From: Escherichia phage vB_EcoS-101114BS4
Reading direction: 5' to 3' (one strand)
DNA: 45,251 nucleotides
Sequence record: NC_073061.1
The position numbers and the translations under genes were made by a program. How positions within the stretch are numbered: position 1 is the stretch's first letter; the number at the start of each line of letters is the position of its first letter. This document shows, one piece after another, positions 1 through 45,251 of this stretch. The notes under the pieces are model-generated. The model did no database searches. It was not told the origin of the DNA and saw nothing but the letters and a program-made list of their open reading frames with translations.

Positions 1-127
1 GCCAGACGGCAGCATGTCCGCTATAGACCCGCGCTCGGTAATACTGAAATGAGCGCGACTATCCGTGATATGCTTATGCATAACCGCTTTGAGATAGGCG
101 GGCGAGTATTCTGCAATTACTTCGTGG
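1..127. repeat. Terminal direct repeat, identical to 45125..45251 (terminal redundancy or circular assembly overlap)
   Basis: Bases 1-127 (gccagacggcagcatgtccgctatag...ttcgtgg) recur exactly at the window end; the last CDS (44544..45176) runs into the repeat. Confidence 0.9.
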
Positions 128-173
128 CGCGTGCTTGGGCGCGCCATATCGGAAAACCAGTAGGGGCAATACG

Positions 174-461
174 ATGCTATACGATTTGATATTTTGGTTT
201 GGTTTGGGGTGTGCGTCACTCTTTGTTGTGGTGCTGGCGCTGTTGGTATGGCTATTCCTGGTATGGCCCGCGGTGGAAGCAGCCAGCATTACCCGCATGA
301 CGTTCAAGATATACAAGCGCCGAGGCATAACGGAACACCCGACCAGGTTGCGCATGTGGTGGCTATGGTATCGGGATATGATTGGCGGTCGAAGGTTTGA
401 GGCCATCCGGTCATCCGGGTGGGAATGGAAAGGCGTCGGCAAGTGGTCCATTTTCGATTAA
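174..461 (+). CDS. Small membrane protein, possibly lysis-associated
   Basis: ATG at 174 (MLYDLIFWFGLGCASLFVVVLALLVWLFLVW...); hydrophobic N-terminal helices; directly upstream of holin and endolysin. The overlapping minus ORF 74..451 is rejected. Confidence 0.5.
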   Translation: MLYDLIFWFGLGCASLFVVVLALLVWLFLVWPAVEAASITRMTFKIYKRRGITEHPTRLRMWWLWYRDMIGGRRFEAIRSSGWEWKGVGKWSIFD

Positions 462-478
462 ATATGCAAGCGTGATAT

Positions 479-513
479 AGTCCCAGTGAGCTAAAACTTA
501 CTGGGACTTTTTT
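479..513 (+). terminator. Intrinsic terminator-like hairpin abutting the holin start codon
   Basis: agtcccagt / actgggact 9-bp stem followed by tttttt, with ATG of the next gene at 514. Confidence 0.55.
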
Positions 514-804
514 ATGGATAAGCTAAACGAGTGGTTATTCGCCCTCGCGTGTCTTGCAGGTGGCTTCGTTGGCGCTCGCATTCACGGTGAGGCAACGAAA
601 GGGCCGCTAAATTTTGTGTTGTTTATCGTGGTCGGCTTCTTGTGCGCCGTGTTTGGGGCACCAGCTATTGCCGAGTGGTTTAATCTAACCGGACCGAGAA
701 CTGTCGCCGGTCTTGGCTTCGTAACGGCAATCTTCTGGATGCCGGTCGCCGCCAGAATCCGTGAAGCAATTTCCTCGTTCCGTCTGCCGGGGAATGCAAA
801 ATGA
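514..804 (+). CDS. Putative holin
   Basis: 95-aa protein with predicted transmembrane helices (LFALACLAGGFVG..., FVLFIVVGFLCAVFGAPAI...), charged C-terminus, just upstream of the endolysin. Confidence 0.55.
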   Translation: MDKLNEWLFALACLAGGFVGARIHGEATKGPLNFVLFIVVGFLCAVFGAPAIAEWFNLTGPRTVAGLGFVTAIFWMPVAARIREAISSFRLPGNAK

Positions 805-1040
805 TTATCGCCATCCTGTTATTAGTGATCGGGGCTTCGTCGCTGTATAACGTATACGCGCCATCCGTCCAGGATGGCATTTGCGGACGGGTGCTCTACC
901 TGCTTACAGCAATGACCTGTATTATTGGCCTGATGCAAACGGGGGACGTATCGAATACAGTCTGGTCCGTGCTAATCTGGCTATTCGCATTACGCACACT
1001 GCGTAATGCTGTTTTAAATGGGGTAAAACATGCGATTTAG
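801..1040 (+). CDS. Small membrane protein (second holin or antiholin candidate)
   Basis: ATGA overlap with the upstream stop; 79 aa with two hydrophobic helices; overlaps the endolysin start. Confidence 0.5.
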   Translation: MIIAILLLVIGASSLYNVYAPSVQDGICGRVLYLLTAMTCIIGLMQTGDVSNTVWSVLIWLFALRTLRNAVLNGVKHAI

Positions 1041-1521
1041 TGACAACGGTCTAAGATTTACGGCAGCGTGGGAGTCGTTCAGCCCAGTGCCGTATTTCGC
1101 GACTAAGAAGGAGCAGGCCCGCGGCTTGTACACCTGGGGCTACGGTCATACTGGCACTAATCCGCCACAGAGCATTACCCGCGCGGAAGCGCTGGAGCTA
1201 CTCAAGCGTGATGTGGCGTATGCCGAGAACTGGGTGAACAAGTACGCACACCCGAGCATCAATCAGGCGCAATTCGACGCGCTGGTGGATCTGGTAATCA
1301 ATGCCGGTCAAGGTCCGATCGTACCGGATAACATTGCCAATGACTTCGATGACGCGGTGCGCCTGGGTGATTGGGCCAAAGTCCGTGCTACGCTGCCGCA
1401 GTTCCGCAAGCAAGGCGGTGAAGTGCTCAAGGGCCTGGTACGTCGTGCAATCGGCAGACAGGCGCTATTCGATGGTAAGCAGTGGGACGTTGCCGAGAAA
1501 ATCGGTCGTAACGCGGCATAA
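1030..1521 (+). CDS. Endolysin, lysozyme-like (GH24-type)
   Basis: PVPYFATKKEQARGLYTWGYGHTG resembles the catalytic region of phage lambda/P21-type lysozymes as I recall them; 163 aa; sits in the lysis cluster. Confidence 0.75.
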   Translation: MRFSDNGLRFTAAWESFSPVPYFATKKEQARGLYTWGYGHTGTNPPQSITRAEALELLKRDVAYAENWVNKYAHPSINQAQFDALVDLVINAGQGPIVPDNIANDFDDAVRLGDWAKVRATLPQFRKQGGEVLKGLVRRAIGRQALFDGKQWDVAEKIGRNAA

Positions 1522-1537
1522 TAAGAGGAAACACAGT

Positions 1538-1705
1538 ATGTTAAAAAGTATTCTTGATCATAACGCGGACGCGCTTGCCGCACTGGCTAAAACGGAAGAC
1601 CCAGGCGCGCGCGCCATTATCGCGGACACTATCAGTCATGCGGGTGTCTTTGACGTGAAGCTGCCAAGCCCGCCACCGCCGGAAGAACCAGGCCCAGCGG
1701 CATAA
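1538..1705 (+). CDS. Small hypothetical protein with a proline-rich C-terminus
   Basis: ATG 1538, 55 aa (MLKSILDHNADALAALAKTEDPG...LPSPPPPEEPGPAA); no signal peptide or lipobox, so not called a spanin. Confidence 0.3.
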   Translation: MLKSILDHNADALAALAKTEDPGARAIIADTISHAGVFDVKLPSPPPPEEPGPAA

Positions 1706-1711
1706 ACACGA

Positions 1712-1736
1712 AGCCCGGTTAATTCCGGGCTTTTTA
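1712..1736 (+). terminator. Rho-independent terminator
   Basis: agcccgg-ttaatt-ccgggct hairpin followed by ttttt. Confidence 0.7.
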
Positions 1737-1740
1737 TTGC

Positions 1741-1780
1741 TTGACTTGCAACCAACATAGGGTCCATACTGCAACCAATC
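1741..1780 (+). promoter_or_regulatory. Sigma70-like promoter carrying two direct GCAACCAA motifs
   Basis: TTGACT (1741-1746), 17-18 bp spacer, CATACT; GCAACCAA at 1748 and 1771; 20 bp upstream of the ATG at 1799. Confidence 0.45.
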
Positions 1781-1798
1781 AACGAGAGGAGTAATACT

Positions 1799-2011
1799 AT
1801 GGAACCTGAATTTTTCTGCGCGATTATGTGCCGCACGTCTGCCACGCATTTGATTAACCCGGACTGGCGCTACGATGTTTTCCTGATTGATGGTCGATAT
1901 TACATCATGGACGAGTACGGGAACTGGGCTGAAGTGTACCGCTTCAGCGATACTATGCGTGTTTGGATGACAATTGACGGATTTAGCGCCGCGTTCACTG
2001 ATTCGGAGTAA
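1799..2011 (+). CDS. Hypothetical protein
   Basis: 70-aa ORF with GAGG RBS upstream. Confidence 0.5.
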   Translation: MEPEFFCAIMCRTSATHLINPDWRYDVFLIDGRYYIMDEYGNWAEVYRFSDTMRVWMTIDGFSAAFTDSE

Positions 2012-2159
2012 CACACTATGACACGTAATGATATTTGGGTACTGGCTATCTGGTCCACCGCAGCATTCATCGGTATGGCTATTTGCGAATTGTTATAGCC
2101 CGCCGCCATAGGGACCGTGGTATATTGTCTTCGGTCCCATAATCAGGAAGTAAATTAAT

Positions 2160-3302
2160 ATGCACCCGCAAACTAAAATTACCGACGAGCAATTGATCGC
2201 TGAATTGCAATCTGGCACTACCTCGAAAGATATTGCGAAGAAATACGGCCTTTCCCTTCGTAATGTCTATATGCGCAAAGCCCGCCTGTCGAAGAAAGGT
2301 ATTGGACACGGCAACGATGCTGTAATCCGTAAGCGCGTTGCCGATGGCTTCGGCGTTAAGCGTGTATCCGCCCTGGTGCGTGGCAATGGCGAAGAGGTCA
2401 TGTCCTGGGTCATCACCGAGCAGGACAAGGAGCGCCAACTTGAAGCAATGCGCGCCGTTGTCGAGGGTATGAACAGCGAAATCACACCGGCAGCACCAGT
2501 GAGCGCTCCGCCAGTCCCGATCCAGGCGCTTGACCTGCTTAACCTGTATACCGTGTCGGACTTCCACCTGGGAATGTTGGCATGGGGCGAGGAGACTGGC
2601 GAAGACTGGGATATGGCAATCGCCGAAGACCTTTTCTACCGCTGGTTTGTCGAAGCCTTCGCCCGCGCGCCGGACGCTGGCACTGCCGTAATCAATATCC
2701 TCGGTGATATGGCCCACTTTGACAGCCTCGACGCCGTTACGCCAGCCAGTGGTCACGTACTGGATGCCGATACCCGCTACCAGAAGTTGGTCCGCTACAT
2801 GATTCGCATGGTGCGCAACGTGGTTGAACTGGCGCTGCAAAAACACCATAAGGTCAAACTGCTAATCGTCCAGGGTAATCATGATGAGTCCGGTATGATT
2901 TGGCTGGCTGAAATGTTCAATACCCTGTACGAGAACGAGCCGCGCGTTGATGTGGACACGTCACCGGACGTATACAAAATGGTGCAGCACGGCAAGACAA
3001 CGCTGTTCTTCCACCACGGGCACAAAGCACGCTTTGACGCTATTGAGCCGGTCATGATTTCTAAATTCAGACAGGCTTTCGGGTCCAGTGAGTACAGCTA
3101 CGCGCACGTGGGCCACTTGCACCACCAGAAGATTGTCGAATCCCGTAACATGATTGTTGAACAGCACCGGACCCTTGCCGCGAAAGACGCATATGCAAGC
3201 CGTGGCGGTTGGATGTCCGGTCGCAGTGCAAACGTCATCACCTATAGCGCCAACTACGGCGAAGTAGCGCGCTTAACCATTAGCCCGGAAATGTTGAAAT
3301 GA
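2160..3302 (+). CDS. HTH domain fused to a calcineurin-like metallophosphoesterase
   Basis: N-terminal helix-turn-helix-like segment (TSKDIAKKYGLSLRNVYMRKARL); metallophosphoesterase motifs SDFH (DxH), GDMAH (GDxxH), GNHDE (GNHD), HHGH. Confidence 0.6.
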   Translation: MHPQTKITDEQLIAELQSGTTSKDIAKKYGLSLRNVYMRKARLSKKGIGHGNDAVIRKRVADGFGVKRVSALVRGNGEEVMSWVITEQDKERQLEAMRAVVEGMNSEITPAAPVSAPPVPIQALDLLNLYTVSDFHLGMLAWGEETGEDWDMAIAEDLFYRWFVEAFARAPDAGTAVINILGDMAHFDSLDAVTPASGHVLDADTRYQKLVRYMIRMVRNVVELALQKHHKVKLLIVQGNHDESGMIWLAEMFNTLYENEPRVDVDTSPDVYKMVQHGKTTLFFHHGHKARFDAIEPVMISKFRQAFGSSEYSYAHVGHLHHQKIVESRNMIVEQHRTLAAKDAYASRGGWMSGRSANVITYSANYGEVARLTISPEMLK

Positions 3303-3511
3303 TTAGACAAGTATTCATGAGCACGCAGGCCACCCGCCTGAAAGAGCTACGCAAACAGCTTGAAGGCTTGCGCCGATTCGAACGAACGGCAGCGGCAATA
3401 GGCATGACTATCAGTGAGCGGATCGAGATACTATCGCAAATACGCTACACAGAAGGCGCTATAAGCGAAGTAGAAAGCATGTTGACCAGATACTACGGTC
3501 GCGCCGTTTAA
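3299..3511 (+). CDS. Hypothetical protein
   Basis: 70-aa ORF overlapping the upstream stop (ATGA); start uncertain. Confidence 0.4.
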   Translation: MIRQVFMSTQATRLKELRKQLEGLRRFERTAAAIGMTISERIEILSQIRYTEGAISEVESMLTRYYGRAV

Positions 3512-3518
3512 TCCTCCC

Positions 3519-3544
3519 AGCCCGCCGATTTGGTGGGCTTTTTT
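3519..3544 (+). terminator. Rho-independent terminator
   Basis: agcccgcc-gattt-ggtgggct hairpin (one G-U pair) followed by tttttt. Confidence 0.65.
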
Positions 3545-3628
3545 GTGCCTGTTATAATCCCCCTTAGATGGCTGGGCCGTCTCCTATGTTGCCGATGGTC
3601 GGCGCATATGCATAAAAGGGCTTATATC

Positions 3629-4180
3629 ATGGCAGAAATCAAAGTTAAAGGCCGTCGTGCCAAACTGGACGGACGAGTAGCAGTTACCCCGCGCCGTAAA
3701 CCAGGCGAGCAAACAGAACACACCAATCTTGGACCCGAGATCGAATACGGCAAACGTCGTAAAGGCGGCAAATGTGGACGCCCGACCGACTACCGCACCG
3801 TGTATTGTGACCAGCTTCGTCGCTATTTTGCTGATGCCGTAGCCTGGCAGATCAACTACTCCGACAAGGGCGCTGCGCAAGTAATCCCTCACAACAAGAT
3901 GCCGACTCTCGGTCGCTTTGCCGCGGATATTGGCGTTGGCATCGCTTGCCTGTATCGCTGGGCGCGTGCACATGAGGAGTTTGCCGAAGCGATGGCGGAC
4001 GCTATGGAGTTGCAGAAAACTTTCCTGATGGAAGCTGGCGGCGTGACCATCGCGGCGGGCTTCGCAACGTTCCTGCTTAAAGCCAACCACGGCATTCGTG
4101 ACGATGCTCCGCTGGATGACGACGAAGATGATAACGGCGACGTCGTTGTCGAACCTACCGGCAAAGGCCAGGGTGAGTAA
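3629..4180 (+). CDS. Terminase small subunit
   Basis: 183-aa protein with acidic C-terminus (DDDEDDNGD) immediately upstream of and overlapping the large terminase; central HTH-like segment. Confidence 0.6.
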   Translation: MAEIKVKGRRAKLDGRVAVTPRRKPGEQTEHTNLGPEIEYGKRRKGGKCGRPTDYRTVYCDQLRRYFADAVAWQINYSDKGAAQVIPHNKMPTLGRFAADIGVGIACLYRWARAHEEFAEAMADAMELQKTFLMEAGGVTIAAGFATFLLKANHGIRDDAPLDDDEDDNGDVVVEPTGKGQGE

Positions 4181-5565
4181 TGCGTAACTATGCGGCAGAA
4201 CACCGCGCACTCGAACGCGCGATCGCAAAGCGCAACCGACCGCCACGCCCTACGCGCGTTGCGCAGGCCGTCCGCCTGTATCAGCCTGATTGCCTACCGC
4301 ACCAGGTGGAATTACTGCGCGACACTAAGACTAAAATCCTCGGCCTTTGCTCCGGCTTCGGTGGCGGAAAGTCATGGGTCGCGGCGCGTAAGGTCATCCA
4401 GCTTCTCACACTTAACCCCGGTCATGATGGCATCGTTACAGAACCGACTATTCCACTCCTGGTTAAAATCATGTACCCGGAGCTTGAGAAGGCATTCGAC
4501 GAGGCTGGATTCCGGTGGAAGTTCAACAAGCAAGACAAGATTTATAGCGTGCTGGTGAAAGGCAAATGGACCCGCGTTATTTGTGAGTCAATGGAGAACT
4601 ACACCCGCCTGATCGGGGTTAACGCCGCGTGGATTGTTGCCGATGAGTTCGACACCACTAAGCAAGACGTCGCTATGGCGGCATATCACAAATTGCTTGG
4701 TCGTCTGCGTGCGGGCCTGGTGCGCCAGTTCGTCATCGTATCCACGCCTGAAGGCTTCCGGGCGATGTACCAGATTTTCGAAGTGGAGAAGGATAGCCAG
4801 AAACGTTTGATCAGGGCGAAGACTACCGATAATCACCACTTACCGGCAGACTTTATCGACACGCTGCGGAGCCAGTACCCGGCAAACCTGATTGATGCAT
4901 ACCTGAACGGCCTGTTTGTCAACCTTACGTCTGGCGCGGTCTACAAGATGTTTAACCGCGAAGAGAACGCCAGCACCGAGGAAGTGCAACCGGATGATAC
5001 GCTGATTATCGGTATGGACTTTAACGTAACGAAAATGGCGGCGGTTGTGTACGTCAGACGGCAGCACACTACCGAGAACAAGGAGTTCCGCGACGAGATT
5101 CACGCAGTGGATGAATTCGTGGACCTGTTTGATACCCCGGCTATGATTGAGGCGATCGAGGAGCGCTACCCCGATCATTGTGCTGCCGGTCGGGTCGTCG
5201 TTTACCCGGATAGCAGTGGCAAGTCTCGTAAGACTGTTAACGCATCGTCGTCCGATATCGCGCAACTGGAAGACGCTGGCTTCGAGGTGGAGTATGACAG
5301 CGTCAACCCGCCTGTAAAAGACAGATTGATCGCGATGAATACGATGATGTGCAACTCGAAGGGCGTGCGCCAGTATTTTGTCAACCTGGATAAATGCCCT
5401 ACACTAGCGAAATGTCTGGAACAGCAGGTTTATGACCTGAAGAAAGGCGAGCCGGATAAAACCGCCGGTGTGGACCACATGAACGATGCCGCGGGCTACC
5501 CTGTTGCGCACCTGTTCCCAGTGATTCGACCTATCGCCGTTGTTCCAACTGTAGACTTCTACTAA
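4180..5565 (+). CDS. Terminase large subunit
   Basis: 461 aa; Walker A-like LGLCSGFGGGKSW near the N-terminus, acidic nuclease-type C-terminal half; canonical position before the portal. Confidence 0.85.
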   Translation: MRNYAAEHRALERAIAKRNRPPRPTRVAQAVRLYQPDCLPHQVELLRDTKTKILGLCSGFGGGKSWVAARKVIQLLTLNPGHDGIVTEPTIPLLVKIMYPELEKAFDEAGFRWKFNKQDKIYSVLVKGKWTRVICESMENYTRLIGVNAAWIVADEFDTTKQDVAMAAYHKLLGRLRAGLVRQFVIVSTPEGFRAMYQIFEVEKDSQKRLIRAKTTDNHHLPADFIDTLRSQYPANLIDAYLNGLFVNLTSGAVYKMFNREENASTEEVQPDDTLIIGMDFNVTKMAAVVYVRRQHTTENKEFRDEIHAVDEFVDLFDTPAMIEAIEERYPDHCAAGRVVVYPDSSGKSRKTVNASSSDIAQLEDAGFEVEYDSVNPPVKDRLIAMNTMMCNSKGVRQYFVNLDKCPTLAKCLEQQVYDLKKGEPDKTAGVDHMNDAAGYPVAHLFPVIRPIAVVPTVDFY

Positions 5566-5575
5566 GGAAACGACC

Positions 5576-7096
5576 ATGACCGTTAACGTTGACAACCAGC
5601 ACCCACTCTATGCGCGCATCGCGCAGGAGTGGAAAATGATCCGGGATTGCGTAGCGGGGGAGCGCGCCGTGAAGGCGTGCGGCCCCTTGTACCTGCCACA
5701 TCCCGCCAGTGGCGATAATACCGACCCGAAAGCACGGGCGCGATATAAGGCATATAAGCAACGCGCTGTATTCCTGAACGCCACCGCACGCACGCTTAAT
5801 GCGCTGTTAGGCGTCGCCTTCGCTAAGCCGGTAAGTCTGGACCTTTCCGGGGCGATGGCTGACCTGATTGATGACGTAGACGGCAGCGGAATGCCACTGC
5901 CGCAACTCCTGCGCGGTGCTATGTCGGAAGTGCTGCAATCGGGCCGCGCGGGCTTTATGGTGGACTACGACCGCCAGGCTAACTTTGATGAACTGGGTAA
6001 CGTAGTGCCGCAGACCGCCGCCGAGATGGCGACGCACCGCCCGCTTATCCGCCTGTATACGGCAGAACAGATCATCAACTGGCGGCAGACCCACGGGATT
6101 GACACGCTAATCGTGCTGAAGGAAACGGACGAAATCAGCACCGAAGACCCGGACGACTTTGCAAACCACGAAGTAACGATCTGGACTGAATTGCGCATGA
6201 TTAACGGCGCGGCACACGCCCGCCGCTGGTTTTACAACGCAGACACGTCCGAGGTGCAGATGGACTTGCCGCGTGGCTTCACCCGCACCGAGCTTGTGCC
6301 GCTGGTGGATGCTGCCGGTCGAGCGCTTACTCAACTGCCATTTTGCTGGTGCGGTGCGGTGGACAACAACGCAACGCCTGACGCCGCGCCGCTGGCGGAT
6401 ATTGCATCCATCAACATTAAGCACTACAACGCTGAGGCGGACGTTGCCGAGATCGCGCACATCGTGGGCCAGCCTACCCTTGTCGCCACGGGCTTGACTC
6501 AATCATGGGCCGACAAAAACCTGAAGGGTGGGATTGCTCTCGGCGCGACTAAGGGCGTTATCCTGGGCCAGAACATGGACGCTAAACTGATTCAGGCCGA
6601 GGAGCGCAACTTGTCTGTTGCACTTTGTGAGCGCCGCGAATTGCAGATGGCTAAACTGGGCGCGGCCCTGGTTGAGAAGGGGACTGCACCAAAGACGGCA
6701 ACGGAAGCGGCATACGATGCGCAGACTGACAATAGTATCCTGTCGCTCATTGCCGGTAACGTTGAGAAGGCTTTCAACCGTGCGCTGCAAATCGTCCAGC
6801 TATTCACGGGTGATACCGCGGACCAGCGCGTGACGCTGAACAAGTTCTACACCGAAATCACGGTTGACGCGCAGCTTATGACCGCAATGATGGCTGGTGT
6901 TCAGACCGGTACGGTCCGACTGGCTGACTTCATCAAGTGGATGATGGCGCAGGGCGTTATCGATGACTCGCAAACCGTAGAGCAGGTGGAAGACGAATTG
7001 CGAAATCAGAATCCATTGCCTCAAATGTCCCCTGATGCGGTAGAATCTACCGAAGAAGACCCGGACAAGGTAGCGGACAATGGCGAGAACAATTAA
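5576..7096 (+). CDS. Portal protein
   Basis: 506-aa ORF directly after the large terminase, acidic C-terminal tail; assigned by size and synteny. Confidence 0.7.
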   Translation: MTVNVDNQHPLYARIAQEWKMIRDCVAGERAVKACGPLYLPHPASGDNTDPKARARYKAYKQRAVFLNATARTLNALLGVAFAKPVSLDLSGAMADLIDDVDGSGMPLPQLLRGAMSEVLQSGRAGFMVDYDRQANFDELGNVVPQTAAEMATHRPLIRLYTAEQIINWRQTHGIDTLIVLKETDEISTEDPDDFANHEVTIWTELRMINGAAHARRWFYNADTSEVQMDLPRGFTRTELVPLVDAAGRALTQLPFCWCGAVDNNATPDAAPLADIASINIKHYNAEADVAEIAHIVGQPTLVATGLTQSWADKNLKGGIALGATKGVILGQNMDAKLIQAEERNLSVALCERRELQMAKLGAALVEKGTAPKTATEAAYDAQTDNSILSLIAGNVEKAFNRALQIVQLFTGDTADQRVTLNKFYTEITVDAQLMTAMMAGVQTGTVRLADFIKWMMAQGVIDDSQTVEQVEDELRNQNPLPQMSPDAVESTEEDPDKVADNGENN

Positions 7097-8183
7097 TCAA
7101 CATATGGCGGATCGCATGATTCGCCGTCACATCTTCACCCAGCGCCTGAGCAATGACCAGGCGCGGCGGGTGTTGGCTATGTGGGAGAAGTTCCGGCCCA
7201 CGTTACTTGGCAAGCTGACCGAGTTACTTGATGGCAAAAAGTCCATGAATAACAAGGCACTGACCACACTGTTAACGCAAATCGACAAGACCGTCAAAAC
7301 GGAACTGCGCACCGAGTTTAAGGCGCTGGCTGAAAGCCTTCAGGAGTTTGCCGACACCGAGGCTGATTATCTTGCCGATACATTAACGGCAGCGATCCAG
7401 CCTGCGGTAGCCGTACCGGCTGTTGAGGTTGTTGGCGTAGTGACTGGCGCGCAGATTGCAGCCACGGCTATGAAAAACCCGTTCCAGGGAAACACCATGA
7501 TGCAATGGCCTGATTCACTTTCTGAGTGGACCAGGACGCAGATCGGGAATCAGGTGCGCGCTGGATTCATCCAGGGCAAGCCGACTATGGAAATTATCGC
7601 GGACGTAAAGCGCGCTCTCGGCGGTCGTAGCGCGCAAGCTATCTCAAGTGTTGTTAAGTCCGCAGTAAACCACTATGCGGCGACCGCCCGCGAGTTAATG
7701 GTGAAAGCTAATGACGATATTCTCGAAGGTCGCCAATGGTTGGCTACATTGGATACGCACACATCACCAATGTGCCAGCTACGCGATCGCCTGTTTTATC
7801 CTGTTGACGTCACTCCCGACACCAAAGGAAAGCGCGGCGGGAAAGTGGTGGCTGGATCACAATATGGCGCTGGTCCGGGCAAGCTACATTATTGCTGCCG
7901 TTCGACGGAGACGTGGAAAGTTAAAGGCATGGAAGATTGGCCCAGTGGTAAGCGTCCGGCACTGAAGGCTGACGCGGGTCGATTGCTGAGTGAGCAGGTC
8001 GACGCGCAGACTGATTTCTTCTCATGGGTGCAGCGCCAGCCGCGCCATATTCTGGAGGAATTATATGGGGTGCAGCGCGCAGACCAGATTATGCGCGGCG
8101 TGAAAGTGCCGAAGATGTTCACCGATACCGGCGAACTAATGACTATCGCACAGCTTAAAAACCGGGGGTTATGGCGTGATTAA
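7080..8183 (+). CDS. Head morphogenesis (minor head) protein
   Basis: 367-aa ORF overlapping the portal 3' end; position typical of F/gp7-like head morphogenesis proteins. Confidence 0.55.
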   Translation: MARTINQHMADRMIRRHIFTQRLSNDQARRVLAMWEKFRPTLLGKLTELLDGKKSMNNKALTTLLTQIDKTVKTELRTEFKALAESLQEFADTEADYLADTLTAAIQPAVAVPAVEVVGVVTGAQIAATAMKNPFQGNTMMQWPDSLSEWTRTQIGNQVRAGFIQGKPTMEIIADVKRALGGRSAQAISSVVKSAVNHYAATARELMVKANDDILEGRQWLATLDTHTSPMCQLRDRLFYPVDVTPDTKGKRGGKVVAGSQYGAGPGKLHYCCRSTETWKVKGMEDWPSGKRPALKADAGRLLSEQVDAQTDFFSWVQRQPRHILEELYGVQRADQIMRGVKVPKMFTDTGELMTIAQLKNRGLWRD

Positions 8184-8484
8184 ATATGCAGCGATTGGAC
8201 TGGTTATCGGTCTGGCGGTTGGATTCTGGCAGGGTGATTCCTACCGCACTGGCGTTGTGGCGCAAGAAGCGCAAGAAGCGCAAGCGAAAGCCCAACGGCA
8301 GCAAACTAAGGTTGTTGAGGGGTCGGTGAAGGCTGAGCAGGCCCGCGACGTGGAATACCGGACTATCACGAAAGAGGTTGTAAAATATGTTACGCGTCCT
8401 AACCGTCCTGATTGTAGTTTTGATGCTGAGCGCGTGCGGATCAAGCAAAGCGCCATCGACGCCGCTAACCGAGTCGGTCTATAG
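8176..8484 (+). CDS. i-spanin (Rz-like)
   Basis: GTG start; N-terminal transmembrane anchor IKYAAIGLVIGLAVGFW then charged, coiled-coil-like periplasmic region; the lipoprotein gene is embedded out of frame in its 3' end. Confidence 0.6.
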   Translation: MIKYAAIGLVIGLAVGFWQGDSYRTGVVAQEAQEAQAKAQRQQTKVVEGSVKAEQARDVEYRTITKEVVKYVTRPNRPDCSFDAERVRIKQSAIDAANRVGL

Positions 8485-8617
8485 ACCGCCTTGCACCTTT
8501 GAGAATGCATCGGCAGATCCAGACGAAGACTTGCTGGTTGATGTTAAAAATATGGAATGCGGGGCTAAGCTAAGGGCGCAAGTGCTGGAGTTGCAGAAAA
8601 TAATTCGGGGGCCGTGA
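8387..8617 (+). CDS. o-spanin (Rz1-like outer membrane lipoprotein)
   Basis: MLRVLTVLIVVLMLSACGSS signal peptide with lipobox LSAC; starts inside the i-spanin gene in another frame. Confidence 0.65.
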   Translation: MLRVLTVLIVVLMLSACGSSKAPSTPLTESVYRPPCTFENASADPDEDLLVDVKNMECGAKLRAQVLELQKIIRGP

Positions 8618-8630
8618 TGGCCCCTTTTTT
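8607..8630. terminator. Terminator, possibly bidirectional, between convergent genes
   Basis: gggggcc-gtgat-ggcccc hairpin followed by tttttt on + and by a T-rich tract on -. Confidence 0.7.
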
Positions 8631-8635
8631 GTTAA

Positions 8636-9151
8636 TTACAAACGCATCGGCATGATAACTAAAAAGGCACCTCCTTTGAACAGCACGCGTGTTGCCTTGT
8701 CTACTCCCTGAAATTCCAGTTTTAAGCCCTCAAACTTATGGTCGAACAATTTAGCAATTTTGCAGGCGTCGGACAGGTATGCCCCTTTAAACCCGATAGC
8801 CTCCACTTTATTGCTGACGAAAGACGTAACTCTTCTCCAGTCTGGAAATCGTCCGTCTACAATCTCGATGGGTATGGTAGCTATTAATACGTCTTTACTA
8901 TCGAAGAACGCGGCGGAGGTGCCGTCTATGTTGCAGTATTCGAATTTAGTAGGTAAGCGGCCTTTAATTGATACTATTTTACTTTCACCTTCTGGTACAA
9001 CCGCAGACCCGCAGAACAAACGGTGACCGTCTGTAGCCACGATGTATCCTTTCTCGTCGAAAAATACACCATTTAGGAAGTATCGGACGTCATTAGTTGC
9101 GGCGCATATCGTAGCGGCTTTAAGATCGGCGTAGTTAACTTTAATCATTTT
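8636..9151 (-). CDS. Truncated DnaN (beta sliding clamp)-like protein
   Basis: Motifs DVRYFLNG, VATDGHRL, VDGRFPDWRRV and C-terminal VIMPMRL match what I recall of E. coli DnaN domain II and its C-terminus; start taken at MIKVNY (GAGG RBS), alternative start at 9190. Confidence 0.6.
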   Translation of the reverse strand, partial: KMIKVNYADLKAATICAATNDVRYFLNGVFFDEKGYIVATDGHRLFCGSAVVPEGESKIVSIKGRLPTKFEYCNIDGTSAAFFDSKDVLIATIPIEIVDGRFPDWRRVTSFVSNKVEAIGFKGAYLSDACKIAKLFDHKFEGLKLEFQGVDKATRVLFKGGAFLVIMPMRL

Positions 9152-9205
9152 AATTTCCTCGTGGTTATGTAGACGATAATTCGGGGCCATTACAGCCCCC
9201 TTTTG

Positions 9206-9970
9206 TTAGCGCGGAATACCGCAGATTTCGTTTAACGTCTTCACATCCAGCGCTACTGCCGTTGACTTCGGCTTGTCCGGGTATGGAATGAATTGTTCAA
9301 CTTCAGGCCACGCCGCGATCAGCTTCTTGTCAGTATTGTGCATATCCAGCACGCCGGTAACGGTTAGTTTGAACGCGTCATACTTCGCACGCAATTCACG
9401 GCGGGCCTTGTCGTTGTGGTCCAGGCGCTTGCAGAAATCATGCTCTGCCGGGTAGTCTACGCGACCGCGTGGTAGATATATCGGCAGCGCTTTTCCGTCC
9501 TCATCCACTTCACATACTGACGCGAGCATAATTTCCTCGTACCCCGGTACAATATCGCTAACGTCAGGCGCGAGCGTATTCATATATTTTTCTTCCCAGT
9601 ATCCGCGGTGCTGGCGGTAGCGGTATCCGTCGCCGCTCATATGCAGGGTACGGATGTTACCGCCTGCGTTGATTTCGAAAGTGGAGCAGTAAACGCGTCC
9701 AATGCCTTTCTGACGGTCTTTGTTATAGCTATACGTCGCCTCGTCGGTGTAAACGCTGACGCCGTACATCTGCGACTGGTTATCGCGGATTTCTGCGATA
9801 TATGCGCGTAGCTCGGCGAACGTGTGAATGCCTTCTGGCATACAGTCCAGCGTAATTGCGTACGCCAGGTCGCGAGAGGCCATCATGATTGATTTGGCTT
9901 CAGTCGCGATTTCGTGGTCGCGCAGGATGTTAGCCAGAATCTGGTTTTTAATGTCTTTTGTCAGTCTCAT
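9206..9970 (-). CDS. Hypothetical protein, co-transcribed with the DnaN-like gene
   Basis: 254-aa ORF starting MRLTKDIKNQ with GAGGA RBS; no motif recognised; antisense to the flanking structural genes. Confidence 0.6.
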   Translation of the reverse strand: MRLTKDIKNQILANILRDHEIATEAKSIMMASRDLAYAITLDCMPEGIHTFAELRAYIAEIRDNQSQMYGVSVYTDEATYSYNKDRQKGIGRVYCSTFEINAGGNIRTLHMSGDGYRYRQHRGYWEEKYMNTLAPDVSDIVPGYEEIMLASVCEVDEDGKALPIYLPRGRVDYPAEHDFCKRLDHNDKARRELRAKYDAFKLTVTGVLDMHNTDKKLIAAWPEVEQFIPYPDKPKSTAVALDVKTLNEICGIPR

Positions 9971-9990
9971 TTGTGTTTCCTCATTGTTGG

Positions 9991-10017
9991 TGTGCAACCA
10001 ATATAGTGCAACCAATA
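9991..10017. promoter_or_regulatory. Divergent control region with two direct TGCAACCAAT motifs
   Basis: TGCAACCAAT at 9993-10002 and 10008-10017, between the minus-strand start at 9970 and the scaffold start at 10120. Confidence 0.5.
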
Positions 10018-10119
10018 CCTGTATTGCAAGCGAATTTTGCGATTATTTTTATCGCTGATAATATTAAAGGCGTGAAGTCGAGCGGGTGGCCCGCTCTGCC
10101 ACGATCCCAGGGGGATAGC

Positions 10120-10824
10120 ATGGAAATTACTAAAGCAGAATATGACGCGTTGCCGGAAGGTATGAAGGCGCTTTTTGTTGCCAATGGCGACGGGTATAAA
10201 TCAACATTTATGTCCGCTGAGGAAGTACAGGCGGAAATCAAGGGTCTGAAAGACAACAACGCAAAGCTGGTGAGCGAGAAGAAAGCAGAAGCTGAACGCC
10301 GCGCCGAAGCCGAGCGCCTTGCGAAAGAGAAAGAGGAAGCCGCCGCGCGCAAAAATGGCGACCTCGAAGCGATCGATAAATCCTGGAAGGATAAGTTGGC
10401 AAAACACGAAGCTGACACATCGGGGAAAATCGAATCCTATCGCAAGCAGATCCACGACCTTACTATCGGCAGCGCTGCCAAAGACCTGGCATCGAAGCTA
10501 TTTGGTAAGAATGCTGGCATCATGCAACGCCACGTAATGGAGCGCCTCGCGCTGGAAGACGGTGAAGACGGCAGCTTGAAAGTGCGTGTCTTGCAGGATG
10601 GCAAACCGTCCGCGCTGACTATGGACGAGCTTGAAAAAGAGTTCCGTAATAACGCTGATTTTGCATCCGTCCTGGCTGGCACGCCCGCCGGTGGCGCTCC
10701 GAGCAAACCGACACAGGTTATCGAAGATGCGAAGTCTAAAATCACGATGGGCCATAGCTTCGGTATCACGGACCTGACGAAACAGGCAGGGGATATCATC
10801 GCTAAGATGGGCGACGACGAGTAA
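10120..10824 (+). CDS. Scaffolding protein (putative)
   Basis: 234 aa, charged and coiled-coil-rich (AEAERRAEAERLAKEKEEAAARK), directly upstream of the major capsid gene. Confidence 0.6.
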   Translation: MEITKAEYDALPEGMKALFVANGDGYKSTFMSAEEVQAEIKGLKDNNAKLVSEKKAEAERRAEAERLAKEKEEAAARKNGDLEAIDKSWKDKLAKHEADTSGKIESYRKQIHDLTIGSAAKDLASKLFGKNAGIMQRHVMERLALEDGEDGSLKVRVLQDGKPSALTMDELEKEFRNNADFASVLAGTPAGGAPSKPTQVIEDAKSKITMGHSFGITDLTKQAGDIIAKMGDDE

Positions 10825-10828
10825 GCAG

Positions 10829-10853
10829 ATCGCCCGCGAAAGCGGGCGATTTT
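10829..10853 (+). terminator. Terminator-like hairpin
   Basis: atcgcccgc-gaaa-gcgggcgat perfect hairpin followed by only ttt. Confidence 0.45.
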
Positions 10854-10921
10854 GCGAGCGCGTAAATCTAAGGTAACATTAACGTCACTGGGCGAATGCT
10901 CACAACTCAAAGGATTTCGAT

Positions 10922-12016
10922 ATGTCTTTAACAGTGTTCCAGCGTAAACTCGTTACCGCGGTTACGCAAATGATCCCCGACAACCTGAACGTGTTCAACG
11001 CTGCCGCTAATGGCGCTGTTGTTCTCGGTACAGGTGAAGTGCTGAAGGACGTTGTAGAAAAAATGTCCGTCGGCTTGATCGCCAACCTCGTTACTGACCG
11101 TAACGCATATGCGCCTGTTGGCACACCGGCAACCGCTAAAGTGCTGGCGCGTATGCTGACTAACTCGGTTAACCTCTCCGCGAAAGTGGGTCCGGTAGCA
11201 ATCACTAAGGCTATGATGGCTAAGATCGAAACCAACGTTAACAGCGTTGCGGCTGAGATTGCGGCACAGGCTACTCAAGCGATTATGCTGCATTACCTGA
11301 AAGCTGGTATCGGCGCAAGTAAAGCGGCGATCGAGAGCAACGCAGCGGCAGCATACACCCAACCGGCGCGCGTTGATGGCGTTGGCGGTCGTACCTTCCC
11401 TACCCTGGCAGACTTCCCGCTGGCGGCTTCTAAGTTCGGCGATCAGGCGTCTTTGATTAAGTCCTGGTTTATGGACGGCGTTACCTGGGCTAACTTCATT
11501 GCCTATCAGGCACTGCCTTCCGCTGAGCAGGTATTCGCGATCGGCGATCTGCAAGTAATGGGTGATGGCCTGGGCCGTCGTTTCATTATCTCCGATGCCG
11601 CTGCCGATGCTATGGGCGCTGGCAAAATGCTGGGTCTGGTCCCTGGCGCGGTTGCAGTTACCACCAACGGCCTCGATATGCTGGCGCAGGAAAAAGGCGG
11701 TAACGAGAACATCGAGCGCTGGTGGCAGGGTGAGTTCGACTTCAACGTGGCTGTTAAAGGCTACCGTCTGAAGGCGTCCGCTCGTACCCCGATCGAAGGC
11801 GTCCGCTCTTTTGCCCTGGGTGATATCACCACTAAGGACAACTGGGAACTGGATCAGGGCCAGGTAGACAACGCTCCGGCAACCGTCCAGGACGTTGGCG
11901 GCGAAAGCGATACTAAAGGCCGTCGTAAGGCGCAGACCGCACAGGCCGTGCCGACCCGTAACATCAAGGAAACGGCTGGCGTACTGGTTACGCTGACCGC
12001 GACCAGCGCGTCTTAA
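10922..12016 (+). CDS. Major capsid protein
   Basis: 364-aa ORF after the scaffold gene, followed by a strong terminator; assigned by size and synteny. Confidence 0.75.
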   Translation: MSLTVFQRKLVTAVTQMIPDNLNVFNAAANGAVVLGTGEVLKDVVEKMSVGLIANLVTDRNAYAPVGTPATAKVLARMLTNSVNLSAKVGPVAITKAMMAKIETNVNSVAAEIAAQATQAIMLHYLKAGIGASKAAIESNAAAAYTQPARVDGVGGRTFPTLADFPLAASKFGDQASLIKSWFMDGVTWANFIAYQALPSAEQVFAIGDLQVMGDGLGRRFIISDAAADAMGAGKMLGLVPGAVAVTTNGLDMLAQEKGGNENIERWWQGEFDFNVAVKGYRLKASARTPIEGVRSFALGDITTKDNWELDQGQVDNAPATVQDVGGESDTKGRRKAQTAQAVPTRNIKETAGVLVTLTATSAS

Positions 12017-12033
12017 TCGGCGCACATCCCAAA

Positions 12034-12059
12034 GGGGCGGGCTTATGCCCGCCTTTTTT
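12034..12059 (+). terminator. Rho-independent terminator
   Basis: ggggcgggc-ttat-gcccgcc hairpin followed by tttttt. Confidence 0.8.
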
Positions 12060-12074
12060 ATAGGAGCGAATAAA

Positions 12075-12575
12075 ATGTATGGCGACCCGCAAACCTTTAC
12101 TGATTATGCCGCAGCGCGTGGCGTTGAAATTACGCTGGGCGATGCAACGCGACACCTTACCATCGTTAATGACTTCCTCAACGGCCTCAACTGGATCGGC
12201 GAACAAGCCGACCAGACCGGAATCGACGCATGGCCCCGCATTAATTACCCGTCAGACGGTAAGCCGGTGCGAGACACGCTCACTGAAGTTGTGGCGGTAG
12301 TGCCTGCCGGGCAAATCGTAGACTTCGCATCAATCCCTGTTGCCGTTGAGCAAGCCGTTTACCGGCTGGCGCTGTTGGTGGCGGACGATATTGATATTTC
12401 TCCGATCGGCGGTGGCAAAGAGACTATCCGCGAAACGGTTGGCCCAATCACGATGGAGTATGACCCCGCTACAATCGGCGGATACGTGGCGTTCCCGTGG
12501 TGGGATGGCTTGCTGGGCTACTGGGTGAACGTAGACGGCAACGCTTCAGGTAACTTTGACGTATACAGGGGCTAA
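12075..12575 (+). CDS. Head-tail connector / head completion protein (putative)
   Basis: 166-aa ORF (MYGDPQTF...) first after the capsid terminator; assigned by synteny. Confidence 0.5.
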   Translation: MYGDPQTFTDYAAARGVEITLGDATRHLTIVNDFLNGLNWIGEQADQTGIDAWPRINYPSDGKPVRDTLTEVVAVVPAGQIVDFASIPVAVEQAVYRLALLVADDIDISPIGGGKETIRETVGPITMEYDPATIGGYVAFPWWDGLLGYWVNVDGNASGNFDVYRG

Positions 12576-12676
12576 TATGAATCCGGCTGTTATTGCAGCG
12601 TTGCTGGCAGCGCTGGCGACGAAAGAGAAAGAGGAAGAACCAGTACCGCCGGAAGCACCGGCGCGGGAGGAAGACG

Positions 12677-13030
12677 ATGGCGGGCTTTGACTACGCGGGC
12701 TTAAAGCGGAAAGTTAATCCGCTGATTAAAAAATTCGGCATGACAGTTACCGTGACGCGTCCCGGATCTGTTGACCGCGTTAACGGCGACGAAGTGGTAA
12801 TCCCGCCGACCTCGTTTGATATCATCGGACTGCGTGAGGAGTACAAGCCACGCGAGATCGACGGTACCCTGGTCATTGCCGGTGATGTTAAATTCTTATG
12901 CCAGGCGGTGGAGCAATTGCAGGTAGGCGATCTGGTTAACCTGAATAACACAGACTACCGGGTCGTTAATACTAACCCCCTGCAACCGGCGGGCACGACC
13001 ATGCTGTTTCAATTACAGCTAAGGGGCTAA
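12677..13030 (+). CDS. Head-tail joining protein (putative)
   Basis: ATG at 12677 (MAGFDYAGLKRK...), 117 aa; the K/R-rich upstream extension in the ORF track is treated as non-coding. Confidence 0.5.
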   Translation: MAGFDYAGLKRKVNPLIKKFGMTVTVTRPGSVDRVNGDEVVIPPTSFDIIGLREEYKPREIDGTLVIAGDVKFLCQAVEQLQVGDLVNLNNTDYRVVNTNPLQPAGTTMLFQLQLRG

Positions 13031-13031
13031 C

Positions 13032-13625
13032 GTGGCTGAGGTCTACTCGTTCGCCGCTACCATTGCAACATGGGTAGATAAGACGAAGGAGAACAACGAC
13101 AAGGCGGTGCGGGCGACCGGTATGCAAATACTCGGACGCCTGATTGAGATCTCCCCGGTGGGCGACCCCCGCCGGTGGAAGATTAACAAGGCTTACGCGA
13201 TGGCCCGCCAGCACGCGAACAAGGTGAACGCCGCACAGCGGCGCAAGAATGGCGGCAAACTGAAGCGCGGGCAGAAGAAGCACGCCAGTGTGCTCGTATC
13301 GTTCAAGACTAAAAACGGCAACGTCACGTTCCGCCAGCGTGGCTGGGCCGCGAAGAATTACACCGGCGGGCGCTTCCGGGGAAACTGGCAGGTGTCTTTC
13401 GACCGTCCGGCTGTTGGCGCTGTTGACCGAGTGGACAAGGCCGGAACGGCAACATTAGCCGCAGGGCGTGATGTGCTGGCGCATTATGATTCTGGCGAAT
13501 ATGGGTCGATCTGGTTTACTAACAATGTGCCGTATGCGCAGCGGCTTGAGTATGGCTGGAGTAAACAAGCGCCCGCGGGGATTGTTCGCGTCGTAGCGGC
13601 AGAAATCAATTCGAAGGTGAAATAA
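13032..13625 (+). CDS. Neck / tail completion protein (putative)
   Basis: GTG start, 197 aa, between connector genes and the major tail gene. Confidence 0.5.
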   Translation: MAEVYSFAATIATWVDKTKENNDKAVRATGMQILGRLIEISPVGDPRRWKINKAYAMARQHANKVNAAQRRKNGGKLKRGQKKHASVLVSFKTKNGNVTFRQRGWAAKNYTGGRFRGNWQVSFDRPAVGAVDRVDKAGTATLAAGRDVLAHYDSGEYGSIWFTNNVPYAQRLEYGWSKQAPAGIVRVVAAEINSKVK

Positions 13626-14047
13626 TGAGCAATACTCTAATCCGCAAGGCGCTTAACAGCGTAGTTGAAGAATTATCGGTAAGCCTGAGCACTAACCAGC
13701 GCCCGATCAAGGTTAACTGGGAGAACGTGAAGGGCGACCACGCTATCGGCAATGGCGTGTACCTGGAGCCGTACTTGCTTCCGGCACCGACCCAGTTTGT
13801 TGGCATTCAGCAGAAGGGCCGGATCTACGCAGGCGTGTATCAGGTTGCCGTAGTGTTCCCCGCGGGCACTGGCACACAGTATGCGAGCGAACTGGCGGAC
13901 GCCATCGCGACGTCAGACAAATGGCAGGGCGTCAAGATTACCGGCGCTACCTTCCAGCTTCAGGACGCGCCCTACACCAGTTCGGTGATTGAAGATATCG
14001 ACCGCGCCCGCATCGTGGTATCGGTCCTGTATAACTGTTGCGCCTGA
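13625..14047 (+). CDS. Tail terminator / tail completion protein (putative)
   Basis: 140-aa ORF overlapping the upstream stop (ATGA), immediately before the major tail protein gene. Confidence 0.5.
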   Translation: MSNTLIRKALNSVVEELSVSLSTNQRPIKVNWENVKGDHAIGNGVYLEPYLLPAPTQFVGIQQKGRIYAGVYQVAVVFPAGTGTQYASELADAIATSDKWQGVKITGATFQLQDAPYTSSVIEDIDRARIVVSVLYNCCA

Positions 14048-14108
14048 TTTGGCGCAATTCTGCGCGTGCTGTATCATTAATCCGTATATCTAAACAGGAG
14101 CTTTCATT

Positions 14109-14834
14109 ATGGGTTATCAACTTCCTAACGGGTCTAGCGTCCAGATTGGGTCCGTACTGGGCGACGGCATCGCTGTTACGGCAGCTACCAACGCCACCGC
14201 GTCGATCTCTGACCTCGCTACCGGTTGCGTTATTACCTGCGCGGAATCTCATGGTCTGGTTGTTGGTGATGTGGTTATGTTCACTAAAACCCCGTGGGTC
14301 CGTGCGCTAAACCGCGCGTTTATCGTTGGCGCAGTGTCTACCAACGATGTGACGCTGGCGCGCTTCGACTCCTCGGACGTCACCAAATATCCTACCGGTG
14401 CTTTTGCAGTAGGCACTCCGGGTGAAGTGGTGAAGGTGTCGAGCTTTATCGACTTCCCGTTTATCACCAACGTTGCCGTGTCGGGTGGCGACCAGCAGAC
14501 GACTACCTTCCAGCCGTTGCAGGTGAACACCGCGATCAGTCTGAACACCACGAAAAACCCGTTGGTCCAGACGTACACCTTCACCCACGACGAAGAAGAC
14601 CCGATCCGCCCTATCCTGGAAGACCTGGACGATACACAGAAAACCACTGTTATTAAGTTCACGAACCCAGCGGCAGCAAGCGGCAAAGGTGAGATCCGTA
14701 TTTACCCGGCAAAGGTATCTTTCCAGAAGATTCCATCCGCTGAAGTAAACAACGTGGAAACGGTACAATCCACTCTGACCATGCAGTCTGATATGGTTAT
14801 CTACCGTAAGGATCTGGTCGAGGCACTGTCTTGA
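14109..14834 (+). CDS. Major tail (tube) protein
   Basis: 241-aa ORF with AGGAG RBS, followed by a terminator and the chaperone/tape-measure genes. Confidence 0.7.
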   Translation: MGYQLPNGSSVQIGSVLGDGIAVTAATNATASISDLATGCVITCAESHGLVVGDVVMFTKTPWVRALNRAFIVGAVSTNDVTLARFDSSDVTKYPTGAFAVGTPGEVVKVSSFIDFPFITNVAVSGGDQQTTTFQPLQVNTAISLNTTKNPLVQTYTFTHDEEDPIRPILEDLDDTQKTTVIKFTNPAAASGKGEIRIYPAKVSFQKIPSAEVNNVETVQSTLTMQSDMVIYRKDLVEALS

Positions 14835-14864
14835 TTTGGTCGCTTAAATAGCGAGTGTTAATAT

Positions 14865-14887
14865 GGGGCCAGCACGGCCCCTTTTTT
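14865..14887 (+). terminator. Rho-independent terminator
   Basis: ggggcc-agcac-ggcccc hairpin followed by tttttt. Confidence 0.7.
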
Positions 14888-14903
14888 ATTGGAGAATATT
14901 ACA

Positions 14904-15266
14904 ATGGCTAAAGCACCACTCTTCACACTTGACCCTAAGCCGACCTTTAAGCTGCCGATTGAGATCCCGCGCCCTGGTGAGAACGAACCAGGCAAGATGA
15001 CGTTTACCGTCCGCCACCGCCCGATCGACGAGTTTTCGCAGACCATGCAGGACACCGAACGCAAGCTATCGGAATATGACGACAATGACCCTGACGGCTT
15101 TAACGTTATGGTTGAGGCCATCATGCACGTCGCTGAAGGCTGGAATCTGCCAGACCAATTTAACGCTGAGAACGTCCGCCGTCTGGTAGTCAACTACCCC
15201 CGTGCGTTCGGCGTGTTCCACACCTCGTACTACCTCGAATTGATGGGACTACGTGAAAAAAACTAA
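14904..15266 (+). CDS. Tail assembly chaperone (lambda G-like)
   Basis: 120-aa acidic protein (GGAGA RBS) between major tail and tape measure genes; ends next to a slippery heptamer. Confidence 0.7.
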   Translation: MAKAPLFTLDPKPTFKLPIEIPRPGENEPGKMTFTVRHRPIDEFSQTMQDTERKLSEYDDNDPDGFNVMVEAIMHVAEGWNLPDQFNAENVRRLVVNYPRAFGVFHTSYYLELMGLREKN

Positions 15267-15580
15267 TTGAGGCGGCGCGACGCTTTTATGGCCCGCCGCC
15301 ACCCTCCGAAGATGTAGCCGCAAGTTTATGGGGCGCGGCCCCCGAAGATGTTTGCCCGTCTGTTGCGCTATGGCCCGACAACGCGAAGATAGTCGCAGTC
15401 TTCACAGATTGCTCTACGCAATGGCGCACCGGATTCGGTGGGGCATACGGCATCGACTACGGAGTTCTGGAGTGGCTATTTAAGATGCACGGCATCGAAA
15501 ACGAGCAACGTGCATTTAAAGATATAAAGCTAATGGAACGGATCGCGCTTGACGAAATGGCGCAACAAAACCCCGCATAA
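14904..15580 (+). CDS. Tail assembly chaperone frameshift product (lambda GT-like), made by a -1 shift near 15257..15263
   Basis: The -1 frame stays open for about 105 codons after the slippery site (KKLIEAARRFYGPPPPSEDV...QQNPA) and stops at 15578-15580. Confidence 0.65.
15257..15263 (+). other. Programmed -1 ribosomal frameshift slippery heptamer A_AAA_AAC
   Basis: aaaaaac in X_XXY_YYZ register three codons before the chaperone stop; conserved G/GT architecture of tailed phages. Confidence 0.65.
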
Positions 15581-15583
15581 TGA

Positions 15584-15750
15584 AGCGGGACAAGCGGGAC
15601 GTCCCGATCTGTCCCGTTTTGCCCCGCCCCCTGTAAAACTGCATATCTACTCACTTTCATTGCATAAACTCAAAGCGGGACAAGCGGGACGTCCCGATCT
15701 GTCCCGCCCCCTAAATATGCATACCTATTCAGATTTCGTGCATAAAACAA
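15584..15750. repeat. Two tandem units of about 90 bp, each with GCGGGACAAGCGGGAC, the palindrome CGGGACGTCCCG and TGCATA motifs
   Basis: aagcgggacaagcgggacgtcccgatctgtcccg occurs at 15584 and 15674; palindromes at 15595-15606 and 15685-15696. Confidence 0.85.
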
Positions 15751-15907
15751 ACGGGACAGAAAGCGGGACAAACAAGGGGCGGGACAAAGCGGGACAGCAC
15801 CCCGTCCCCGTCAGTGCTGCCGCGGGTTTCAGCCGATCGGGACAGGCGGGACAACTCCCAGTCTTTCAGACTAGACGGGGGTCAATGGCCCCCCTCGTCT
15901 GAGACTG
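15750..15907. repeat. Copy A of a duplicated iteron-plus-hairpin element (copy B at 43319..43527)
   Basis: Four to six GCGGGACA direct repeats followed by the imperfect long hairpin cagtctttcagactagacgggggtcaatggcccccctcgtctgagactg (15859-15907). Confidence 0.85.
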
Positions 15908-15976
15908 AATAAGGTTTGTTTGAAATTCGCTGATACAATGTCAATCGGCAACTGCATAAAAAAAGGGGACTGCATA

Positions 15977-18622
15977 ATGGCAGATCAAGCAGCAGGCATC
16001 ACGCTAAAGGCGGATGTTGCACAAATCAGAACGGCGAATACGGTGCTGGACTCATTCGCGCAGAAGTCCGAAAACACCGAAAACAAGGTCAAGAAATTAA
16101 ACGACACCCTCGGCAACTCAAAAAAGGTGACGAGTGACGCCGCGGGCGGAATGGGGAAGCTGGCAACTGAATCGCAGCGGGCCGCCGATGGCATGACGAA
16201 GCAGGAGCGACTTGCCAACCGCTTAGGCATGTCGACCAAAAACCTGGGCTTCGCATCGCGTAACGCCGCATTTCAGTTACAAGATATCGCGGTCACGCTC
16301 GAGATGGGTATGCCGGTGCACCGCGTCATGATTCAGCAGCTACCGCAGTTAACCGGGGCATTCGGTGGACTGGGTAACACGCTGCGTTATGTTGCTGGCT
16401 TTCTCGGTCCGGTAGGGATCGGCCTTGCTGCGGTAACGGCAACGCTAGGCGTAGGCGTGGCTATTACGTCCCGCGCAGAAAACCAGGTAGCGGCGCTGAA
16501 TAAGACGCTGGCGCTATCCGGTAACATCTCGGGCCTCACCGCTAACCAGATCCTGGTGCTGTCGGAGAACGCCGAACGAATGGGCGGTTCATTCAGCAAG
16601 ACGCGTGACACAATTCAGGCGCTGGCGGCGGCAGGTGTGAAAGCGGGTGCTGACTTCGGCGCGCTGGCGAAAGTAGTGAACGACTTCGCGAAGGTGTCTA
16701 ATCAGCCGATCGCCGACGTGGTGGAGTCCATCTCCAAATTGTCCAACGACCCGGTGGGCGGCTTGCGCGCACTGGCGGACAAGTATCACGTCGTTACCGA
16801 GGCGCAGATCCAGCAGGTGCAGTCACTGGTTACGACGGGTCGCGAAACGGAAGCGGTTGCGCTGGCTAACAAAACCGCAGCGGCGTCGTTCACCAGCATG
16901 ACCAACGAGATCAAGTCCAACATGGGTACGCTTGAGCGGTCGATGAACGTCGTAACATCGGCAGCTAAATCTATGTGGGACGCCATCCTGGATGTGGGCC
17001 GCGCGCAGTCTTCGAATGAATCCGAGATGAAAGCGCGTGAATCATTGCAGCGCATGACCACGGCCTACTACGCTGAGATGAAAGCGGTCAACGCTGCCGG
17101 TGGGGTAATGACTGAGGCGCAGAAAGCACGAATTAACATGCTTTATAGCGAACTGGTTGCACAGGAAAAAGTAGTAGCGTCGCTTACCCTGCGCAACCGT
17201 GCGGAGCGTGACAACGCCAGCGCCGCGGACAAATCAGCGAAGGCGAACGAGGAGGCCAACCGCACCGCCCGCGACCGTGCCGCGTTCGAGAAGGAATTTG
17301 CCACCAACGCTAAGAAGCGCGCCGACGAGATCGCCCGCCTCAATTTGCTGAATAAGCGCGGTGTGATTAACGAGAAAGAACTGGCTGAGGCGGTGAAGCA
17401 GGTCAACGAGCGCTACAAAGACCCCGCACCGAAGAAGGCGGCAGCAATTCGCGTCGATGCCGGTGTTAAAATGCTGGAGGTCGCGCGGAGCGAACTGGCA
17501 CAGCTTAAGGAGTCCGGCAAGCAGATCGAGGCCAATGCCACAACGCAGACCCGCACGCAGCGCGCACAGGCCGCGTTGAATAAGCTGGTGGCGGATAATG
17601 AGCAGATGGTCGCAGCAAGCAAGGAGCGCACTCTAACGGCAGCAGAAAAGCAGCAAATGGCTGAGTTCGAGGCGGTTAAAGCGGTACGAGAGCAGATCGT
17701 CGAAGAAGCCAAATTGCTGGACGCGAAAGAGAAGCAGATCAAGGCACACGCCCAGGTCGAGGCATTCATCAAGAACCAGAATGCCGAGCTAAGGGCCACC
17801 GCTGCGGGCTATGCGCTTTCCACTCGCGAAGCGGCTAACCTGCGCGAAGAATTACAGCTAATTGACCGCCTTCAGCGTGTCGGGGCTAACGATACCGATA
17901 TCGACAACGCGGTGTCTAAACTGCGCGAAGTGCAGGAAGCACAGACCGGTGCTAACGCCTCGTTGTGGGATGGCTTCAGCCGCGGGCTTAAGGATAGCGT
18001 GGATGAAATGGGGAACGGCTACACGCAGATGACGTCACTCACAAAATTCACGTTCGGCGCTATGCAGGACACGATGAACGAGTTTTTCGAGACGGGCAAG
18101 CTGAACGCGAAGGATATGGTTAAGTCCATCCTGAGCGAGTTAATCAAGCTGGCTACCTCACAGGCGTTTAAGTCCATCGTTAGCGCTTTCGGTGGGGACG
18201 GCGGCAAAAACGGATTGTTCGGCGCTATCTTCTCTGGCCTTACTAAGAACGCGGACGGCGGAGCGTACGCAGGGGGCAATCTCGCGGCCTATTCGGGGCA
18301 AGTGGTAAGCCAGCCTACCTTTTTCAGTTATGGCGTTCAGGCGTTCGCTAAGGGCGCTGGATTGATGGGTGAGGCGGGGCCTGAGGCAATCATGCCACTG
18401 AAGCGCGGGCCGGATGGGAAACTGGGCGTTGCCGCTGCCGGTGCTGGTGGGGGTGGGATGATTGTAACAACCAACGTGAACATGGGTACCGGTAAGACGG
18501 ACACCAGTGTGAGCGGACCGGACCCACGCACCGCGCAGGCGTTCGGAAAGCAAATCACCGAGTCGGTCAAGGCCGAGATCGTGAAAGCGACGAAACCGGG
18601 TGGAGTACTTTACAAACGATGA
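15977..18622 (+). CDS. Tail tape measure protein
   Basis: About 880 aa, alpha-helical Ala/Gln/Glu-rich coiled-coil-like, Gly-rich C-terminal region; start chosen at ATG 15977 with AGGGGA RBS. Confidence 0.85.
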   Translation: MADQAAGITLKADVAQIRTANTVLDSFAQKSENTENKVKKLNDTLGNSKKVTSDAAGGMGKLATESQRAADGMTKQERLANRLGMSTKNLGFASRNAAFQLQDIAVTLEMGMPVHRVMIQQLPQLTGAFGGLGNTLRYVAGFLGPVGIGLAAVTATLGVGVAITSRAENQVAALNKTLALSGNISGLTANQILVLSENAERMGGSFSKTRDTIQALAAAGVKAGADFGALAKVVNDFAKVSNQPIADVVESISKLSNDPVGGLRALADKYHVVTEAQIQQVQSLVTTGRETEAVALANKTAAASFTSMTNEIKSNMGTLERSMNVVTSAAKSMWDAILDVGRAQSSNESEMKARESLQRMTTAYYAEMKAVNAAGGVMTEAQKARINMLYSELVAQEKVVASLTLRNRAERDNASAADKSAKANEEANRTARDRAAFEKEFATNAKKRADEIARLNLLNKRGVINEKELAEAVKQVNERYKDPAPKKAAAIRVDAGVKMLEVARSELAQLKESGKQIEANATTQTRTQRAQAALNKLVADNEQMVAASKERTLTAAEKQQMAEFEAVKAVREQIVEEAKLLDAKEKQIKAHAQVEAFIKNQNAELRATAAGYALSTREAANLREELQLIDRLQRVGANDTDIDNAVSKLREVQEAQTGANASLWDGFSRGLKDSVDEMGNGYTQMTSLTKFTFGAMQDTMNEFFETGKLNAKDMVKSILSELIKLATSQAFKSIVSAFGGDGGKNGLFGAIFSGLTKNADGGAYAGGNLAAYSGQVVSQPTFFSYGVQAFAKGAGLMGEAGPEAIMPLKRGPDGKLGVAAAGAGGGGMIVTTNVNMGTGKTDTSVSGPDPRTAQAFGKQITESVKAEIVKATKPGGVLYKR

Positions 18623-18629
18623 TAAAATG

Positions 18630-18657
18630 GCCCTCACATACAACGTGGGGGCTTTTT
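18630..18657 (+). terminator. Weak terminator-like hairpin after the tape measure gene
   Basis: gccctcac-atacaac-gtgggggc hairpin followed by ttttt, then ATG at 18659. Confidence 0.4.
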
Positions 18658-18658
18658 C

Positions 18659-19258
18659 ATGGCACAAGGTACAATCACACTAACGAACGGAAGTAAGACC
18701 GTCACGGGCGCGGGGGCGGCGTTCCTGAGCGAGATCGGGAAGGTCCGCGTATTTGCCCGCATCGACGGCAACGACTACACCGGCAAAATTGCAGCATTCA
18801 ACTCTGATACAGTCATCACCCTGGTGGATAACTGGGCCGGTCCGACAAAAGCCGGTGCAGCCTACGAGCTAATCGAAGCGCACGACCCGCGATCAAACGA
18901 ATGGCCCTATTACTGGCACATGCAATTGCAAGGTGGCGGCGACGTGCAGTTGGCTTTCCGGTCGGAGGAATTGCAATTCGGCAATGGCTACGGGCAGAAC
19001 ATCGCGGATGGCCCGAACGCCGAGACGAAACAGTTCCCCGTGCAATTCATCGGACTGACTACTGACAAGTGGTGCGACCCTAAACTGGTGTACAACTTCC
19101 TTCGCGGGCATTTCGTCAAGCCGTTTGTAGTCACCGCGCCTGATGGTGAAACAGGTTTATTCGTGGTCGAGCGTTCGAGCTTGTCGTACACTGACAACGG
19201 ACACTACACGGCAACGGTATCCGCCACCCTTAAGACTGCTATTGGATTTGTAAGATGA
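18659..19258 (+). CDS. Minor tail protein (lambda M position)
   Basis: 199-aa ORF directly after the tape measure gene; N-terminus MAQGTITLTNGSKTVTGAGAAF resembles the N-terminus of the fibre gene at 26136. Confidence 0.6.
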   Translation: MAQGTITLTNGSKTVTGAGAAFLSEIGKVRVFARIDGNDYTGKIAAFNSDTVITLVDNWAGPTKAGAAYELIEAHDPRSNEWPYYWHMQLQGGGDVQLAFRSEELQFGNGYGQNIADGPNAETKQFPVQFIGLTTDKWCDPKLVYNFLRGHFVKPFVVTAPDGETGLFVVERSSLSYTDNGHYTATVSATLKTAIGFVR

Positions 19259-20043
19259 ATAAACTCTATCGTGAGGCGACGCGCTTTGACCCATCGGGCC
19301 GCGTTCGCCTGATTCACATTGATGCGCAGGACGTGGAGCCGGGCGACGGCGCGATCGGCGCGGGCCACCATTATTTCCATTACTGCTTTATTCCGCACAC
19401 TGCCGAAGATATTGCTGCCGCTGGGGGTGACGAGGGCAAGCTAAAGCCAAAATCTATCTTCTTCGGCGGGCAGGAGTTCGAATTTTGGCCCTTCGATTTG
19501 TCTGGCCTCAACTTCTCCACATCAACGGCAGCAGAACCGCAGCTAACCATCGTCGATATTGGCGGGATTATCACCCGGCTGTCACTGAATCACGACCAGC
19601 TACTGGGCGCGAAGGTTGAAATCATCGACACGTTTGCGAAGTTCCTGGACAACGGGCCGGATCCAGACCCGACTCAGAAACGTGTCCAGGAGTTTTACAT
19701 CGACTCACAGGTCGGTCGCAATCCGGGCAAACAAATCACCTTCGCATTATCCTCACCCGCGGATATGGAGGGGCAAGTCGTCCCGCGCCGCCAAATCATG
19801 AATATGTGCGAATGGGCGCTCAACGGGAAGTATGCCAGCGGGGACGGGTGCACGTGGAACCTTGCACAACCAGGCATCAAGTATTATGACGAACGCGGTA
19901 ATGAAGTCATCGCGATGGAGATGGACCGGTGCGGCGGCTGTTTGTCCGACTGTTATCTTCGATTCGGACAAGGGCTTGCAGATCCGAAAGCGGCGGTACT
20001 GGATTACGGCGGCTTTCCGGGGTCCAGATTAATTAAGGGGTAG
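19255..20043 (+). CDS. Minor tail protein L-like
   Basis: 262 aa; C-terminal cysteine cluster (CEWALNG...DGCTWN...MDRCGGCLSDC) as in lambda gpL; synteny M-L-K-I-J. Confidence 0.65.
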   Translation: MNKLYREATRFDPSGRVRLIHIDAQDVEPGDGAIGAGHHYFHYCFIPHTAEDIAAAGGDEGKLKPKSIFFGGQEFEFWPFDLSGLNFSTSTAAEPQLTIVDIGGIITRLSLNHDQLLGAKVEIIDTFAKFLDNGPDPDPTQKRVQEFYIDSQVGRNPGKQITFALSSPADMEGQVVPRRQIMNMCEWALNGKYASGDGCTWNLAQPGIKYYDERGNEVIAMEMDRCGGCLSDCYLRFGQGLADPKAAVLDYGGFPGSRLIKG

Positions 20044-20045
20044 TC

Positions 20046-20786
20046 ATGTTAACGAAAAAGGTTAAGAGCGATATCGCCGCACACGTTGCGGCATGTCTGC
20101 CGGAAGAAGCGTGTGGCCTGGTTGTCATGGTGGGTCGTAAGCAAGTATTCATCCCGTGCCTGAACGTATTCGAAGACCCTACCGGCGCGCGCTCGCGTAA
20201 GGACGCGTTTACAATTAGTGATATGGCATGGATGGACGCCGAGGATATTGGTGACGTCGTGCGCGTAGTCCACTCACATCCAGGCCAGCGGGAGTTAACC
20301 CCGTCATTGGGCGACGTTAACGGATGCAACGGCAGCGGCATTGTGTGGACCATCGCCAATGAGTATGGCGACTTTATCGAGATCGACCCGGAAGACCCGC
20401 CGCTGGTAGGTCGCCGATTTGTTCTCGGAATTACGGATTGCTATGGCCTCGTCATGGACTGGCACAAAAAACAGGGCGTGATTCTGCCTGACTTCCGCGT
20501 GCCGTATAACTGGTGGGAAATGGGCGAAAGCCTGTACATGGATAACTGGTATGATGCGGGATTCAGGGAGTGCGAGGAGAATACACCGGGGGCAATGGTC
20601 ATCATGCAGATTAGCGCGCCAGTGCCTAACCATGCTGGGATCTTCCTTCCGGGCAACCAACTACTACACCATATCTACGGCAGCTTGTCGAGCGTGGTCC
20701 CCTTCCGGGCAGGATTTTTCCGCGACAATGTGGTTAAATGGGTGCGTCATAAAGACTTACCTGGGGATATTACAGAATGGCAATGA
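20046..20786 (+). CDS. Tail tip assembly protein K-like (MPN/JAMM plus NlpC/P60-like)
   Basis: VVRVVHSHPGQRELTPSLGD (JAMM-type HSHP motif) and a downstream Cys/His region; 246 aa; synteny. Confidence 0.75.
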   Translation: MLTKKVKSDIAAHVAACLPEEACGLVVMVGRKQVFIPCLNVFEDPTGARSRKDAFTISDMAWMDAEDIGDVVRVVHSHPGQRELTPSLGDVNGCNGSGIVWTIANEYGDFIEIDPEDPPLVGRRFVLGITDCYGLVMDWHKKQGVILPDFRVPYNWWEMGESLYMDNWYDAGFRECEENTPGAMVIMQISAPVPNHAGIFLPGNQLLHHIYGSLSSVVPFRAGFFRDNVVKWVRHKDLPGDITEWQ

Positions 20787-21394
20787 CCACATTTAAATTG
20801 TACGGCGTCTTAGGACGTCGTTTTGGTAAAGTGCATAAGCTGGACTGTTTCACACCTGGCGAGGGTATCACCGGCCTATGCGTGAAGTTACCAGGCTTAC
20901 AGGACTTTCTAATGTCGGCCCACCTGAACAGCATGATGTTCAAGGTGCGCAAGGGCAAGCACACAATGACCAGCTACGACGAGTTGGGCGAGTTCCACGG
21001 CGACCGCGTAGTTACCATCGCGCCAGTCATGACTGGTGCTAAAAGCGGACTTGGACAATTGCTGGCGGGCGTAGCTATCGTGGTGGCGTCGTTCTATACC
21101 GGTGGGCTTGCCGCTGCCGCTTTCGGTGCTTCCGCTGCGACCGCTGCCGCTATTGGAACGGCGACGTTTTCGTTCGGTATGTCGCTTGCGCTGGGCGGCG
21201 CTATGCAATTGCTGTCACCGCAGCCGAAAGGATTGCAGACACGGCAGGACGTGGATAACAAGGCGTCGTATGCGTTTGGCGGGCCTGTAAACACGACCGC
21301 GCAAGGTACGGCACTTGGTGTATTATGGGGCGAGCGTGAGATCGGCGGCGCTATTATTTCAGCCGGAATTGTAACCGAGGATTTGAACGAATGA
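20777..21394 (+). CDS. Tail assembly protein I-like
   Basis: 205-aa ORF with Gly/Ala-rich hydrophobic C-terminal half, between the K-like and J-like genes. Confidence 0.6.
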   Translation: MAMTTFKLYGVLGRRFGKVHKLDCFTPGEGITGLCVKLPGLQDFLMSAHLNSMMFKVRKGKHTMTSYDELGEFHGDRVVTIAPVMTGAKSGLGQLLAGVAIVVASFYTGGLAAAAFGASAATAAAIGTATFSFGMSLALGGAMQLLSPQPKGLQTRQDVDNKASYAFGGPVNTTAQGTALGVLWGEREIGGAIISAGIVTEDLNE

Positions 21395-24300
21395 CGATTG
21401 TATACGACGTCACGGGTCATAAAGGCGGCGGTGGCAAACAGCACACCCCACAGGAGACGCCTGATAGCCTGCATTCGCTGGCTAAAATCCGCATCTTGCT
21501 CGCACTGGGCGAGGGCGAATTTGAAGGCATTCCCGACCCTAACGAATTACGGCAGCGTGTATACCTGGACGGCACACCGATCCAGAACGCCGACCTGTCG
21601 GATAACTTCCCCGGCGCGCGTGTGGAGTTCCGCCCCGGCACGCAGCACCAGGATGTGATTCACGGTTTTTCAGCGGTGGAAAGCGAGCAAACAGTAGGCG
21701 TAAAACTGGAGAACGGCGCGCCGTGGGTGCGCCAGATTTCGGACACCAGTTTGGACGCCGTGCGCATTCGAATCGGTATTCCGGCCCTGTACACCAACGA
21801 AGATAATGGCGACCTGGTGGGCGGGCGCATCGACTATAAAATCGTTGTGTATACCGACAATGCTGATCCGCGGGAGTTTACATTCGCTGCCGTTGGTAAA
21901 ACAATGTCGCTGTATGAGCGCGATCACCGAATCGAATTACCGCCGAACGTTAACACCGGCTGGCGCGTGGAGGTGCACCGCACAACGGCAGACTCCACAT
22001 CGGCAAAAGTGGTCAACGATATTCAGGTACAATCCATTACTGAGATTATCGACGCCCGCCTGCGATACCCGCTAACCGCGCTGTTGTTCGTGGAGTTCGA
22101 TGCTAAGGCGTTCCAGAACATCCCGCGTGTGTCCATCAAGTGCAAAGGCCGCAAAGTGCTGGTGCCGAACAACTACGACCCGATTAATCATACCTATTCT
22201 GGTGACTGGGACGGCACATTTAAACGCGCCTGGACGGATAACCCTGCGTGGCACTGGTACGATATTTGTATTACTGAGCGCTTCGGCCTCGGTCGTCGTG
22301 TCAAGCCACAAATGCTAAACCGTTACGCACTCTACCAGATTTCGCAGCGCTGCGATCAGATGGTCAGTGACGGCAACGGCGGTCAGGAAATCCGATTTAA
22401 GAATGATATGTACATTCAGTCGCAGACCGACGCCTGGACCGTGCTGAAGGATTTAGCGGCTATCTTTGCGGGCATGACCTGGTGGGGCAACCAGATGTTG
22501 AATATCGTCAGTGACCAGCCTGTCGCAGCGGTATCGCATACTATCACCAACGCCTCGGTCATTGATGGTCGATTCGACTACGCATCGGGAAGCCAGAAAA
22601 CTCGGTATTCCACGTTCTCGGTAGCCTACGGCAACCCGAAGAACCACTATGATGACGCCATCGCAACGGGTCAACGTGTCGAACTGGTGCGCCGCCATAA
22701 GATTAACCGCCTTGATATCACGGCGATCGGCTGTACGCGAGAATCTGAAGCGCAACGCCGCGGGCACTGGGCGCTAATCTCCAACCAGCTTGACCAGCAA
22801 GTCAGCTTTAAGGTTGGCATGGAGGGGTTATTCTTTATTCCGGGGAGCGTAGTCGCGATCGCAGATACTAACATTTCTGGCGGCTTCGAGACACGCGGCG
22901 GACGCCTGTTGTCAGATCCAGGCACGCGCACCGTGCTGAACACGGACAGCGAAATCACGTTCCGCCCTGGTGATAAATTCCTGGTGCGCACCGATAGCGG
23001 TAATGTGGAGACTCGCGAGATTGCCAGCGTCAACGGCAACCAGGTCACGCTAAAAACCGCACTGGACTCCGACCCGATTCCCGATCAGCCGTTTTGCGTT
23101 GATGGCGATGATATCCAGTTGCAGAAGTTCCGCATCACAGACCTGGAATATGACGACGCTACCAGCACTTTTTCGGTGCGCGGGATTGAGTACAACGATA
23201 GCAAATATGATGCCGTTGATAATGGCGCGCGTCTTGATCCGGGTATCTTCACTCAAGTGCCGGACGGCGTGATGAAGGGGCCAGAATCCGTTACTATCAC
23301 CCCGTCGCAGATTTCATCGCAAGGCCAGCTAATCACCAACGTAGATATTGTTTTTCCGCCGGTGAAGGATGCCGTTGTGTACGAAATCCAGTGGCGACGT
23401 ACCAGCTTGCAGAATCTGGAAGTACAGTGGGGCAACGACTGGGTTAACATCCCCCGCACGGCGTCGAACGGCGCGCACATCCCGAACGTGTTTTCTGGTA
23501 ACTACCAGGCACGCGTCCGCGCTATCGGTATGGGCGAGATTTCAGCCCCGTGGGTGTCATCCGAAATCACGCCGGTCGAGGGCCGTCTTGGCGGGCTAAA
23601 CGCGCCAATCATTACCAACGCGATTTCGGGCCTTCATCAAATTTTGTGGAAGTGGAATCACAACAACGCCGCGACGGATATTTCGTATACCGAGCTTGAA
23701 GTGCGCAAGCTGGGTGAGACTGAATGGAAATTCTTGACCAACGTCCCATATCCGGGGTCAGACTATGCGCAAACGTCGCTGGAATTCGGGATCTACCAGC
23801 AGTTGCGCGCACGCGTAGCGGATAAAATCGGCAACCTGTCGGACTGGTCAGACCCGTTTGACGGTCAGGTGAGTGACAAAGTTGACGAGTACATGCAGGG
23901 GCTTGATGACGAGTTCTTGACTTCCGAGGACGGTAAACACTTCCAGGAAGCAATCGACACCATTCCACAAGGCATTTACGAGGCCATGCTCACCGACGCG
24001 CAGCAGTTGTTTAACGCCCGCTCCGAGTATCAAGGGATTTATGCGGAAATCAAGGTGGCGTACAACGTTGCGGTGGACGCAAACGAGGCCGTAGCGCAAC
24101 TGGAAACGCTGATCGGCACGCGCCTTGACGATGCGGAAGCGTCAATCCACACGTTGCAGACTGCGCAAAGCACGCACGAACAAGCGTTCGCCCAGTATCA
24201 ACAAACTGTTGCCGCTAAGTTCGGGGAACAGGAAGCTGCCATCCAGCAGGTACAAACGGCAACGGCAGACGTAGCGGGCGCGCTGGCTGAGTATAAGACC

Positions 24301-24837
24301 CAGGTAGCGGCACAGTTCGGTCAGCAGTCCGCAGCGATCGAGCAGAAGATGACGTCTTCGTTTAACCATGCTGGCGGTAGCGCCACCTACAGCCTTAAAG
24401 CTGGCGTGACGTATAACGGGGCTTACTATGATGCCGGTATGCAGCTTTCCGTTGTGGCGGAAGGTGGCGCGGTTAAATCTCGCATCGCGTTCAAGGCGGA
24501 CCAGTTCTACATCATGCACCCGTCGAATGGGTCGCTTTCGTCCGCGTTTATCGTCGACGGCGGTCAGGTGTACATTGACACGGCGCGCATCAAGAATGCG
24601 TCCATCAACTTCGCACAGATCACGGACACGCTGCAATCCAATAACTGGAATCCGGGTAACAGCGGCTGGCGAATCGCGAAGGATGGCGGGGCGGAGTTCA
24701 ACAACGTAACGGTACGCGGCAACTTGTTCGCGACTACGGGTAATTTCGGATTCTCCGGCGGGTCCGTTACGATCGACGCAACGGGCGTCAACGTGCCATT
24801 ACCTGGAGGGGGAAGGGTTAAAGTCGGGACGTGGTAA
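21391..24837 (+). CDS. Central tail fibre / host specificity protein J-like
   Basis: 1148-aa ORF at the J position of a lambda-like tail tip module. Confidence 0.8.
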   Translation: MTIVYDVTGHKGGGGKQHTPQETPDSLHSLAKIRILLALGEGEFEGIPDPNELRQRVYLDGTPIQNADLSDNFPGARVEFRPGTQHQDVIHGFSAVESEQTVGVKLENGAPWVRQISDTSLDAVRIRIGIPALYTNEDNGDLVGGRIDYKIVVYTDNADPREFTFAAVGKTMSLYERDHRIELPPNVNTGWRVEVHRTTADSTSAKVVNDIQVQSITEIIDARLRYPLTALLFVEFDAKAFQNIPRVSIKCKGRKVLVPNNYDPINHTYSGDWDGTFKRAWTDNPAWHWYDICITERFGLGRRVKPQMLNRYALYQISQRCDQMVSDGNGGQEIRFKNDMYIQSQTDAWTVLKDLAAIFAGMTWWGNQMLNIVSDQPVAAVSHTITNASVIDGRFDYASGSQKTRYSTFSVAYGNPKNHYDDAIATGQRVELVRRHKINRLDITAIGCTRESEAQRRGHWALISNQLDQQVSFKVGMEGLFFIPGSVVAIADTNISGGFETRGGRLLSDPGTRTVLNTDSEITFRPGDKFLVRTDSGNVETREIASVNGNQVTLKTALDSDPIPDQPFCVDGDDIQLQKFRITDLEYDDATSTFSVRGIEYNDSKYDAVDNGARLDPGIFTQVPDGVMKGPESVTITPSQISSQGQLITNVDIVFPPVKDAVVYEIQWRRTSLQNLEVQWGNDWVNIPRTASNGAHIPNVFSGNYQARVRAIGMGEISAPWVSSEITPVEGRLGGLNAPIITNAISGLHQILWKWNHNNAATDISYTELEVRKLGETEWKFLTNVPYPGSDYAQTSLEFGIYQQLRARVADKIGNLSDWSDPFDGQVSDKVDEYMQGLDDEFLTSEDGKHFQEAIDTIPQGIYEAMLTDAQQLFNARSEYQGIYAEIKVAYNVAVDANEAVAQLETLIGTRLDDAEASIHTLQTAQSTHEQAFAQYQQTVAAKFGEQEAAIQQVQTATADVAGALAEYKTQVAAQFGQQSAAIEQKMTSSFNHAGGSATYSLKAGVTYNGAYYDAGMQLSVVAEGGAVKSRIAFKADQFYIMHPSNGSLSSAFIVDGGQVYIDTARIKNASINFAQITDTLQSNNWNPGNSGWRIAKDGGAEFNNVTVRGNLFATTGNFGFSGGSVTIDATGVNVPLPGGGRVKVGTW

Positions 24838-24844
24838 ATGAGAA

Positions 24845-24866
24845 GGGGCCATCCGGCCCCTTTTTT
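24845..24866. terminator. Terminator (bidirectional) between convergent J-like and RBP-like genes
   Basis: ggggcc-atcc-ggcccc hairpin followed by tttttt; nearly identical sequence recurs at 27669..27690. Confidence 0.75.
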
Positions 24867-25830
24867 AATACATGTTAGGTATGACGAGTAACGGGGTTGG
24901 GACGGCTATGTTGCGGTTAGGCATCTGGAATTGCTGCCGTGAGTAGTTACCGATTACGCGATTACGCGCCGCACTAACCACGTTGCCCGCCATGCGTATC
25001 CCGTTCATTCGAACGTGGTTGTAGCCGCTGTTGTTCTCAATGAGCGCGCCGGTATATGAAAGCTGTACGAGGCTATTACCGATATTCTGACCGCCGGTGC
25101 CGATATTAATTACCGAATTGAGCACAAACGGCTTGTTAACGGTCGAGAACGTGACCTGCCCCTGGTTGTTCGTCATGGTGATACCAGTCCCCGGTGATGG
25201 AGGCGTATTGTTGAAGATAACCAGATCCAAGTCCACTTCGGCCCCGACGTCATCAATCCCGCCATAAGACGAATTGCGGACGATGATACTACTACCATCG
25301 AAGCCTACCGATACGTTGCCATTATCCCAGCGCGCGAACGGGATACCGCCCACAGGCAAAGGCATACTACCGTTCACGTGCACGCGCTGCGCGTAGCGGC
25401 AGGTCATTAACCGGGACACGTTGGAAATCGCGGTGAAGTCTGTCGAGTTCGCCACCAGTAAGCCCGCATTGCGTGACCCCACCGGCAGCACTTCCATAAT
25501 TATACCAGCCCATTGCGGGAGGCCGCTGTATGCGTTATGCGCGTCCGCGCCTCGAAGGATAATTCCACTATCCCCGTTGCGCTGTACCGACGTCACGTAG
25601 AACGGGTCGGGGAGAACCAGCGTCTGGTCGAACACCTCAAGCACTTCTACCGGGCGCGTGAGTGCAACGACAAGGTCCGACCCTGGTGTTAGCGGGGTAT
25701 TAATGGTCAGCGTCTTGTCGGACTGGCAGCGCTGATCAAACGTAGTGCAGTATGACGGAGCGCGCAAACCGGCAGTTATCTCCATAATCGGTCGTCCGTC
25801 GTTGTAGTCGATGAGTATTCCAGCGCCCAT
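24865..25830 (-). CDS. Putative receptor-binding protein (tail tip RBP)
   Basis: 321-aa Asn/Gly/Ser/Thr-rich protein antisense to and directly downstream of the J-like gene; start at MGAGILIDY with GGAG RBS; function inferred from position and composition only. Confidence 0.4.
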   Translation of the reverse strand: MGAGILIDYNDGRPIMEITAGLRAPSYCTTFDQRCQSDKTLTINTPLTPGSDLVVALTRPVEVLEVFDQTLVLPDPFYVTSVQRNGDSGIILRGADAHNAYSGLPQWAGIIMEVLPVGSRNAGLLVANSTDFTAISNVSRLMTCRYAQRVHVNGSMPLPVGGIPFARWDNGNVSVGFDGSSIIVRNSSYGGIDDVGAEVDLDLVIFNNTPPSPGTGITMTNNQGQVTFSTVNKPFVLNSVINIGTGGQNIGNSLVQLSYTGALIENNSGYNHVRMNGIRMAGNVVSAARNRVIGNYSRQQFQMPNRNIAVPTPLLVIPNMY

Positions 25831-25832
25831 TA

Positions 25833-26054
25833 TTACCACTCCCGTGATTTAACAGATACAGTGCCTGAGAAATTGCCGTCGCTATCGGCAGATAGGCCCG
25901 TGAAGCGCATGTCCACGTCCCCGGCAGGGACTTTTTGCCCGTCAACGTAGCGTAACATGCAGCTACCGTAAGCAACCGTAATGCAATCGCCGTTGTTGCG
26001 TTCTACAGCACAACCGGACAAAAGGACCGCACAAATCATAATTAAAGTTTTCAT
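25833..26054 (-). CDS. Small lipoprotein, candidate superinfection-exclusion protein (Cor/Llp-like by context)
   Basis: MKTLIMICAVLLSGCAV signal peptide with lipobox LSGC; 73 aa; immediately upstream of and overlapping the RBP-like gene. Confidence 0.55.
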   Translation of the reverse strand: MKTLIMICAVLLSGCAVERNNGDCITVAYGSCMLRYVDGQKVPAGDVDMRFTGLSADSDGNFSGTVSVKSREW

Positions 26055-26135
26055 GTTATCATCTCCTATATTTGGTTGAGTTTTAGTATTGCACCGCTCA
26101 ATCAAGAATGCAACCAATTTTAAGAGGATTCAGCT
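26055..26135. promoter_or_regulatory. Divergent control region between the lipoprotein and lateral fibre genes, with a TGCAACCAAT motif
   Basis: GCAACCAA at 26110-26117 and a degenerate copy (ttggttga) at 26073; 18 bp upstream of the ATG at 26136. Confidence 0.45.
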
Positions 26136-27662
26136 ATGGCAGCGGGTACTATCTTATTAACCAATAACAGCCGGTCGGTAACGGGGACCGGTACGACGTT
26201 TTCGGCGTTCAAAGCCGGTGATTTCCTTTCTGTCGTAGTGGGGCAAGTCCCCTACACTATCGCGGTTGAATCTATCGAAAGCAACACCGGGCTTACTTTG
26301 GTGCTGCCGTTTGACGGCCCAACGGCATCCGGCCTCGCATGGGATGGCGTTGCGCGCGATACCATGTCGCTGGCAACGATGGGCGTAACAGTCCAGGCAC
26401 AGAAAGCACTGCGTATGCTTATTGCGGACGAGAACAACTGGCGTGCAATCTTCGGCGACGCTGAAGAAATCACAGTTACGTTACCGAACGGCACAGTGAT
26501 GCAGGGTATGTCGTGGGGCTACCTGTCGCAGCTAATGAAGCAGATCGACCCGGTGGAAATGCTCAACCTGCAACAACAAGCCGCCGCATCTGAGGTCGCA
26601 GCGAAAGGATACCGCGACGAGGCCGAAGGCTTCAAGAACGATACTAATACCATCAAGACGCAAACCAACCAGATTAAGACTGATACGCAGGCGATCCACG
26701 ACGCCACCAATACGATCAAGACGCAAACCGACCAGATTAAGACCGATACGCAGGCCATCAAGGACCAGACCAACCAGATTAAGACTGACACTGGCGTTAT
26801 TCGAGATCAGGCCAACACGGCGAAGACTGACGCACAAGCGGCCCGAGATGCAGCGCAGGGATACCGCGACGAAGCCGAAGGCTTCAAAAACTCAATCGAC
26901 CCCACTAAGTTCATGCAGAAGTCGCAGAACCTGGCGGACGTTGCCGACAAGTACGCCGCGCGCAACATTCTGGGGGTGGGCGATGACAGTATCGTTAAAC
27001 ACGCAACATTACGCCTGAACGGTGGCGAATCATTAACATTCAATGAAGTGGAGGCTAACGGCTTAATTCTATCAAACGCCTCGATGGGAATCGACAATTG
27101 GGTAGGCTTCACCATGCATAAATGGTACGCCGACTGGACACGCGCAGGAATTGTGCGTGCGGGTGACACCCACGTGTCAGACTACCGCATCCACGTGTGG
27201 AAGAATGGGGCTACTGAGGCGCTATTCCGCTTCCTGCCGGACGGGCGTCTGATTCAGGGTAACAGCGGCAACCCATCGTCGGCGGAGTTTCAGAAAGCAC
27301 CGCTATCAGACCGGGACGTGAAGAAAGAAATCCAATACACGGACGGCGCGGAAAGTTACAACCGAGTACGGCAATGGCTACCAGCAATGTTTAAGTATAA
27401 GGAGTCGGACGTACAGCGTTACGGCCTTATCGCGCAGGACCTGGCCATGATTGACCCGGAATATGTGCACTTGCTGCCAGGACACGGAATCTACGAGGAC
27501 GTTGTTGTTGGCGTGGACGAGGAAGGGAACGAGATTGTCGAGCAAAAGGAGATCGGATACACCGACGATGTGCTGTCGCTTGACAGTAACGTGCTGTTGA
27601 TGGATCTATGCGCCGCCTTCGTTCACCTGTTGCAGAAAGTAGAAAAGCTGGAAGGTAAGTAA
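26136..27662 (+). CDS. Lateral tail fibre with C-terminal intramolecular chaperone-like domain
   Basis: 508 aa; shaft repeats (TNTIKTQTNQIKTDTQAI); C-terminal segment with SDRDVKKEIQYTD...YGLIAQDL resembles the autoproteolytic chaperone domain of phage fibres and endosialidases. Confidence 0.65.
   Translation: MAAGTILLTNNSRSVTGTGTTFSAFKAGDFLSVVVGQVPYTIAVESIESNTGLTLVLPFDGPTASGLAWDGVARDTMSLATMGVTVQAQKALRMLIADENNWRAIFGDAEEITVTLPNGTVMQGMSWGYLSQLMKQIDPVEMLNLQQQAAASEVAAKGYRDEAEGFKNDTNTIKTQTNQIKTDTQAIHDATNTIKTQTDQIKTDTQAIKDQTNQIKTDTGVIRDQANTAKTDAQAARDAAQGYRDEAEGFKNSIDPTKFMQKSQNLADVADKYAARNILGVGDDSIVKHATLRLNGGESLTFNEVEANGLILSNASMGIDNWVGFTMHKWYADWTRAGIVRAGDTHVSDYRIHVWKNGATEALFRFLPDGRLIQGNSGNPSSAEFQKAPLSDRDVKKEIQYTDGAESYNRVRQWLPAMFKYKESDVQRYGLIAQDLAMIDPEYVHLLPGHGIYEDVVVGVDEEGNEIVEQKEIGYTDDVLSLDSNVLLMDLCAAFVHLLQKVEKLEGK
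26608..26892 (+). repeat. In-frame tandem repeats inside the fibre gene
   Basis: 63-bp unit (accatcaagacgcaaaccaaccagattaagactgatacgcaggcg...) repeated about 2.6 times, flanked by two copies of ggataccgcgacga(g/a)gccgaaggcttcaa. Confidence 0.8.
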
Positions 27663-27668
27663 TGAGAA

Positions 27669-27690
27669 GGGGCCATACGGCCCCTTTTTT
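27669..27690. terminator. Terminator (bidirectional) between the fibre gene and the end of the leftward operon
   Basis: ggggcc-atac-ggcccc hairpin followed by tttttt. Confidence 0.75.
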
Positions 27691-28264
27691 AGTTTGAGTT
27701 TTCCCAGTCCATTTTGCGCCGTACTAACGGGCTTTCGTAATATTCCTTGCCCTCCACTTCCACCAGAGGCCAGTCGTTGACAATCACGTATGGTTCCGCA
27801 ATATCCTCAATCACGCCGTGTGCGCTATGTTGCCCGAACGATACGCCCACCAGGATAACACCGGCAACCCGACGGGTGAGATACTCGCGAGCGCAACGCG
27901 CCTCTACCAGTCCGCGACGGATGCCGCTGGTGGCTTTGACCTCGTAGGTCCAGACGGCATCAATCATGTGCTCACGGAAGTCGGGGCCGGACTTAACCTT
28001 GCGTTTACCGACCATGATAATATCGCCGCGGTCGATAGTATTGGCGCTAAACAGGCCGGTACGCATAAGCAAGCCTTGCGGGATACAACTACGCCCGCCT
28101 GCCTGCCCTTCAAGGTACATGCCAGCAAACATCTCGCCCAGCACACCGACAAGTCGGCTTTGCTTGCACGCGTCAGACTTTAATCGCCACTGGTCAAACT
28201 CGACGCTCGCCAACATTGCCGCTATGTGGAATTGTTTACCGGTTATTTCGTATTCGCCGTACAT
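27689..28264 (-). CDS. Hypothetical protein, possible PD-(D/E)xK-type nuclease
   Basis: 191 aa; segment GPDF...IDAVWTYEVK is compatible with a PD-(D/E)xK core but is weak evidence. Confidence 0.45.
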   Translation of the reverse strand: MYGEYEITGKQFHIAAMLASVEFDQWRLKSDACKQSRLVGVLGEMFAGMYLEGQAGGRSCIPQGLLMRTGLFSANTIDRGDIIMVGKRKVKSGPDFREHMIDAVWTYEVKATSGIRRGLVEARCAREYLTRRVAGVILVGVSFGQHSAHGVIEDIAEPYVIVNDWPLVEVEGKEYYESPLVRRKMDWENSN

Positions 28265-28306
28265 TGTGAAGCCCTCATTGCTGCGGGCCGAAGCCCGCTA
28301 TTAGAA

Positions 28307-28900
28307 TTATTTAAGTGCGCTAGTCACCAGTGTTTTTTCCATATTGCGGAAGTCTTCCGGCGTCATGAGTATTTTGGACCCATCCTCGCCAGTGAGCACT
28401 ACCATAGGCTGGACTTCTTGATCTGCCACACCGAAATTGGCAGCTTTAACCGTCTTTCCGAACGAGGCCACCGTATCCTCGGCAACGCGCATTGCACTGT
28501 TATACGCATTAATCTCGCCATCCAGGCGCACGGACAGGTCCGAAGGCTTGAACGCGCCGCCGGTCTTGATAGGCCAACCTTTGAGGCTGTCGAATTGCGC
28601 TGCCGTTGTATCGATCTGAATCTCGTCATGCACGGTCATGTAAGACTCGCCCAGCAAAGCGGAATACGCAACCAGATCAACAATATTGTCTTCCTGGTGC
28701 TTACGGTGCTGGCGCACCAGCTTCAGGCAGATCAGGAAGGTCCAGGCTTCTTGCTCGGTAAGGTCGCGACCGGTAAGCGCGTTAAACACGGCAGCGATTT
28801 GCTTCGCGCTGCGTTCTTCTTTCGCGTTGTCATAGCCGTTTTCTTTCCCGCGCTGTTCCATAGTGGTGGCGGCGTTCTTGCAGTATTCAAATGCTTTCAT
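28307..28900 (-). CDS. Hypothetical phage protein
   Basis: 197 aa with AAGGAAA RBS; the N-terminal 85 aa resemble a widespread phage family of unknown function (not verified). Confidence 0.55.
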   Translation of the reverse strand: MKAFEYCKNAATTMEQRGKENGYDNAKEERSAKQIAAVFNALTGRDLTEQEAWTFLICLKLVRQHRKHQEDNIVDLVAYSALLGESYMTVHDEIQIDTTAAQFDSLKGWPIKTGGAFKPSDLSVRLDGEINAYNSAMRVAEDTVASFGKTVKAANFGVADQEVQPMVVLTGEDGSKILMTPEDFRNMEKTLVTSALK

Positions 28901-28950
28901 GATGTTTTCCTTTTAGTGGGGGCCGGATTGCCCCGACGCGTTAACTATAG

Positions 28951-28972
28951 TGCAACCAACCTATTGGTTGCA
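28951..28972. promoter_or_regulatory. Perfect palindrome TGCAACCAA-CCTA-TTGGTTGCA (candidate operator)
   Basis: 9-bp inverted arms with a 4-bp spacer, overlapping the stop codon of the HAD gene and 50 bp upstream of the next start. Confidence 0.6.
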
Positions 28973-29431
28973 AGTAAATTTTGCTACGTTTATAGAATAA
29001 ATTTTCGGGACCAGATCGCCGCACGCGCGACGGATGGCTTCGATATTCTTCGGGCAGTCTTCAATGATGACCAGTTCGGACACGTCCGCATAGCACACCA
29101 TTTTGAACACCGCGCACGCCTTAAACTCTGGCGGCGGGGTGTCATCCAGCATGTGGCGCATAAACAACCGGCCCACCGGGAAGATCTCCAGTTGCTCGGC
29201 GGTGGTGTCCCAACATTCGCGCTGCCGGTTTGTCAGATACGCGATCTCGAAGCCTTGCTCTTTGTACATGCGCAACAGCGGCAGCATATCCATGTTAAGG
29301 TCTTCGCGTACGTGTGCTTTGTGCCACTTCGCCCAAAAGGTTGATTTGGTTTTTATGCCGGGCACCAGGTCAGCACGCGCATCACTTGAACCATTAATAA
29401 CGCCATCCAGATCACAAATCAGTAGTTTCAT
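28961..29431 (-). CDS. HAD-superfamily phosphatase, 5'(3')-deoxyribonucleotidase-like
   Basis: N-terminal HAD motif I LICDLDGVI; 156 aa. Confidence 0.55.
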   Translation of the reverse strand: MKLLICDLDGVINGSSDARADLVPGIKTKSTFWAKWHKAHVREDLNMDMLPLLRMYKEQGFEIAYLTNRQRECWDTTAEQLEIFPVGRLFMRHMLDDTPPPEFKACAVFKMVCYADVSELVIIEDCPKNIEAIRRACGDLVPKIYSINVAKFTCNQ

Positions 29432-29652
29432 TTTAAGCTCTCAATAAGGGTGTGTCGGGCGCTTCGCGCAGTAAAGGAGTTGCATACGAAGTGGCAACGT
29501 TTGGTTATGACAAGCCAACCGGTAAGGTCCAGGCCCATGATGGATTCGGGTCGGGATACACGCATCACGCGGTCGCGGCGCGGGTCAATGGAGAAGTCCC
29601 GTTGCATTTGGTCCACTACCGCGGGGTCGCGGTCAACGACTAAGATATTCAT
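29428..29652 (-). CDS. Hypothetical protein
   Basis: 74-aa ORF with GAGAGAG RBS, translationally coupled (ATGA overlap) to the downstream gene. Confidence 0.5.
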   Translation of the reverse strand: MNILVVDRDPAVVDQMQRDFSIDPRRDRVMRVSRPESIMGLDLTGWLVITKRCHFVCNSFTARSARHTLIESLK

Positions 29653-30118
29653 GTAGTTCTCTCTCGCTCATTATTTCAATTTGTGCGCTGCCGTTTGGCG
29701 GCGCTTCATCAAATATTATCAATTGCTGGCACTTGTTATTGCTCGGCCCAACTTCGCCGGTCACAGCATGGATGAATCGCACACGCCAGTCCAGAAGAAT
29801 TATCATATTGGCAGTCTTCCGGGCCAGCTTCGCCCACTTCGTTGACGTGTCCTGATTCAGTAGCATGACAGTACGGCGTCCGTGCGCAGCGCACTCGACC
29901 CACGGCAGCGGATCGGAGTACGGCGGATTGCACCACTTCCACCCTTTCAACTCTGACCAGTCCGCCTCAAGCGCGCTATGCTCCGCCGTGAAGTAGCGCG
30001 GTAGCAGGTGATTGGTGTCGCTTGCCGCCATATCGTAACGGAATCGGTATTTCTTACGAAGCGGTTTAAATAAAGCTGGCGGCGTACGCCAGCTATCTTT
30101 TTGCTCACTCTTCGTCAT
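29633..30118 (-). CDS. DNA N6-adenine methyltransferase, phage Dam-like
   Basis: WCNPPYS (motif IV N-PP-Y) and upstream WRTPPALFKPL, about 160 aa, consistent with the short phage Dam family; start chosen at the ATG at 30118. Confidence 0.6.
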   Translation of the reverse strand: MTKSEQKDSWRTPPALFKPLRKKYRFRYDMAASDTNHLLPRYFTAEHSALEADWSELKGWKWCNPPYSDPLPWVECAAHGRRTVMLLNQDTSTKWAKLARKTANMIILLDWRVRFIHAVTGEVGPSNNKCQQLIIFDEAPPNGSAQIEIMSERELHEYLSR

Positions 30119-30569
30119 TCTGCGGGTCCAGTGCGTATAGGGCAATCTTTTCGTATTTGCCGACTATGCGATGCACGCGCTTTGCGTCCTCTTCACTACG
30201 TGGGCGCGCATCCGGGTAGTAGCTACCCGTCTGAGTATTGTGCCACGCCACAAGCACCAAATCTTTACGATCAACCTTAGACTGTCTACCTTTAGGTCGC
30301 ACGTACTCCTCCGCACGTTTGCAATGTTCCCGCAGCCCTTCGGCAGTGATGCGGTTTAGCGCAACGCTGGTTGTGTATCCGGTGCGCTGCATAATCCCCA
30401 TCAATTCGAAAAGCAGTTCGAAGCGTTCCTCTAACTCCCGGCGCACTTTCTTCTCTCCTTCATATAGCGCCTGGTTGGTGTCCGCCAGCGCGTTCGCGCG
30501 TTCGGCCTGTTCACGGGCTTCGAGGCATTGCGCGGCCCAGTATGCTTTTTCTTCTTGTAAAATTTTCAT
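30105..30569 (-). CDS. Hypothetical coiled-coil protein
   Basis: ATG at 30569 (MKILQEEKAYWAAQ...) with GGAG RBS; the GTG at 30611 lies inside the terminator hairpin and is rejected. Confidence 0.55.
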   Translation of the reverse strand: MKILQEEKAYWAAQCLEAREQAERANALADTNQALYEGEKKVRRELEERFELLFELMGIMQRTGYTTSVALNRITAEGLREHCKRAEEYVRPKGRQSKVDRKDLVLVAWHNTQTGSYYPDARPRSEEDAKRVHRIVGKYEKIALYALDPQNDEE

Positions 30570-30588
30570 CGTGTTGTCTCCAGGTATT

Positions 30589-30613
30589 AAAAAGGGCGTC
30601 CAACCGGACACCC
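30589..30613 (-). terminator. Internal intrinsic terminator in the leftward operon
   Basis: On the minus strand: gggugucc-gguu-ggacgccc hairpin (one G-U pair) followed by uuuuu. Confidence 0.55.
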
Positions 30614-30623
30614 TTAAGATAAT

Positions 30624-30648
30624 GCAACCAATCTAATTACGCAACCAA
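30624..30648. promoter_or_regulatory. Pair of direct GCAACCAAT motifs
   Basis: GCAACCAA at 30624 and 30641 (17-bp spacing) between the stop of gene 30650..30973 and the internal terminator. Confidence 0.5.
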
Positions 30649-30649
30649 T

Positions 30650-30973
30650 TTATTCATAAAAATTCGGGTCGCGCGCTACATCTACCAGATAAAGGTTGCT
30701 CATTCGGTTGCCGTAGTGCCCTGGCGTGCGCTGGCGACACACAACTGCGAAGCCTGGAGGGATTGTATTGCCGGTTTCGATAATCCACGCCACGCGCGCG
30801 CCAGACAGCTTCTTGCCGTTGCATTCGATACGCGTACCGCCATCGGCAGTGTTAAGGTTGCCAATCTTGCAGCCGGTGGACTTCAGACGGATGACGCCGG
30901 TCTTACTGTCGTAGGTGAATAGTTGGTTAGTCATTGCGACCGAAAAATCGATGGCTTCGAATGTAGTGTTCAT
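30650..30973 (-). CDS. Hypothetical protein
   Basis: 107-aa ORF with GAGGA RBS; a C-terminal H..N..N pattern is too weak to call an HNH nuclease. Confidence 0.5.
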   Translation of the reverse strand: MNTTFEAIDFSVAMTNQLFTYDSKTGVIRLKSTGCKIGNLNTADGGTRIECNGKKLSGARVAWIIETGNTIPPGFAVVCRQRTPGHYGNRMSNLYLVDVARDPNFYE

Positions 30974-31665
30974 TTTAAATTTTCCTCATTGACTGCTATT
31001 GCGAAGCCGCGCGGAGTGAGCGACCGGATTAATTTGGTGCGGGCAGATTTGCCACCGAGGCGACTATACTGCTTCGAGTACCCTTTTTCAACGAATACCG
31101 GCTTTTTCTCCGGCATACGAAAGCCATTGCCAGTCCATAAACAGGTCAGCTTTGGGTATGAATCGCGGTCGTTGATGTATTCCGGGAACAACGGATGTAC
31201 GTCATCCTCCGGCAGATAGCCGCCATATTCCCACGGATCAAACGAGTGGTCTGGCTTGCGCCACTGGGTGGATAGCACACTGCGCGGATTCTCAATCATA
31301 TATGGCACTTCAAAGAAGTCACCCAGGTAAGCGGCAATCTTCGCGGTGCGCACTGCCTTAAGCTGAAAGGCGGGGTCTTTCGCACGCTTGCACGGGAAAG
31401 CTGGCGCACCGCTCACCGCCAGATCCGTACACGGCGGAAACGCGTAGATAATATCCGGCGTGCCGAAATCGCCATTCATCGCGCGGTCCACGAAGTCCAG
31501 ATCGATAAACTCGTTACGATAGCGGATACCGCGACCATAAATCCGGTAGTCAAGGTAAGACCCGTGATCGGCTTCCGAGTAGTTGAAACAGTAGCATTTA
31601 TGCCCCATCTCGGCAGCGCGCTCTATCATCAAGCCGCTGCCGTCAAATAATGACCAGATAATCAC
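30970..31665 (-). CDS. Compact C5-cytosine methyltransferase-like protein
   Basis: GTG start with AGAAGG RBS; motif I SLFDGSG, motif IV FPPCTD (catalytic Cys), motif VI-like ENP; only 231 aa, leaving little room for a target-recognition domain. Confidence 0.55.
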   Translation of the reverse strand: MIIWSLFDGSGLMIERAAEMGHKCYCFNYSEADHGSYLDYRIYGRGIRYRNEFIDLDFVDRAMNGDFGTPDIIYAFPPCTDLAVSGAPAFPCKRAKDPAFQLKAVRTAKIAAYLGDFFEVPYMIENPRSVLSTQWRKPDHSFDPWEYGGYLPEDDVHPLFPEYINDRDSYPKLTCLWTGNGFRMPEKKPVFVEKGYSKQYSRLGGKSARTKLIRSLTPRGFAIAVNEENLK

Positions 31666-33086
31666 TTGCGCACCTTCTTAGCTTTCATGTATTCCATCAA
31701 GTCGTCCTGGATGTCGCGCTTACCATCGCGGCGGTCCGCCACCAGTTCGTCCAGTGTCCCGCGTGCCTGGATAATATAGACGAATACCGGTCGAGGGTGC
31801 CCGGCTTGCATCTGGCGAACTGGCCCGATACGCTCCACGATCTGCGCAAAGTGCTCATAGTTCCACGTATCCGAGAAGATAGCCAGGTGATGACCGCCGT
31901 CCTGCAAGTTAAGGCCGTGACCAGCCGATGCCGGGTGTGCGAACATGATGGGAATCTCGCCCCTGTTCCACGCTTCCATATCCTTATTGCCCTGCTTACC
32001 CTTACCCATCGCAACGCCGTGGGGAAACTTCTTCTTCAGACGTGCCAGGTCGTGCTTGTACTGGTACGCAACGAGCAACGGCGCTCCGTTCAACTCCTCT
32101 ACGATACTTTCCAGCGCGTCCAGCTTGGCGTCGTGAATCTTCTCCCACTCGTCGGTCCGCTCTCCGTCTTCGTCCACCTTATACACGGCACCGGATGCAA
32201 GCTGAAGGCACTTGATGGTCTTAGCCGCAGCGTTCGCCGCTTCCACTGTTCCGCTTTCCAGTTCGGCAAATAGCTCACTCTCAAACTGGTCATAAATCTT
32301 GCGGGCTTTCTTCGGCAGGTCCACGACAACCGGCGTGTAGATTGGCTTGTCACATCCGAAGTATTCAGCCGCGTCCACGGTAAGGGATACATCGGACAGG
32401 CGCTGTTGGATCTCCTTCTCGGAGTTCTTTAGCGGGGCGTGCTGCATAGTGAAGCTGCCTGGCTTAACAGGCTTGCTAATAAACCAGCGATCGGTGAATG
32501 CCTTATAGCTACTGCCGAGTCGTTCGCCACCGTCGACAAACCACGTCTGGCCCCATAGGTCTTTCAGTCCGTTTGGTGCTGGTGTGCCGGTCAGGTTAAT
32601 CCAGCGCCTGACGTGCTTATGTGCGATCGCCGCCAGTGCGCGTGCGCGCTTACTGCCTTGCTTGCTGCGATAGCCTTTCAGCTTAGTGGATTCATCGGCA
32701 ACAACGACCGTAAAAGGCCACTCGTCGCCGCAATACTCGACAAGCCACTCAACAACATCGTAGTTGACACAAACCACGTTAGCGTTGCTCTCAAGCGCCG
32801 CAATGCGGTCCTTCTCTGGCCCGGTGCCGTCTACTACCAGCAGGGCGGGGAATCTCCATTTTTCTTGTTCCGGGGGCCACGTACCGGACGCAACGCGCAG
32901 CGGGGCCAGCACCAGTACGCGGTCCTCCTGGTTGGACAGGATGCCAGTCTGGAACATTTTGTTTAGCGCCCACATAGTCGCGCCGGTTTTACCGGACCCC
33001 ATTGTCGCCCAAATATTGCAGCGCTCATGCTTGAGAATAAACGCGGTTATCAATTTCTGATATTCGCGACGTCGGAATCGTGCCAT
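31662..33086 (-). CDS. SNF2/DEAD-like ATP-dependent helicase
   Basis: Walker A ATMGSGKTG, DExx box VVADESTKL, NLTGTPAPN; 474 aa from the ATG at 33086. Confidence 0.75.
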   Translation of the reverse strand: MARFRRREYQKLITAFILKHERCNIWATMGSGKTGATMWALNKMFQTGILSNQEDRVLVLAPLRVASGTWPPEQEKWRFPALLVVDGTGPEKDRIAALESNANVVCVNYDVVEWLVEYCGDEWPFTVVVADESTKLKGYRSKQGSKRARALAAIAHKHVRRWINLTGTPAPNGLKDLWGQTWFVDGGERLGSSYKAFTDRWFISKPVKPGSFTMQHAPLKNSEKEIQQRLSDVSLTVDAAEYFGCDKPIYTPVVVDLPKKARKIYDQFESELFAELESGTVEAANAAAKTIKCLQLASGAVYKVDEDGERTDEWEKIHDAKLDALESIVEELNGAPLLVAYQYKHDLARLKKKFPHGVAMGKGKQGNKDMEAWNRGEIPIMFAHPASAGHGLNLQDGGHHLAIFSDTWNYEHFAQIVERIGPVRQMQAGHPRPVFVYIIQARGTLDELVADRRDGKRDIQDDLMEYMKAKKVRK

Positions 33087-33090
33087 ATCT

Positions 33091-33309
33091 TTATTCCGCC
33101 TTTTTCCAGACTTCGGTTTCACTGTTCCAATTCCTCTTTGTGGCGTCGTAGTTGGTGGCGTGTCCAATGTGCACACCGGTCGCGCGGAAGCTCTTAAACT
33201 TCTGCCAGCACACTGTCAACGGCAGCGGGTAATTCATGCCTGCGATAAACCATACGCGATCGCCAGGTTTGCACTCGCCCAGCTTGGTGAGTCGGTAATG
33301 TTCTTTCAT
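33091..33309 (-). CDS. Hypothetical protein
   Basis: About 72 aa; start at the third in-frame Met for RBS spacing. Confidence 0.45.
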   Translation of the reverse strand: MKEHYRLTKLGECKPGDRVWFIAGMNYPLPLTVCWQKFKSFRATGVHIGHATNYDATKRNWNSETEVWKKAE

Positions 33310-33351
33310 CGTCATGCCTCCAAAAATGGCGGGACAAGCCCGCCGTATTGA

Positions 33352-33525
33352 TTATTCTTGTTCTGCGCGATAGCGGCGCTGCCGTTCACGTTCTTTCTTA
33401 TTGCGGCACGATTTGCACTCGGCCCGATGCCCGTCTGGACTGCGCGCAGTCTTTCCGGTGTATTTGTGGAACTGGGATAGCGGCTTGATGCAGCCGCAGT
33501 TACTGCAACGTTTTTCTTCAATCAT
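33352..33525 (-). CDS. Zinc-ribbon protein
   Basis: 57 aa with CSNCGC...CKSC (two CxxC pairs); GAGGA RBS. Confidence 0.5.
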   Translation of the reverse strand: MIEEKRCSNCGCIKPLSQFHKYTGKTARSPDGHRAECKSCRNKKERERQRRYRAEQE

Positions 33526-33565
33526 TTCTAAAATCCTCGATAGGGCTAACCGGCACACTATACCG

Positions 33566-33844
33566 CTACGCGACCAATTCAGCAACCAATAAATCGCAGT
33601 CGGCTATGTTGTCAATAACGCGAACGTCAGCACCGCGGCGGGCCATTCGCTCATGTTCTAGCACCTGGTGCGGCTTCGGTTTTCCGCCGGGGCGCTTCAC
33701 TTCGACGAATACTATGATGCCGTTGATGATAATAATCAGGTCGGGCGCACCTGCGCGCCCCTCCCATGCCAGTTTACGGCAGAATCCGCCGACCTCTTTC
33801 ACCCGTCGCATCAGGTGACTTTGTATCTTGCCTTCGGGTGTCAT
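33566..33844 (-). CDS. VRR-NUC domain nuclease
   Basis: APDLIIIINGIIVFVEVKRPGGK carries the PD-(D/E)xK signature in the VRR-NUC arrangement; 92 aa. Confidence 0.7.
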   Translation of the reverse strand: MTPEGKIQSHLMRRVKEVGGFCRKLAWEGRAGAPDLIIIINGIIVFVEVKRPGGKPKPHQVLEHERMARRGADVRVIDNIADCDLLVAELVA

Positions 33845-34032
33845 TTGGTTTGCAACTCCACGTTACGCAGACGGAGGTCTACCGGTATGTCCGATCGCCC
33901 GGTTAGCGCCAGCGCCAGGTTTTCAGGCGTGACAAGTGCCGTGATGGTCTTGCCACGTTCCAGTCTAAGGACGATGCGAATCTCGTCATCGTCCGTCGCG
34001 CCAGCGCGCATTATGCTTAATTCTGCTTTCAT
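33841..34032 (-). CDS. Hypothetical protein
   Basis: 63 aa from the ATG at 34032 (MKAELSIMRAG...) with AGGAAG RBS. Confidence 0.45.
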   Translation of the reverse strand: MKAELSIMRAGATDDDEIRIVLRLERGKTITALVTPENLALALTGRSDIPVDLRLRNVELQTK

Positions 34033-34036
34033 AATC

Positions 34037-36328
34037 TTACTTCCTATACCGATACATGATGTCGCCTTCGGCGGCAAGTGGGAAACCTTTCGCCCATATA
34101 GGCAGGTCACACATCAGCGCGCAAAGCTCCTCGGTCGTGTAATCGTCGGTGTCCGGCACTTCGGTGATCAATTCATCGTGCACTGACAGGACGATTTCAT
34201 AGCCCGCAGCTTCAACACCAGGCATGGACCATGCGAGAATATCGCGGCACAACGCCTGTACGATGTTCTCCGTAAGTTTGCCGCCGTAGGTATACTGGAA
34301 TCCCCACTGGCGCGTCGTCTGATTCTCGCCCTGATATTTGATGCGGGTACTGGTGCGCTTCTTGCCGGTGTCTTCGTCAATCTCGGTAGTGACAGACAGC
34401 GCGATTCCGGGGTAGCTCATGATTCGCCCTGACGGCAACTCAACCTTCAGCCACCAGCCCGCGGCGTTCGGGTCGTCGCGTTCCTCGTCAAAGGTGGGGT
34501 CGTGCTTCGCCTTCGTGCGCACAATCTTGAGCGCTTTCTTGCCATCCGGGCGAACGTTCGCGCCAGCCCAGTATGCCTTACCTGGATTGCGTATCGCACA
34601 TAACACCGCCTCCTCAAGCTCGGCCCAAAAGGCTACGGTCTTCGGGTGAGATTCACGCCACATACGTTTGATCGCGTCGCAGGTCAACCACACGTTTTTA
34701 GGCAGTATGTAAGTCGGGCGCTCGTCTTTCTTGCCGGGCTTCGGCGGGCGCTTCGCTTCGTTGATGCGGGCAAACTCATAACCGCGTTTAGCCGCCGCCC
34801 AAATATGATCGGGGAATGTTCCCTTCATGACGTCAGCCATTGCGTACAGGTCGAGGCCCAGGTTTTTAGCAAACTGCAAGAACGCCGCGACGCCGCCACC
34901 ATAGCCCAGTCCCAATTCACACGCCTTACCAATCTGGCGTAGGTCTTTGCGGTTGGCTTTGATGTAGTCCGGGTCAAGGCCAAACATCTTACCGGCAGTT
35001 TCACAATAGATATCGCGTCCGGCCTTAAACACCATAAGCGCGGTTTTCTCGCCAGCGATCCAGGCAAGGCCACGCCCTTCCACGTTGGAGTAGTCCGCTA
35101 CAACAAACTTCTTGCCATTAGCCGGGATAATGCACCCGCGAACGGTCGAGGCGGTTAGCTTCGATATGTCATACGCCCAGTGCGCGGTCCCGCGTAACAG
35201 GGAGTTGATGCCGTTGGTGAGCATGTGCGACCGTACCCAAAACGAGACGTCGCTCTCACCTTCGCGGCGCTTAATCTTCCCTTCGTGGTCATCACTGTAC
35301 TCGCCACGTGCCAGGTTTTGAGGCTGAAAGCCTTTACCGGCCCAGCGTAGTGTGCGCTTTGCCCCACCATACTGAAGACAACCACGGCGGCGACCATCGG
35401 CAGAAAGACCATTGACGAGCGGATTGTATTTAGTCGATGCCGTTGATGACGCGCCGAGGCGCATTTCAATAAGCACTTTGCCCTCGTCGGGGAAGTCTGG
35501 ATCTTCCAGCAAGTCATTCAGCGTGGATTTCTGCGCGTTGTGAATGGTGAACGCCGGGGCAATATCACGCAGGATTGGCAGGAAGTCATTACCGGTCAGT
35601 TTACCGCCGAACAGTTCCCAGGCTTCTTCCTTCAATTCTTCTTTGTGCACCTGCACCGCCTTGATCGCGGCGTTCGCCAGGTCAACGTCCACATAGAAGC
35701 CACGGTCGTTAATCAACTGGTCGATACGCAGGATTTCATCTTCCTTTGGTGAGTTGCCCCAGTCCGGTATTCGCCAGTAGACTTCACGCATTGCGATAAT
35801 ATCTAGCGCGGCATAGCGCAGGAATTTAGCCCATTCTTCAGGGTGAGTCTCGCGCGTGTAGCGGCGGATTTTGTAGGTCTTAGGGGTCGGCTTACAAAAT
35901 CGCTTAATCAGCGCCTTGCCTGCCTTATCCTTCGCGTGCTCTGCGTCAACGCCCAGCACCTGGCATTGCATATCGAGGCCACCCGGCAGCGCGTGACGAA
36001 AGGCCATAATCATCGTATCTTCGATCTGGCTTACCGGCAGGTCGATGCCCCACTTTTCACGGATAACCAAGCGGTCAAACAGGAGGCCGTTAGCCATCAC
36101 TATTTTTGCTTTCTTGCGGGTTACCTGGCGTAGCGCCTTGCGCAGTTCACGCGGCATCGTGGGGGATTCAGTGGCGTCCCATGTCTGCACGCGGCCCTCG
36201 TCGATGGCGTAGGTGCAAATCATAATCTCGGTGGATGGGTGTTCTGCATAGGCATACGCACCTGCTTTCTTCAGGTCCACCCCGCTATATGTCTCGGTGT
36301 CAAGAAACAGGCGTTCGAAGTCTTTCAT
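34037..36328 (-). CDS. DNA polymerase I (family A) with 3'-5' exonuclease domain
   Basis: Exo motifs LFLDTETYSG, YAALDI; polymerase motifs DYSNVEGRGLAWIAG (A), RQIGKACELGLGYGGG (B), VLSVHDELITEV (C); 763 aa. Confidence 0.9.
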   Translation of the reverse strand: MKDFERLFLDTETYSGVDLKKAGAYAYAEHPSTEIMICTYAIDEGRVQTWDATESPTMPRELRKALRQVTRKKAKIVMANGLLFDRLVIREKWGIDLPVSQIEDTMIMAFRHALPGGLDMQCQVLGVDAEHAKDKAGKALIKRFCKPTPKTYKIRRYTRETHPEEWAKFLRYAALDIIAMREVYWRIPDWGNSPKEDEILRIDQLINDRGFYVDVDLANAAIKAVQVHKEELKEEAWELFGGKLTGNDFLPILRDIAPAFTIHNAQKSTLNDLLEDPDFPDEGKVLIEMRLGASSTASTKYNPLVNGLSADGRRRGCLQYGGAKRTLRWAGKGFQPQNLARGEYSDDHEGKIKRREGESDVSFWVRSHMLTNGINSLLRGTAHWAYDISKLTASTVRGCIIPANGKKFVVADYSNVEGRGLAWIAGEKTALMVFKAGRDIYCETAGKMFGLDPDYIKANRKDLRQIGKACELGLGYGGGVAAFLQFAKNLGLDLYAMADVMKGTFPDHIWAAAKRGYEFARINEAKRPPKPGKKDERPTYILPKNVWLTCDAIKRMWRESHPKTVAFWAELEEAVLCAIRNPGKAYWAGANVRPDGKKALKIVRTKAKHDPTFDEERDDPNAAGWWLKVELPSGRIMSYPGIALSVTTEIDEDTGKKRTSTRIKYQGENQTTRQWGFQYTYGGKLTENIVQALCRDILAWSMPGVEAAGYEIVLSVHDELITEVPDTDDYTTEELCALMCDLPIWAKGFPLAAEGDIMYRYRK

Positions 36329-36495
36329 TGCTTTATCCTCACTACTGCGTCAGCGCTGCCGATCATGGAGAAGATACCATCCGACAAGGCAATCTCTTCG
36401 CCGTTGTTGCGAATCTCGGCAACGGTAAAATACTCGCCCAGCAATTTGGACCATACACGCATTCCGACTTTTACTTCACTGGCTTTAATACGCAT
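36325..36495 (-). CDS. Small hypothetical protein translationally coupled to the polymerase gene
   Basis: About 56 aa (MRIKASEVKVGMRVWSKLLGEYFTVAEIRNNGEE...); its stop overlaps the polymerase ATG (ATGA). Confidence 0.35.
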   Translation of the reverse strand: MRIKASEVKVGMRVWSKLLGEYFTVAEIRNNGEEIALSDGIFSMIGSADAVVRIKQ

Positions 36496-36510
36496 TTTCA
36501 TTGTCCTAAT

Positions 36511-36534
36511 AAAAAGCCCGCAATAAGCGGGCTT
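36511..36534 (-). terminator. Internal intrinsic terminator between the SSB-like and polymerase genes
   Basis: On the minus strand: gcccgc-uuauu-gcgggc hairpin followed by uuuuu. Confidence 0.6.
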
Positions 36535-36552
36535 GAATAGTGGGCTTTGCCC

Positions 36553-37341
36553 TTAACGGCGGCGACGTTTACGTGGTGCTTCGTCTTCGTCGTCGTCGTC
36601 CTCATCTTCGTCATCGCGGGACTTGCGACGCTTGCGAGGTTTTTCGTCTTCCTCGTCTTCGTCATCGTCATCACGACGCTTGGATTTCTTGGACTTGCGC
36701 GGCTTATCATCTTCGTCATCGTCATCACGACGTTTGGACTTCTTAGCCTTGCGCGGTGCTTCATCTTCGTCATCGTCGCCCAGGTCGTCATCGGAACAAG
36801 AAGACCCGCCGCCACCGAAGGAGTCACCATCGTCACGGAAGCGAAGACCCATCAAGCCAGCACCAAGACCTTTACCGTTGGTGTTGTTCCACGCCCAAAT
36901 ATCCAGGGACACGTTGCAATAACAACCGGAATAGATTTCCTGGCCTTCGATCTCGTCGCCGTCGATGGTCAGACCCTGTTCGGTCTGCTTCTCGCCCAGT
37001 GACGTTTGAATGTTAGGCTGTTTGAACGATTTGGCGTTGATGTACAACATGCCTTCGAATTCTTCGGTTACTTCGTCGCGCTCGTCGCCGTCACGAACTG
37101 CGCATTCCTTAGAATCCTGGGCGTAGTGGCGGTCCATCCACTTATCGGCGTTCTTCTCGGATTTCAGCTTATCGGTAAGCACTGCGCGCGCTGCCGCTTC
37201 CACTTTGTCCACCTGCGGATCTTCTTTATCAAGAAGAATCACGGCACGGTATGCCGGTTTTTGTCCATCCTGTTTAGGGGTATCACGTTCCCAAATTTTC
37301 AGGAAGCATACGCGTACATTTTTCAGGTTGACTTTAGCCAT
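36553..37341 (-). CDS. Putative ssDNA-binding protein with a highly charged repetitive C-terminal tail
   Basis: Start MAKVNLKNVRV with GAGGA RBS; position between nuclease and polymerase as in conserved phage replication modules; C-terminal 80 aa are alternating acidic and basic repeats. Confidence 0.45.
   Translation of the reverse strand: MAKVNLKNVRVCFLKIWERDTPKQDGQKPAYRAVILLDKEDPQVDKVEAAARAVLTDKLKSEKNADKWMDRHYAQDSKECAVRDGDERDEVTEEFEGMLYINAKSFKQPNIQTSLGEKQTEQGLTIDGDEIEGQEIYSGCYCNVSLDIWAWNNTNGKGLGAGLMGLRFRDDGDSFGGGGSSCSDDDLGDDDEDEAPRKAKKSKRRDDDDEDDKPRKSKKSKRRDDDDEDEEDEKPRKRRKSRDDEDEDDDDEDEAPRKRRRR
36575..36790 (-). repeat. In-frame tandem repeats encoding the charged tail of the SSB-like protein
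   Basis: About 57-bp unit repeated about three times (...atcttcgtcatcgtcatcacgacg(c/t)ttgga(t/c)ttcttgg...) giving DDDDEDxKPRKxKKSKRR repeats. Confidence 0.75.
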
Positions 37342-37395
37342 TTTCATTTCCTCATTTCGCATGTATCGGGGTTATTGTGAGCCACCCCGTTCGGC

Positions 37396-37419
37396 TTGGT
37401 TGCTAATTTACTTGGTTGC
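37396..37419. promoter_or_regulatory. Pair of direct TTGGTTGC motifs (reverse orientation of GCAACCAA)
   Basis: cttggttgc at 37395-37403 and 37411-37419 in the gap between genes 37430..37672 and 36553..37341. Confidence 0.5.
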
Positions 37420-37429
37420 GCCTAAGCGG

Positions 37430-37672
37430 TCAAGCACTTTTATTAAAAAGATTTCGTGTCACGTAGTTGGTGGCGTTCTCGATCCAGCTTAACGGCGGGC
37501 GGTCGATGTGCTTCTCAACCCAGTCGACGGCGACGTCGCTATATCCGTCGTCCAGCCAGCGGGATGGATGGCGAATCATCCAGGCCAACATTAACACGCC
37601 TTGCACGCAATGCAGGATAAATCCCAGCGCGCCGAGCATAATCATCAATACGAATGCGAATACCTTATTCAT
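37430..37672 (-). CDS. Small membrane protein
   Basis: 80 aa with N-terminal hydrophobic helices (VFAFVLMIMLGALGFILHCVQGVLMLAWMI). Confidence 0.5.
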   Translation of the reverse strand: MNKVFAFVLMIMLGALGFILHCVQGVLMLAWMIRHPSRWLDDGYSDVAVDWVEKHIDRPPLSWIENATNYVTRNLFNKSA

Positions 37673-39095
37673 TGCTTAAGTCCTCGTCAGTAGCTTCAGA
37701 CCACGCGGGGCGCGGGTCGTCGATTGGTGCCAATACCGGTTTAGCCGGTGCGCGCGTGATTTTATCACACAATTTAGCCCACACTTTCGGTTTCTCGTCC
37801 TTCAATACCTTCTCGGCATCGGTAGGACTGAGCAATGTTTCTTTGTACATTACATCGCGCTTGATCCGGGCCTTCGTGAAGATTTCAATCACTTCGCTCT
37901 CATCCGCCCACTTGCGATTACCTTCCTTACCGGCAACCATCTTGAGGCCCAGCGATTCGCCATCACCCGCCATCACCGCCTTGAATACTGCGGACTCGAT
38001 AGCCTTGATGTGCTGACGCATTGCGTCGAGGCCTTCGTATGCATTACGCAGTTCCGCCGCGCTCATAGCGCCTGGTGCCGCCTCCTTTTTGCCACGCTTC
38101 GCACGTCGTGCCGCTTTCCGGGCTTCGCGGGTCATATTGCGGTCGTGGTTGGCGCATTCTTCCTCTGTCGCCACGCTCACGTCGTCGCCCAGGTCTTCGT
38201 CGGTTGCCGTTGGTGGGGTCATCGTGTCGATGGCGGCCTTAGCGCGGGCACTACACTGATCCGCAAATCGGCACCACTGACAGGCGTCAACGCTCGGTCG
38301 GAAGTCGGCACGGGTAAGTCCCTTCTTGCCTCGGGAATACGCGTCCAGTGCCGCGACCGCTCGCTTGGACGCAAACTTAGCGAATATCTCCAGCGCTTCC
38401 ACTGTAATATCCCACTCCGACGCCCCGCCGCAATACGGCTGGAAGATTACCAGGCGAACGGTCGTAATGTCGTACATGGTTTGCAGCTTGCGCAGCAGGC
38501 CCAGCGCGTACAACATAAGCTGTTTGTTTTCTTTCGCCTCGACCTTATGTCGCCCGGTCTTCAGGTCGCCAACAATAAGCATGTACGTGCCGTCGGTCTT
38601 CTTCATGACCATGACCATATCGGCAGTGCCAAACGTCTTCACCCTGTTGCCGTCTATCTCGAAGCCAGGGTGCAAGATGCGGGTGAGATCGGCGCGCATT
38701 TCAAGCTGGACAAACTCCGCCACTTCAAGGAGCGGTCGCCAGTGGTCGATGTACGCGTCACACTGTTTCACCATATCGTCGTTGACCAGTACGCCGCCTT
38801 TCGGTGCTTTCGGGTGCGCCTTTACCGGCCCCTTACCTTCGTTCTCAACGTAACACCCTTTGTACGTCTTCGCGGATAGCTTCTTCTCTCCGGCAATGAT
38901 GCGGTTTAGCACGACTTCTGATACGGTGTGCATACTCGTACCGTTAATCGCAGCTTGCCCGGATTCGTTCGGGATACCTTTTTCGACTACCAGGGCGGCG
39001 GGGCACCCCATCCATTTTTTAGATCCCGATGGCCCGAGTAATGAGTGTTCGGTATTGCTACCGGATTGCGTTTTGCGCTTTGGTTTAATAGCCAT
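37665..39095 (-). CDS. Cas4/RecB-like PD-(D/E)xK exonuclease with iron-sulfur cysteine cluster
   Basis: N-terminal Cys (WMGCPA), IVGDLKTGRHK and QLMLYALGL nuclease motifs, then CQWCRFADQC (CxxCx5C); 476 aa. Confidence 0.6.
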   Translation of the reverse strand: MAIKPKRKTQSGSNTEHSLLGPSGSKKWMGCPAALVVEKGIPNESGQAAINGTSMHTVSEVVLNRIIAGEKKLSAKTYKGCYVENEGKGPVKAHPKAPKGGVLVNDDMVKQCDAYIDHWRPLLEVAEFVQLEMRADLTRILHPGFEIDGNRVKTFGTADMVMVMKKTDGTYMLIVGDLKTGRHKVEAKENKQLMLYALGLLRKLQTMYDITTVRLVIFQPYCGGASEWDITVEALEIFAKFASKRAVAALDAYSRGKKGLTRADFRPSVDACQWCRFADQCSARAKAAIDTMTPPTATDEDLGDDVSVATEEECANHDRNMTREARKAARRAKRGKKEAAPGAMSAAELRNAYEGLDAMRQHIKAIESAVFKAVMAGDGESLGLKMVAGKEGNRKWADESEVIEIFTKARIKRDVMYKETLLSPTDAEKVLKDEKPKVWAKLCDKITRAPAKPVLAPIDDPRPAWSEATDEDLSNE

Positions 39096-39280
39096 TATTC
39101 CACCCTTGTAAACTGGACAATTACATATTTACAGATATTAGCCATTCCCGCCTGTTCGACACGGCGGTGCACTTCATGCTGCGCATCTATCCAGCACATC
39201 GAGGCGTCATGGTTAACAACCATAAAAGAGAAGTGGTCGTTTGTTTTGTGGCAAGTTGCCAGCACGAAGAATTTAGCCAT
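39095..39280 (-). CDS. Hypothetical protein
   Basis: 61 aa from ATG 39280 (MAKFFVLATCH...), overlapping the upstream stop (TAATG). Confidence 0.4.
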   Translation of the reverse strand: MAKFFVLATCHKTNDHFSFMVVNHDASMCWIDAQHEVHRRVEQAGMANICKYVIVQFTRVE

Positions 39281-39531
39281 TATTTCGTCTCCCAACGGTC
39301 AATTACTTTTTCCTCCGACGATACGGCAAAGCGAACATATTCCAGATTGGAGTCCGCCCAAATATAGAAGTCGGGGTTAGTAAATGTGGTGCGCTTAATT
39401 TGCGCGGGGTTATCGCGGCGTTTATCTATTACGGCAACGCGTGATTTAAAGTTGCCGGTACGTTCGAATAGCCAATAATAAGGGCGCTGGTCGCGTGAAT
39501 CCACCGCCTCGATTAGCGTGAAGCGTGCCAT
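39280..39531 (-). CDS. Hypothetical protein
   Basis: 83-aa ORF (MARFTLIEAVDSRDQRPYYW...) with GAGGA RBS. Confidence 0.5.
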   Translation of the reverse strand: MARFTLIEAVDSRDQRPYYWLFERTGNFKSRVAVIDKRRDNPAQIKRTTFTNPDFYIWADSNLEYVRFAVSSEEKVIDRWETK

Positions 39532-39544
39532 TGTCTCGTCCTCT

Positions 39545-39571
39545 AAAAATAGGCCCGCAGATTAGCGGGCC
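39545..39571 (-). terminator. Internal intrinsic terminator in the leftward operon
   Basis: On the minus strand: ggcccgc-uaaucu-gcgggcc hairpin followed by uauuuuu. Confidence 0.6.
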
Positions 39572-39579
39572 GGATAATA

Positions 39580-39705
39580 TTAATCTTCACCGCCGAGTTG
39601 TCTATAAACCTCGTCCGGGTCGTCGCCTCTTTCTTCGCAGAAGGCGGTGAATGCCGCCCAATTTTCTGCTATGAAATCGAGCGTGATTCTCATTTCATAG
39701 TCCAT
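39580..39705 (-). CDS. Small acidic hypothetical protein
   Basis: 40-aa ORF (MDYEMRITLDFIAENWAAF...) below the ORF-track size cutoff, ending at the internal terminator. Confidence 0.3.
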   Translation of the reverse strand: MDYEMRITLDFIAENWAAFTAFCEERGDDPDEVYRQLGGED

Positions 39706-39709
39706 TATA

Positions 39710-40228
39710 TTAATCTTCTAATTCGAAATAAGTTTCGACGATTGCTTTTAATTCCTGGTGGAACTCTTCCACGTCGTCATCTTCCAGCTTGGCAACGGAT
39801 TTAATTTCGAATTCTTCCAGCAGGTCGTCAAATTCGTCGTTTGCGTCGTCGTCATCACCGCCAGCAATAATAGCGGCATACTGCTTGATTTCGTCGCGCA
39901 TCTCTTTCAGCGGATCGGCATCTTTCTTGCCTTTACCTTTCGCCGGTGCTTTCTTAGATTTCGCCGGGGCTTCTTCTTCGTCGTCCGCGTCGTCTTCTTC
40001 TACGGCTTCTTTCTTAGCCTTGCCCTTTGCTGGCGCTTTTTTGGTCTTAGCCGGTGCTTCGTCTTCAGCGTCGTCATCTTCGACTACTTCTTCTTTTGCC
40101 TTGCCCTTAGCCGGGGCTTTCTTCGCTTCCTGTTTACCAACGGCAGCGCCAGCAGTTTCATAATGCTTAGCGATGGTTTCCAGTGCTACTACGCCGCGTG
40201 TGATCAGGTTTACGATTTGCTCAAACAT
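39710..40228 (-). CDS. Lys/Ala/Glu-rich repeat protein (histone H1-like composition), first gene of the leftward operon
   Basis: ATG 40228 (MFEQIVNL) with GGAG RBS; repeats EAPAKTKKAPAKGKAKKE; the upstream in-frame ORF extension is treated as 5' leader. Confidence 0.55.
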   Translation of the reverse strand: MFEQIVNLITRGVVALETIAKHYETAGAAVGKQEAKKAPAKGKAKEEVVEDDDAEDEAPAKTKKAPAKGKAKKEAVEEDDADDEEEAPAKSKKAPAKGKGKKDADPLKEMRDEIKQYAAIIAGGDDDDANDEFDDLLEEFEIKSVAKLEDDDVEEFHQELKAIVETYFELED

Positions 40229-40424
40229 TGTATATCTCCGATTGGTTAAGTTTAGGTGTCGGCAGTCAACTTCGTCGGTGGCCTTAACATAGTGCCAGGT
40301 TACGCGTTCTCCCTTTCGGGTAGTGGACCTGGTTATATAATCACGGTTGGGAATCCTGACACTTCGATCCGGCCCCTGCGTTGCCCCTCTCCAGTTTGCG
40401 TCCTGCATCCTGTCGACGGAGTGA

Positions 40425-40454
40425 ATAATAGATTGGTTGCAGGTGGGGTGTCAA
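40425..40454 (-). promoter_or_regulatory. Candidate sigma70 promoter for the leftward operon
   Basis: On the minus strand: TTGACA, 18 bp spacer, TATTAT; the spacer contains TGCAACCAAT; leader of about 190 nt to the ATG at 40228. Confidence 0.5.
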
Positions 40455-40465
40455 CAACTAATTTC

Positions 40466-40524
40466 AAAAAAAAAAAAGCGCCGAGGCAAAATGCGACGGC
40501 GCTAACCAATAAGAGACAATGAGA
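40466..40524 (-). ncRNA. Candidate small RNA unit (promoter, about 60 nt, intrinsic terminator)
   Basis: Minus-strand TTGAAA-N17-AATAAT (40532-40560) followed by hairpin gcgccg...cggcgc and a U12 tract (40466-40502); the transcript would contain ugucucuuauugguua. Confidence 0.3.
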
Positions 40525-40573
40525 CGTGATTATTATTACACGCGTGCGCGCCCGTTTCAATATACAAAAGGAG

Positions 40574-40602
40574 TTGACACCCTGCAATTTTAGGTGTAGT
40601 TT
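40574..40602 (+). promoter_or_regulatory. Candidate sigma70 promoter for the rightward operon
   Basis: TTGACA (40574-40579), 17 bp spacer, TAGTTT (weak -10), 30 bp upstream of the ATG at 40634. Confidence 0.4.
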
Positions 40603-40633
40603 CGTTGGTCATTAACCAATAGGAGACAGAACA

Positions 40634-40963
40634 ATGCATATCAACGACGCTATCGAAATGTTAACTAAGACCGTAAGCGGTGAGACAAGCCGGTCCTGGG
40701 CTTATACCGATGCCGTTGGTGCGGCGTTATTTGAAATCGAACGCCTGCGCAGTGTCGAAAAAGAATTGCGCGCCAAGCTGGAATTACTCAACGGTACGGC
40801 AGCAAGCAAGCTGCAAAAACACAATGAAGAAATGGAAGAATACAAAAAGCAGGTTATCCGTTTACGCGACGAGGGCAAGTCCTGGGCGATGATTGCCGAG
40901 TTGACCGGAATTAATCAGAGCACCGTGCGCTCCTGGGTACGCAATAATAAAACTTCTAAGTAA
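40634..40963 (+). CDS. Putative transcriptional regulator with C-terminal HTH
   Basis: 109 aa; C-terminal SWAMIAELTGINQSTVRSWVRN is HTH-like; first gene of the rightward unit. Confidence 0.5.
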   Translation: MHINDAIEMLTKTVSGETSRSWAYTDAVGAALFEIERLRSVEKELRAKLELLNGTAASKLQKHNEEMEEYKKQVIRLRDEGKSWAMIAELTGINQSTVRSWVRNNKTSK

Positions 40964-40973
40964 GGCAACGGCA

Positions 40974-43238
40974 ATGAGCTTAATTAAATTCGCAGTAACA
41001 AGACCCGCTAAAAAAGGCGAAAAAGCCAGGGCGGAAAACTTCGAGATGACCACTGATGAGTTTTTCGAATTTATCAATGATGCGAAAGAAATCTCCTCGG
41101 TGCACATCAACAAGACTGAAGATAAAGCCGAGTATGCGCGCCGCAAGCGTAAGGCCGATGGCATCGTGGCCTATACCAATGATGGGTTACGCCGCAAGAC
41201 CAGTGCGGTCGACCGCTCGATCCTGTTCTTCGATATTGACCGCACCGACACCCGCACATTACGCCGCTGCCGTAAAGCGTTCACCGACGCTGGTCTGGAG
41301 CATGTATTCCACACCACGACCGGCGACCGTCACCCACTGAAAGGCGGCACACGTTGCGCCCGTTTCCTGGTGCTCACTGACAAGCCTGTACCGGCTGAAG
41401 ACCTGGGCCGCGTCCAGTATGCGCTATTAGACCAACTGGGCCTGTCAGATGTGGACTTCGACGATTGTACGAAAGACACCAACCGCCTTATGTACCTGCC
41501 TCACCAGCAGTCTGTCATAAAGTGCCACTACGGAAAGCGCGCCCGTGTCCGTCGTCTGCTTCGCCTGGCTGACAAGCTGGGAGTGGAGAAAGAGGAAGTG
41601 CGCCGCGAACTGACCCAGGGCGCCGATGGCGTGGCGGACGGCATTCTGGATTGGTGCTTCCAGGCTGGCTTTGAACCACTGTCATCCGGTCGCGGTTATG
41701 AAGTGCCTTGCCCGAACGAGCACCTGCATAGCGGCGGCGGGTCGACGGCTATCATGGTTAAGGATGGCGAGATCCGTTTCAAGTGTATGCACACCGGCAA
41801 CGAATGCTGTTCCGAACTGAATAAACACCAGCACCTGGCGCTGCGTCTGATCGGCATCCCGGACCACTTGAACGTTGAACCGCACAACATGTCACGCAAG
41901 CAAATCGCCGCCATCCTTCCGGGACTGGACGACGAGGAAGTGGAATCATGCTATGAACATATTGTTGATGCGGTCGGCGACGGCGACGAGTACGGCGAAT
42001 GCACCGACGCTGACCTGGACAACGAACCTGTTGCACTATTCAGTAAGCACGACCCGATCATCGAAGGCCTGGTCAACTTCAAATCGACCTGGTATCTTGC
42101 CGGTGAGTCGAACATTGGTAAGTCGTTCTACGTGCTGGGCCAGATGGCGTCCGTATCTGCCGGTATTCCGTTTGGTGGCGCGAAGGTCGTCCAGTCGCAT
42201 TGCTTCTATTTCGACGCGGAAGGTGGCGAAGCCTCCAACCAGCGTAAGGAAGCACTGCAGATTAAATACGAGCACGACCTCGACAAGCTGCACATTATCG
42301 ACCTGCAATCACGCGGCTGGGATATTACCAGCAAGTCAGGCTTGCGCGAGGTTATCAGCTTTATCAACCGCACCGCTAACGGGGAGCCGGTTGGCCTGGT
42401 GGCCTTCGACTCACTCAACCAGACTGTAGCGCTGCGGTCCGCTGATGCCAAACCGTTCGACGAGAACAACGCCAGCGATATGGGCGAAGTGGTCAAGGCG
42501 CTGAAGGCCATTGCGGAAAATACAGGCGGCAGTGCGGGCGTCATCCATCACCCGGCTAAGGGTGCAAACGGCAGCAGATCCCCACGCGGGTCCGGCGCGC
42601 TTCATGGTGCTGTCGATTCTGCGTTCTTCCTGGAACAGCCGGACGATAATCAGCCAGGCCAACTCAACCTGTATCACGAAAAATCCCGTAACGGCATCAA
42701 GCAAGCGCCGCGTGGCTTCGTCCTGCTCAAATGCAAGGTGAAGGTGGATCTCCGTAAGTCCGAGGCGTTCGAAGCCCACCAGTCCACCAGCACCGGTCCG
42801 GACTTCGGCGATGTGGTTGCCGGTTGGGACGTCAAGCCAATTGCATCCACGCCACGCGACGAGACTCTCTACCTCGTACCGGTCGCCCTGGCACCGTTCG
42901 CTGTCGAACAGGCTAAGGCCGCAGGCAAGGCCGCAGTTAAGGAAGAGAACACCGCCGGACCGCGCAACGAAAAAGAGAAGGTGCTTTATGCGGCACTGGA
43001 AAAACTGATGGAAGATAACCCGGACCATACTGGATTCAGTAAATCGGCAATTGTCCGCCAGGCTGGACTCGCGAAAGGCGGAACATCGACGAAGGCAATC
43101 GACGATATGGTGGAGCGCGGCGTGCTCGGTTTTTATACAGATCCACACACCGGGGCCATCTATGGGTCGTCGAATCTGGTCATCAAATCGGATATCCCAA
43201 TCACGCTTTCGGCGACCGATGATGACCTGAAAGATTAA
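40974..43238 (+). CDS. Primase-helicase (primase/polymerase N-domain, zinc-binding region, P-loop helicase)
   Basis: 754 aa; ILFFDIDRTD, cysteine-rich CPNEHLH...FKCMHTGNECC, Walker A GESNIGKS, Walker B-like LVAFDSL. Confidence 0.7.
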   Translation: MSLIKFAVTRPAKKGEKARAENFEMTTDEFFEFINDAKEISSVHINKTEDKAEYARRKRKADGIVAYTNDGLRRKTSAVDRSILFFDIDRTDTRTLRRCRKAFTDAGLEHVFHTTTGDRHPLKGGTRCARFLVLTDKPVPAEDLGRVQYALLDQLGLSDVDFDDCTKDTNRLMYLPHQQSVIKCHYGKRARVRRLLRLADKLGVEKEEVRRELTQGADGVADGILDWCFQAGFEPLSSGRGYEVPCPNEHLHSGGGSTAIMVKDGEIRFKCMHTGNECCSELNKHQHLALRLIGIPDHLNVEPHNMSRKQIAAILPGLDDEEVESCYEHIVDAVGDGDEYGECTDADLDNEPVALFSKHDPIIEGLVNFKSTWYLAGESNIGKSFYVLGQMASVSAGIPFGGAKVVQSHCFYFDAEGGEASNQRKEALQIKYEHDLDKLHIIDLQSRGWDITSKSGLREVISFINRTANGEPVGLVAFDSLNQTVALRSADAKPFDENNASDMGEVVKALKAIAENTGGSAGVIHHPAKGANGSRSPRGSGALHGAVDSAFFLEQPDDNQPGQLNLYHEKSRNGIKQAPRGFVLLKCKVKVDLRKSEAFEAHQSTSTGPDFGDVVAGWDVKPIASTPRDETLYLVPVALAPFAVEQAKAAGKAAVKEENTAGPRNEKEKVLYAALEKLMEDNPDHTGFSKSAIVRQAGLAKGGTSTKAIDDMVERGVLGFYTDPHTGAIYGSSNLVIKSDIPITLSATDDDLKD

Positions 43239-43318
43239 TTTTTGCGCGCATTGGTTGCCAAATTGAGTGTTTTTAGCTGGTCGCATTGGTTGCCGTGTAG
43301 TGTAAATATAGTGAATAG

Positions 43319-43527
43319 TTATGCAGTTTTATTGCATAAAGTAAGCGGGACAAAAAGCGGGACAGACAGGGGGCGGGACAAAGCGGGACAGCACCCCTGT
43401 CCCGCCCCGGATGGCGCGGCTTGCAGGGGGGCGGGACAGGCGGGACAAACCCCAGTCTTTCAGACTAGACGGGGGTCAGTTGGCCCCCCTCGTCTGAGAC
43501 TGCATAAAATCCGGGATTGCATAATGT
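43319..43527. repeat. Copy B of the duplicated iteron-plus-hairpin element, flanked by inverted TGCATAA motifs
   Basis: Six GCGGGACA repeats (43345-43450), hairpin cagtctttcagactagacgggggtcagttggcccccctcgtctgagactg (43453-43502), ttatgcag at the left and ctgcataa at the right edge. Confidence 0.85.
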
Positions 43528-43718
43528 ACGGCAGCATGATGTGAATTGCTGTCGTCGACGAACTAGGCAACCAATGCGAGTTGCAAAATGGAGAGTGAAA
43601 AATGCAGTTTGCAGTTACAGCGGATAGGGATCGGCTTTTTCATACGCATGATTAATATTGGTTGCAATCAGCCTGGCACCTTGCTAGATTGGTTGCTCAC
43701 CAACATGAGGACTGAACA

Positions 43719-44045
43719 ATGAGAGCATTAATCTGGAATTACTCACTGGCAATGGCGGCGGCACAAGAAGCGGCGGAGTTCGCCGGTGAAGGGGCGGAAG
43801 CGGTCGAAAGACTAGCGGCAGCGTGGTCCGTTGTTCGCTTCGCGCAGCAGGCCATCGCCTGGATGCTTGAGCGCCGCTTCGACACGATGGCGGAGATCCA
43901 GCCGTTGGCGAACGCTATCCAGGACTACGCGCTTGCATTTGCCCGTGAGCGCCTGGCGTATCGCTTCGGTATTGGCGATAAGGCAGTGACAAACGTCGCC
44001 AGGATTAAAGCCCAGCGCGAACTATTCGCCCAGCTTGCGAAATAA
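43719..44045 (+). CDS. Hypothetical protein
   Basis: 108-aa Ala-rich ORF with GAGGA RBS. Confidence 0.5.
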   Translation: MRALIWNYSLAMAAAQEAAEFAGEGAEAVERLAAAWSVVRFAQQAIAWMLERRFDTMAEIQPLANAIQDYALAFARERLAYRFGIGDKAVTNVARIKAQRELFAQLAK

Positions 44046-44054
44046 GGGGCTAAA

Positions 44055-44324
44055 ATGAGCCGTAGGCGAGCTAAACAGCTTTCTTGGCACATTCCCCTGC
44101 ATTGCATACGAATATGGGCTAAGAACGCGATTGAGGGCGATTCCGTGTACTGGTGCTATCGCGATGACGTGAAGCCACTAACGCAGACTCGCTACTTGCA
44201 CCAGTTCGCAGCACAACATGATTTCTATGTGCGGACTTCCTTGCAACCAATGGGAATACGTATTACATTACGCCGGAAGCCCGCCGTTGAGCGGGTAGGC
44301 AAACACTGGAGACTGAGCAAATGA
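44055..44324 (+). CDS. Hypothetical protein
   Basis: 89-aa basic ORF; contains a GCAACCAA motif at 44243. Confidence 0.45.
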   Translation: MSRRRAKQLSWHIPLHCIRIWAKNAIEGDSVYWCYRDDVKPLTQTRYLHQFAAQHDFYVRTSLQPMGIRITLRRKPAVERVGKHWRLSK

Positions 44325-44530
44325 CGCCAATGCAAATAACGCTAATGGACGGCTTCTTACAAGGTAATATCGACCTGGACAGCTGCCGCGACTCCTACAC
44401 CTATTACGGCATCGCTACGGTATGCGACGGCGACAGCAAAACTGCCGACGAGGTCGACGAAAGCGAATGCGACCACAACCCGCAAGATGAAATCATCGTG
44501 TGCGACAAGTGCGGCACGGTTAAACTTTAA
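44321..44530 (+). CDS. Small cysteine-rich (zinc-ribbon-like) protein
   Basis: 69 aa with CDGD...ECDHN...CDKCG; ATGA overlap with the upstream stop. Confidence 0.45.
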   Translation: MTPMQITLMDGFLQGNIDLDSCRDSYTYYGIATVCDGDSKTADEVDESECDHNPQDEIIVCDKCGTVKL

Positions 44531-44543
44531 GGAGACTGAGAAA

Positions 44544-45176
44544 ATGAAATTACTATTCCGCCGTAACTCAGATGGCTATATCCTGAAGCCGATCCAGACC
44601 TTATCGAACTGGGTACGCCTCCACCACGTTGCAAGCGATAAAGTCTGGTGGGCGACTAAGGCAAAGCTGCCGGAGTACTACGAAATCCTCACACACGATA
44701 TCGAGCGCGGCGATGTGCTGCGGGATATTCGCGACGGGCAATTGTGGGTCGTGGAATACACCTACCGGCACGGCCTGCGTATGACGTCCCGCAAGGATGG
44801 CGTAGCGGGCAACATGGTCAAGGGCATGACGTACTTCGGGCTAATCAACTACGAACGAGTGGGCCGCAAGTACAGCCTGCGTGCCCGCCAGCCACATGAG
44901 CGAGCGAACGCCATAGCTGACGTCGTCAACCGCGTAACGCGTGAGGTGGCGCAGAAGATGAGCGTTGAGTTCCGCAAATCCCAGCCAGCGTATGCGACCT
45001 ACGACGCCCGCCAGGTGCAGGCCAGACTTAACAAGGCCACGCATGAGATAATTAATCACGTTGATGCCGTGACGAATGCGCAGCGCATGGCCCGCGAATA
45101 CGGCGTAGGATTCATCCGTGTCGAGCCAGACGGCAGCATGTCCGCTATAGACCCGCGCTCGGTAATACTGAAATGA
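44544..45176 (+). CDS. Hypothetical protein
   Basis: 210 aa from ATG 44544 (MKLLFRRNSDGY...) with AAGGAG RBS; its 3' end lies in the terminal repeat. Confidence 0.55.
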   Translation: MKLLFRRNSDGYILKPIQTLSNWVRLHHVASDKVWWATKAKLPEYYEILTHDIERGDVLRDIRDGQLWVVEYTYRHGLRMTSRKDGVAGNMVKGMTYFGLINYERVGRKYSLRARQPHERANAIADVVNRVTREVAQKMSVEFRKSQPAYATYDARQVQARLNKATHEIINHVDAVTNAQRMAREYGVGFIRVEPDGSMSAIDPRSVILK

Positions 45177-45251
45177 GCGCGACTATCCGTGATATGCTTA
45201 TGCATAACCGCTTTGAGATAGGCGGGCGAGTATTCTGCAATTACTTCGTGG
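45125..45251. repeat. Terminal direct repeat, second copy (identical to 1..127)
   Basis: Exact 127-bp match to the window start. Confidence 0.9.

What the first reader, a model, noticed from the sequence alone, without database searches (positions are those of the whole stretch)
24865..26054. Antisense lipoprotein plus receptor-binding-protein-like pair between the J-like and lateral fibre genes
A 73-aa lipoprotein (lipobox LSGC) is encoded immediately upstream of and overlapping a 321-aa Asn/Gly/Ser-rich protein on the strand opposite to the tail genes, bracketed by two near-identical bidirectional terminators. This layout matches known receptor-binding protein and superinfection-exclusion lipoprotein pairs (T5 Llp, Cor of phi80/N15-type phages), where the lipoprotein blocks the outer-membrane receptor used by the phage.
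Basis: partly seen in the sequence, partly recalled or inferred. Interest (0 to 1): 0.6.

Follow-up and report, generated by a model that had tools for sequence, protein, structure and literature searches.

The report
Known LptD receptor-binding and exclusion gene pair
This is the already-described two-gene host-recognition cassette of a Dhillonvirus coliphage: a tail-tip protein that docks onto the bacterial LPS exporter LptD, plus a small lipoprotein that blocks LptD from inside the infected cell. It is real, but ordinary.

Summary
The two minus-strand genes exist as described: a 321-aa ORF (24865-25830) and a 73-aa lipoprotein (25833-26054, lipobox LSGC). They lie between the gpJ-like tail-tip gene and the lateral fibre gene. 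Two details are wrong. With the 321-aa ATG start the genes are 2 nt apart, not overlapping. The second near-identical terminator lies beyond the lateral fibre gene (27664-27689), not beside the lipoprotein.

The window is a Dhillonvirus genome, 99.9% identical to phage vB_EcoS_WF5505 over this locus. The 321-aa protein is a DUF6453 member, 85% identical to the Oekolampad (Bas18) receptor-binding protein. That protein's cryo-EM structure bound to the LPS translocon LptDE is solved (PDB 9RPT). The lipoprotein is 99% identical to Oekolampad's putative exclusion lipoprotein. It is 39% identical to Rtp45 (PDB 9RPS), which binds the periplasmic face of LptDE and blocks receptor-binding-protein docking.

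However, the receptor is LptD rather than FhuA, and the proteins show no detectable homology to T5 pb5/Llp or Cor.

Both genes are under strong purifying selection. The receptor-binding ORF alone has been swapped between sub-alleles. The cassette is already known, so interest is low.

The parts
21391..24837 (+). gpJ-like central tail fibre / tail-tip protein (1148 aa). It is the presumed anchor for the separately encoded receptor-binding protein.
   Evidence: Pfam FNIII-A_GpJ, Phage-tail_3 and Phage_Tail_Tip; PHROG 31 'central tail fiber J'. BASEL papers place the RBP locus directly downstream of gpJ.
24840..24865 (.). Intrinsic-terminator hairpin shared by the convergent gpJ and RBP genes (GAGAAGGGGCC-ATCC-GGCCCCTTTTT).
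   Evidence: Folds at -18.7 kcal/mol on the + strand (z -4.6) and -15.7 on the - strand (z -2.7). The U-tract is strong only on the + strand. It is annotated as a terminator in phage WFI and conserved in 7 of 8 compared loci.
24865..25830 (-). Receptor-binding protein (321 aa, DUF6453) of the LptD-targeting family.
   Evidence: Pfam PF20051 E 2.7e-118. PDB 9rpt_C E 3e-183. 85% identical to Oekolampad bas18_0025 and 34-35% to Rtp44/Bas14. dN/dS 0.076. No hydrophobic segment of transmembrane strength.
25833..26054 (-). Superinfection-exclusion pre-lipoprotein (73 aa; mature 59 aa from Cys15) of the Rtp45 family.
   Evidence: Pfam PF24052 E 3.6e-21, 75 bits against a 27-bit cut-off. PDB 9rps_D (Rtp45) E 2e-8. 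99% identical to bas18_0026. Lipobox LSGC with +2 Ala. Cys24/Cys32 align with the Rtp45 Cys30-Cys38 disulfide, and the VPAG-VD-R motif is invariant.
26010..26021 (-). Lipobox codons L12-S13-G14-C15. Cys15 (26012-26010) is the predicted lipidation site.
   Evidence: Read directly from the sequence.
26055..26135 (.). 81-bp divergent intergenic region between the lipoprotein and lateral fibre genes. It is the presumed promoter region for the lipoprotein-RBP operon and possibly for the fibre gene.
   Evidence: Almost invariant in 9 Dhillonvirus loci, including TheodorHerzl, which carries the divergent Rtp-type alleles. Candidate minus-strand promoter TTGCAT-17 nt-TGcAATACT and Shine-Dalgarno AGGAG 8 nt before the ATG were read by eye. 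The consensus scan reported no promoter in this region.
26136..27662 (+). Lateral tail fibre (508 aa): coiled-coil shaft with 21-aa repeats and a C-terminal intramolecular chaperone domain. It is part of the terminator-bracketed host-recognition block.
   Evidence: PHROG 1980 tail fiber and Pfam Peptidase_S74. Direct repeats at 26638-26831.
27664..27689 (.). Second copy of the near-identical terminator hairpin, downstream of the lateral fibre gene.
   Evidence: Repeat family D3. Folds at -18.7 / -15.7 kcal/mol. Annotated as a terminator in WFI.

Best explanation
The pair is the terminal host-recognition cassette of a Dhillonvirus siphophage, of the allele class that targets the LPS translocon LptD.

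How it most likely works:
- The 321-aa DUF6453 protein is carried at the distal end of the gpJ-like central fibre. It inserts into the extracellular lumen of an open state of LptDE, contacting loops EL3-5 and EL11. This gives irreversible adsorption.
- The 73-aa product is made as a pre-lipoprotein, lipidated at Cys15 and sorted to the inner leaflet of the outer membrane (Ala at +2).
- There it binds the periplasmic side of LptDE and pushes a beta-hairpin up the barrel lumen. This displaces loop EL4, so an incoming receptor-binding protein can no longer dock.
- The result protects the infected cell from superinfection and protects progeny from being wasted on cell debris.
- The two genes form a small antisense operon, lipoprotein first, with a 2-nt gap that suggests translational coupling. 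The operon is driven from the conserved 81-bp divergent region and ends at the hairpin shared with gpJ.

Basis of each step:
- Shown here: gene structure, family membership, near-identity to Oekolampad, synteny and purifying selection.
- Shown in the literature for homologues: RBP_Oeko-LptDE and Rtp45-LptDE structures, and genetic LptD dependence of Oekolampad.
- Inferred: that this 85%-identical allele also binds LptD; that the Oekolampad-type lipoprotein acts like Rtp45; the promoter; and the timing of expression.
For: - The window is a Dhillonvirus. Over this locus it is 99.9% identical to vB_EcoS_WF5505 and 99.8% to vB_EcoS-CHD5UKE2.
- RBP: PF20051 E 2.7e-118. The only PDB match is 9rpt_C/9rpw/9rqi, E 3e-183, full length. 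It is 85% identical to bas18_0025 with no indels.
- Gln299, the one RBP contact residue named in PMC12685063, is invariant in all 8 compared alleles.
- Lipoprotein: PF24052 at 75 bits against a 27-bit cut-off, and an Rtp45 PDB hit. It differs by 1 residue from bas18_0026. The lipobox, the disulfide Cys pair and the hairpin motif are conserved.
- The synteny gpJ > / < RBP / < lipoprotein / lateral fibre > is identical in Oekolampad, TheodorHerzl and six other Dhillonvirus loci. Rtp has the same gpJ/RBP/lipoprotein order.
- dN/dS is 0.076 for the RBP and 0.025 for the lipoprotein.
- Literature: RBP loci downstream of gpJ predict the receptor without exception (PMC8594841). Four unrelated RBP families each map to FhuA, BtuB, LptD or YncD, with more than 30% identity within a family (preprint 10.64898/2026.04.02.716166). 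The structures and the exclusion mechanism are in PMC12685063. Bas83-85, which carry 88%-identical alleles, are predicted to target LptD.
Against: - There are no experimental data for this phage.
- The RBP differs from the solved one at 47 of 321 positions. I could not map these onto the interface because the interaction tables are images.
- The Oekolampad-type lipoprotein has never been shown to exclude. The authors failed to express it, so its function rests on 35-39% identity to Rtp45.
- The consensus promoter scan found nothing in the intergenic region, so the operon's promoter and timing are inferred.
- One LptD-family phage, Bas01, needs a second receptor (NupG) through its gpJ tip. LptD may therefore not be the only requirement here.
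Confidence: 0.88

Rival explanations
1. The pair has the same architecture, but this RBP sub-allele recognises a different outer-membrane protein or a different LptD surface. This would follow from its 12-15% divergence from the alleles with an LptD assignment.
For: There are three sub-alleles, 85-89% apart. The window belongs to the bov11C2/Pandora71/JL1 group. None of the compared members of that group has an experimentally assigned receptor in the papers read. Substitutions cluster at residues 237-247 and 284-289. A published k-mer LptD model missed four Dhillonvirus phages for lack of training diversity.
Against: Within-family specificity holds down to about 30% identity: Rtp44-type and Oeko-type RBPs are both tied to LptD. 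The partner lipoprotein is 100% identical to those of WFI, 22664B1 and Bas85 and 99% identical to Oekolampad's, which only makes sense if the receptor is unchanged. Gln299 is invariant.
Confidence: 0.06
2. The genes are morons or membrane proteins unrelated to adsorption. For example, the lipoprotein could be an o-spanin-like lysis component and the 321-aa product a membrane protein, as PHROG and several GenBank records label it.
For: PHROG 1265 is labelled 'membrane protein; moron, auxiliary metabolic gene and host takeover'. Many records call the 321-aa gene a 'membrane protein'.
Against: The 321-aa protein has no transmembrane-strength segment (maximum 19-residue hydropathy 1.23). A soluble homologue was purified and its structure on LptDE solved. 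The lysin gene lies in a separate part of the closest relative's genome. The lipoprotein belongs to the Rtp45 family, not to a spanin family.
Confidence: 0.02
3. The lipoprotein is a member of the Cor or Llp families and blocks a TonB-dependent transporter such as FhuA. This is what the examples named by the first reader would imply.
For: A weak PHROG 1119 (Cor) match, E 6e-4. Dhillonvirus alleles that target FhuA do exist.
Against: The Cor match covers only residues 1-30, i.e. the signal peptide and lipobox. No PDB match to Llp or pb5 appeared at E up to 1. The FhuA-, BtuB- and YncD-linked RBPs belong to unrelated protein families.
Confidence: 0.02

Closest known systems
Oekolampad (Bas18, Dhillonvirus) bas18_0025 / bas18_0026: RBP_Oeko and SE_Oeko (PDB 9RPT, 9RPW, 9RQI; Dunbar et al., PNAS 2025, PMC12685063)
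   Same: Same genus, same gene order and strands, and the same gene lengths (966 and 222 nt). The RBP is 85% identical without indels and the lipoprotein differs at 1 of 73 residues. The terminator and intergenic region are conserved.
   Different: There are 47 RBP substitutions, so this is a different sub-allele. The lateral fibre is different. The gpJ C-terminal segment is of a different allele.
Phage Rtp (Drexlerviridae) Rtp44 / Rtp45 (PDB 9RPS for Rtp45-LptDE)
   Same: Same two Pfam families and the same position downstream of gpJ on the opposite strand, with the lipoprotein gene first. The lipobox, the Cys pair of the disulfide and the VPAG-VD-R hairpin motif are conserved.
   Different: Only 34% (RBP) and 39% (lipoprotein) identity. 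The Rtp genes overlap by 1 nt, whereas here there is a 2-nt gap. The downstream neighbours are recombination genes rather than a lateral fibre gene.
Phage T5 pb5 (Oad) / Llp
   Same: Same logic: a separately encoded RBP at the tip of the central fibre, plus a small periplasm-facing lipoprotein that renders the receptor unusable.
   Different: No detectable sequence homology. The receptor is FhuA. Llp acts through long-range allostery on extracellular loops, whereas Rtp45-type proteins displace LptD EL4 physically.
Cor of T1 / phi80 / N15
   Same: A small lipoprotein that gives exclusion by inactivating the phage's own outer-membrane receptor, encoded near tail genes. Cor of T1 and Llp of T5 are cited for receptor inactivation in PMC11990801.
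   Different: The only similarity is in the signal peptide and lipobox (PHROG 1119, residues 1-30, E 6e-4). Cor acts on FhuA.

Membership tests
LptD-targeting RBP family (DUF6453 / PF20051; RBP_Oeko, Rtp44) | Full-length sequence membership: more than 30% identity and about full coverage to family members. | tested here: met
   PF20051 E 2.7e-118 over residues 4-297. 85% identical to RBP_Oeko and 34-35% to Rtp44/Bas14, all full length.
LptD-targeting RBP family (DUF6453 / PF20051; RBP_Oeko, Rtp44) | [quoted passage not shown] | tested here: met
   gpJ ends at 24837 and the RBP stop codon is at 24865-24867 on the minus strand. The layout is the same in 8 other loci.
LptD-targeting RBP family (DUF6453 / PF20051; RBP_Oeko, Rtp44) | Binds the extracellular face of LptDE, and infection is abolished by lptD EL4/EL5/EL11 mutations. 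| not testable with these tools
   Shown only for Oekolampad and relatives in the literature. Gln299 is conserved here.
Rtp45-family superinfection-exclusion lipoproteins (PF24052) | Sequence membership. | tested here: met
   PF24052 at 75.4 bits against a 27-bit cut-off. Rtp45 PDB chain 9rps_D E 2e-8.
Rtp45-family superinfection-exclusion lipoproteins (PF24052) | Signal peptide with a lipobox Cys, and a non-Asp residue at +2 (outer-membrane sorting). | tested here: met
   MKTLIMICAVLLSG|C with Ala at +2. The outer-membrane sorting rule is established E. coli Lol knowledge, not tested here.
Rtp45-family superinfection-exclusion lipoproteins (PF24052) | Conserved Cys pair (Rtp45 Cys30-Cys38 disulfide) and the lumen-penetrating hairpin segment. 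| tested here: met
   Cys24/Cys32 align with Rtp45 Cys30/Cys38. G39, V42, P43, G45, D48, R50 and G53 are invariant across four divergent members, including phiEco32.
Rtp45-family superinfection-exclusion lipoproteins (PF24052) | Binds periplasmic LptDE and blocks RBP binding or infection. | not testable with these tools
   The structure is shown only for Rtp45. The Oekolampad-type protein could not be expressed by the authors.
T5 pb5 / Llp | Sequence homology to pb5 or Llp. | tested here: not met
   A phmmer search of all PDB chains at E up to 1 returned only 9RPT for the RBP. For the lipoprotein it returned only Rtp45 plus chance hits. pb5-FhuA (8A8C) is a PDB entry according to PMC12685063. 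Fold-level similarity was not tested.
Cor (T1/phi80/N15) superinfection-exclusion lipoproteins | Sequence homology over the mature protein. | tested here: not met
   The PHROG 1119 match (E 6e-4) is confined to residues 1-30, the signal peptide and lipobox. The strong match is to PHROG 4281.

The most novel reading that the evidence does not exclude
Two extensions are not excluded by the evidence.

1. Within the LptD cassette the RBP ORF alone behaves as an exchangeable sub-cassette. Its breakpoints fall at the shared terminator and at the lipoprotein/RBP junction, while the lipoprotein stays essentially invariant. This could mean that one periplasmic blocker cross-protects against all RBP sub-alleles. 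RBP diversification would then track resistance mutations or natural polymorphism in LptD surface loops.

2. The same two families (DUF6453 and PF24052) are both present, unlinked, in phiEco32-like Gordonclarkvirinae podoviruses. LptD may therefore be an unrecognised terminal receptor for that group as well.
Probability: 0.3. Interest if true: 0.45.

Novelty: already known. Interest (0 to 1): 0.15.

Why it matters
For this window it mainly allows confident annotation. Genes labelled 'hypothetical protein', 'membrane protein' or 'lipoprotein' in GenBank can be named as the LptD-targeting receptor-binding protein and its cognate exclusion lipoprotein. The phage's terminal receptor can be predicted as LptD. 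LptD is essential and conserved, so such phages interest people working on phage steering and receptor engineering, but that case has already been made in the literature. The only new angles are the RBP-only mosaicism with an invariant lipoprotein, and the presence of both families in Gordonclarkvirinae.

Tried and rejected
- The consensus promoter/terminator scan over 24000-28500 found no promoter in the divergent region. It also missed both hairpin terminators, probably because maximal stem extension consumes the T-tract. I folded the hairpins directly instead.
- An Rfam scan of 24000-28500 gave only a sub-threshold STnc50 match (29.8 against 55 bits) sitting on the terminator hairpin. I treated it as chance.
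- NCBIfam has no model for either protein.
- I looked in the PNAS paper's supplements for RBP-LptD contact residues, to map the 47 substitutions. The interaction tables are images and are not held as text.
- I rejected an o-spanin or lysis role for the lipoprotein, and a 'membrane protein/moron' role for the 321-aa protein. Reasons: no transmembrane-strength segment, a separate lysin locus, and a solved soluble homologue.
- I rejected Cor and Llp membership.
- I did not run the large protein-database searches or a structure prediction. An 85%-identical solved structure already answers the question, and fold-level similarity to pb5 would not change the verdict.

Full report
**Observation**

The minus strand between the gpJ-like gene (21391-24837, +) and the lateral fibre gene (26136-27662, +) carries two ORFs:
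- 24865-25830, 321 aa from the ATG. An in-frame GTG at 25839 would give 324 aa.
- 25833-26054, 73 aa.

The 73-aa product starts MKTLIMICAVLLSG|C. This is a short basic n-region, a hydrophobic core, lipobox LSGC with Cys15, and Ala at +2.

The 321-aa protein is moderately Gly/Asn-rich (G 10.3%, N 9.3%, S 7.5%, V 10.0%). It has no segment of transmembrane hydrophobicity.

- The lipoprotein stop (TAA, 25835-25833) lies 2 nt before the ATG of the 321-aa ORF. The minus strand reads ...GGGAGTGGTAATAATGGGC. The genes therefore abut rather than overlap. A GGGAG Shine-Dalgarno sits 8 nt upstream of the ATG. All homologues, and the crystallised construct, begin MGAGIL.
- The two near-identical hairpin terminators lie at 24840-24865 and 27664-27689. 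The second is downstream of the lateral fibre gene. The bracketed block is therefore RBP + lipoprotein + lateral fibre. Upstream of the lipoprotein there is an 81-bp divergent intergenic region instead. The same hairpin type occurs twice more in the genome, at 8608 and 14865.

**Identity of the window**

Over this locus the window is 99.9% identical to Escherichia phage vB_EcoS_WF5505 and 99.8% to vB_EcoS-CHD5UKE2, both Dhillonvirus. It is colinear with the whole CHD5UKE2 genome, in rearranged orientation, at roughly 80-99% identity. In those records the two genes are annotated only as 'hypothetical protein' and 'lipoprotein'.

**What the proteins are**

The 321-aa protein:
- It matches Pfam DUF6453 (PF20051) at E 2.7e-118.
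- Among all PDB chains it matches only 9rpt_C / 9rpw / 9rqi, at E 3e-183 over the full length.
- That chain is the receptor-binding protein of phage Oekolampad (Bas18, Dhillonvirus), solved by cryo-EM bound to an open state of the LPS translocon LptDE (PMC12685063).
- Direct alignment gives 85% identity with no indels to bas18_0025, and 34-35% to Rtp44 and to the TheodorHerzl homologue.

The 73-aa protein:
- It matches PF24052 'Phage lipoprotein family' at 75 bits against a 27-bit cut-off.
- It matches PDB 9rps_D at E 2e-8. This is Rtp45, the superinfection-exclusion lipoprotein of phage Rtp, solved on the periplasmic side of LptDE.
- It differs at a single residue (A61S) from Oekolampad bas18_0026, and is 39% identical to Rtp45.
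- Cys24 and Cys32 align with the Rtp45 Cys30-Cys38 disulfide.
- The segment G..VP.G.[VI]D.R..G is invariant even in the most distant members compared. It plausibly corresponds to the hairpin that enters the LptD lumen; that correspondence is my inference.

**Context and evolution**

The arrangement gpJ > / < RBP / < lipoprotein / lateral fibre > is identical in Oekolampad, TheodorHerzl, bov11C2, JL1, Pandora71, 22664B1, WFI and Bas85. Rtp has the same gpJ/RBP/lipoprotein order.

Across 28 pairs of Dhillonvirus loci both genes are under strong purifying selection:

| Gene | Mean dN/dS |
|---|---|
| RBP | 0.076 |
| Lipoprotein | 0.025 |
| gpJ C-terminal part | 0.052 |

A sliding-window comparison shows a mosaic:
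- The window's gpJ and lipoprotein genes are closest to WFI, 22664B1 and Bas85 (about 94-97% nt). The lipoprotein is 100% identical in protein to those phages.
- The RBP ORF alone is only about 80% identical to those phages, but 91-93% identical to bov11C2 and Pandora71.
- The switch points fall at the terminator (about 24840) and at the RBP/lipoprotein junction (about 25800).
- There are three RBP sub-alleles, 85-89% apart in protein.

The 81-bp intergenic region is almost invariant, even in TheodorHerzl, which carries the Rtp-type alleles. This points to conserved regulatory signals. By eye, a minus-strand TTGCAT-17 nt-TGcAATACT element and an AGGAG Shine-Dalgarno fit. The consensus scan did not call a promoter there, so this remains an inference.

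**Mechanism**

From the literature on the homologues:
- The RBP is attached non-covalently to the distal end of the J-like protein.
- It inserts deeply into the extracellular lumen of LptDE. The interface is about 1,700 Å2, with contacts to EL3-5 and EL11.
- lptD EL4, EL5 and EL11 mutations abolish infection and binding.
- Rtp45 binds near LptD strands β5-8, between LptE and LptM. It sends a hairpin through the lumen and displaces EL4 by up to 20 Å. This sterically prevents the conformation that the RBP needs.

I infer the same for this pair. Ala at +2 predicts sorting to the outer membrane (E. coli Lol rule, established knowledge). The 2-nt spacing suggests co-translation of blocker and RBP from one transcript.

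What is not shown anywhere is exclusion by the Oekolampad-type lipoprotein itself. The authors could not express it.

**Comparison with known systems**

This is the 'bona fide RBP locus' of small siphoviruses defined in the BASEL papers:
- Allele classes predict FhuA, BtuB, YncD, LptD or LamB specificity.
- A large genetic screen confirmed this. It found four unrelated RBP families, each tied to one receptor.

No homology was detected to pb5 or Llp in the PDB search. The Cor PHROG match covers only the signal peptide. The mode of blocking also differs from Llp's allostery.

**Rivals**

| Rival | Main evidence against | Confidence |
|---|---|---|
| Changed receptor specificity in this sub-allele | Within-family specificity holds down to about 30% identity; the lipoprotein is unchanged; Gln299 is invariant | 0.06 |
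| 'Membrane protein/moron' or spanin reading | Contradicted by the solved soluble homologue, the hydropathy profile and the separate lysin locus | 0.02 |
| Cor or Llp family membership | No homology over the mature protein or in the PDB search | 0.02 |

**Side observations**

- DUF6453 and PF24052 members also occur in phiEco32-like Gordonclarkvirinae podoviruses. The DUF6453 gene lies between the tail fibre genes and the transglycosylase/ejection-protein genes (KBNP1711 gp019, Pfam E 1.3e-23; phiEco32 20445-21473). The lipoprotein gene lies in a cluster of small genes about 45 kb away (phi32_106, E 2.4e-36).
- The SU10 structure paper does not mention a gp19. No paper in the searchable library links these phages to LptD.
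- In Klebsiella T1-like phages the two genes are about 10 kb apart.

**Verdict**

It is, however, a well-characterised, already published cassette in an already deposited phage genome. Novelty: already known. Interest: 0.15.

Noticed in passing
window 24840-25800, compared with L004-L009 and L001: The RBP ORF alone is mosaic. The window's gpJ and lipoprotein genes are closest to WFI/22664B1/Bas85 (94-97% nt; lipoprotein 100% aa). The RBP ORF is about 80% nt to those phages and 91-93% to bov11C2/Pandora71. The breakpoints fall at the terminator and at the RBP/lipoprotein junction. There are three RBP sub-alleles, 85-89% apart.
   Followed up: yes
L010 (phiEco32 NC_010324) 3468-3749; phiEco32 record 20445-21473; L011 (KBNP1711) 2662-3696: phiEco32-like Gordonclarkvirinae podoviruses carry both families, unlinked. 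A DUF6453 protein (Pfam E 1.3e-23) lies between the tail fibre genes and the transglycosylase/ejection-protein genes. A PF24052 Rtp45-like lipoprotein (E 2.4e-36) lies in a cluster of small genes about 45 kb away. No paper found links these phages to LptD, so LptD may be their unrecognised terminal receptor.
   Followed up: partly
window 26055-26135: The 81-bp divergent intergenic region between the lipoprotein and lateral fibre genes is nearly invariant in 9 Dhillonvirus genomes, including one with very different RBP and lipoprotein alleles. It contains a candidate minus-strand TTGCAT-17 nt-TGcAATACT promoter that the consensus scan did not call.
   Followed up: partly
window 26598-26891 (lateral fibre gene): The fibre shaft contains 63-nt and 42-nt direct repeats encoding TNTIKTQTNQIKTDTQAI-type units, flanked by a duplicated GYRDEAEGFKN motif. 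The 99.8%-identical phage CHD5UKE2 has exactly one more 21-aa unit (529 against 508 aa). This is repeat copy-number variation in the fibre.
   Followed up: yes
window 8608, 14865, 24843, 27667: There are four copies of the same terminator type (GGGGCC-N4/5-GGCCCC-T6). The two that flank the host-recognition block also share the upstream context TAATGAGAA, so they could act as recombination boundaries for the block.
   Followed up: partly
and one search hit tables (e.g. Klebsiella phage TAH8: RBP at 28095-29048, lipoprotein at 38656-38880): In Klebsiella T1-like phages the DUF6453 gene and the Rtp45-like lipoprotein gene are about 10 kb apart, so adjacency of the pair is not universal.
   Followed up: no
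one search hit table (OQ221563 Acinetobacter phage NJ01; MG065669/71 Campylobacter phages; PP134917 Pseudomonas phage PsgS01F): Records attributed to Acinetobacter, Campylobacter and Pseudomonas hosts carry coliphage-type LptD RBPs, up to 89% identical to this one. Host mis-assignment or contaminating coliphages seems likely.
   Followed up: no
window 24832-24910 (-): A sub-threshold Rfam match to sRNA STnc50 (29.8 against 55 bits, E 0.038) overlaps the terminator hairpin and the RBP 3' end. I judged it to be chance.
   Followed up: no

What the first reader, a model, noticed from the sequence alone, without database searches (positions are those of the whole stretch)
27689..30973. Accessory block at the distal end of the leftward operon
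Between the C5-methyltransferase-like gene and the fibre terminator lie eight genes: six small ORFs of unknown or only weakly inferred function plus a Dam-like methyltransferase and a HAD nucleotidase. They are separated by an internal terminator (30589..30613) and regulatory motifs (28951, 30624). Blocks of small, fast-evolving genes at operon ends next to DNA-modification genes are typical locations for anti-defence or host-takeover functions.
Basis: inference. Interest (0 to 1): 0.5.

Follow-up and report, generated by a model that had tools for sequence, protein, structure and literature searches.

The report
Dhillonvirus counter-defence and DNA-modification gene block

Summary
The window is a Dhillonvirus genome (97% identical to vB_EcoS-CHD5UKE2 over the block). 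The coordinates 27689-30973 are exact gene boundaries, but the block holds seven minus-strand genes, not eight.

The seven genes are:
- an HNH-like 107-aa protein;
- a 154-aa protein;
- a Dam-type methyltransferase;
- a 74-aa protein;
- a HAD phosphatase;
- a DUF6378 protein;
- a 191-aa PD-(D/E)xK-fold nuclease.

The internal hairpin with its T-run and the two motifs are real. TTGGTTGCA occurs 11 times in the window against 0.55 expected.

Each of the five genes searched by tblastn is in about 94-100% of some 156-160 Dhillonvirus records, the whole block in 150, and the order is kept in uncultured sister lineages (~55% aa identity). In that sense it is not a variable accessory block. Yet five of the seven genes are lost in some viable phage, and only two of seven persist in Eiauvirus.

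Two genes evolve fast (dN/dS about 0.2, against 0.035-0.04 for polymerase and helicase), and both are published. The 74-aa protein is Ksap1, the trigger of Klebsiella Avs2 (89% identical to SECphi18). The 154-aa protein, mislabelled "DNA ligase", is the homologue of the ΦSMS22 anti-Tmn protein (73% identical).

The anti-defence inference is therefore partly supported, but already known. The other four non-methyltransferase genes remain uncharacterised.

The parts
30650..30973 (-). HNH-like 107-aa protein. Its start overlaps the stop of the C5-methyltransferase-like gene by 4 nt.
   Evidence: phrog_99 'HNH endonuclease' at 3.5e-15. No Pfam hit even at E=10. Present in 160 phage records, 150 of them at least 90% identical, plus 4 Eiauvirus records at 40%. 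dN/dS 0.06. The stretch GHY..R..NL is invariant out to Eiauvirus.
30587..30648 (-). Regulatory cassette 1: two TTGGTTGC boxes (30640-30648 and 30623-30631), a -10-like TATCTT, then a hairpin at 30592-30615 and a T5 run.
   Evidence: The order of elements is conserved in all 17 compared loci, with compensatory changes in the stem. WF5505 annotates the hairpin as a terminator.
30105..30569 (-). 154-aa homologue of anti-Tmn (ΦSMS22 ORF35). Public records label it 'DNA ligase' without basis.
   Evidence: 73% identical over its full length to PP627283 CDS0035. The gene is missing from SM_A8, as the paper states. Helices at 2-63 and 76-90 fit the published description. 214 clusters at 90% identity. 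Only 5 of 153 phage copies are at least 90% identical. dN/dS 0.20, and 0.37 in codons 31-45.
29633..30118 (-). Phage Dam-type N6-adenine DNA methyltransferase (161 aa). It overlaps both neighbouring genes.
   Evidence: PF05869 at 1.3e-36. phrog_111 at 3e-55. NPPY is invariant. 40% identical to the Eiauvirus copy. dN/dS 0.10.
29428..29652 (-). Ksap1 (74 aa), the phage protein sensed by Klebsiella pneumoniae Avs2. Its stop overlaps the HAD start (ATGA).
   Evidence: 89% identical to SECphi18 gp51 and at the same place, between Dam and the phosphatase gene. L47 and T50 are conserved. The contact residues are M30, M39, F60, against K30, L39, F60 in SECphi18. 156 phage records hold it, only 9 at 90% identity or more. 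dN/dS 0.21.
28961..29431 (-). HAD-superfamily phosphatase (156 aa) with no kinase domain.
   Evidence: phrog_415 at 2e-36. Acid_phosphat_B at 3.4e-5, below the cut-off. Motifs I-IV are kept: D7, D9, K104 and D125 invariant, T/S at residue 67 and E/D at 124. Deleted in GeorgBuechner and KarlBarth, and not detected in LM40P1.
28917..28972 (-). Regulatory cassette 2: a palindromic pair of TTGGTTGCA boxes (28951-28972) that overlaps a TTGCAA-18-TATAGT promoter-like site, then a hairpin at 28917-28937 with no T-run.
   Evidence: The stem shows compensatory changes among relatives. The sister lineages carry 1-2 extra small ORFs just downstream of it.
28307..28900 (-). DUF6378 protein (197 aa): conserved N-domain, indel-rich middle, conserved C-terminal ~45 aa.
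   Evidence: PF19905 at 4e-9, above the cut-off. phrog_9871. dN/dS 0.066 for residues 1-95 and 0.26 for 96-197, with three linker alleles.
28283..28298 (-). GCGGGC-UUCG-GCCCGC hairpin between the DUF6378 gene and the nuclease gene. It has no T-run.
   Evidence: The sequence is the same in all 15 loci aligned at this spot but one (Sodalis phage SO-1 differs by one stem base), L004 included.
27689..28264 (-). 191-aa predicted PD-(D/E)xK-fold nuclease.
27667..27686 (.). Bidirectional terminator hairpin shared with the convergent tail-fibre gene.
   Evidence: -15.7 and -18.7 kcal/mol, z -4.5 and -4.3. T6 follows on the + strand. WF5505 annotation.

Best explanation
The block is the promoter-distal end of the minus-strand replication and DNA-metabolism gene cluster of a Dhillonvirus. 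It has three sub-units, set apart by conserved promoter/terminator-like cassettes: [C5-like MTase–HNH-like] | [anti-Tmn–Dam–Ksap1–HAD, overlapping one another] | [DUF6378, nuclease].

It works as a lineage-specific module at the interface with the host. The genes are kept in nearly all members, but most can be lost without killing the phage.

(1) The 154-aa protein is an allele of anti-Tmn. This is a helical rod with a hypervariable C-terminal domain that blocks the Tmn defence in an allele-specific way. That activity is shown for ΦSMS22 and inferred here.

(2) The Dam-type enzyme methylates adenine in phage DNA. This is inferred from the family and from the intact NPPY motif.

(3) Ksap1 is a small protein whose own job is unknown. 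The C-terminal sensor of Klebsiella Avs2 binds it, and this switches on the Avs2 nuclease. That is shown for SECphi18. Here two of the three contact residues differ, so recognition of this allele is uncertain.

(4) The HAD phosphatase, the DUF6378 protein, the PD-(D/E)xK nuclease and the HNH-like protein are conserved enzymes or binders that act on nucleic acids or nucleotides. Their targets are unknown (inferred).

The fast divergence of the first and third genes is the mark of an arms race with host immunity.
For: Identity of the phage and of the block.

Anti-Tmn:
- ΦSMS22 ORF35 is CDS0035 of PP627283. It lies between the Dam and HNH-like genes and is 154 aa long.
- The window protein is 73% identical to it over its full length.
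- SM_A8 lacks exactly this gene, as the paper says.
- The published fold description fits helices 2-63 and 76-90.
- The family is confined to Dhillonvirus and close kin. Only 17 hits turned up among 1.84 billion representative proteins.

Ksap1.

Rates of change:
- dN/dS is 0.20-0.21 for these two genes. It is 0.035-0.04 for PolA, SNF2 and the C5-like gene, and 0.06-0.10 for Dam, HAD, the nuclease and the HNH-like gene.
- Only 5 of 153 and 9 of 156 public copies are at least 90% identical to the window's. The figures are 149 of 156 for the nuclease and 150 of 160 for the HNH-like gene.

Dispensability:
- KarlBarth lacks the HAD, DUF6378 and nuclease genes.
- HK578 and SM_A8 lack the 154-aa gene.
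- In GeorgBuechner the HAD gene is deleted and Ksap1 is truncated.
- SECphi18 tolerates ksap1 deletions made in the laboratory.

Lineage specificity: Eiauvirus keeps only the Dam and HNH-like genes.

Catalytic motifs are intact. The nuclease fold is supported.
Against: - No experiment exists for this phage or for these alleles.
- Anti-Tmn activity depends strongly on the allele. The closest tested allele (KS_S9, 81% identical) had only limited effect on the PLG026 Tmn.
- Ksap1 is known only as a trigger; nobody has shown an anti-defence role for it.
- My own model of the 154-aa protein has low confidence (pLDDT 62, C-terminal domain not modelled).
- Equating 'ORF35' with CDS0035 rests on four things: the numbering, the absence from SM_A8, the structure description and the distribution. 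The paper prints no sequence to check against.
- Four genes have no functional evidence beyond fold or family.
- Near-universal presence and purifying selection would also fit ordinary housekeeping roles.
Confidence: 0.78

Rival explanations
1. This is an ordinary core module for replication and nucleotide metabolism. All seven genes serve phage DNA synthesis and have nothing to do with host immunity.
For: Each gene searched is in about 94-100% of the genus and the whole block in 150 records. Sister lineages keep the same gene order. dN/dS is well below 1 for every gene. The block lies directly downstream of the polymerase and helicase genes.
Against: Viable natural phages lack one to three of the genes. 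Laboratory deletions of ksap1 and of anti-Tmn give viable phages. Published experiments tie two of the genes to Tmn and to Avs2. Five of the seven genes are absent from Eiauvirus, which shares the replication core at 58-71% identity.
Confidence: 0.08
2. The nuclease, the methyltransferases, the HAD phosphatase and DUF6378 form a host-takeover pathway. The PD-(D/E)xK nuclease cuts unmodified host DNA while the phage's own methylation protects phage DNA. The phosphatase then processes the released nucleotides, as host DNA breakdown plus the Dmp 5'-deoxynucleotidase does in T5 (from my own knowledge of T5).
Confidence: 0.1
3. The HNH-like and PD-(D/E)xK genes are selfish homing endonucleases, and the small genes around them are their cargo.
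Against: Both genes are universal, sit at a fixed place and are under strong purifying selection (dN/dS 0.06-0.07). The HNH-like gene keeps its place next to the helicase even in Eiauvirus. Clearly sporadic HNH genes of these phages sit elsewhere, between the VRR-NUC and PolA genes. No Pfam HNH domain is detected.
Confidence: 0.04

Closest known systems
Anti-Tmn (ORF35) of Escherichia phage ΦSMS22, Dhillonvirus (Yamashita et al. 2025, Commun Biol, PMC11846954)
   Same: Same length (154 aa). Same place, between the HNH-like and Dam genes. 73% identity over the whole protein. The same long N-terminal helix and short second helix. The same narrow distribution in Dhillonvirus.
   Different: 27% of residues differ. 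The changes cluster in residues 31-45 and 106-154, and the paper shows that small sequence changes alter which Tmn variants are blocked. Activity of this allele is untested. The closest tested allele is that of KS_S9 (81% identical, weak against the PLG026 Tmn).
Ksap1 of Escherichia phage SECphi18 (Béchon et al. 2024, Nat Commun, PMC11564622)
   Same: 74 aa. Lies between the Dam and phosphatase genes. 89% identical. L47 and T50, the sites of the escape mutations, are conserved.
   Different: Of the three residues shown to be needed for Avs2 activation (K30, L39, F60), this allele has M30, M39 and F60. M39 is the state found in the unrecognised SECphi6 allele.
Phage Dam family PF05869 / TIGR01712
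   Same: The domain is matched over most of its length (profile positions 4-151 of 169) and the NPPY motif is present.
   Different: The score is below the TIGR01712 equivalog cut-off, 86.7 against 97. The target sequence is unknown.
Phosphatase domain of polynucleotide kinase-phosphatase, and class IIIB acid phosphatases (HAD superfamily)
   Same: HAD motifs I-IV are present. phrog_415, HAD_PNKP and Acid_phosphat_B give matches, the last two weak.
   Different: The protein has only 156 aa. It has no kinase domain and no P-loop, so it is not a polynucleotide kinase. All Pfam scores are below the gathering cut-offs.
Small PD-(D/E)xK nucleases (I-Ssp6803I, NhoI, Hjc, DpnI catalytic domain)
   Same: The core fold and the E…D…ExK catalytic pattern.

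Membership tests
anti-Tmn (ΦSMS22 ORF35 family) | Full-length sequence homology to ΦSMS22 ORF35 | tested here: met
   73% identity over 154 of 154 residues to PP627283 CDS0035.
anti-Tmn (ΦSMS22 ORF35 family) | Gene present in ΦSMS22 and absent from ΦSMA8, at a fixed place in Dhillonvirus genomes | tested here: met
   SM_A8 has only 139 nt between the HNH-like and Dam genes. In the window the gene sits between those same two genes.
anti-Tmn (ΦSMS22 ORF35 family) | Rod made of a long and a short N-terminal helix, a ~12-aa linker, and a small C-terminal sheet between two short helices | tested here: inconclusive
   The AF2 monomer gives helices 2-63 and 76-90 at pLDDT 70-82. Residues 93-154 are below 50. 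No dimer prediction was possible.
anti-Tmn (ΦSMS22 ORF35 family) | Inhibits Tmn-mediated defence | not testable with these tools
   Needs plaque assays. Published results are allele-specific.
Ksap1 | 74-aa protein homologous to SECphi18 Ksap1, lying between the methyltransferase and phosphatase genes | tested here: met
   89% identity and the same neighbours.
Ksap1 | Residues L47 and T50, whose change lets the phage escape Avs2 | tested here: met
   Both are invariant in all 7 aligned sequences.
Ksap1 | Contact residues K30, L39 and F60 needed to activate KpAvs2 | tested here: not met
   The window has M30, M39 and F60, so only one of the three is kept. This bears on recognition by KpAvs2, not on homology.
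Ksap1 | Binds and activates KpAvs2 | not testable with these tools
   Needs co-expression toxicity tests or pulldown.
Phage Dam methyltransferase (PF05869) | Pfam domain above the gathering score, and the NPPY catalytic motif | tested here: met
   126 bits against a cut-off of 28.1. NPPY is invariant in 18 sequences.
HAD phosphatase | Motif I DxDx(T/V), motif II T/S, motif III K, motif IV (E/D)D | tested here: met
   D7-L-D9-G-V, T67 (S in L004), K104 and E124-D125 are kept across 15 sequences; D7, D9, K104 and D125 are invariant and 124 is E or D.
HAD phosphatase | Score above the curated cut-off of a Pfam or NCBIfam HAD family | tested here: not met
   The best score is Acid_phosphat_B at 23.9 against 27. 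TIGR models give E values of 0.02 or worse.
Polynucleotide kinase (label in public records) | Kinase domain with a P-loop | tested here: not met
   The protein has 156 aa, all taken up by the HAD-like part. The sequence holds no GxxxxGK(S/T).
DNA ligase (label on the 154-aa gene in public records) | Nucleotidyltransferase domain with the KxDG adenylation motif | tested here: not met
   No Pfam, NCBIfam or PDB match to any ligase. The alignments show no KxDG. One record itself says 'no evidence'.
PD-(D/E)xK nuclease superfamily | The alpha-beta-beta-beta-alpha-beta core with conserved acidic residues and lysine, D…(D/E)xK | tested here: met
HNH endonuclease / homing endonuclease | A detectable HNH domain with its catalytic His-Asn-His/Asn | tested here: inconclusive
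   phrog_99 matches at 3.5e-15, but there is no Pfam HNH hit at E up to 10 and no PDB match. H86, N93 and L94 are invariant. I could not assign the catalytic residues.
HNH endonuclease / homing endonuclease | Sporadic, mobile distribution among close relatives | tested here: not met
   Present at the same place in all 160 records matched, Eiauvirus included.
DUF6378 (PF19905) | Pfam domain above the gathering score | tested here: met
   37-39 bits against a cut-off of 27.1, residues 16-85. The family has no known function.

The most novel reading that the evidence does not exclude
The whole distal block is a coordinated counter-defence island, not one inhibitor sitting among housekeeping genes. 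On this reading:
- Ksap1 is itself an inhibitor of some still unidentified host defence, and Avs2 has evolved to guard against it.
- The translational coupling of anti-Tmn, Dam, Ksap1 and HAD reflects a shared task.
- The conserved PD-(D/E)xK nuclease, the HAD phosphatase and DUF6378 destroy or disarm immune nucleic acids or signalling nucleotides.
- The two TTGGTTGCA cassettes are landing pads where further small counter-defence or exclusion genes are inserted.
Probability: 0.2. Interest if true: 0.6.

Novelty: already known. Interest (0 to 1): 0.3.

Why it matters
The result shows that reading gene position and size alone correctly flagged a place where phage and host immunity meet. It also corrects public annotation. 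The 154-aa gene is called 'DNA ligase' and the phosphatase 'polynucleotide kinase' in many records, and neither name is supported. Two points are of practical use for phage therapy. Which anti-Tmn and Ksap1 alleles a Dhillonvirus carries should predict whether it escapes Tmn and Avs2. Both genes are hypervariable, so each isolate needs typing. The four conserved genes with no known role (nuclease, HAD, DUF6378, HNH-like) sit next to two proven immunity-interface genes, which makes them reasonable candidates for knockout screens.

Tried and rejected
(1) 'DNA ligase' for the 154-aa protein is rejected. It has no ligase domain or motif and no PDB relative. The label comes from phrog_10530.

(2) 'Polynucleotide kinase', and with it a T4-like tRNA repair pair (kinase-phosphatase plus ligase), is rejected. 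There is no kinase domain and no ligase.

(3) Ksap1 as a degenerate copy of the N-terminal half of the HAD protein ('MNILVVDRDP' against 'MKLLICDLDGV') is rejected. hhalign gives a probability of 0.8%.

(4) An RM-like pairing of the nuclease with the C5-like methyltransferase is weakened. EP23 has the nuclease without that methyltransferase.

(5) Sequence searches of PDB, with single proteins and with profiles, found nothing for the 154-aa, 191-aa, 74-aa, HNH-like and DUF6378 proteins and only non-significant matches (E 0.18 or worse) for the HAD protein.

(6) The AF2 model of the 154-aa protein was too poor for a fold search.

(7) The afdb50 fold library was not available.

(8) A MazG-like nature of DUF6378, which I suspected from memory, found no support in Pfam at E up to 10.

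(9) I could not identify the Retron-Eco7 trigger of the Dhillonvirus 'phage98'. The paper names no gene and no supplement is held.

(10) I looked for nmad5, the gene tied to Tmn sensing, among three large ORFs in the head-gene part of the window (2160-3302, 5576-7096, 7080-8183) and did not find it by Pfam. I did not pursue it.

(11) PADLOC gave only methyltransferase matches for Dam.

Full report
WHAT THE WINDOW IS. The 3,285-base block matches 157 phage records by megablast. Nearly all are Escherichia or Shigella phages of the genus Dhillonvirus. The best match is vB_EcoS-CHD5UKE2, 97.3% identical over 100% of the block. Gene order around the block is J-like tail tip, receptor-binding locus, lateral tail fibre (plus strand). 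This converges on a minus-strand cluster that runs exonuclease, SSB, PolA, VRR-NUC, SNF2 helicase, C5-methyltransferase-like, and then the block.

CHECK OF THE OBSERVATION.
- The end coordinates are exact gene boundaries.
- There are seven genes, not eight. An eighth gene, an 80-86-aa membrane-like ORF, is present at this spot in Bas83, GeorgBuechner, Envy, LM40P1 and an uncultured relative. In this window only 80 nt lie there.
- Dam is solid: PF05869 at 126 bits, with NPPY.
- The HAD call is right by its motifs, although it is below Pfam's cut-off.
- The internal terminator exists. A 10-bp stem plus U5 lies at about 30587-30615. It shows compensatory stem changes across relatives and is annotated as a terminator in WF5505.
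- The two 'regulatory motifs' are copies of TTGGTTGCA. This word occurs 11 times exactly in the window against 0.55 expected, and none of 100 shuffles reached 11. Nine of the eleven copies lie outside the genes I take as coding, several of them in pairs; I did not check the other two, at 1747 and 1770.

THE GENES.
(1) 30650-30973, 107 aa.
- It matches phrog_99 (HNH endonuclease) at 3.5e-15. It has no Pfam or PDB match.
- It is universal in the genus and keeps its place next to the helicase even in Edwardsiella phage eiAU-183, at 40% identity.
- So it does not behave like a mobile homing endonuclease.

(2) 30105-30569, 154 aa: see the section on published functions below.

(3) 29633-30118: the Dam-type methyltransferase.

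(4) 29428-29652, 74 aa: see the section on published functions below.

(5) 28961-29431: a HAD phosphatase with intact motifs and no kinase part.

(6) 28307-28900: an N-terminal DUF6378 domain, an indel-rich middle with three alleles, and a conserved C-terminal stretch of about 45 aa. I found no functional literature on DUF6378.

(7) 27689-28264, 191 aa.
- The AlphaFold2 model has pLDDT 82 and pTM 0.80.
- E44, D81 and E108-x-K110 are invariant down to 55% identity.
- BFVD holds a family of uncharacterised phage proteins with this fold.
- tblastn finds distant copies, for example 32% identity in Klebsiella phage vB_KPJD2.

CONSERVATION.
By tblastn against 50,697 phage records:

| Gene | Records that hold it | Copies at least 90% identical to the window's |
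|---|---|---|
| HNH-like | 160 (156 Dhillonvirus-type, 4 Eiauvirus) | 150 |
| Nuclease | 156 at 60% identity or more | 149 |
| Ksap1 (74 aa) | 156 | 9 |
| 154-aa gene | 153 | 5 |
| HAD | 151 at 60% identity or more | 139 |

- 150 records cover at least 80% of the block as DNA.
- Three metagenomic contigs of sister lineages keep all seven genes in the same order. Their nuclease is about 55% identical in protein and their PolA 80-83%.
- So the block is not variable in content within the lineage.
- On the other hand, five of the seven genes are missing or truncated in some viable phage. KarlBarth lacks the HAD, DUF6378 and nuclease genes. HK578 and SM_A8 lack the 154-aa gene. GeorgBuechner has lost the HAD gene and has a truncated 74-aa gene. 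LM40P1 gave no HAD match.
- In Eiauvirus the replication core is kept (SNF2 71%, PolA 63%, VRR-NUC 58% identical), but only the Dam and HNH-like genes of the block remain.

RATES OF CHANGE.
Pairwise Nei-Gojobori estimates over 5-15 Dhillonvirus genomes per gene (12-15 for the block genes, 8 for PolA) give these dN/dS values:

| Gene | dN/dS |
|---|---|
| Ksap1 | 0.21 |
| 154-aa gene | 0.20 |
| DUF6378 | 0.15 |
| HAD | 0.10 |
| Dam | 0.10 |
| Nuclease | 0.07 |
| HNH-like | 0.06 |
| SNF2 | 0.039 |
| PolA | 0.035 |
| C5-like | 0.035 |

- Within the 154-aa gene, codons 31-45 (0.37) and 106-154 (dN 0.29, dS 1.25) carry most of the change.
- The 154-aa protein splits into 214 clusters at 90% identity. 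The nuclease splits into 7 and the HNH-like protein into 5.
- High dS in Ksap1 and in the C-terminal part of the 154-aa gene points to old alleles that are exchanged among phages.
- No region exceeds dN/dS = 1 in these averaged estimates.

PUBLISHED FUNCTIONS.
Ksap1.
- Béchon et al. [quoted passage not shown]
- It binds the C-terminal domain of Klebsiella pneumoniae Avs2 and activates it.
- All six escape phages carried ksap1 mutations: partial deletions, L47R or T50P, and in one a frameshift.
- K30V, L39M and F60V together abolish activation.
- The phage tolerates large deletions in the gene.
- The window protein is 89% identical to SECphi18 gp51. It keeps L47 and T50 but has M30, M39 and F60.

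Anti-Tmn.
- Yamashita et al. (PMC11846954) show that ORF35 of ΦSMS22, which is absent from ΦSMA8, inhibits the Tmn defence.
- Homologues are confined to Dhillonvirus, and small sequence differences change which Tmn variants are blocked.
- In PP627283, CDS0035 is the 154-aa 'DNA ligase' gene between the Dam and HNH-like genes.
- SM_A8 lacks just that gene.
- The window protein is 73% identical to it over its full length.
- It is 81% identical to the KS_S9 allele, 72% to SM_S24 and 69% to Dru_SM5. All three are phages the paper lists as carrying homologues.
- An exhaustive profile search of 1.84 billion representative proteins found only 17 hits.

REGULATORY LAYOUT.
- Gene overlaps tie the C5-like gene to the HNH-like gene (4 nt).
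- They also tie together the 154-aa gene, Dam, Ksap1 and HAD (overlaps of 14, 20 and 4 nt).
- Between these units lie two cassettes, each made of TTGGTTGC boxes, a -10-like hexamer and a hairpin. All relatives keep them.
- In cassette 1 the hairpin starts 2 nt after the -10-like element. Transcripts started there would lack the 5' arm of the stem and would read through. Transcripts coming from upstream would terminate. This is inference, not shown.
- Extra small ORFs, membrane-like or lipoprotein-like, are inserted just downstream of cassette 1 in several Dhillonvirus genomes and one sister lineage, and downstream of cassette 2 in the sister lineages.

MECHANISM AND RIVALS.
- The best reading is a lineage-specific host-interface module that is kept in nearly all members, though most of its genes are individually dispensable. 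It holds one proven type of defence inhibitor (anti-Tmn), one proven immune trigger (Ksap1), a DNA methyltransferase, and four conserved proteins that act on nucleic acids or nucleotides and whose targets are unknown.
- Pure housekeeping is unlikely, given the natural and laboratory deletions.
- A takeover pathway of nuclease, methylation and phosphatase remains possible. It is weakened by EP23, which has the nuclease but no C5-like enzyme, and by KarlBarth, which has the methyltransferases but no nuclease.
- A homing-endonuclease reading is contradicted by the fixed, universal distribution.

VERDICT.
- The key functions were published in 2024-2025 for orthologues in the same genus, so the finding is already known.
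- What remains of interest: the four conserved uncharacterised genes, the tight coupling of the four-gene unit, and the TTGGTTGCA cassettes.

Noticed in passing
window 1747-1778, 9993-10015, 26109-26117, 28951-28972, 30623-30648, 40433-40441, 43658-43697, 44242-44250: TTGGTTGCA occurs 11 times exactly against 0.55 expected. The copies often come in pairs 13-31 nt apart, several of them just upstream of -10-like hexamers and gene starts. This looks like a genome-wide promoter element or operator for an unidentified factor.
   Followed up: partly
L001 5812-6054; L011 8976-9218; L013 9333-9575; L005 7201-7461; L004 8846-9287; L005 9160-9465: Relatives carry extra small ORFs right after the two TTGGTTGCA/hairpin cassettes. 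One is an 80-86-aa membrane-like protein. The others are 44-101-aa proteins, at least two of which begin with signal-peptide-like sequences. The cassettes seem to be insertion hot spots for moron-like genes. None of these ORFs has a Pfam hit.
   Followed up: partly
L014 (phage Ioannina) 7642-8334; window 29428-29431: In Ioannina one extra A in the run AAAA before the HAD start fuses Ksap1 and the HAD protein into one 230-aa ORF. In the window the two genes overlap by ATGA. This may be a sequencing error, or a hint that the two proteins work together. A profile comparison shows no homology between them.
   Followed up: partly
window 30970-31665: The 231-aa C5-methyltransferase-like protein has FDGSG, PPC and ENP motifs that are invariant across relatives. 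It has no Pfam, NCBIfam or PADLOC match. It is missing from Shigella phage EP23. In Eiauvirus a 330-aa PF00145 enzyme takes its place.
   Followed up: partly
window 28307-28900, residues ~106-150: The middle of the DUF6378 protein exists in at least three indel alleles among relatives. The window and WF5505 carry the longest form, which holds both alternative segments one after the other.
   Followed up: no
window 27689-27800 and 27689-27739: The last 37 codons of the nuclease gene are 86% identical at the protein level to an unannotated stretch of phage mEp021. The first 51 bases of the block match phage AV106 at 94%. This suggests a shared recombination joint at the end of the tail-fibre module.
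   Followed up: no
L012 (Sodalis phage SO-1) 13256-16218; L012 12587-13189; L016 12591-13223; L020 407-1117: The truly sporadic mobile elements of these phages sit elsewhere. One is an intron with its own ORF in the PolA gene of SO-1; EP23 carries a PolA ORF of the same extended length (3,189 nt), but no intron is annotated there. The other is a 200-236-aa 'HNH endonuclease' found between the VRR-NUC and PolA genes in only some genomes.
   Followed up: no
window 28283-28298: A GCGGGC-UUCG-GCCCGC hairpin with no T-run lies between the DUF6378 and nuclease genes. Its sequence is the same in all 15 loci aligned at this spot but one (Sodalis phage SO-1 has one stem base changed), including a distant lineage. 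It may be an RNA processing or stability element.
   Followed up: no

What the first reader, a model, noticed from the sequence alone, without database searches (positions are those of the whole stretch)
28951..28972. Perfect 9-4-9 palindrome of the recurrent motif inside the leftward operon
TGCAACCAA-CCTA-TTGGTTGCA is a perfect inverted repeat with no following U-run on either strand, so it is not a terminator. It overlaps the stop codon of the HAD gene and lies 50 bp upstream of the next start, which suggests a dimer-binding operator or internal promoter controlling the distal accessory genes.
Basis: seen in the sequence. Interest (0 to 1): 0.55.

Follow-up and report, generated by a model that had tools for sequence, protein, structure and literature searches.

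The report
Paired regulator sites on internal phage promoter
The palindrome is two back-to-back copies of a 9-10 base motif that marks nearly every promoter region of this E. coli phage (genus Dhillonvirus), and it most likely acts as an operator laid over a small internal promoter for the last two genes of the leftward gene cluster, an ordinary kind of element that nobody seems to have described for this phage group.

Summary
TGCAACCAA-CCTA-TTGGTTGCA sits at 28951-28972, the TAG stop of the HAD/PNK-phosphatase-like gene lies in its loop, and the next start codon is 50 nt further on.

A 9-4-9 palindrome is not remarkable by chance. Its arms are what matter. (T)GCAACCAA(T) occurs 20 times in this 45 kb Dhillonvirus genome against about 1.3 expected. 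16 copies lie in the 8% that is non-coding, and they keep their positions in SO-1, HK578 and a distant relative.

The palindrome block is present once in 142 GenBank genomes. One phage carries two direct copies instead, so the DNA words are kept, not an RNA hairpin.

On the coding (minus) strand the arms form the -35 (TTGCAA) and the spacer of a sigma-70-like promoter. Its -10 (TATAGT) keeps TAnnnT in all variants. A structure-conserved stem-loop, a ribosome site and gene 59 follow.

Best reading: a promoter with an embedded operator, bound by a phage regulator. The candidate is the only recognisable HTH protein, gp38, and this is an inference. Whether the regulator represses or activates was not shown, and no transcript start or binding was tested.

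It is a new member of a known kind, of moderate interest.

The parts
28951..28959 (+). Left arm TGCAACCAA. On the coding (minus) strand it reads TTGGTTGCA and occupies about -22..-14 of the predicted promoter, 1 nt upstream of the -10.
28960..28963 (.). 4-nt loop CCTA. Positions 28961-28963 are the TAG stop (minus strand) of the HAD/PNK-phosphatase-like gene. The loop is inverted in L005/L006, which removes the stop.
28964..28972 (-). Right arm. It reads TGCAACCAA on the minus strand and encodes the last three codons (C-N-Q) of the upstream gene. Together with the preceding T (28973) it forms the -35-like hexamer TTGCAA (28973..28968).
28944..28949 (-). -10-like hexamer TATAGT, 18 nt downstream of TTGCAA. 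Relatives carry the variants TATATT and TATCTT, and all keep TAnnnT.
28919..28934 (-). Stem-loop GGGGC-N6-GCCCC, starting about 9 nt after the -10 and therefore at the predicted 5' end of the transcript. The loop varies, and the stem is kept with a G-C to A-U change in 5 of 24 unique relatives.
28307..28900 (-). Gene 59-like (DUF6378, 197 aa), the first gene downstream of the palindrome. AAGGA ribosome site, ATG at 28900.
27689..28264 (-). Gene 60-like (191 aa, unknown function). It is the last gene of the leftward cluster and the second gene that the internal promoter would serve.
28961..29431 (-). HAD / polynucleotide-kinase-phosphatase-like gene (156 aa) whose 3' end overlaps the palindrome.
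40433..40441 (-). Motif copy in the spacer of the near-consensus leftward early promoter, TTGACA-18-TATTAT (motif at -22..-15).
37396..37420 (-). Two direct motif copies flanking the -10 of TTGACC-17-TAAATT, at -21..-14 and -5..+2.
33570..33589 (+). Motif copy plus a degenerate copy (TTGGTCGC on the minus strand) upstream of a leftward TATAGT (33562..33557). It overlaps the 3' end of gene 49.
30623..30648 (+). Two motif copies (TGCAACCAA and CGCAACCAA, starts 17 bp apart) between the HNH gene and gene 55. Read leftward they precede TATCTT and a terminator-like hairpin (30594-30613).
9993..10015 (+). Two direct copies flanking TATAGT (M1-TATAGT-M2), upstream of the scaffold and major-capsid genes. 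There is no usable -35.
1747..1778 (+). Two direct copies in TTGACT-18-CATACT, at -29..-22 and -6..+1, downstream of a terminator.
26109..26117 (+). Single copy 18 nt upstream of the tail-fibre gene start.
43247..43697 (.). Five motif copies bracketing the iteron-rich 'region B' downstream of the primase-helicase gene. Three have the extended form GGCAACCAATGCG (43247-, 43282-, 43566+). The other two are at 43658- and 43689-.
44242..44250 (+). Single copy inside the 3' part of gene 33; with the preceding T it gives TTGCAA-17-TACATT.
40634..40963 (+). gp38 (109 aa), the candidate motif-binding protein: a long helix followed by a C-terminal helix-turn-helix. It is the first gene of the rightward early operon.

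Best explanation
The palindrome is a cis-regulatory DNA element: two inverted copies of the Dhillonvirus-wide word (T)GCAACCAA(T), laid over an internal sigma-70-type promoter that reads leftward into genes 59 and 60.

On the minus strand the first copy supplies the -35 (TTGCAA, about -36..-31). The second fills the spacer (about -22..-14). TATAGT is the -10. The transcript would start about 7 nt later with a 5' stem-loop, followed by the ribosome site and ATG 28900.

A phage-encoded sequence-specific DNA-binding protein recognises each 9-10-mer as a unit. The best candidate is gp38 (40634-40963), a long-helix plus C-terminal HTH protein. Occupying both arms would cover -36 to -14 and shut the promoter.

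This would tie expression of the two distal genes to the same regulator that sits on about a dozen other promoter regions of the genome.

Shown here:
- the motif statistics;
- the intergenic and promoter-proximal placement of the copies;
- conservation across the genus;
- the sequence-level rather than structure-level constraint.

Inferred:
- that the promoter fires;
- that a protein binds;
- that the protein is gp38;
- that the effect is repression.
For: 1. Motif enrichment. GCAACCAA occurs 20 times against 1.35 expected and TGCAACCAA 11 times against 0.38. 16 of 20 copies are not fully inside coding sequence, although 92% of the genome is coding, and 2 more lie in the last codons of genes.

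2. Compact motif. The flanks outside T-GCAACCAA-T are not conserved, so this is a compact 8-10-mer.

3. Positional conservation. Every copy is kept in position in SO-1 and HK578. A distant relative (gp38 59% identical) has 9 exact copies in 6.1 kb. Eight lie in gaps between called genes and one lies at the last codons of the primase-helicase gene; the flanks have diverged.

4. Conservation of the palindrome block. It is intact in 22 of 26 unique upstream regions of gene-59 homologues (29 of 34 loci). It occurs once per genome in 142 GenBank records.

5. Promoter architecture. TTGCAA-18-TATAGT was found by the scan. The -10 variants TATATT and TATCTT keep TAnnnT. TATAGT occurs only 8 times in the genome; 5 are within 25 nt of a motif copy (2% of the genome), and each motif-associated site has a copy pointing in the gene direction.

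6. Repeated positions relative to a -10. The motif sits at about -22..-14 in five clusters, at about -6..+2 in three, and contributes TTGC to the -35 in six.

7. DNA word rather than hairpin. L013 carries TGCAACCAA-TAA-TGCAACCAA, a direct repeat.

8. Downstream stem-loop. It is kept by a compensatory change.

9. Candidate binder. gp38 is the only protein with a Pfam HTH among the 10 scanned, above cut-off for HTH_23, HTH_28 and Sigma70_r4_2. Its C-terminal 60 residues are near-invariant while its N-terminus is hypervariable. The model shows a long helix plus HTH. In L154 and L155 the motif sits between the -10 and the ribosome site of gp38's own promoter. In L154 gp38 is conserved, whereas genes 34, 33 and 32 are not.
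Against: - There is no transcript-start or binding evidence, and no transcriptome of a Dhillonvirus was found.
- The promoter match is 9/12 with an 18-nt spacer and no extended -10. Such matches occur at chance frequency in the region.
- Three of the 34 loci (L018/L168 and L167) lack the palindrome altogether and still carry gene 59. The promoter is therefore dispensable.
- No terminator separates gene 58 from gene 59, so read-through could suffice.
- HK578-type genomes have no motif in gp38's own promoter.
- gp38 could instead bind the GCGGGACA iterons of regions A and B.
- Other small proteins of unknown fold were not excluded.
- Copies also sit on promoters of late structural genes (9993, 26109), which fits a pure repressor poorly.
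Confidence: 0.6

Rival explanations
1. Positive control. The motif is a promoter-specificity element. A phage factor bound to it recruits or re-targets host RNA polymerase to promoters that have a -10 but no good -35, so the palindrome is an activator site for a middle or late promoter of genes 59 and 60 rather than a repressor operator. The factor might be gp38, whose HTH resembles sigma region 4.
For: - Several motif-associated -10 hexamers have no usable -35: 9993 M1-TATAGT-M2, 33582, 30623 and 43286.
- Copies precede late structural operons (9993, 26109).
- gp38 passes the Pfam cut-off for Sigma70_r4_2 and hits ECF-sigma models weakly.
- The motif carries TTGC, which can stand in for a -35 in either orientation.
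Against: - The motif also lies inside the spacer of near-consensus promoters that need no activator, such as TTGACA-18-TATTAT at 40433 and TTGACC-17-TAAATT at 37412.
- It also lies at -6..+2, where a bound protein should block open-complex formation.
- Its distance and orientation relative to the -10 vary, unlike MotA boxes or class II activator sites.
Confidence: 0.22
2. RNA-level element. The palindrome acts as a hairpin in the read-through mRNA, either as a processing (RNase III) site or as a 3'-end stabiliser for the gene 58 message. Alternatively it is a weak terminator for antisense plus-strand transcripts.
For: - The RNA folds into a 9-bp hairpin (whole 96-nt region at -24.5 kcal/mol, z = -2.1).
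- The plus strand is flagged as terminator-like, with tail AGTAAATTTT.
- The loop inversion in L005/L006 keeps the stem.
Against: - The arms are invariant in sequence and show no covariation.
- The arms are identical to a word used 18 more times in contexts without a hairpin.
- L013 turns the inverted repeat into a direct repeat, destroying the hairpin while keeping both words.
- There is no U-run on the sense strand.
- There is no Rfam match.
- No plus-strand promoter is evident upstream.
Confidence: 0.05
3. Recombination linker. The conserved promoter and motif cassettes mainly serve as short patches of identity at which Dhillonviruses exchange gene modules (compare the promoter-stem-loop cassettes of T4-type phages). 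Any regulatory role would be secondary.
For: - Window versus CHD5UKE2 shows 872 bp with no mismatch (27957-28828) and 4 mismatches up to 28941. Divergence is about 13% from 29006 on, so the joint falls in the palindrome/-10 block.
- Genes on either side are gained and lost: gene 58 is absent in L018 and L167, and gene 55 is absent in HK578, next to the 30623 site.
Against: - Crossovers are expected in any conserved patch, so this is a consequence of conservation, not an explanation for it.
- Only one joint was examined.
- Recombination does not explain the motif's precise placement relative to -10 hexamers, or its presence in regions with no module boundary.
Confidence: 0.1
4. The motif is the binding site of a host (enterobacterial) protein rather than a phage one.
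For: No binder was demonstrated. The palindrome core AACCAA-N4-TTG is one base away from the IHF core WATCAANNNNTTR (own knowledge).
Against: - Single copies do not fit the IHF pattern.
- From memory I could match no E. coli regulator motif (NtrC, FNR, GntR-type, LacI-type and marbox considered).
- The word is conserved in phages of E. coli, Shigella, Salmonella and Sodalis, together with an invariant phage HTH.
Confidence: 0.08

Closest known systems
Phage P1 C1 repressor and its dispersed asymmetric operators (own knowledge)
   Same: A short asymmetric word is scattered over the whole phage genome at promoters. It occurs singly or in pairs, and some pairs are in inverted orientation and so give a palindromic double operator. 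One protein controls many transcription units.
   Different: P1 is temperate and C1 maintains lysogeny; Dhillonviruses are virulent. The P1 operator is 17 bp, while this word is 8-10 bp. No homology between C1 and any protein here was tested or seen.
Global regulons of IncP plasmids (KorA and KorB operators) and the omega repressor of pSM19035, with heptads in direct or inverted arrays (own knowledge)
   Same: Small dimeric DNA-binding proteins have many copies of one operator at most promoters of a compact replicon. For omega, the repeat units work in either orientation and with variable arrangement.
   Different: These are plasmid systems rather than phage ones. The KorA and KorB operators are themselves palindromic. 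Omega is a ribbon-helix-helix protein, whereas the candidate here is a helix-turn-helix protein.
T4 middle promoters (MotA box plus -10, with AsiA) (own knowledge)
   Same: A 9-bp phage-specific word containing TGC is associated with TAnnnT -10 elements that lack a canonical -35. The candidate binder resembles sigma region 4.
   Different: The MotA box has a fixed position (about -30) and orientation. Here the position (-39 to +2) and orientation vary, and the word also lies inside strong consensus promoters. No MotA or AsiA family was hit among the 10 proteins scanned with Pfam.
Promoter-early stem-loop (PeSL) cassettes of T4-type phages (own knowledge: Arbiol et al. 2010)
   Same: A repeated cassette of a sigma-70 promoter followed by a stem-loop sits between small accessory genes and coincides with a mosaic joint.
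   Different: PeSLs have no separate operator word and are about 70 bp of overall similarity. Here only the 9-10-mer and the -10 recur, and the stem-loops differ between sites.
Classical dyad-symmetric phage operators (lambda OR/OL, P22, 434)
   Same: An inverted repeat overlapping the -35 and spacer of a promoter.
   Different: In those systems the dyad is the binding unit for a dimer. Here the half-site stands alone at most sites, and the dyad can be replaced by a direct repeat (L013).

Membership tests
Sigma-70-type promoter | -35-like and -10-like hexamers separated by 16-18 nt, with A at position 2 and T at position 6 of the -10 | tested here: met
   TTGCAA-18-TATAGT on the minus strand, 9/12. 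The frequency of such hits in the region equals the shuffle expectation, so the match alone is weak.
Sigma-70-type promoter | Conservation of the critical -10 positions (TAnnnT) in relatives despite other changes | tested here: met
   TATAGT, TATATT and TATCTT in 24 unique relatives all keep T1, A2 and T6.
Sigma-70-type promoter | A mapped transcription start 6-8 nt downstream of the -10 | not testable with these tools
   No transcriptome of a Dhillonvirus was found.
Intrinsic (rho-independent) terminator | G+C-rich stem followed directly by a U-run on the transcribed strand | tested here: not met
   The stem has 4 of 9 G-C pairs. The sense (minus) strand tail is CTATAGTTAA. Only the antisense plus strand gets a weak flag, AGTAAATTTT.
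Structured RNA element | Pairing kept through compensatory changes, or a match to a curated RNA family | tested here: not met
   The arms are invariant and show no covariation. L013 breaks the pairing but keeps the words. There are 0 Rfam hits in the window.
Dyad-symmetric operator bound by a dimer | An inverted repeat conserved as an inverted repeat | tested here: inconclusive
   The arms are perfect in 22 of 26 unique sequences, but L013 has a direct repeat and most other sites are single or direct copies with variable spacing.
Dyad-symmetric operator bound by a dimer | Demonstrated binding of a dimeric protein | not testable with these tools
   The gp38 model has a long helix compatible with a coiled-coil dimer, but no binding data exist.
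Genome-wide operator set of a single regulator (P1 C1-like or KorA-like regulon) | The same word is over-represented, confined to promoter regions and conserved in position among relatives | tested here: met
Genome-wide operator set of a single regulator (P1 C1-like or KorA-like regulon) | A cognate regulator is encoded by the element and autoregulated through the same word | tested here: inconclusive
   gp38 is the only Pfam HTH among 10 proteins scanned. Its own promoter carries the word in L154 and L155, a degenerate TTGGT-N5-ACCAA in the window and SO-1, and nothing in HK578 and CHD5UKE2.
PeSL-like mobile regulatory cassette | Promoter plus stem-loop located at mosaic joints | tested here: inconclusive
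   The promoter and stem-loop are present. One recombination joint was mapped to the block. No genus-wide breakpoint analysis was done.

The most novel reading that the evidence does not exclude
The 9-10-mer is the operator of a genus-wide regulon run by one small protein, gp38, whose HTH resembles sigma region 4. The word carries a -35-like TTGC in both orientations. The same protein could therefore mask the -35 and spacer of early promoters and stand in for a missing -35 at late ones. That would be a single-factor temporal switch for host RNA polymerase in a virulent siphophage, with the same cassettes doubling as module-exchange points.
Probability: 0.25. Interest if true: 0.6.

Novelty: new member of a known kind. 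Interest (0 to 1): 0.4.

Why it matters
Dhillonviruses (HK578-like phages) are common E. coli phages. They appear in the BASEL collection, in many defence-system studies and in therapy-oriented isolations. Even so, I found no description of their transcription programme.

A single conserved word that marks about a dozen regulatory regions gives a ready map of the transcription units. It also points to a candidate regulator that one EMSA or reporter experiment could test, and to defined insertion and control points for engineering these phages.

For the palindrome itself, the practical consequence is that genes 59 and 60 probably form a separately controlled unit at the end of the replication-gene cluster.

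Tried and rejected
- Chance palindrome: rejected because of the identity of the arms and their conservation, not because of the symmetry, since 9-bp inverted repeats are expected by chance.
- Terminator: rejected. There is no U-run on the sense strand. The only identical palindrome outside the genus (L022, a 211-kb AT-rich contig) is an ordinary terminator hairpin followed by TTTTTT and is unrelated.
- Known RNA family: no Rfam hit.
- gp38 homologues outside Dhillonvirus for a co-occurrence test: none usable in GenBank phages. The large protein database gave only Dhillonvirus-like contigs plus two more distant fragments, L154 and L155, which did carry the motif.
- Fold and sequence searches of gp38 against solved structures gave only generic small HTH domains (resolvase, DeoR, IstA, LuxR, sigma region 4), with no significant E-value.
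- Literature searches for the motif sequence, for Dhillonvirus or HK578 promoters and for transcriptomes found nothing relevant.
- Host-factor motifs recalled from memory (NtrC, sigma-54, FNR, IHF, LacI and GntR types, marbox, DnaA box) do not fit the single-copy word.
- I considered that copy orientation might follow a polar process such as replication or packaging. I dropped the idea once each 'anti-oriented' copy except the 43658/43689 pair proved to lie upstream of a -10 pointing in the gene direction, with its TTGC as the -35.
- Terminase (pac) binding was rejected because there are no copies near terS.

Full report
**What the window is.** The 45,251-bp window is a complete genome of a Dhillonvirus, an HK578-like virulent E. 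coli siphophage. The 27-31 kb region is 97.5% identical to vB_EcoS-CHD5UKE2, and it matches 159 phage records, almost all of them Escherichia or Shigella Dhillonviruses. I transferred the gene map from that relative:
- Rightward genes run from about 40.6 kb, through the window ends, to 27.66 kb. They include gp38, the primase-helicase, lysis genes, terminase, and head and tail genes.
- A leftward cluster of DNA-metabolism genes runs from about 40.4 kb down to 27.69 kb.

**The observation.** TGCAACCAA-CCTA-TTGGTTGCA is at 28951-28972, with perfect 9-nt arms and a 4-nt loop.
- It lies between two leftward genes. The upstream one (28961-29431) is HAD/PNK-phosphatase-like: PHROG 415 at 2e-36, and Pfam Acid_phosphat_B just below cut-off.
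- That gene ends ...TGC AAC CAA TAG. Its stop is in the loop and its last three codons are the right arm.
- The downstream gene (DUF6378, 28307-28900) starts 50 nt from the palindrome.
- A perfect 9-bp inverted repeat at short spacing is about what chance gives in 45 kb, and one search lists others. The symmetry alone is therefore not evidence.

**The arms are a genome-wide word.**
- TGCAACCAA occurs 11 times against 0.38 expected. The core GCAACCAA occurs 20 times against 1.35.
- Outside T-GCAACCAA-T the flanks are not conserved, so the unit is 8-10 bp.
- The genome is 92% coding, yet 16 of 20 copies are not fully inside coding sequence. Two more lie in the last codons of genes, including the right arm here.
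- The copies form about 13 clusters: 1747/1770, 9993/10007, 26109, the palindrome, 30623/30640, 33581, 37396/37412, 40433, 43251/43286, 43566, 43658/43689 and 44242, plus one copy deep in a tail gene (20653).
- Pairs are mostly direct repeats, with start-to-start spacings of 14, 16, 17, 23, 31 and 35 bp.

**Conservation.**
- Every copy is in the same place in Sodalis phage SO-1 and in HK578.
- A metagenomic fragment from a more distant relative (L154; gp38 59% identical, primase-helicase about 65-72%) has 9 exact copies in 6.1 kb. Eight lie between called genes and one at the last codons of the primase-helicase gene. The surrounding sequence and the pair spacings differ.
- For the palindrome itself I aligned the region upstream of gene-59 homologues from 34 loci, 26 of them unique.
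- 22 unique sequences (29 loci) have perfect arms.
- L005/L006 have the 4-nt loop inverted. This removes the TAG and lengthens the upstream protein by 17 residues.
- L162 has a 1-nt loop deletion and one arm substitution.
- L018/L168 and L167 have lost or replaced the upstream gene and lack the element.
- L013, whose contig length equals that of phage slur05, carries TGCAACCAA-TAA-TGCAACCAA: two direct copies in place of the inverted pair.
- The 53-nt block occurs once in each of 142 GenBank records, at 90% identity or more in 139 of them.
- The exact palindrome pattern occurs in 14 IMG/VR contigs. Thirteen are Dhillonvirus-sized. The fourteenth is an unrelated AT-rich terminator.

**DNA word, not RNA hairpin.**
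- As RNA the palindrome would fold. However, the arms never vary, so there is no covariation.
- The same word is used 18 more times without a partner.
- The L013 variant destroys the pairing while keeping both words.
- The sense strand has no U-run. The only terminator-like flag is a weak one on the antisense strand.
- Rfam finds nothing in the window.

**Promoter architecture.**
- On the minus strand the sequence reads cTTGCAACCAAtaggTTGGTTGCAcTATAGT. The scan calls this TTGCAA-18-TATAGT, 9/12.
- That match alone is no better than chance: 3 hits against 2.9 expected in 3.4 kb. Three further observations support it.
- First, the -10 keeps T1, A2 and T6 in all variants (TATAGT, TATATT, TATCTT), while the neighbouring bases change.
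- Second, TATAGT occurs only 8 times in the genome on both strands. Five of these are within 25 nt of a motif copy, a zone covering 2% of the genome. Each of the four motif-associated sites has a copy pointing in the direction of the local genes.
- Third, the same layout recurs. The motif core sits at about -22..-14, directly upstream of a -10, at 40433 (TTGACA-18-TATTAT), 37412, 30623, 9993 and the palindrome.
- It sits at about -6..+2 at 1770, 10007 and 37396.
- In six clusters its TTGC, in either orientation, forms the -35 hexamer (palindrome, 44242, 43658, 33581, 30640, 43286).
- About 9 nt after the -10 comes a stem-loop (GGGGC-N6-GCCCC, 28919-28934). Its loop varies and its stem is kept, including a G-C to A-U change in 5 of 24 unique sequences.
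- It would sit at the very 5' end of the predicted transcript. From established work on E. coli mRNA decay (own knowledge), that is the position at which such hairpins stabilise mRNA.

**Who binds.**
- Of 10 proteins scanned with Pfam, only gp38 (40634-40963) has a DNA-binding domain. It is above cut-off for HTH_23, HTH_28 and Sigma70_r4_2. PHROGs calls it 'transposase'.
- Its C-terminal 60 residues are almost invariant across homologues, while the N-terminal 45 are hypervariable. HK578-type phages carry a different, longer N-terminus with the same HTH.
- The AlphaFold model (pLDDT 86) is a long helix (21-79) followed by a C-terminal HTH. Fold search finds only generic small HTH domains, with no significant E-value.
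- In L154 and L155 the word lies between the -10 and the ribosome site of gp38's own promoter. The window and SO-1 have a degenerate TTGGT-N5-ACCAA there. HK578 and CHD5UKE2 have nothing.
- In L154, gp38, the primase-helicase, the iterons and the word are conserved, but genes 34, 33 and 32 are not.
- A second repeat family, GCGGGACA, has 14 of its 16 copies in regions A (15.6-15.9 kb) and B (43.3-43.5 kb). It needs a binder too. By analogy with P4 alpha (own knowledge) that binder may be the primase-helicase, which would leave gp38 for GCAACCAA. This step is an inference.

**Mechanism and rivals.**
- Most likely (0.6) the palindrome is an operator embedded in an internal promoter. The two arms cover -36 to -14, so a protein on them would exclude RNA polymerase and place genes 59 and 60 under the genome-wide regulator.
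- The main rival (0.22) is positive control: the bound factor substitutes for a missing -35. This fits the -35-less promoters of late genes. It does not fit the copies inside consensus promoters or those at -6..+2.
- An RNA role (0.05) and a host binder (0.08) are unlikely.
- A role as a recombination linker (0.1 as the primary function) has one supporting case. Between the window and CHD5UKE2, the switch from near-identity to 13% divergence falls exactly in this block. That is also what any conserved patch would produce.
- The element is dispensable, because L018-type genomes lack it, and no terminator precedes it. At most it adds a regulated entry point to a read-through operon.

**Comparison and novelty.**
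- In function the closest analogues are the dispersed asymmetric operators of P1 C1, the KorA/KorB and omega regulons of plasmids, T4 MotA-box promoters and T4-type promoter-stem-loop cassettes. None is a demonstrated relative.
- I found no paper describing this word, Dhillonvirus promoters beyond three consensus matches annotated in the HK578 record, or a transcriptome.
- It is therefore a new member of a known kind: a phage operator and promoter set. Its interest is moderate, because it maps the transcription units of a widely used phage genus and names a testable regulator.

**Limits.**
- Nothing here shows transcription initiation or protein binding.
- The sign of regulation and the identity of the binder are inferences.
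- Promoter positions assume a start about 7 nt after the -10.

Noticed in passing
window 15580-15920 (region A) and 43320-43510 (region B): A second repeat family: GCGGGACA has 16 copies in the genome, 14 of them in these two non-coding regions. Both regions also carry TGCATAA copies and a long GC-rich hairpin. The SO-1 GenBank record annotates both as repeat regions. This looks like an origin plus a second cis site, reminiscent of P4 ori/crr bound by its primase-helicase (own knowledge).
   Followed up: partly
L005:2932-2953 and L006:2932-2953 versus window 28951-28972: The 4-nt loop of the palindrome is inverted (CCTA instead of TAGG in the gene orientation) while the arms are unchanged. This flip removes the TAG stop and extends the HAD-like protein by 17 residues.
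   Followed up: partly
L013:2927-2947: In this relative (contig length equals that of phage slur05) the inverted pair is replaced by a direct pair, TGCAACCAA-TAA-TGCAACCAA, followed by TATATT.
   Followed up: yes
window 27957-29300: Against CHD5UKE2 there are 872 bp with no mismatch, then 4 mismatches up to 28941, then about 13% divergence from 29006. A recombination joint therefore falls inside the palindrome/-10 block.
   Followed up: partly
window 30589-30649 (minus strand): Two motif copies and a TATCTT -10 sit immediately upstream of a terminator-like hairpin (30594-30613, followed by TTTTT). A start about 7 nt after the -10 would fall inside the left arm, so transcripts from this promoter could escape a terminator that stops transcripts arriving from the HNH gene.
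   Followed up: no
window 40634-40963 (gp38) and alignment A2: The N-terminal ~45 residues are hypervariable, and HK578-type phages replace them with a longer unrelated segment. The C-terminal 60 residues (HTH) are almost invariant. GenBank records call the gene transposase, resolvase or 'nuclease inhibitor gamma'.
   Followed up: partly
window 9987-10001, 40605-40619, 43689-43703: Three TTGGT-N5-ACCAA inverted repeats lie within about 20 nt of a start codon (genes 14, 38 and 34). Two of them include a full motif copy, and the one before gp38 is a degenerate version.
   Followed up: no
window 43247-43259, 43282-43294 (minus) and 43566-43578 (plus): Three copies share the longer form GGCAACCAATGCG and bracket region B in inverted orientation.
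   Followed up: no
window 39713-40228 (minus), gene 40-like: A 172-aa protein with repeated KKAPAKGKAK stretches alternating with strongly acidic runs. No family match beyond a PHROG of unknown function.
   Followed up: no
window 40455-40470: A run of 12 A (12 T on the minus strand) lies just upstream of the -35 of the leftward early promoter, TTGACA-18-TATTAT. It could be an UP-like element.
   Followed up: no
L022:1117-1138 (IMGVR_UViG_3300028805_000041, 211 kb): The only exact copy of the palindrome pattern outside Dhillonvirus-sized contigs is an ordinary terminator hairpin followed by TTTTTT in an AT-rich genome. It is a chance match.
   Followed up: yes

What the first reader, a model, noticed from the sequence alone, without database searches (positions are those of the whole stretch)
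29633..30118. Phage Dam-like N6-adenine methyltransferase gene
WCNPPYS and the overall size fit the short phage Dam family. Together with the C5-methyltransferase-like gene this gives two putative DNA-modification enzymes in one operon, consistent with a multi-layer anti-restriction strategy.
Basis: partly seen in the sequence, partly recalled or inferred. Interest (0 to 1): 0.45.

Follow-up and report, generated by a model that had tools for sequence, protein, structure and literature searches.

The report
Ordinary small phage adenine methyltransferase gene
This is a real but ordinary gene: a small DNA adenine methyltransferase of the phage T1/HP1 "Dam" family, found in essentially every known phage of this genus (Dhillonvirus) and labelled as an adenine methyltransferase in many of their public records.

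Summary
A 161-aa ORF on the minus strand (ATG 30118, stop 29633-29635) carries WCNPPYS at residues 62-68.

- **Family:** it matches Pfam PF05869 "Dam" at 126 bits (cut-off 28.1) over almost the whole profile. It is 35% identical to HP1 Dam and 31% to T1 Dam, which is experimentally GATC-specific.
- **Fold:** the model is confident (pLDDT 92) and lies closest to N6-adenine methyltransferases.
- **Selection:** purifying, dN/dS 0.05-0.13.
- **Source:** the window is a Dhillonvirus coliphage, 97% identical to phages SP1 and CHD5UKE2. The same gene occurs in about 156 records, many of which label it "DNA N-6-adenine methyltransferase" or "Dam-like".
- **Neighbour:** the C5-methyltransferase-like gene (30970-31665) is also genuine. 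Its fold is DNMT3B/M.HhaI-like, and its family includes the phage Dcm that triggers retron Ec86.

Three things are not shown. The target sequence is inferred to be GATC (about 0.65). "One operon" is doubtful, because a terminator-like hairpin separates the two methyltransferase blocks. The anti-restriction role is untested, and published Dhillonvirus phenotypes show no broad restriction resistance.

Verdict: correct call, already known, low interest.

The parts
29633..30118 (-). CDS of the 161-aa Dam-like (PF05869) DNA N6-adenine methyltransferase. ATG at 30118, TGA at 29635-29633.
   Evidence: ORF and sequence. Pfam PF05869 126 bits. PHROG 111 at 3e-55. Same boundaries in annotated orthologues. 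dN/dS 0.05-0.13.
29918..29929 (-). Codons for NPPY (residues 64-67), the catalytic motif IV. In the model it lies immediately after strand 60-63.
   Evidence: Sequence. N64, P65 and P66 are invariant and Y67 nearly invariant in 59 family members. The motif is invariant across T1, HP1 and 933W homologues. Secondary structure.
30020..30034 (-). Codons for DMAAS (residues 29-33). This is the motif I-like segment at the end of the first strand and the presumed SAM-binding loop.
   Evidence: D29, A31 and A32 are at least 90% conserved. D29 and A32 are invariant with T1, HP1 and 933W. Strand 26-32 in the model. The SAM-binding role is inferred from the class I methyltransferase fold.
30105..30569 (-). 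Upstream gene of unknown function, probably 154 aa from ATG 30569. Its stop (30107-30105) overlaps the methyltransferase ATG by 14 nt, which suggests translational coupling.
   Evidence: Orthologue bas15_0034 is 465 nt. RBS GGAG at 30581-30578. PHROG 10530 is labelled 'DNA ligase' but has no Pfam or NCBIfam support.
29428..29652 (-). Downstream 74-aa gene of unknown function. Its ATG at 29652 overlaps the end of the methyltransferase gene by 20 nt.
   Evidence: PHROG 10685 at 4.8e-43.
30589..30615 (-). Terminator-like hairpin AAGGGUGUCC-GGUU-GGACGCCCUU followed by a U run. It lies between the HNH gene and the block that contains the methyltransferase gene.
   Evidence: Sequence and fold. A terminator is annotated at the equivalent position in phage WFI. 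Function not shown.
30650..30973 (-). HNH (homing-type) endonuclease gene lying between the two methyltransferase genes.
   Evidence: PHROG 99 at 3.5e-15. Annotated as a putative homing or HNH endonuclease in relatives.
30970..31665 (-). It carries FDGSG (7-11), PPC (77-79) and ENP (125-127).

Best explanation
The gene encodes a minimal, single-domain, SAM-dependent DNA N6-adenine methyltransferase of the phage 'Dam' family (Pfam PF05869), the family that holds T1 Dam, HP1 Dam and the Stx-phage nin-region enzyme.

**How it is built (inferred from fold and conserved motifs).** The protein is little more than the Rossmann-type catalytic core.
- The loop after strand 1 (D29-M-A-A-S) binds SAM.
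- The NPPY loop after strand 4 (residues 64-67) holds the flipped-out adenine and catalyses methyl transfer to N6.
- There is no separate target-recognition domain. Recognition probably rests on the conserved N-terminal K-D-x-W-x-T-P segment and the conserved hairpin at residues 110-130 (R112, F115, T120, G121, N127, K129).

**Likely target.** GATC, with probability about 0.65, by homology with the three characterised relatives.

**When and why (inferred).** The gene sits in the minus-strand replication block, next to helicase, DNA polymerase, a Dcm-like C5 methyltransferase and a nucleotide kinase/phosphatase-like gene. It is translationally coupled to its neighbours, so it would be made while phage DNA replicates. 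Its job would be to methylate phage DNA fully at a rate the host Dam cannot match. That gives site-specific protection against enzymes blocked by that methylation, and possibly other replication or packaging benefits. T1 is the precedent: deleting its dam leaves the DNA only partly methylated and cuts burst size to about 60%.

**Shown:** gene, family, fold, motifs, selective constraint, genus-wide conservation.
**Inferred:** activity, target sequence, timing, benefit.
For: **Family and homology**
- Pfam PF05869: 126 bits against a cut-off of 28.1, E 1.6e-36, covering 4-151 of 169.
- PHROG 111: 3e-55.
- T1 Dam (YP_003925.1, itself PF05869 at 1.7e-70): 31% identical, E 5e-17.
- HP1 orf13 (HP1 Dam): 35% identical, E 1e-30.
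- 933W orf10 (PF05869 at 1.2e-64): 36% identical.
- 30 positions are invariant across these four proteins, including D29, A32, NPPYS, R112, F115, T120, G121, N127 and K129.

**Fold**
- AlphaFold2 model: pLDDT 92.4, pTM 0.89, NPPY directly after strand 60-63.

**Constraint and distribution**
- dN/dS 0.05-0.13.
- Present at 80% identity or more in about 156 phage records, and at lower identity in about 1,600 more.
- 5,025 representative clusters at E <= 1e-3.

**Literature**
- T1 Dam methylates GATC. Host Dam only partly methylates dam-deleted T1, whose burst falls to about 60% (PMC10470545).
- M.EcoVT2Dam targets GATC (PMC6602927).
- HP1 and VT-2 Dam are cloned Dam enzymes (references listed in PMC7556043).

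**Gene arrangement**
- Overlaps of 14 nt and 20 nt with the flanking genes.
Against: - No biochemical or methylome data exist for any Dhillonvirus enzyme in the library searched.
- The protein scores 86.7 bits against TIGR01712 'phage_N6A_met', below that equivalog model's cut-off of 97.05. It is a divergent subclade.
- It lacks T1 Dam's roughly 50-aa N-terminal extension and roughly 15-aa insertion, so its specificity could differ.
- Identity to characterised enzymes is only 31-36%. The NJ tree is star-like and unbootstrapped.
- GATC is only mildly under-represented, O/E 0.73 against 0.78 in T1. This says nothing either way.
- No solved structure of the family exists: no PDB sequence hits and best Foldseek TM 0.64.
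- BASEL phenotypes give no sign that methyltransferase genes confer general restriction resistance.
Confidence: 0.85

Rival explanations
1. It is the same enzyme class, an active DNA N6-adenine methyltransferase, but its target is not GATC. It could recognise another short motif, or have relaxed specificity, as might be expected of a 161-aa enzyme with no target-recognition domain.
For: - It scores below the TIGR01712 equivalog cut-off.
- It forms its own clade, apart from T1/HP1 and 933W.
- It lacks the T1 N-terminal extension and insertion.
- The host already methylates GATC, so a different site would add more protection.
- Non-specific phage adenine methyltransferases do exist, though in another family (PMC7556043).
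Against: - All three characterised PF05869 members, which are spread across the family tree, are GATC-specific.
- The candidate recognition residues R112, F115, T120, G121, N127 and K129 are invariant between them and this protein.
- HP1 Dam is equally small, at 173 aa.
- The known non-specific enzymes checked here are unrelated. The phiP27/OS31 type is 352 aa, and M.EcoGIX is beta-class with DPPY.
Confidence: 0.25
2. It methylates RNA or another non-DNA substrate. The closest solved structure is the mRNA cap-adjacent adenosine methyltransferase PCIF1/CAPAM.
Against: - Sequence identity to PCIF1 is only 10-14%.
- The sequence homologue T1 Dam is a proven DNA GATC methyltransferase.
- The gene sits in a DNA replication and modification block.
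Confidence: 0.03
3. It is a catalytically dead methyltransferase-like protein kept for a binding or regulatory role. Alternatively, it is the modification half of a restriction-modification pair with the nearby HNH nuclease.
For: An HNH endonuclease gene lies 532 bp upstream. No activity has been measured.
Against: - All catalytic and cofactor motifs are invariant, and dN/dS is low.
- The HNH protein matches the phage homing-endonuclease family PHROG 99 and is annotated as such.
- A terminator-like hairpin and another gene separate it from the methyltransferase.
- A virulent phage gains nothing obvious from a restriction enzyme aimed at its own target site.
Confidence: 0.03

Closest known systems
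Orthologues in sequenced Dhillonvirus phages, e.g. PaulFeyerabend bas15_0033 'Dam-like N6-adenine methyltransferase', WFI_00041, CHD5UKE2, SP1
   Same: - Same gene, same 486-nt length and same neighbours.
- 88-98% protein identity.
- Many of the public records already annotate it as an adenine methyltransferase; SP1 and a few others list it only as hypothetical.
   Different: Only a few conservative substitutions. None of these orthologues has been tested experimentally, as far as the searched library shows.
Phage T1 Dam (YP_003925.1, 237 aa)
   Same: - Same Pfam family PF05869, 31% identity.
- Same motifs, D-x-A-A and NPPY.
- Also carried by a small virulent coliphage related to Dhillonvirus.
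- Experimentally GATC-specific and needed for full methylation and full burst size (PMC10470545).
   Different: - T1 Dam has a roughly 50-aa N-terminal extension and a roughly 15-aa insertion before the conserved R-x-x-F hairpin. Both are absent here.
- Its genomic context differs.
Haemophilus phage HP1 Dam (orf13, 173 aa), and the Stx-phage 933W orf10 (175 aa; possibly the VT2-Sa Dam)
   Same: - Similar minimal size.
- 35-36% identity, E 1e-30 for HP1.
- Nearly identical W-x-NPPYS-x-P-L-P-W/F-V segment.
- HP1 Dam is a cloned Dam enzyme (reference list in PMC7556043), and M.EcoVT2Dam is reported as GATC-specific.
   Different: - These are temperate phages, so the genes sit in a P2-like early operon or the lambdoid nin region.
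- They pass the TIGR01712-type annotation, whereas the window protein falls below that cut-off.
- That M.EcoVT2Dam is the 175-aa nin-region protein rests on my recollection. It was not verified here.
E. coli Dam / T4 Dam / DpnM (alpha-class, Pfam PF02086)
   Same: Presumed same chemistry and probably the same GATC target. Hence the label 'Dam-like'.
   Different: - Not the same family. No PF02086 hit at E <= 0.01.
- Those enzymes carry a target-recognition domain between motifs I and IV, and none is present here.
- PMC10470545 also notes no significant similarity between T1 Dam and host Dam.
Gamma-type N6-adenine methyltransferases with solved structures (M.TaqI, HsdM, CamA, MmeI) and PCIF1
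   Different: - Only 11-19% identity.
- Those proteins carry large recognition domains or partner subunits, whereas this one is the bare core.

Membership tests
Pfam PF05869 'Dam' (phage T1/HP1-type DNA N6-adenine methyltransferases) | Profile match above the curated gathering score, over most of the domain | tested here: met
   126 bits against 28.1, E 1.6e-36, profile positions 4-151 of 169.
Pfam PF05869 'Dam' (phage T1/HP1-type DNA N6-adenine methyltransferases) | Catalytic motif IV (D/N)PPY directly after the fourth strand | tested here: met
   NPPY at residues 64-67, after strand 60-63. Invariant in the family alignments.
Pfam PF05869 'Dam' (phage T1/HP1-type DNA N6-adenine methyltransferases) | Motif I-like D-x-A-A(S) after strand 1 (cofactor loop), and the conserved N-terminal D-x-W-x-T-P | tested here: met
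   D29, A31, A32 and D8, W10, T12, P13 are at least 90% conserved in 59 sequences. D29, A32, D8, W10, T12 and P13 are also invariant with T1, HP1 and 933W.
Pfam PF05869 'Dam' (phage T1/HP1-type DNA N6-adenine methyltransferases) | Direct sequence homology to an experimentally characterised member | tested here: met
   T1 Dam: 31%, E 5e-17. HP1 Dam: 35%, E 1e-30. T1 activity is documented in PMC10470545.
Pfam PF05869 'Dam' (phage T1/HP1-type DNA N6-adenine methyltransferases) | Class I SAM-methyltransferase fold, nearest to N6-adenine methyltransferases | tested here: met
   [not shown]
Pfam PF05869 'Dam' (phage T1/HP1-type DNA N6-adenine methyltransferases) | N6-methylation of adenine in DNA at GATC | not testable with these tools
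   Needs expression in a dam- host, or methylation-aware sequencing of virion DNA. No such data for Dhillonvirus were found.
NCBIfam TIGR01712 'phage_N6A_met' (equivalog) | Score at or above the curated equivalog cut-off | tested here: not met
   86.7 bits against a cut-off of 97.05 (E 1.3e-24, positions 6-159 of 165). This is a relative of that equivalog group, not a member by NCBI's criterion.
Classical Dam (E. coli Dam / T4 Dam, alpha-class, PF02086) | Profile match to PF02086, and a target-recognition domain between motif I and DPPY | tested here: not met
   [not shown]
Orphan (solitary) phage methyltransferase, i.e. not part of a restriction-modification pair | No cognate restriction endonuclease gene alongside | tested here: inconclusive
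   Neighbours were scanned with Pfam, PHROGs and NCBIfam. The only nuclease is a homing-type HNH (PHROG 99), two genes away and beyond a terminator-like hairpin. The flanking small proteins have no known function.
DNA C5-cytosine methyltransferases (for the neighbour at 30970-31665) | Motif I F-x-G-x-G, catalytic P-C, E-N-x motif, and the C5-methyltransferase fold | tested here: met
   [not shown]

The most novel reading that the evidence does not exclude
The Dhillonvirus enzyme may represent an uncharacterised, stripped-down subclade of the T1/HP1 Dam family. It is 161 aa, has no recognition domain and falls below the TIGR01712 equivalog cut-off. Its target could differ from GATC, or be relaxed. 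Alternatively, its main biological significance could be as a liability or trigger sensed by methylation-monitoring defences, such as retrons of the Sen2 type, in the way the sister Dcm-like enzyme family triggers retron Ec86.
Probability: 0.2. Interest if true: 0.35.

Novelty: already known. Interest (0 to 1): 0.1.

Why it matters
Little is at stake. The call is a correct routine annotation of a core gene of a well-sampled coliphage genus.

Its practical value is modest:
- Dhillonvirus phages carry a Dam-like plus Dcm-like pair that mimics the two host orphan methyltransferases.
- This matters for predicting sensitivity to restriction enzymes blocked by, or dependent on, those marks.
- It also matters for defences triggered by phage methyltransferases.

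The one real gap is that no member of this subclade has had its target site or its phenotype measured.

Tried and rejected
1. **Sequence search of the PDB** with both methyltransferases gave no hits even at E <= 1-10. Fold comparison was used instead.
2. **Non-specific adenine methyltransferases as possible close relatives.** Rejected: M.EcoGIX is a plasmid-borne beta-class DPPY enzyme. The OS31/phiP27 type is a 352-aa protein at a different locus. The M.EcoGI/GII group was not examined directly here.
3. **Literature on Dhillonvirus methylation.** Searches with the terms Dhillonvirus + methyltransferase, Dhillonvirus + methylation, and BASEL + 6mA found genome annotations only, with no methylome or digestion data.
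4. **Site-frequency analysis.** GATC O/E is 0.73 here and 0.78 in T1; CCWGG is about 0.9. This is too weak to infer specificity.
5. **Neighbour-joining tree of 146 family members**. It is star-like and unbootstrapped. It was used only to note that the GATC-specific enzymes are dispersed and that the window clade is distinct.
6. **A second adenine methyltransferase gene,** as listed for phage Ioannina. None was found by the motif scan.
7. **The longer TTG start at 30145.** Rejected in favour of ATG 30118, which matches the annotated orthologues and the family alignment.

Full report
**What is there.** On the minus strand, an ORF runs from ATG 30118 to the stop at 29635-29633 and encodes 161 aa. 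WCNPPYS occupies residues 62-68, encoded at 29935-29915. The stop of the upstream gene (30107-30105) lies 14 nt inside this ORF. The ATG of the downstream 74-aa gene (29652) lies 20 nt before its end. The gene is therefore tightly packed and probably translationally coupled. NPPY is the only (D/N/S)PP(Y/F/W) motif in a credible ORF in the whole window.

**Where the window comes from.** The 2.7 kb around the gene is 97% identical to Escherichia phages SP1 and vB_EcoS-CHD5UKE2, and 88-93% identical to about 150 other Dhillonvirus records. The window length of 45,251 bp equals a full genome of this genus. In many of those records the orthologue is already labelled 'DNA N-6-adenine methyltransferase' or 'Dam-like N6-adenine methyltransferase', for example PaulFeyerabend bas15_0033 and WFI_00041, with identical 486-nt boundaries. 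Others, including SP1, list it only as hypothetical.

**Family assignment.**
- Pfam PF05869 'Dam' matches at 126 bits against a gathering score of 28.1, E 1.6e-36, over profile positions 4-151 of 169.
- PHROG 111 'DNA methyltransferase' matches at 3e-55.
- The stricter NCBIfam equivalog TIGR01712 'phage_N6A_met' matches at 86.7 bits, below its 97.05 cut-off. The protein is a divergent relative, not a member by that criterion.
- Pairwise, it is 31% identical to T1 Dam (E 5e-17), 35% to HP1 orf13, the HP1 Dam (E 1e-30), and 36% to 933W orf10.
- T1 Dam and 933W orf10 are themselves strong PF05869 members.
- Thirty positions are invariant across these four proteins. They include D8, W10, T12, P13, D29, A32, N64-P-P-Y-S68, R112, F115, T120, G121, N127 and K129. 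The same positions are conserved in a 59-sequence alignment.
- The family is large: 1,758 phage records and 5,025 representative clusters at E <= 1e-3.

**Structure.** An AlphaFold2 model built on the 59-sequence alignment is confident, with pLDDT 92.4 and pTM 0.89. It is a bare Rossmann-type methyltransferase core. DMAAS follows strand 26-32, and NPPY follows strand 60-63. No extra domain is present.
- Classical E. coli Dam, T4 Dam and DpnM score only 7.5-7.7.
- Foldseek agrees, with PCIF1 at E 6e-4 and TM 0.58-0.64.
- No family member has a solved structure.

So the protein is 'Dam-like' by presumed target, not by descent from host Dam. It has no PF02086 match.

**Is it functional?** Nei-Gojobori dN/dS against the PaulFeyerabend and WFI orthologues is 0.11-0.13, and 0.05 between those two. 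All catalytic and cofactor motifs are intact. The gene is present in every Dhillonvirus record matched.

**What it most likely does.**
- T1 Dam is the very protein compared here. Experimentally it methylates GATC in a dam- host.
- When it is deleted, host Dam only partly methylates T1 DNA, and burst size falls to about 60% (PMC10470545).
- M.EcoVT2Dam is reported as GATC-specific (PMC6602927).
- HP1 and VT-2 Dam are cloned Dam enzymes, per the reference list in PMC7556043.
- In a rough NJ tree these characterised enzymes are dispersed, and the window's clade is separate from each.
- With the invariant candidate recognition residues, this makes GATC the best guess at about 0.65. It remains an inference.
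- Points against certainty are the missing T1 N-terminal extension and insertion and the sub-threshold TIGR01712 score.
- Site counts are uninformative: GATC has 150 sites at O/E 0.73, against 0.78 in T1.

**The second enzyme and the 'operon'.** The 231-aa ORF at 30970-31665 has no Pfam hit at E <= 0.01. It does match PHROG 757 'DNA methyltransferase' at 1.2e-81.
- It has invariant FDGSG, PPC and ENP motifs.
- Family members of 236-238 aa carry C82, E128, K175 and K176. These are the residues mutated in the 711-bp (about 236-aa) Dcm-like enzyme of the KarlJaspers-like phage K42.
- That enzyme produces 5mC on Ec86 msDNA and acts through its CCTGG site, and it triggers the retron (bioRxiv 10.1101/2023.08.16.553469). 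The window protein has K172-L173 at the K-K position.

So 'two DNA-modification enzymes' is right. 'One operon' is doubtful. Several features lie between the two genes:
- an HNH homing-type endonuclease gene (30650-30973);
- two copies of a recurrent 9-mer;
- a terminator-like hairpin with a U run (30615-30589);
- then a good RBS and ATG 30569.

Phage WFI's record annotates a terminator at the same place.

**Anti-restriction.** This is plausible only in the narrow, site-specific sense, against enzymes blocked by m6A at the target site or by 5mC at CCWGG. In the BASEL study Dhillonvirus phages are comparatively sensitive to the type I-III systems tested. For Drexlerviridae, methyltransferase gene content showed no simple relation to restriction resistance (PMC8594841). 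Phage methyltransferases are also liabilities, because retrons sense them.

**Verdict.** The operon and anti-restriction add-ons are unproven. The gene is a routine feature of a well-sampled phage genus, already annotated as an adenine methyltransferase in many public records, so it rates as already known and of low interest. The only open point is the unmeasured target site of this minimal subclade.

Noticed in passing
window, 15 sites: 1771, 9994, 10008, 26110, 28963, 30624, 30641, 33582, 40432, 43250, 43285, 43567, 43657, 43688, 44243: The 9-mer ATTGGTTGC occurs 15 times against 0.6 expected (maximum 3 in 100 shuffles). At least 11 copies lie outside the ORFs mapped here, and many form pairs 14-35 nt apart upstream of gene starts. 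It is probably a phage-specific promoter or regulator-binding element. One pair sits just upstream of the block containing the Dam-like gene.
   Followed up: partly
window 30589-30615 (minus strand): A terminator-like hairpin (10-bp stem, GGUU loop, U run) lies between the HNH gene and the next gene. It implies that the listed GTG start at 30611 is wrong. The gene probably starts at ATG 30569 (154 aa), as annotated in PaulFeyerabend.
   Followed up: partly
[not shown]
   Followed up: partly
window 30105-30569 (minus strand): The protein immediately upstream of the Dam-like gene matches PHROG 10530, labelled 'DNA ligase' (9e-88). It has no Pfam or NCBIfam hit and is only about 154 aa. The label looks unreliable and the function is unknown.
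   Followed up: no
window ~30570-30650, compared with L004 (phage WFI) 3071-3313: Several relatives (WFI, 22664B1, Bas83/85, mckay and others) carry an extra 243-bp small gene (WFI_00043) between the 154-aa gene and the terminator. This window lacks it, so the site is an indel hotspot next to the HNH gene.
   Followed up: no
whole window: CTAG is strongly depleted, 11 observed against 57 expected (O/E 0.19). GGCC is at O/E 0.71 and TATA at 0.63. CAGCTG, CTGCAG and GGATCC each occur only once.
   Followed up: no
window 28307-28900 and 28961-29431 (minus strand): Downstream in the same block are a DUF6378 protein, which PHROGs mislabels 'phosphofructokinase', and a HAD-type phosphatase / polynucleotide-kinase-like protein (PHROG 415 at 2e-36; Pfam Acid_phosphat_B below cut-off). 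An inverted pair of the 9-mer, one copy imperfect (GTTGGTTGC), lies between them at 28951-28972.
   Followed up: no

What the first reader, a model, noticed from the sequence alone, without database searches (positions are those of the whole stretch)
30589..39571. Intrinsic terminators embedded within the leftward early operon
Minus-strand hairpin plus U-run structures lie between genes at 39545..39571, 36511..36534 and 30589..30613, each followed immediately by the RBS of the next gene. This suggests graded or antitermination-controlled expression (replication genes, then polymerase, then methyltransferases and accessory genes), although no antiterminator is identified here.
Basis: inference. 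Interest (0 to 1): 0.35.

Follow-up and report, generated by a model that had tools for sequence, protein, structure and literature searches.

The report
Leaky terminators punctuating a phage operon
The three hairpin-plus-U-run sites are real, conserved, ordinary transcription terminators inside the early operon of a Dhillonvirus coliphage; they probably trim rather than stop transcription, and near-identical phage records already annotate them.

Summary
The window is a Dhillonvirus (HK578-like E. coli siphovirus), 97% identical to vB_EcoS_WFI. All three hairpin + U-run sites exist as described.

Such sites are far commoner than in shuffled sequence, and 12 of the 13 strongest in the genome are intergenic and co-oriented with the upstream gene. 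All five are conserved in 13/13 Dhillonvirus loci. The SSB|polymerase terminator also recurs at the same junction in Kagunavirus and Jerseyvirus, with different stem sequences.

At four of the five sites (all but the promoter-proximal 40503..40465), only 7-19 nt separate the U-run from the next start codon. Exonuclease, polymerase and helicase therefore depend on read-through.

Each embedded terminator lies one gene downstream of a promoter-like element, so the operon reads as promoter-gene-leaky terminator cassettes. Site 3 is overlapped by a promoter-like element and abuts a disputed cos site.

I found no antiterminator protein or RNA. Published proteomics of a relative detected, among early proteins, only the two encoded just upstream of sites 1 and 2. 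Graded expression is supported and antitermination is not.

Homologous terminators are already annotated in GenBank. This is an ordinary finding.

The parts
40532..40560 (-). P_L2: promoter-like site TTGAAA-17-(TGt)AATAAT. It would give a transcript of about 55 nt ending at T0.
   Evidence: conserved in 12 unique Dhillonvirus sequences. Consensus match only; no TSS data.
40465..40503 (-). T0: hairpin AGCGCCGTCGCATTTTGCCTCGGCGCT plus a T12 run, upstream of P_L1.
   Evidence: dG -16.2. Conserved in 13/13 loci, with the T-run varying from 7 to 12. A positional analogue with a different sequence occurs in L011.
40425..40454 (-). P_L1: main leftward promoter-like site TTGACA-18-TATTAT (11/12), with a GCAACCAAT operator-like motif in the spacer.
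39710..40228 (-). First leftward gene: a 172-aa acidic/basic repeat protein (phrog_3127).
   Evidence: Homologue EE09_56 was detected by MS in infected cells.
39545..39571 (-). It starts 8 nt after the upstream stop codon and ends 13 nt before the next ATG.
   Evidence: Annotated as a terminator in WFI.
37405..37433 (-). Internal promoter-like site TTGACC-17-TAAATT with two GCAACCAAG motifs, upstream of ssb.
   Evidence: Kagunavirus/Jerseyvirus carry an 11/12 sigma-70 promoter at the same position.
36553..37341 (-). Gp2.5-like ssDNA-binding/annealing protein (DUF2815).
   Evidence: Homologue EE09_61 was detected by MS.
36511..36534 (-). It starts 18 nt after the ssb stop and ends 9 nt before the ATG of the 58-aa gene that precedes the DNA polymerase gene.
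   Evidence: Annotated as a terminator in WFI.
34037..36501 (-). 58-aa gene plus DNA polymerase I. There is no promoter between T2 and these genes, so their expression needs read-through.
33557..33585 (-). Weak promoter-like site TTGCTG-17-TATAGT with two motif copies, upstream of the Lar-like gene.
   Evidence: Consensus match (8/12) plus conservation only.
33322..33344 (-). It starts 7 nt after the Lar-like stop and ends 7 nt before the next ATG.
   Evidence: Annotated as a terminator in WFI.
31063..31091 (-). Promoter-like site TTGAAA-17-TATAGT (10/12) inside the methyltransferase gene, upstream of hnh.
   Evidence: Almost invariant among 12 Dhillonvirus sequences while flanking codons vary.
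30616..30649 (-). Pair of ATTGGTTGC motifs plus TTGGTTGC-at-TATCTT, a promoter-like composite overlapping site 3. The predicted TSS is about 30609, inside the 5' arm of the T4 hairpin.
30611..30620 (-). ATCTTAAGGG: the 10-nt 5' cohesive end predicted by PhageTerm for the related phage EE09 (disputed).
   Evidence: Contradicted.
30589..30614 (-). It starts 35 nt after the hnh stop and ends 19 nt before the next ATG.
   Evidence: Annotated as a terminator in WFI.
28944..28973 (-). Promoter-like site TTGCAA-18-TATAGT with inverted motif copies, upstream of the last two genes.
27666..27687 (.). Hairpin at the convergent end of the leftward operon and the tail-fibre gene. The U-run is good on the + strand only.

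Best explanation
The sites are Rho-independent terminators for host RNA polymerase that punctuate, rather than end, a 12.7-kb leftward operon of about 21 genes.

The operon is built from repeated cassettes of promoter-like element, one gene, terminator:
- P_L1 - 172-aa protein - T1
- P(37433) - SSB - T2
- P(33585) - Lar-like - T3
- P(31091) - HNH - T4

Between the cassettes lie blocks of genes with no promoter of their own: exonuclease; polymerase; helicase and methyltransferase; Dam, PNK and others. Each terminator sheds part of the transcription arriving from the promoters upstream. The gene just before it (for example the stoichiometric SSB) is therefore made in excess over the catalytic genes after it, which are transcribed by read-through.

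Read-through is likely intrinsic, not factor-mediated. The U-runs are only five U long and are interrupted. T1 and T3 start 7-8 nt after a stop codon, where a terminating ribosome occludes the 5' arm of the hairpin.

At T4 a promoter-like composite overlaps the hairpin. Its transcripts would start inside the 5' arm and so escape termination.

Shown: structure, non-randomness, placement, conservation, lack of room for downstream promoters, absence of known antiterminators. Inferred: termination in vivo, partial efficiency, promoter activity, ribosome effect.
For: - The hairpin + U-run anatomy is present, and folding is better than shuffles.
- Sites are enriched 3- to 13-fold over dinucleotide shuffles.
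- Twelve of the 13 strongest are intergenic and co-oriented. The sites are unidirectional, with no T-run on the + strand (read).
- T0, T1, T3 and T4 are present in 13/13 Dhillonvirus loci. Stems are invariant while loops vary or flip, and T4 has a compensated stem change in L008/L009. In the 81%-identity relative L011, T0 and T1 keep their positions with unrelated stem sequences.
- A terminator lies between ssb and pol in 65 of 73 loci. These include Kagunavirus and Jerseyvirus, where the stems differ: AGCCCGC, AGGCCC, AGGCGGC, GCCCGG.
- The same phages have an 11/12 sigma-70 promoter just before ssb.
- The U-run-to-ATG distance is 7-19 nt, so no promoter can fit downstream.
- Stop-to-hairpin distances are 8, 18, 7 and 35 nt. 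Terminators that close to a stop codon are strongly repressed by ribosomes in E. coli (PMC4824070).
- In EE09-infected cells the only early proteins detected were EE09_56 and EE09_61 (PMC10673088). These are the homologues of the genes immediately upstream of T1 and T2.
- Stepwise, leaky termination is documented in other phages (bioRxiv 10.1101/2022.03.18.484859).
- No phage RNA polymerase gene appears in the annotation of Bas83, the fully annotated relative, or among the early-region window proteins scanned with PHROGs.
Against: - There is no transcript 3'-end or read-through measurement for any Dhillonvirus, so termination and its efficiency are predicted only.
- Promoter calls rest on consensus, position, conservation and a co-occurring 9-mer. 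Strong sigma-70 matches are not enriched in the window (3 real versus 4.4+-2.2 in shuffles).
- Several of the promoter-like sites are weak, at 8-9 matches of 12.
- The proteomic support is thin: four phage proteins detected, at one time point, in a different isolate.
- If each terminator were highly efficient, distal genes would be starved unless the internal promoters or an unknown factor compensated.
- Site 3 may have a DNA-level role (see the cos rival).
Confidence: 0.72

Rival explanations
1. Processive antitermination. The terminators are efficient barriers, and a phage-encoded factor or cis-acting RNA (lambda N/Q-like, HK022 put-like, P23-45 gp39-like) makes RNA polymerase resistant to them, which times the expression of distal genes.
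For: - Essential genes (exonuclease, polymerase, helicase) lie behind T1-T3 with no promoter of their own.
- A promoter-short transcript-strong terminator layout (P_L2-T0) sits at the head of the operon, superficially like lambda P_R'-tR'.
- Many small early ORFs have no known function.
- The rightward and late operons also carry embedded terminators.
Against: - None of the 30 early-region proteins scanned with PHROGs, nor the 14 scanned with Pfam, matches an antiterminator family.
- Rfam gives no hit at gathering thresholds and only chance-level sub-threshold hits.
- boxA-like matches are fewer than expected by chance.
- The 190-nt P_L1 leader folds no better than shuffles. It is replaced in several relatives and is only about 45 nt in L011.
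- Short, interrupted U-runs and short stop-to-hairpin distances already predict leakiness.
- Internal promoter-like elements reduce the need for it.
Confidence: 0.1
2. The hairpins are mainly RNA-stability or processing elements. They protect the 3' ends of upstream messages (or mark cleavage sites) and contribute little to termination.
For: - Stable GC-rich hairpins at 3' ends are known to block 3' exonucleases (general knowledge).
- The genes just upstream (172-aa protein, SSB) are the early proteins seen by MS. Higher mRNA stability would also produce that result.
- A similar hairpin without a U-run exists at 28298..28283.
Against: - Every one of T0-T4 has a conserved U-run directly after the stem, which stabilisation alone does not need.
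- The stems are 6-10 bp, too short for RNase III (general knowledge).
- A stabilising role does not exclude termination. It needs a 3' end to be created there, and termination is the simplest way.
Confidence: 0.1
3. Site 3 only: the hairpin belongs to the DNA packaging site or genome terminus (cos), not primarily to transcription.
For: - PhageTerm on EE09 reads predicted a 10-nt 5' cohesive end, ATCTTAAGGG (PMC10673088).
- The EE09 record starts and ends there.
- In this window the same 10-mer lies at 30620..30611 and overlaps the 5' arm of the hairpin.
- Two conserved motif copies flank it.
Against: - Another Dhillonvirus, UDS3lw, was called headful/pac by the same tool (PMC13348001).
- The large terminase is T4-type (Terminase_6N/6C), and the small subunit weakly resembles Sf6/P22 gp3.
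- Of the 60 best-matching of 110 records, none but EE09 starts at this site.
- The 10-mer differs at two positions in most relatives (ATATTGAGGG), whereas the stem is preserved by compensatory change and the U-run is conserved, as expected for an RNA element.
- The flanking motif occurs 15 times in the genome, mostly at promoter-like sites, so it is not cos-specific.
Confidence: 0.12
4. The sites are chance inverted repeats next to T-rich sequence.
For: Lenient scans find many such patterns in shuffled sequence (21.9+-4.6 in the region).
Against: - Strong sites are enriched up to 13-fold over shuffles.
- Their placement is intergenic and co-oriented.
- They are conserved within and across genera with different sequences.
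Confidence: 0.01

Closest known systems
Annotated 'putative transcriptional terminator' features in Escherichia phages vB_EcoS_WFI (MK373791) and vB_EcoS_WF5505 (MK373790)
   Same: These are the same loci in a genome that is 97% identical. Terminators are annotated after the homologues of the 172-aa/small ORF, ssb, Lar-like and hnh genes, and at the operon end.
   Different: They are software predictions only. The accompanying paper mentions terminators once and does not discuss them. T0 is not annotated there.
Leaky intra-operon intrinsic terminators that set expression ratios (coliphage T7; stepwise termination in Pseudomonas phage LUZ7)
   Same: Hairpin + U-run elements lie between co-transcribed genes. 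Sequential partial read-through gives nested transcripts and graded expression.
   Different: Efficiency has been measured there and not here. Those phages use their own RNA polymerases for part of the programme, while this phage appears to rely on host polymerase.
Lambda N/Q and HK022 put processive antitermination of early and late operons
   Same: Several terminators lie downstream of divergent early promoters, with essential genes behind them. There is also a promoter-proximal strong terminator (T0).
   Different: I found no N, Q, nut (boxA/boxB), qut or put equivalent. Internal promoter-like elements are present, and the terminators look intrinsically leaky.
Morons (promoter-gene-terminator cassettes in lambdoid phages such as HK97)
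   Same: A single accessory gene (Lar-like, HNH) is preceded by a promoter-like site and followed by an intrinsic terminator.
   Different: The cassettes are co-oriented inside a lytic phage's early operon and are present in all 13 relatives examined. The same layout frames a core gene (ssb), and downstream genes depend on read-through.
Ribosome-dependent repression of terminators placed close to a stop codon (lambda tR2 reporter study, PMC4824070)
   Same: T1 and T3 begin 8 and 7 nt after a stop codon. That is the range in which tR2 was almost fully repressed.
   Different: This was not measured for these terminators, and the distance effect is sequence-specific in that study.

Membership tests
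Rho-independent (intrinsic) terminator | GC-rich stem-loop of about 5-12 bp with a short loop | tested here: met
   Stems of 6-10 bp, loops of 4-6 nt, dG -10.5 to -16.2 kcal/mol.
Rho-independent (intrinsic) terminator | U-run immediately 3' of the stem on the transcribed strand | tested here: met
   UAUUUUU, UUUUUAUU, AUUUUU, UUUUUAAU and U12. Conserved in relatives.
Rho-independent (intrinsic) terminator | Lies downstream of a gene and is co-oriented with transcription | tested here: met
   All sites are intergenic and on the sense strand. Twelve of the 13 strongest genome-wide behave the same way.
Rho-independent (intrinsic) terminator | Structure maintained in evolution independently of sequence | tested here: met
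   T2 position with four different stem sequences across three genera. T1/T0 analogues in L011. Compensated stem change in T4. No formal covariation statistic could be computed, because registers differ between clades.
Rho-independent (intrinsic) terminator | RNA 3' ends formed at the U-run in vivo or in vitro | not testable with these tools
   No transcript-end data for Dhillonvirus were found.
Lambda-type N or Q antitermination system | N- or Q-family protein encoded by the phage | tested here: not met
   None of the 30 early-region proteins scanned with PHROGs, nor the 14 scanned with Pfam, matches such a family. The only regulator-like protein is a 109-aa HTH protein (HTH_23 / Sigma70_r4_2).
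Lambda-type N or Q antitermination system | nut (boxA + boxB) or qut site downstream of the promoter | tested here: not met
   boxA-like matches are below chance. No RNA family hit.
HK022 put-type RNA antitermination | Conserved structured RNA just downstream of the early promoters | tested here: not met
   The leader fold has a z-score of -0.7. The leader is replaced or shortened in relatives.
Moron cassette | Own promoter upstream and terminator downstream of a single accessory gene | tested here: inconclusive
   The terminators are clear. The promoters are consensus and conservation calls only.
Moron cassette | Patchy presence among close relatives (insertion) | tested here: not met
   The Lar-like and hnh genes are present in all Dhillonvirus loci that cover the region.
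cos site (site 3 only) | Unique physical genome ends with a fixed single-stranded overhang | not testable with these tools
   One read-based prediction for EE09. It conflicts with the headful call for UDS3lw and with the terminase type.

The most novel reading that the evidence does not exclude
Site 3 is a three-in-one element. The cohesive-end cut site (30620..30611) would lie between the -10 element of a regulator-controlled promoter (30644..30616) and its start point inside the terminator hairpin (30614..30593). In that case both the promoter and the continuity of the operon exist only after the injected genome circularises or concatemerises. Expression of the downstream ligase-like, Dam and polynucleotide-kinase genes would then be physically coupled to end-joining, while the same hairpin stops transcription arriving from the early operon.
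Probability: 0.06. Interest if true: 0.6.

Novelty: already known. Interest (0 to 1): 0.17.

Why it matters
The main value is for annotation and engineering. It gives a coherent transcription map for Dhillonvirus phages, which are common in E. coli phage collections and therapy candidates.

- It explains why SSB and the first early protein can be abundant while polymerase and helicase are not.
- It identifies junctions (T1, T4) where gene modules are swapped between relatives.
- The conserved promoter-ssb-terminator-pol layout across Dhillonvirus, Kagunavirus and Jerseyvirus is a small but concrete example of regulatory architecture outliving sequence similarity.

None of this changes current understanding of termination.

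Tried and rejected
- **Rfam.** Scans at gathering thresholds and permissive thresholds gave nothing meaningful.
- **boxA.** The search gave fewer matches than chance.
- **P_L1 leader fold.** It is not unusually stable and is not conserved.
- **Antiterminator proteins.** PHROGs and Pfam on early proteins found no antiterminator family.
- **Paralogy of the small ORFs after each terminator.** There is no similarity between them.
- **Formal covariation test of T2 across genera.** I abandoned this because MAFFT put the stems in different registers. The argument rests on positional conservation with different stems.
- **Enrichment of strong sigma-70 matches.** They are not enriched (3 versus 4.4 in shuffles), so promoter calls are labelled as inference.
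- **T3 as a genome terminus.** Two contigs end inside its hairpin. I rejected the idea because the slur05 record restarts inside a truncated helicase gene, which makes it an assembly break.
- **P_L2-T0 transcript as an antisense regulator of the HTH gene.** A 17-bp duplex of -24.1 kcal/mol exists, but it is not the best hit in the genome and is not evidently conserved in L011. The question is left open.
- **Literature.** Searches found no Dhillonvirus or Jersey-like transcript maps.
- **Unreadable preprint.** A preprint on promoter-terminator coupling surfaced but could not be opened.

Full report
**Identity of the window.** The region 28000-41000 matches 180 phage records. The best is Escherichia phage vB_EcoS_WFI at 97.3% identity over 99% of the query, followed by other members of the genus Dhillonvirus (HK578-like E. 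coli siphoviruses). The WFI GenBank record already carries 'putative transcriptional terminator' features at the positions homologous to all three sites in the finding. It has one more between the Lar-like gene and the helicase block, and one at the operon end. The paper describing WFI does not discuss them.

**The observation.** The three hairpin + U-run elements are present at the stated coordinates on the minus strand. My own scan (RNAfold on the sequence 5' of every T-rich octamer) gives dG of -15.8, -14.7 and -15.9 kcal/mol. The tool's folds with flanks give z-scores of -3.0, -3.8 and -4.8.

The same scan finds two further minus-strand elements in the same transcribed region. T3 lies at 33344..33322 (dG -10.5). 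T0 lies at 40503..40465 (dG -16.2, twelve T). I number them T0, T1 (site 1), T2 (site 2), T3 and T4 (site 3).

**More than chance.** Compact sites with dG <= -10/-12/-14 number 24/18/13 in the window. Forty dinucleotide-preserving shuffles give 8.8+-3.1, 3.2+-1.7 and 1.0+-1.2. Of the 13 strongest, 12 are intergenic and point the same way as the upstream gene. The exception lies in the dam coding sequence.

The rightward and structural operons are punctuated in the same way. They have terminators after the major capsid, major tail and tape-measure genes, among others. Embedded terminators are therefore a genome-wide habit of this phage, not a peculiarity of the leftward operon.

**Gene map.** PHROGs and Pfam give the following order from the divergent promoter region at about 40420-40610 leftward:
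- a 172-aa acidic/basic repeat protein, then a 41-aa ORF, then T1;
- 83-aa, 61-aa, PD-(D/E)XK exonuclease, 80-aa, Gp2.5-like SSB (DUF2815), then T2;
- 58-aa, DNA polymerase I, 63-aa, VRR-NUC-type endonuclease, Lar-like protein, then T3;
- 72-aa, helicase, methyltransferase, HNH endonuclease, then T4;
- 154-aa (PHROG name 'DNA ligase'), Dam methyltransferase, 74-aa, polynucleotide kinase, 197-aa, 191-aa.

The operon ends at a hairpin shared with the convergent tail-fibre gene. The Bas83 record annotates the first gene on the wrong strand. The minus-strand product is a plausible protein with a PHROG match, and the plus-strand ORF is not plausible.

**Conservation.** Using the polymerase as bait I obtained 77 related loci with 97% to 35% protein identity. 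I mapped gene homologues and sense-strand terminators in each.
- T0, T1, T3 and T4 are present in all 13 Dhillonvirus loci that cover them.
- The stems are invariant while loops change.
- At T1 and T2 the loop is found in both orientations (TAATCT/AGATTA, TTAAT/ATTAA).
- T4 shows a compensated stem change, GTCC/GGAC to GTTCC/GGAAC, in L008 and L009.
- In L011 (81% polymerase identity) T0 and T1 keep their places with unrelated stem sequences. T1 again starts 6 nt after the stop codon and again has an interrupted U-run.

The strongest result concerns T2. A terminator lies between ssb and pol in 65 of 73 loci with both genes. These include the 60-65% identity clade, which I identified as Kagunavirus and Jerseyvirus. 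The stems there are AGGCCC/GGGCCT or AGGCGGC/GTCGCCT, against AGCCCGC/GCGGGCT in Dhillonvirus. The loci at 34-40% polymerase identity mostly lack it: of the nine in the set only L073 has one, and in L075 ssb and pol are only 18 nt apart.

**Read-through is required.** The U-run ends 13, 9, 7 and 19 nt before the next start codon at T1-T4. A Shine-Dalgarno-like sequence lies in between, so no promoter fits downstream. The exonuclease block, the polymerase block and the helicase block have no promoter-like site of their own. They must be transcribed through T1, T2 and T3.

**Promoter-like elements.** Strong sigma-70 matches are not enriched overall (3 at >=10/12 against 4.4+-2.2 in shuffles). 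I therefore treat promoters as inference from position, conservation and context.

With that caveat, each embedded terminator lies exactly one gene downstream of a promoter-like element:
- P_L1, TTGACA-18-TATTAT, before the 172-aa gene;
- TTGACC-17-TAAATT at 37433..37405, before ssb;
- TTGCTG-17-TATAGT at 33585..33557, before the Lar-like gene;
- TTGAAA-17-TATAGT at 31091..31063, before hnh.

A further one lies at 28973..28944, before the last two genes. The site at 31091 is almost invariant inside a coding region whose flanking codons vary.

In Kagunavirus and Jerseyvirus an 11/12 promoter (TTGACA-17-TATAGT or TATATT) precedes ssb in nearly every locus. The promoter-ssb-terminator-pol layout is thus conserved across three genera.

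**Why the terminators are probably leaky.** The U-runs have five U and are interrupted (UAUUUUUA, AUUUUUGG, UUUUUAUU). T1 and T3 begin 8 and 7 nt after a stop codon, T2 begins 18 nt after, and T4 begins 35 nt after.

[quoted passage not shown] It reached its maximum efficiency of about 0.9 only beyond about 30 bp, because the terminating ribosome prevents hairpin formation (PMC4824070). That offers a factor-free route to read-through at T1 and T3, and partly at T2. This step is inference.

**Site 3 is different.** It is the terminator farthest from a stop codon, and it is preceded by two exact copies of ATTGGTTGC. The composite TTGGTTGC-NN-TATNNT occurs exactly three times in the window, against 0.14 expected with one mismatch allowed. 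All three lie upstream of minus-strand genes, and one is at 30631..30616.

In most relatives the hexamer at site 3 is TATATT. That makes the 20-mer almost identical to the one at 10015..10000. A start about 7 nt downstream would fall at about 30609, inside the 5' arm of the T4 hairpin. Such transcripts could not form the terminator.

T4 may therefore stop transcription from the upstream operon while a regulated promoter restarts it. This is inferred from sequence only. The abstract of a 2026 preprint on promoter-terminator coupling surfaced, but I could not open it.

**Antitermination.** I found no evidence for it.
- None of the 30 early-region proteins scanned with PHROGs, nor the 14 scanned with Pfam, matches an N, Q or other antiterminator family.
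- The only regulator-like product is a 109-aa HTH protein (HTH_23, Sigma70_r4_2), which is the first gene of the rightward operon.
- Rfam gives nothing, and boxA-like strings are below chance.
- The 190-nt leader after P_L1 is neither unusually structured nor conserved.

Unknown small proteins remain, so antitermination is not excluded. I give it about 0.1.

**Experimental hint.** In the Dhillonvirus EE09, mass spectrometry of infected cultures at 25 min detected four phage proteins: CDS29, CDS40, CDS56 and CDS61 (PMC10673088). From the GenBank record and tblastn, EE09_56 contains the homologue of the 172-aa protein (82% identity). EE09_61 is the SSB (96% identity). EE09 has T1, T2 and T3 in the same places.

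The only early proteins detected are thus the two encoded immediately upstream of T1 and T2. This agrees with graded expression, but it is a single, shallow data set.

**A caveat for site 3.** The same paper reports a PhageTerm prediction of a 10-nt 5' cohesive end, ATCTTAAGGG, and the EE09 record begins and ends there. In this window that 10-mer lies at 30620..30611 and overlaps the 5' arm of T4.

Several observations argue against a cos site there:
- Another Dhillonvirus was called headful by the same tool.
- The large terminase is T4-type, and the small subunit weakly resembles Sf6/P22 gp3.
- Of the 60 best-matching of 110 records, none but EE09 starts at this site.
- The 10-mer differs at two positions in most relatives, while the stem and the U-run are conserved.

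I keep this as a rival for site 3 only, at about 0.12.

**Comparison with known systems.** The elements meet every sequence-level criterion of Rho-independent terminators. Only in vivo 3' ends are untested.

In function they most resemble leaky intra-operon terminators. Such terminators are described for T7. They have also been measured in phage LUZ7, where more than 60% of termination sites allow substantial read-through and stepwise termination is seen. The Lar-like and HNH cassettes resemble morons in layout, but they are not patchily distributed. The system does not qualify as a lambda-type or put-type antitermination system.

**Verdict.** It is unsupported about antitermination, and it is incomplete about promoters and further terminators. 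The features are ordinary and already annotated in near-identical public genomes. Interest is low.

Noticed in passing
window, 15 exact copies: 1771, 9994, 10008, 26110, 28963, 30624, 30641, 33582, 40432, 43250, 43285, 43567, 43657, 43688, 44243 (9-mer start positions): The 9-mer ATTGGTTGC (reverse complement GCAACCAAT) occurs 15 times exactly, where about 0.35 is expected. Copies are mostly intergenic, often in pairs, and overlap promoter-like sites. Some form TTGGT-N5-ACCAA palindromes upstream of ribosome-binding sites. The motif is present in all Dhillonvirus loci and absent from Kagunavirus and Jerseyvirus. It looks like the operator of a phage regulator; the 109-aa HTH protein at 40634..40963 is the obvious candidate.
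   Followed up: partly
window 40560..40465 (-): A good promoter-like site (extended -10) is followed after about 55 nt by a strong terminator with a 12-T run, all upstream of the main leftward promoter. This could be a small RNA or a promoter-proximal attenuator. Its 5' part can form a 17-bp duplex (-24.1 kcal/mol) with the ribosome-binding region of the HTH gene. That is not the best hit in the genome, and it is not evidently conserved in L011.
   Followed up: partly
window 30620..30611 (-); L081 1-10 and 44170-44198: The 10-mer ATCTTAAGGG, published as the 5' cohesive end of the related phage EE09, overlaps the 5' arm of the site-3 hairpin. This conflicts with a headful prediction for another Dhillonvirus and with the T4-type large terminase.
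   Followed up: partly
window 39564..39559 and 36526..36522; loci L003, L012, L013, L042, L043: The loops of the T1 and T2 hairpins occur in both orientations among close relatives (TAATCT versus AGATTA/ATATTA; TTAAT versus ATTAA) while the stems stay identical. This is what inversion across a perfect palindrome would produce.
   Followed up: partly
window 30074..30094, both strands: A perfect 8-bp hairpin with T-rich tails on both strands lies inside the dam gene, 10 nt after the stop codon of the overlapping upstream gene. It is encoded by the conserved SWRTPPALF motif and is conserved in all relatives. It could be a coding-sequence coincidence or an internal attenuator.
   Followed up: no
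window 28298..28283 (-): GCGGGC-UUCG-GCCCGC, a tetraloop hairpin without a U-run, lies in the 42-nt gap between the last two leftward genes. It may be an RNA-stability element.
   Followed up: no
window 39916..40123; ORF 39710..40228 (-): The first leftward gene contains 2.5 copies of an 87-nt repeat encoding alternating lysine-rich and acidic stretches (KKAPAKGKAKK / EDDDAEDE). The Bas83 record annotates the opposite strand here. The homologue is one of only two early proteins detected by MS in EE09.
   Followed up: partly
L003 (slur05) end and L012 end, homologous to window about 33340: Two assemblies end inside the T3 hairpin. The slur05 record restarts within a truncated helicase gene, so these are assembly breaks at a palindrome and not genome termini.
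   Followed up: yes
window + strand: 479-508, 1711-1732, 3519-3539, 8607-8625, 12034-12055, 14865-14881, 18629-18653, 24843-24862, 27666-27687: The rightward and structural operons carry equally strong embedded terminators, notably just after the major capsid, major tail and tape-measure genes. The one at 1711 is followed at once by a motif-bearing promoter-like site (1741-1770).
   Followed up: partly
loci L014-L069, between the exonuclease and ssb homologues: Kagunavirus and Jerseyvirus carry a near-consensus promoter (TTGACA-17-TATAGT or TATATT) before ssb. Its spacer holds a palindrome (AATAGTTAGCTATT), possibly their own operator.
   Followed up: partly
window 39580..39705 and 30570..30105; alignments: T1 and T4 sit at mosaic junctions. 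The 41-aa ORF before T1 is present in only 3 of 13 relatives. In six of the twelve relatives aligned, a 243-nt gene follows T4 in place of the 154-aa gene that follows it directly here. The hairpin and the ribosome-binding site stay conserved.
   Followed up: partly
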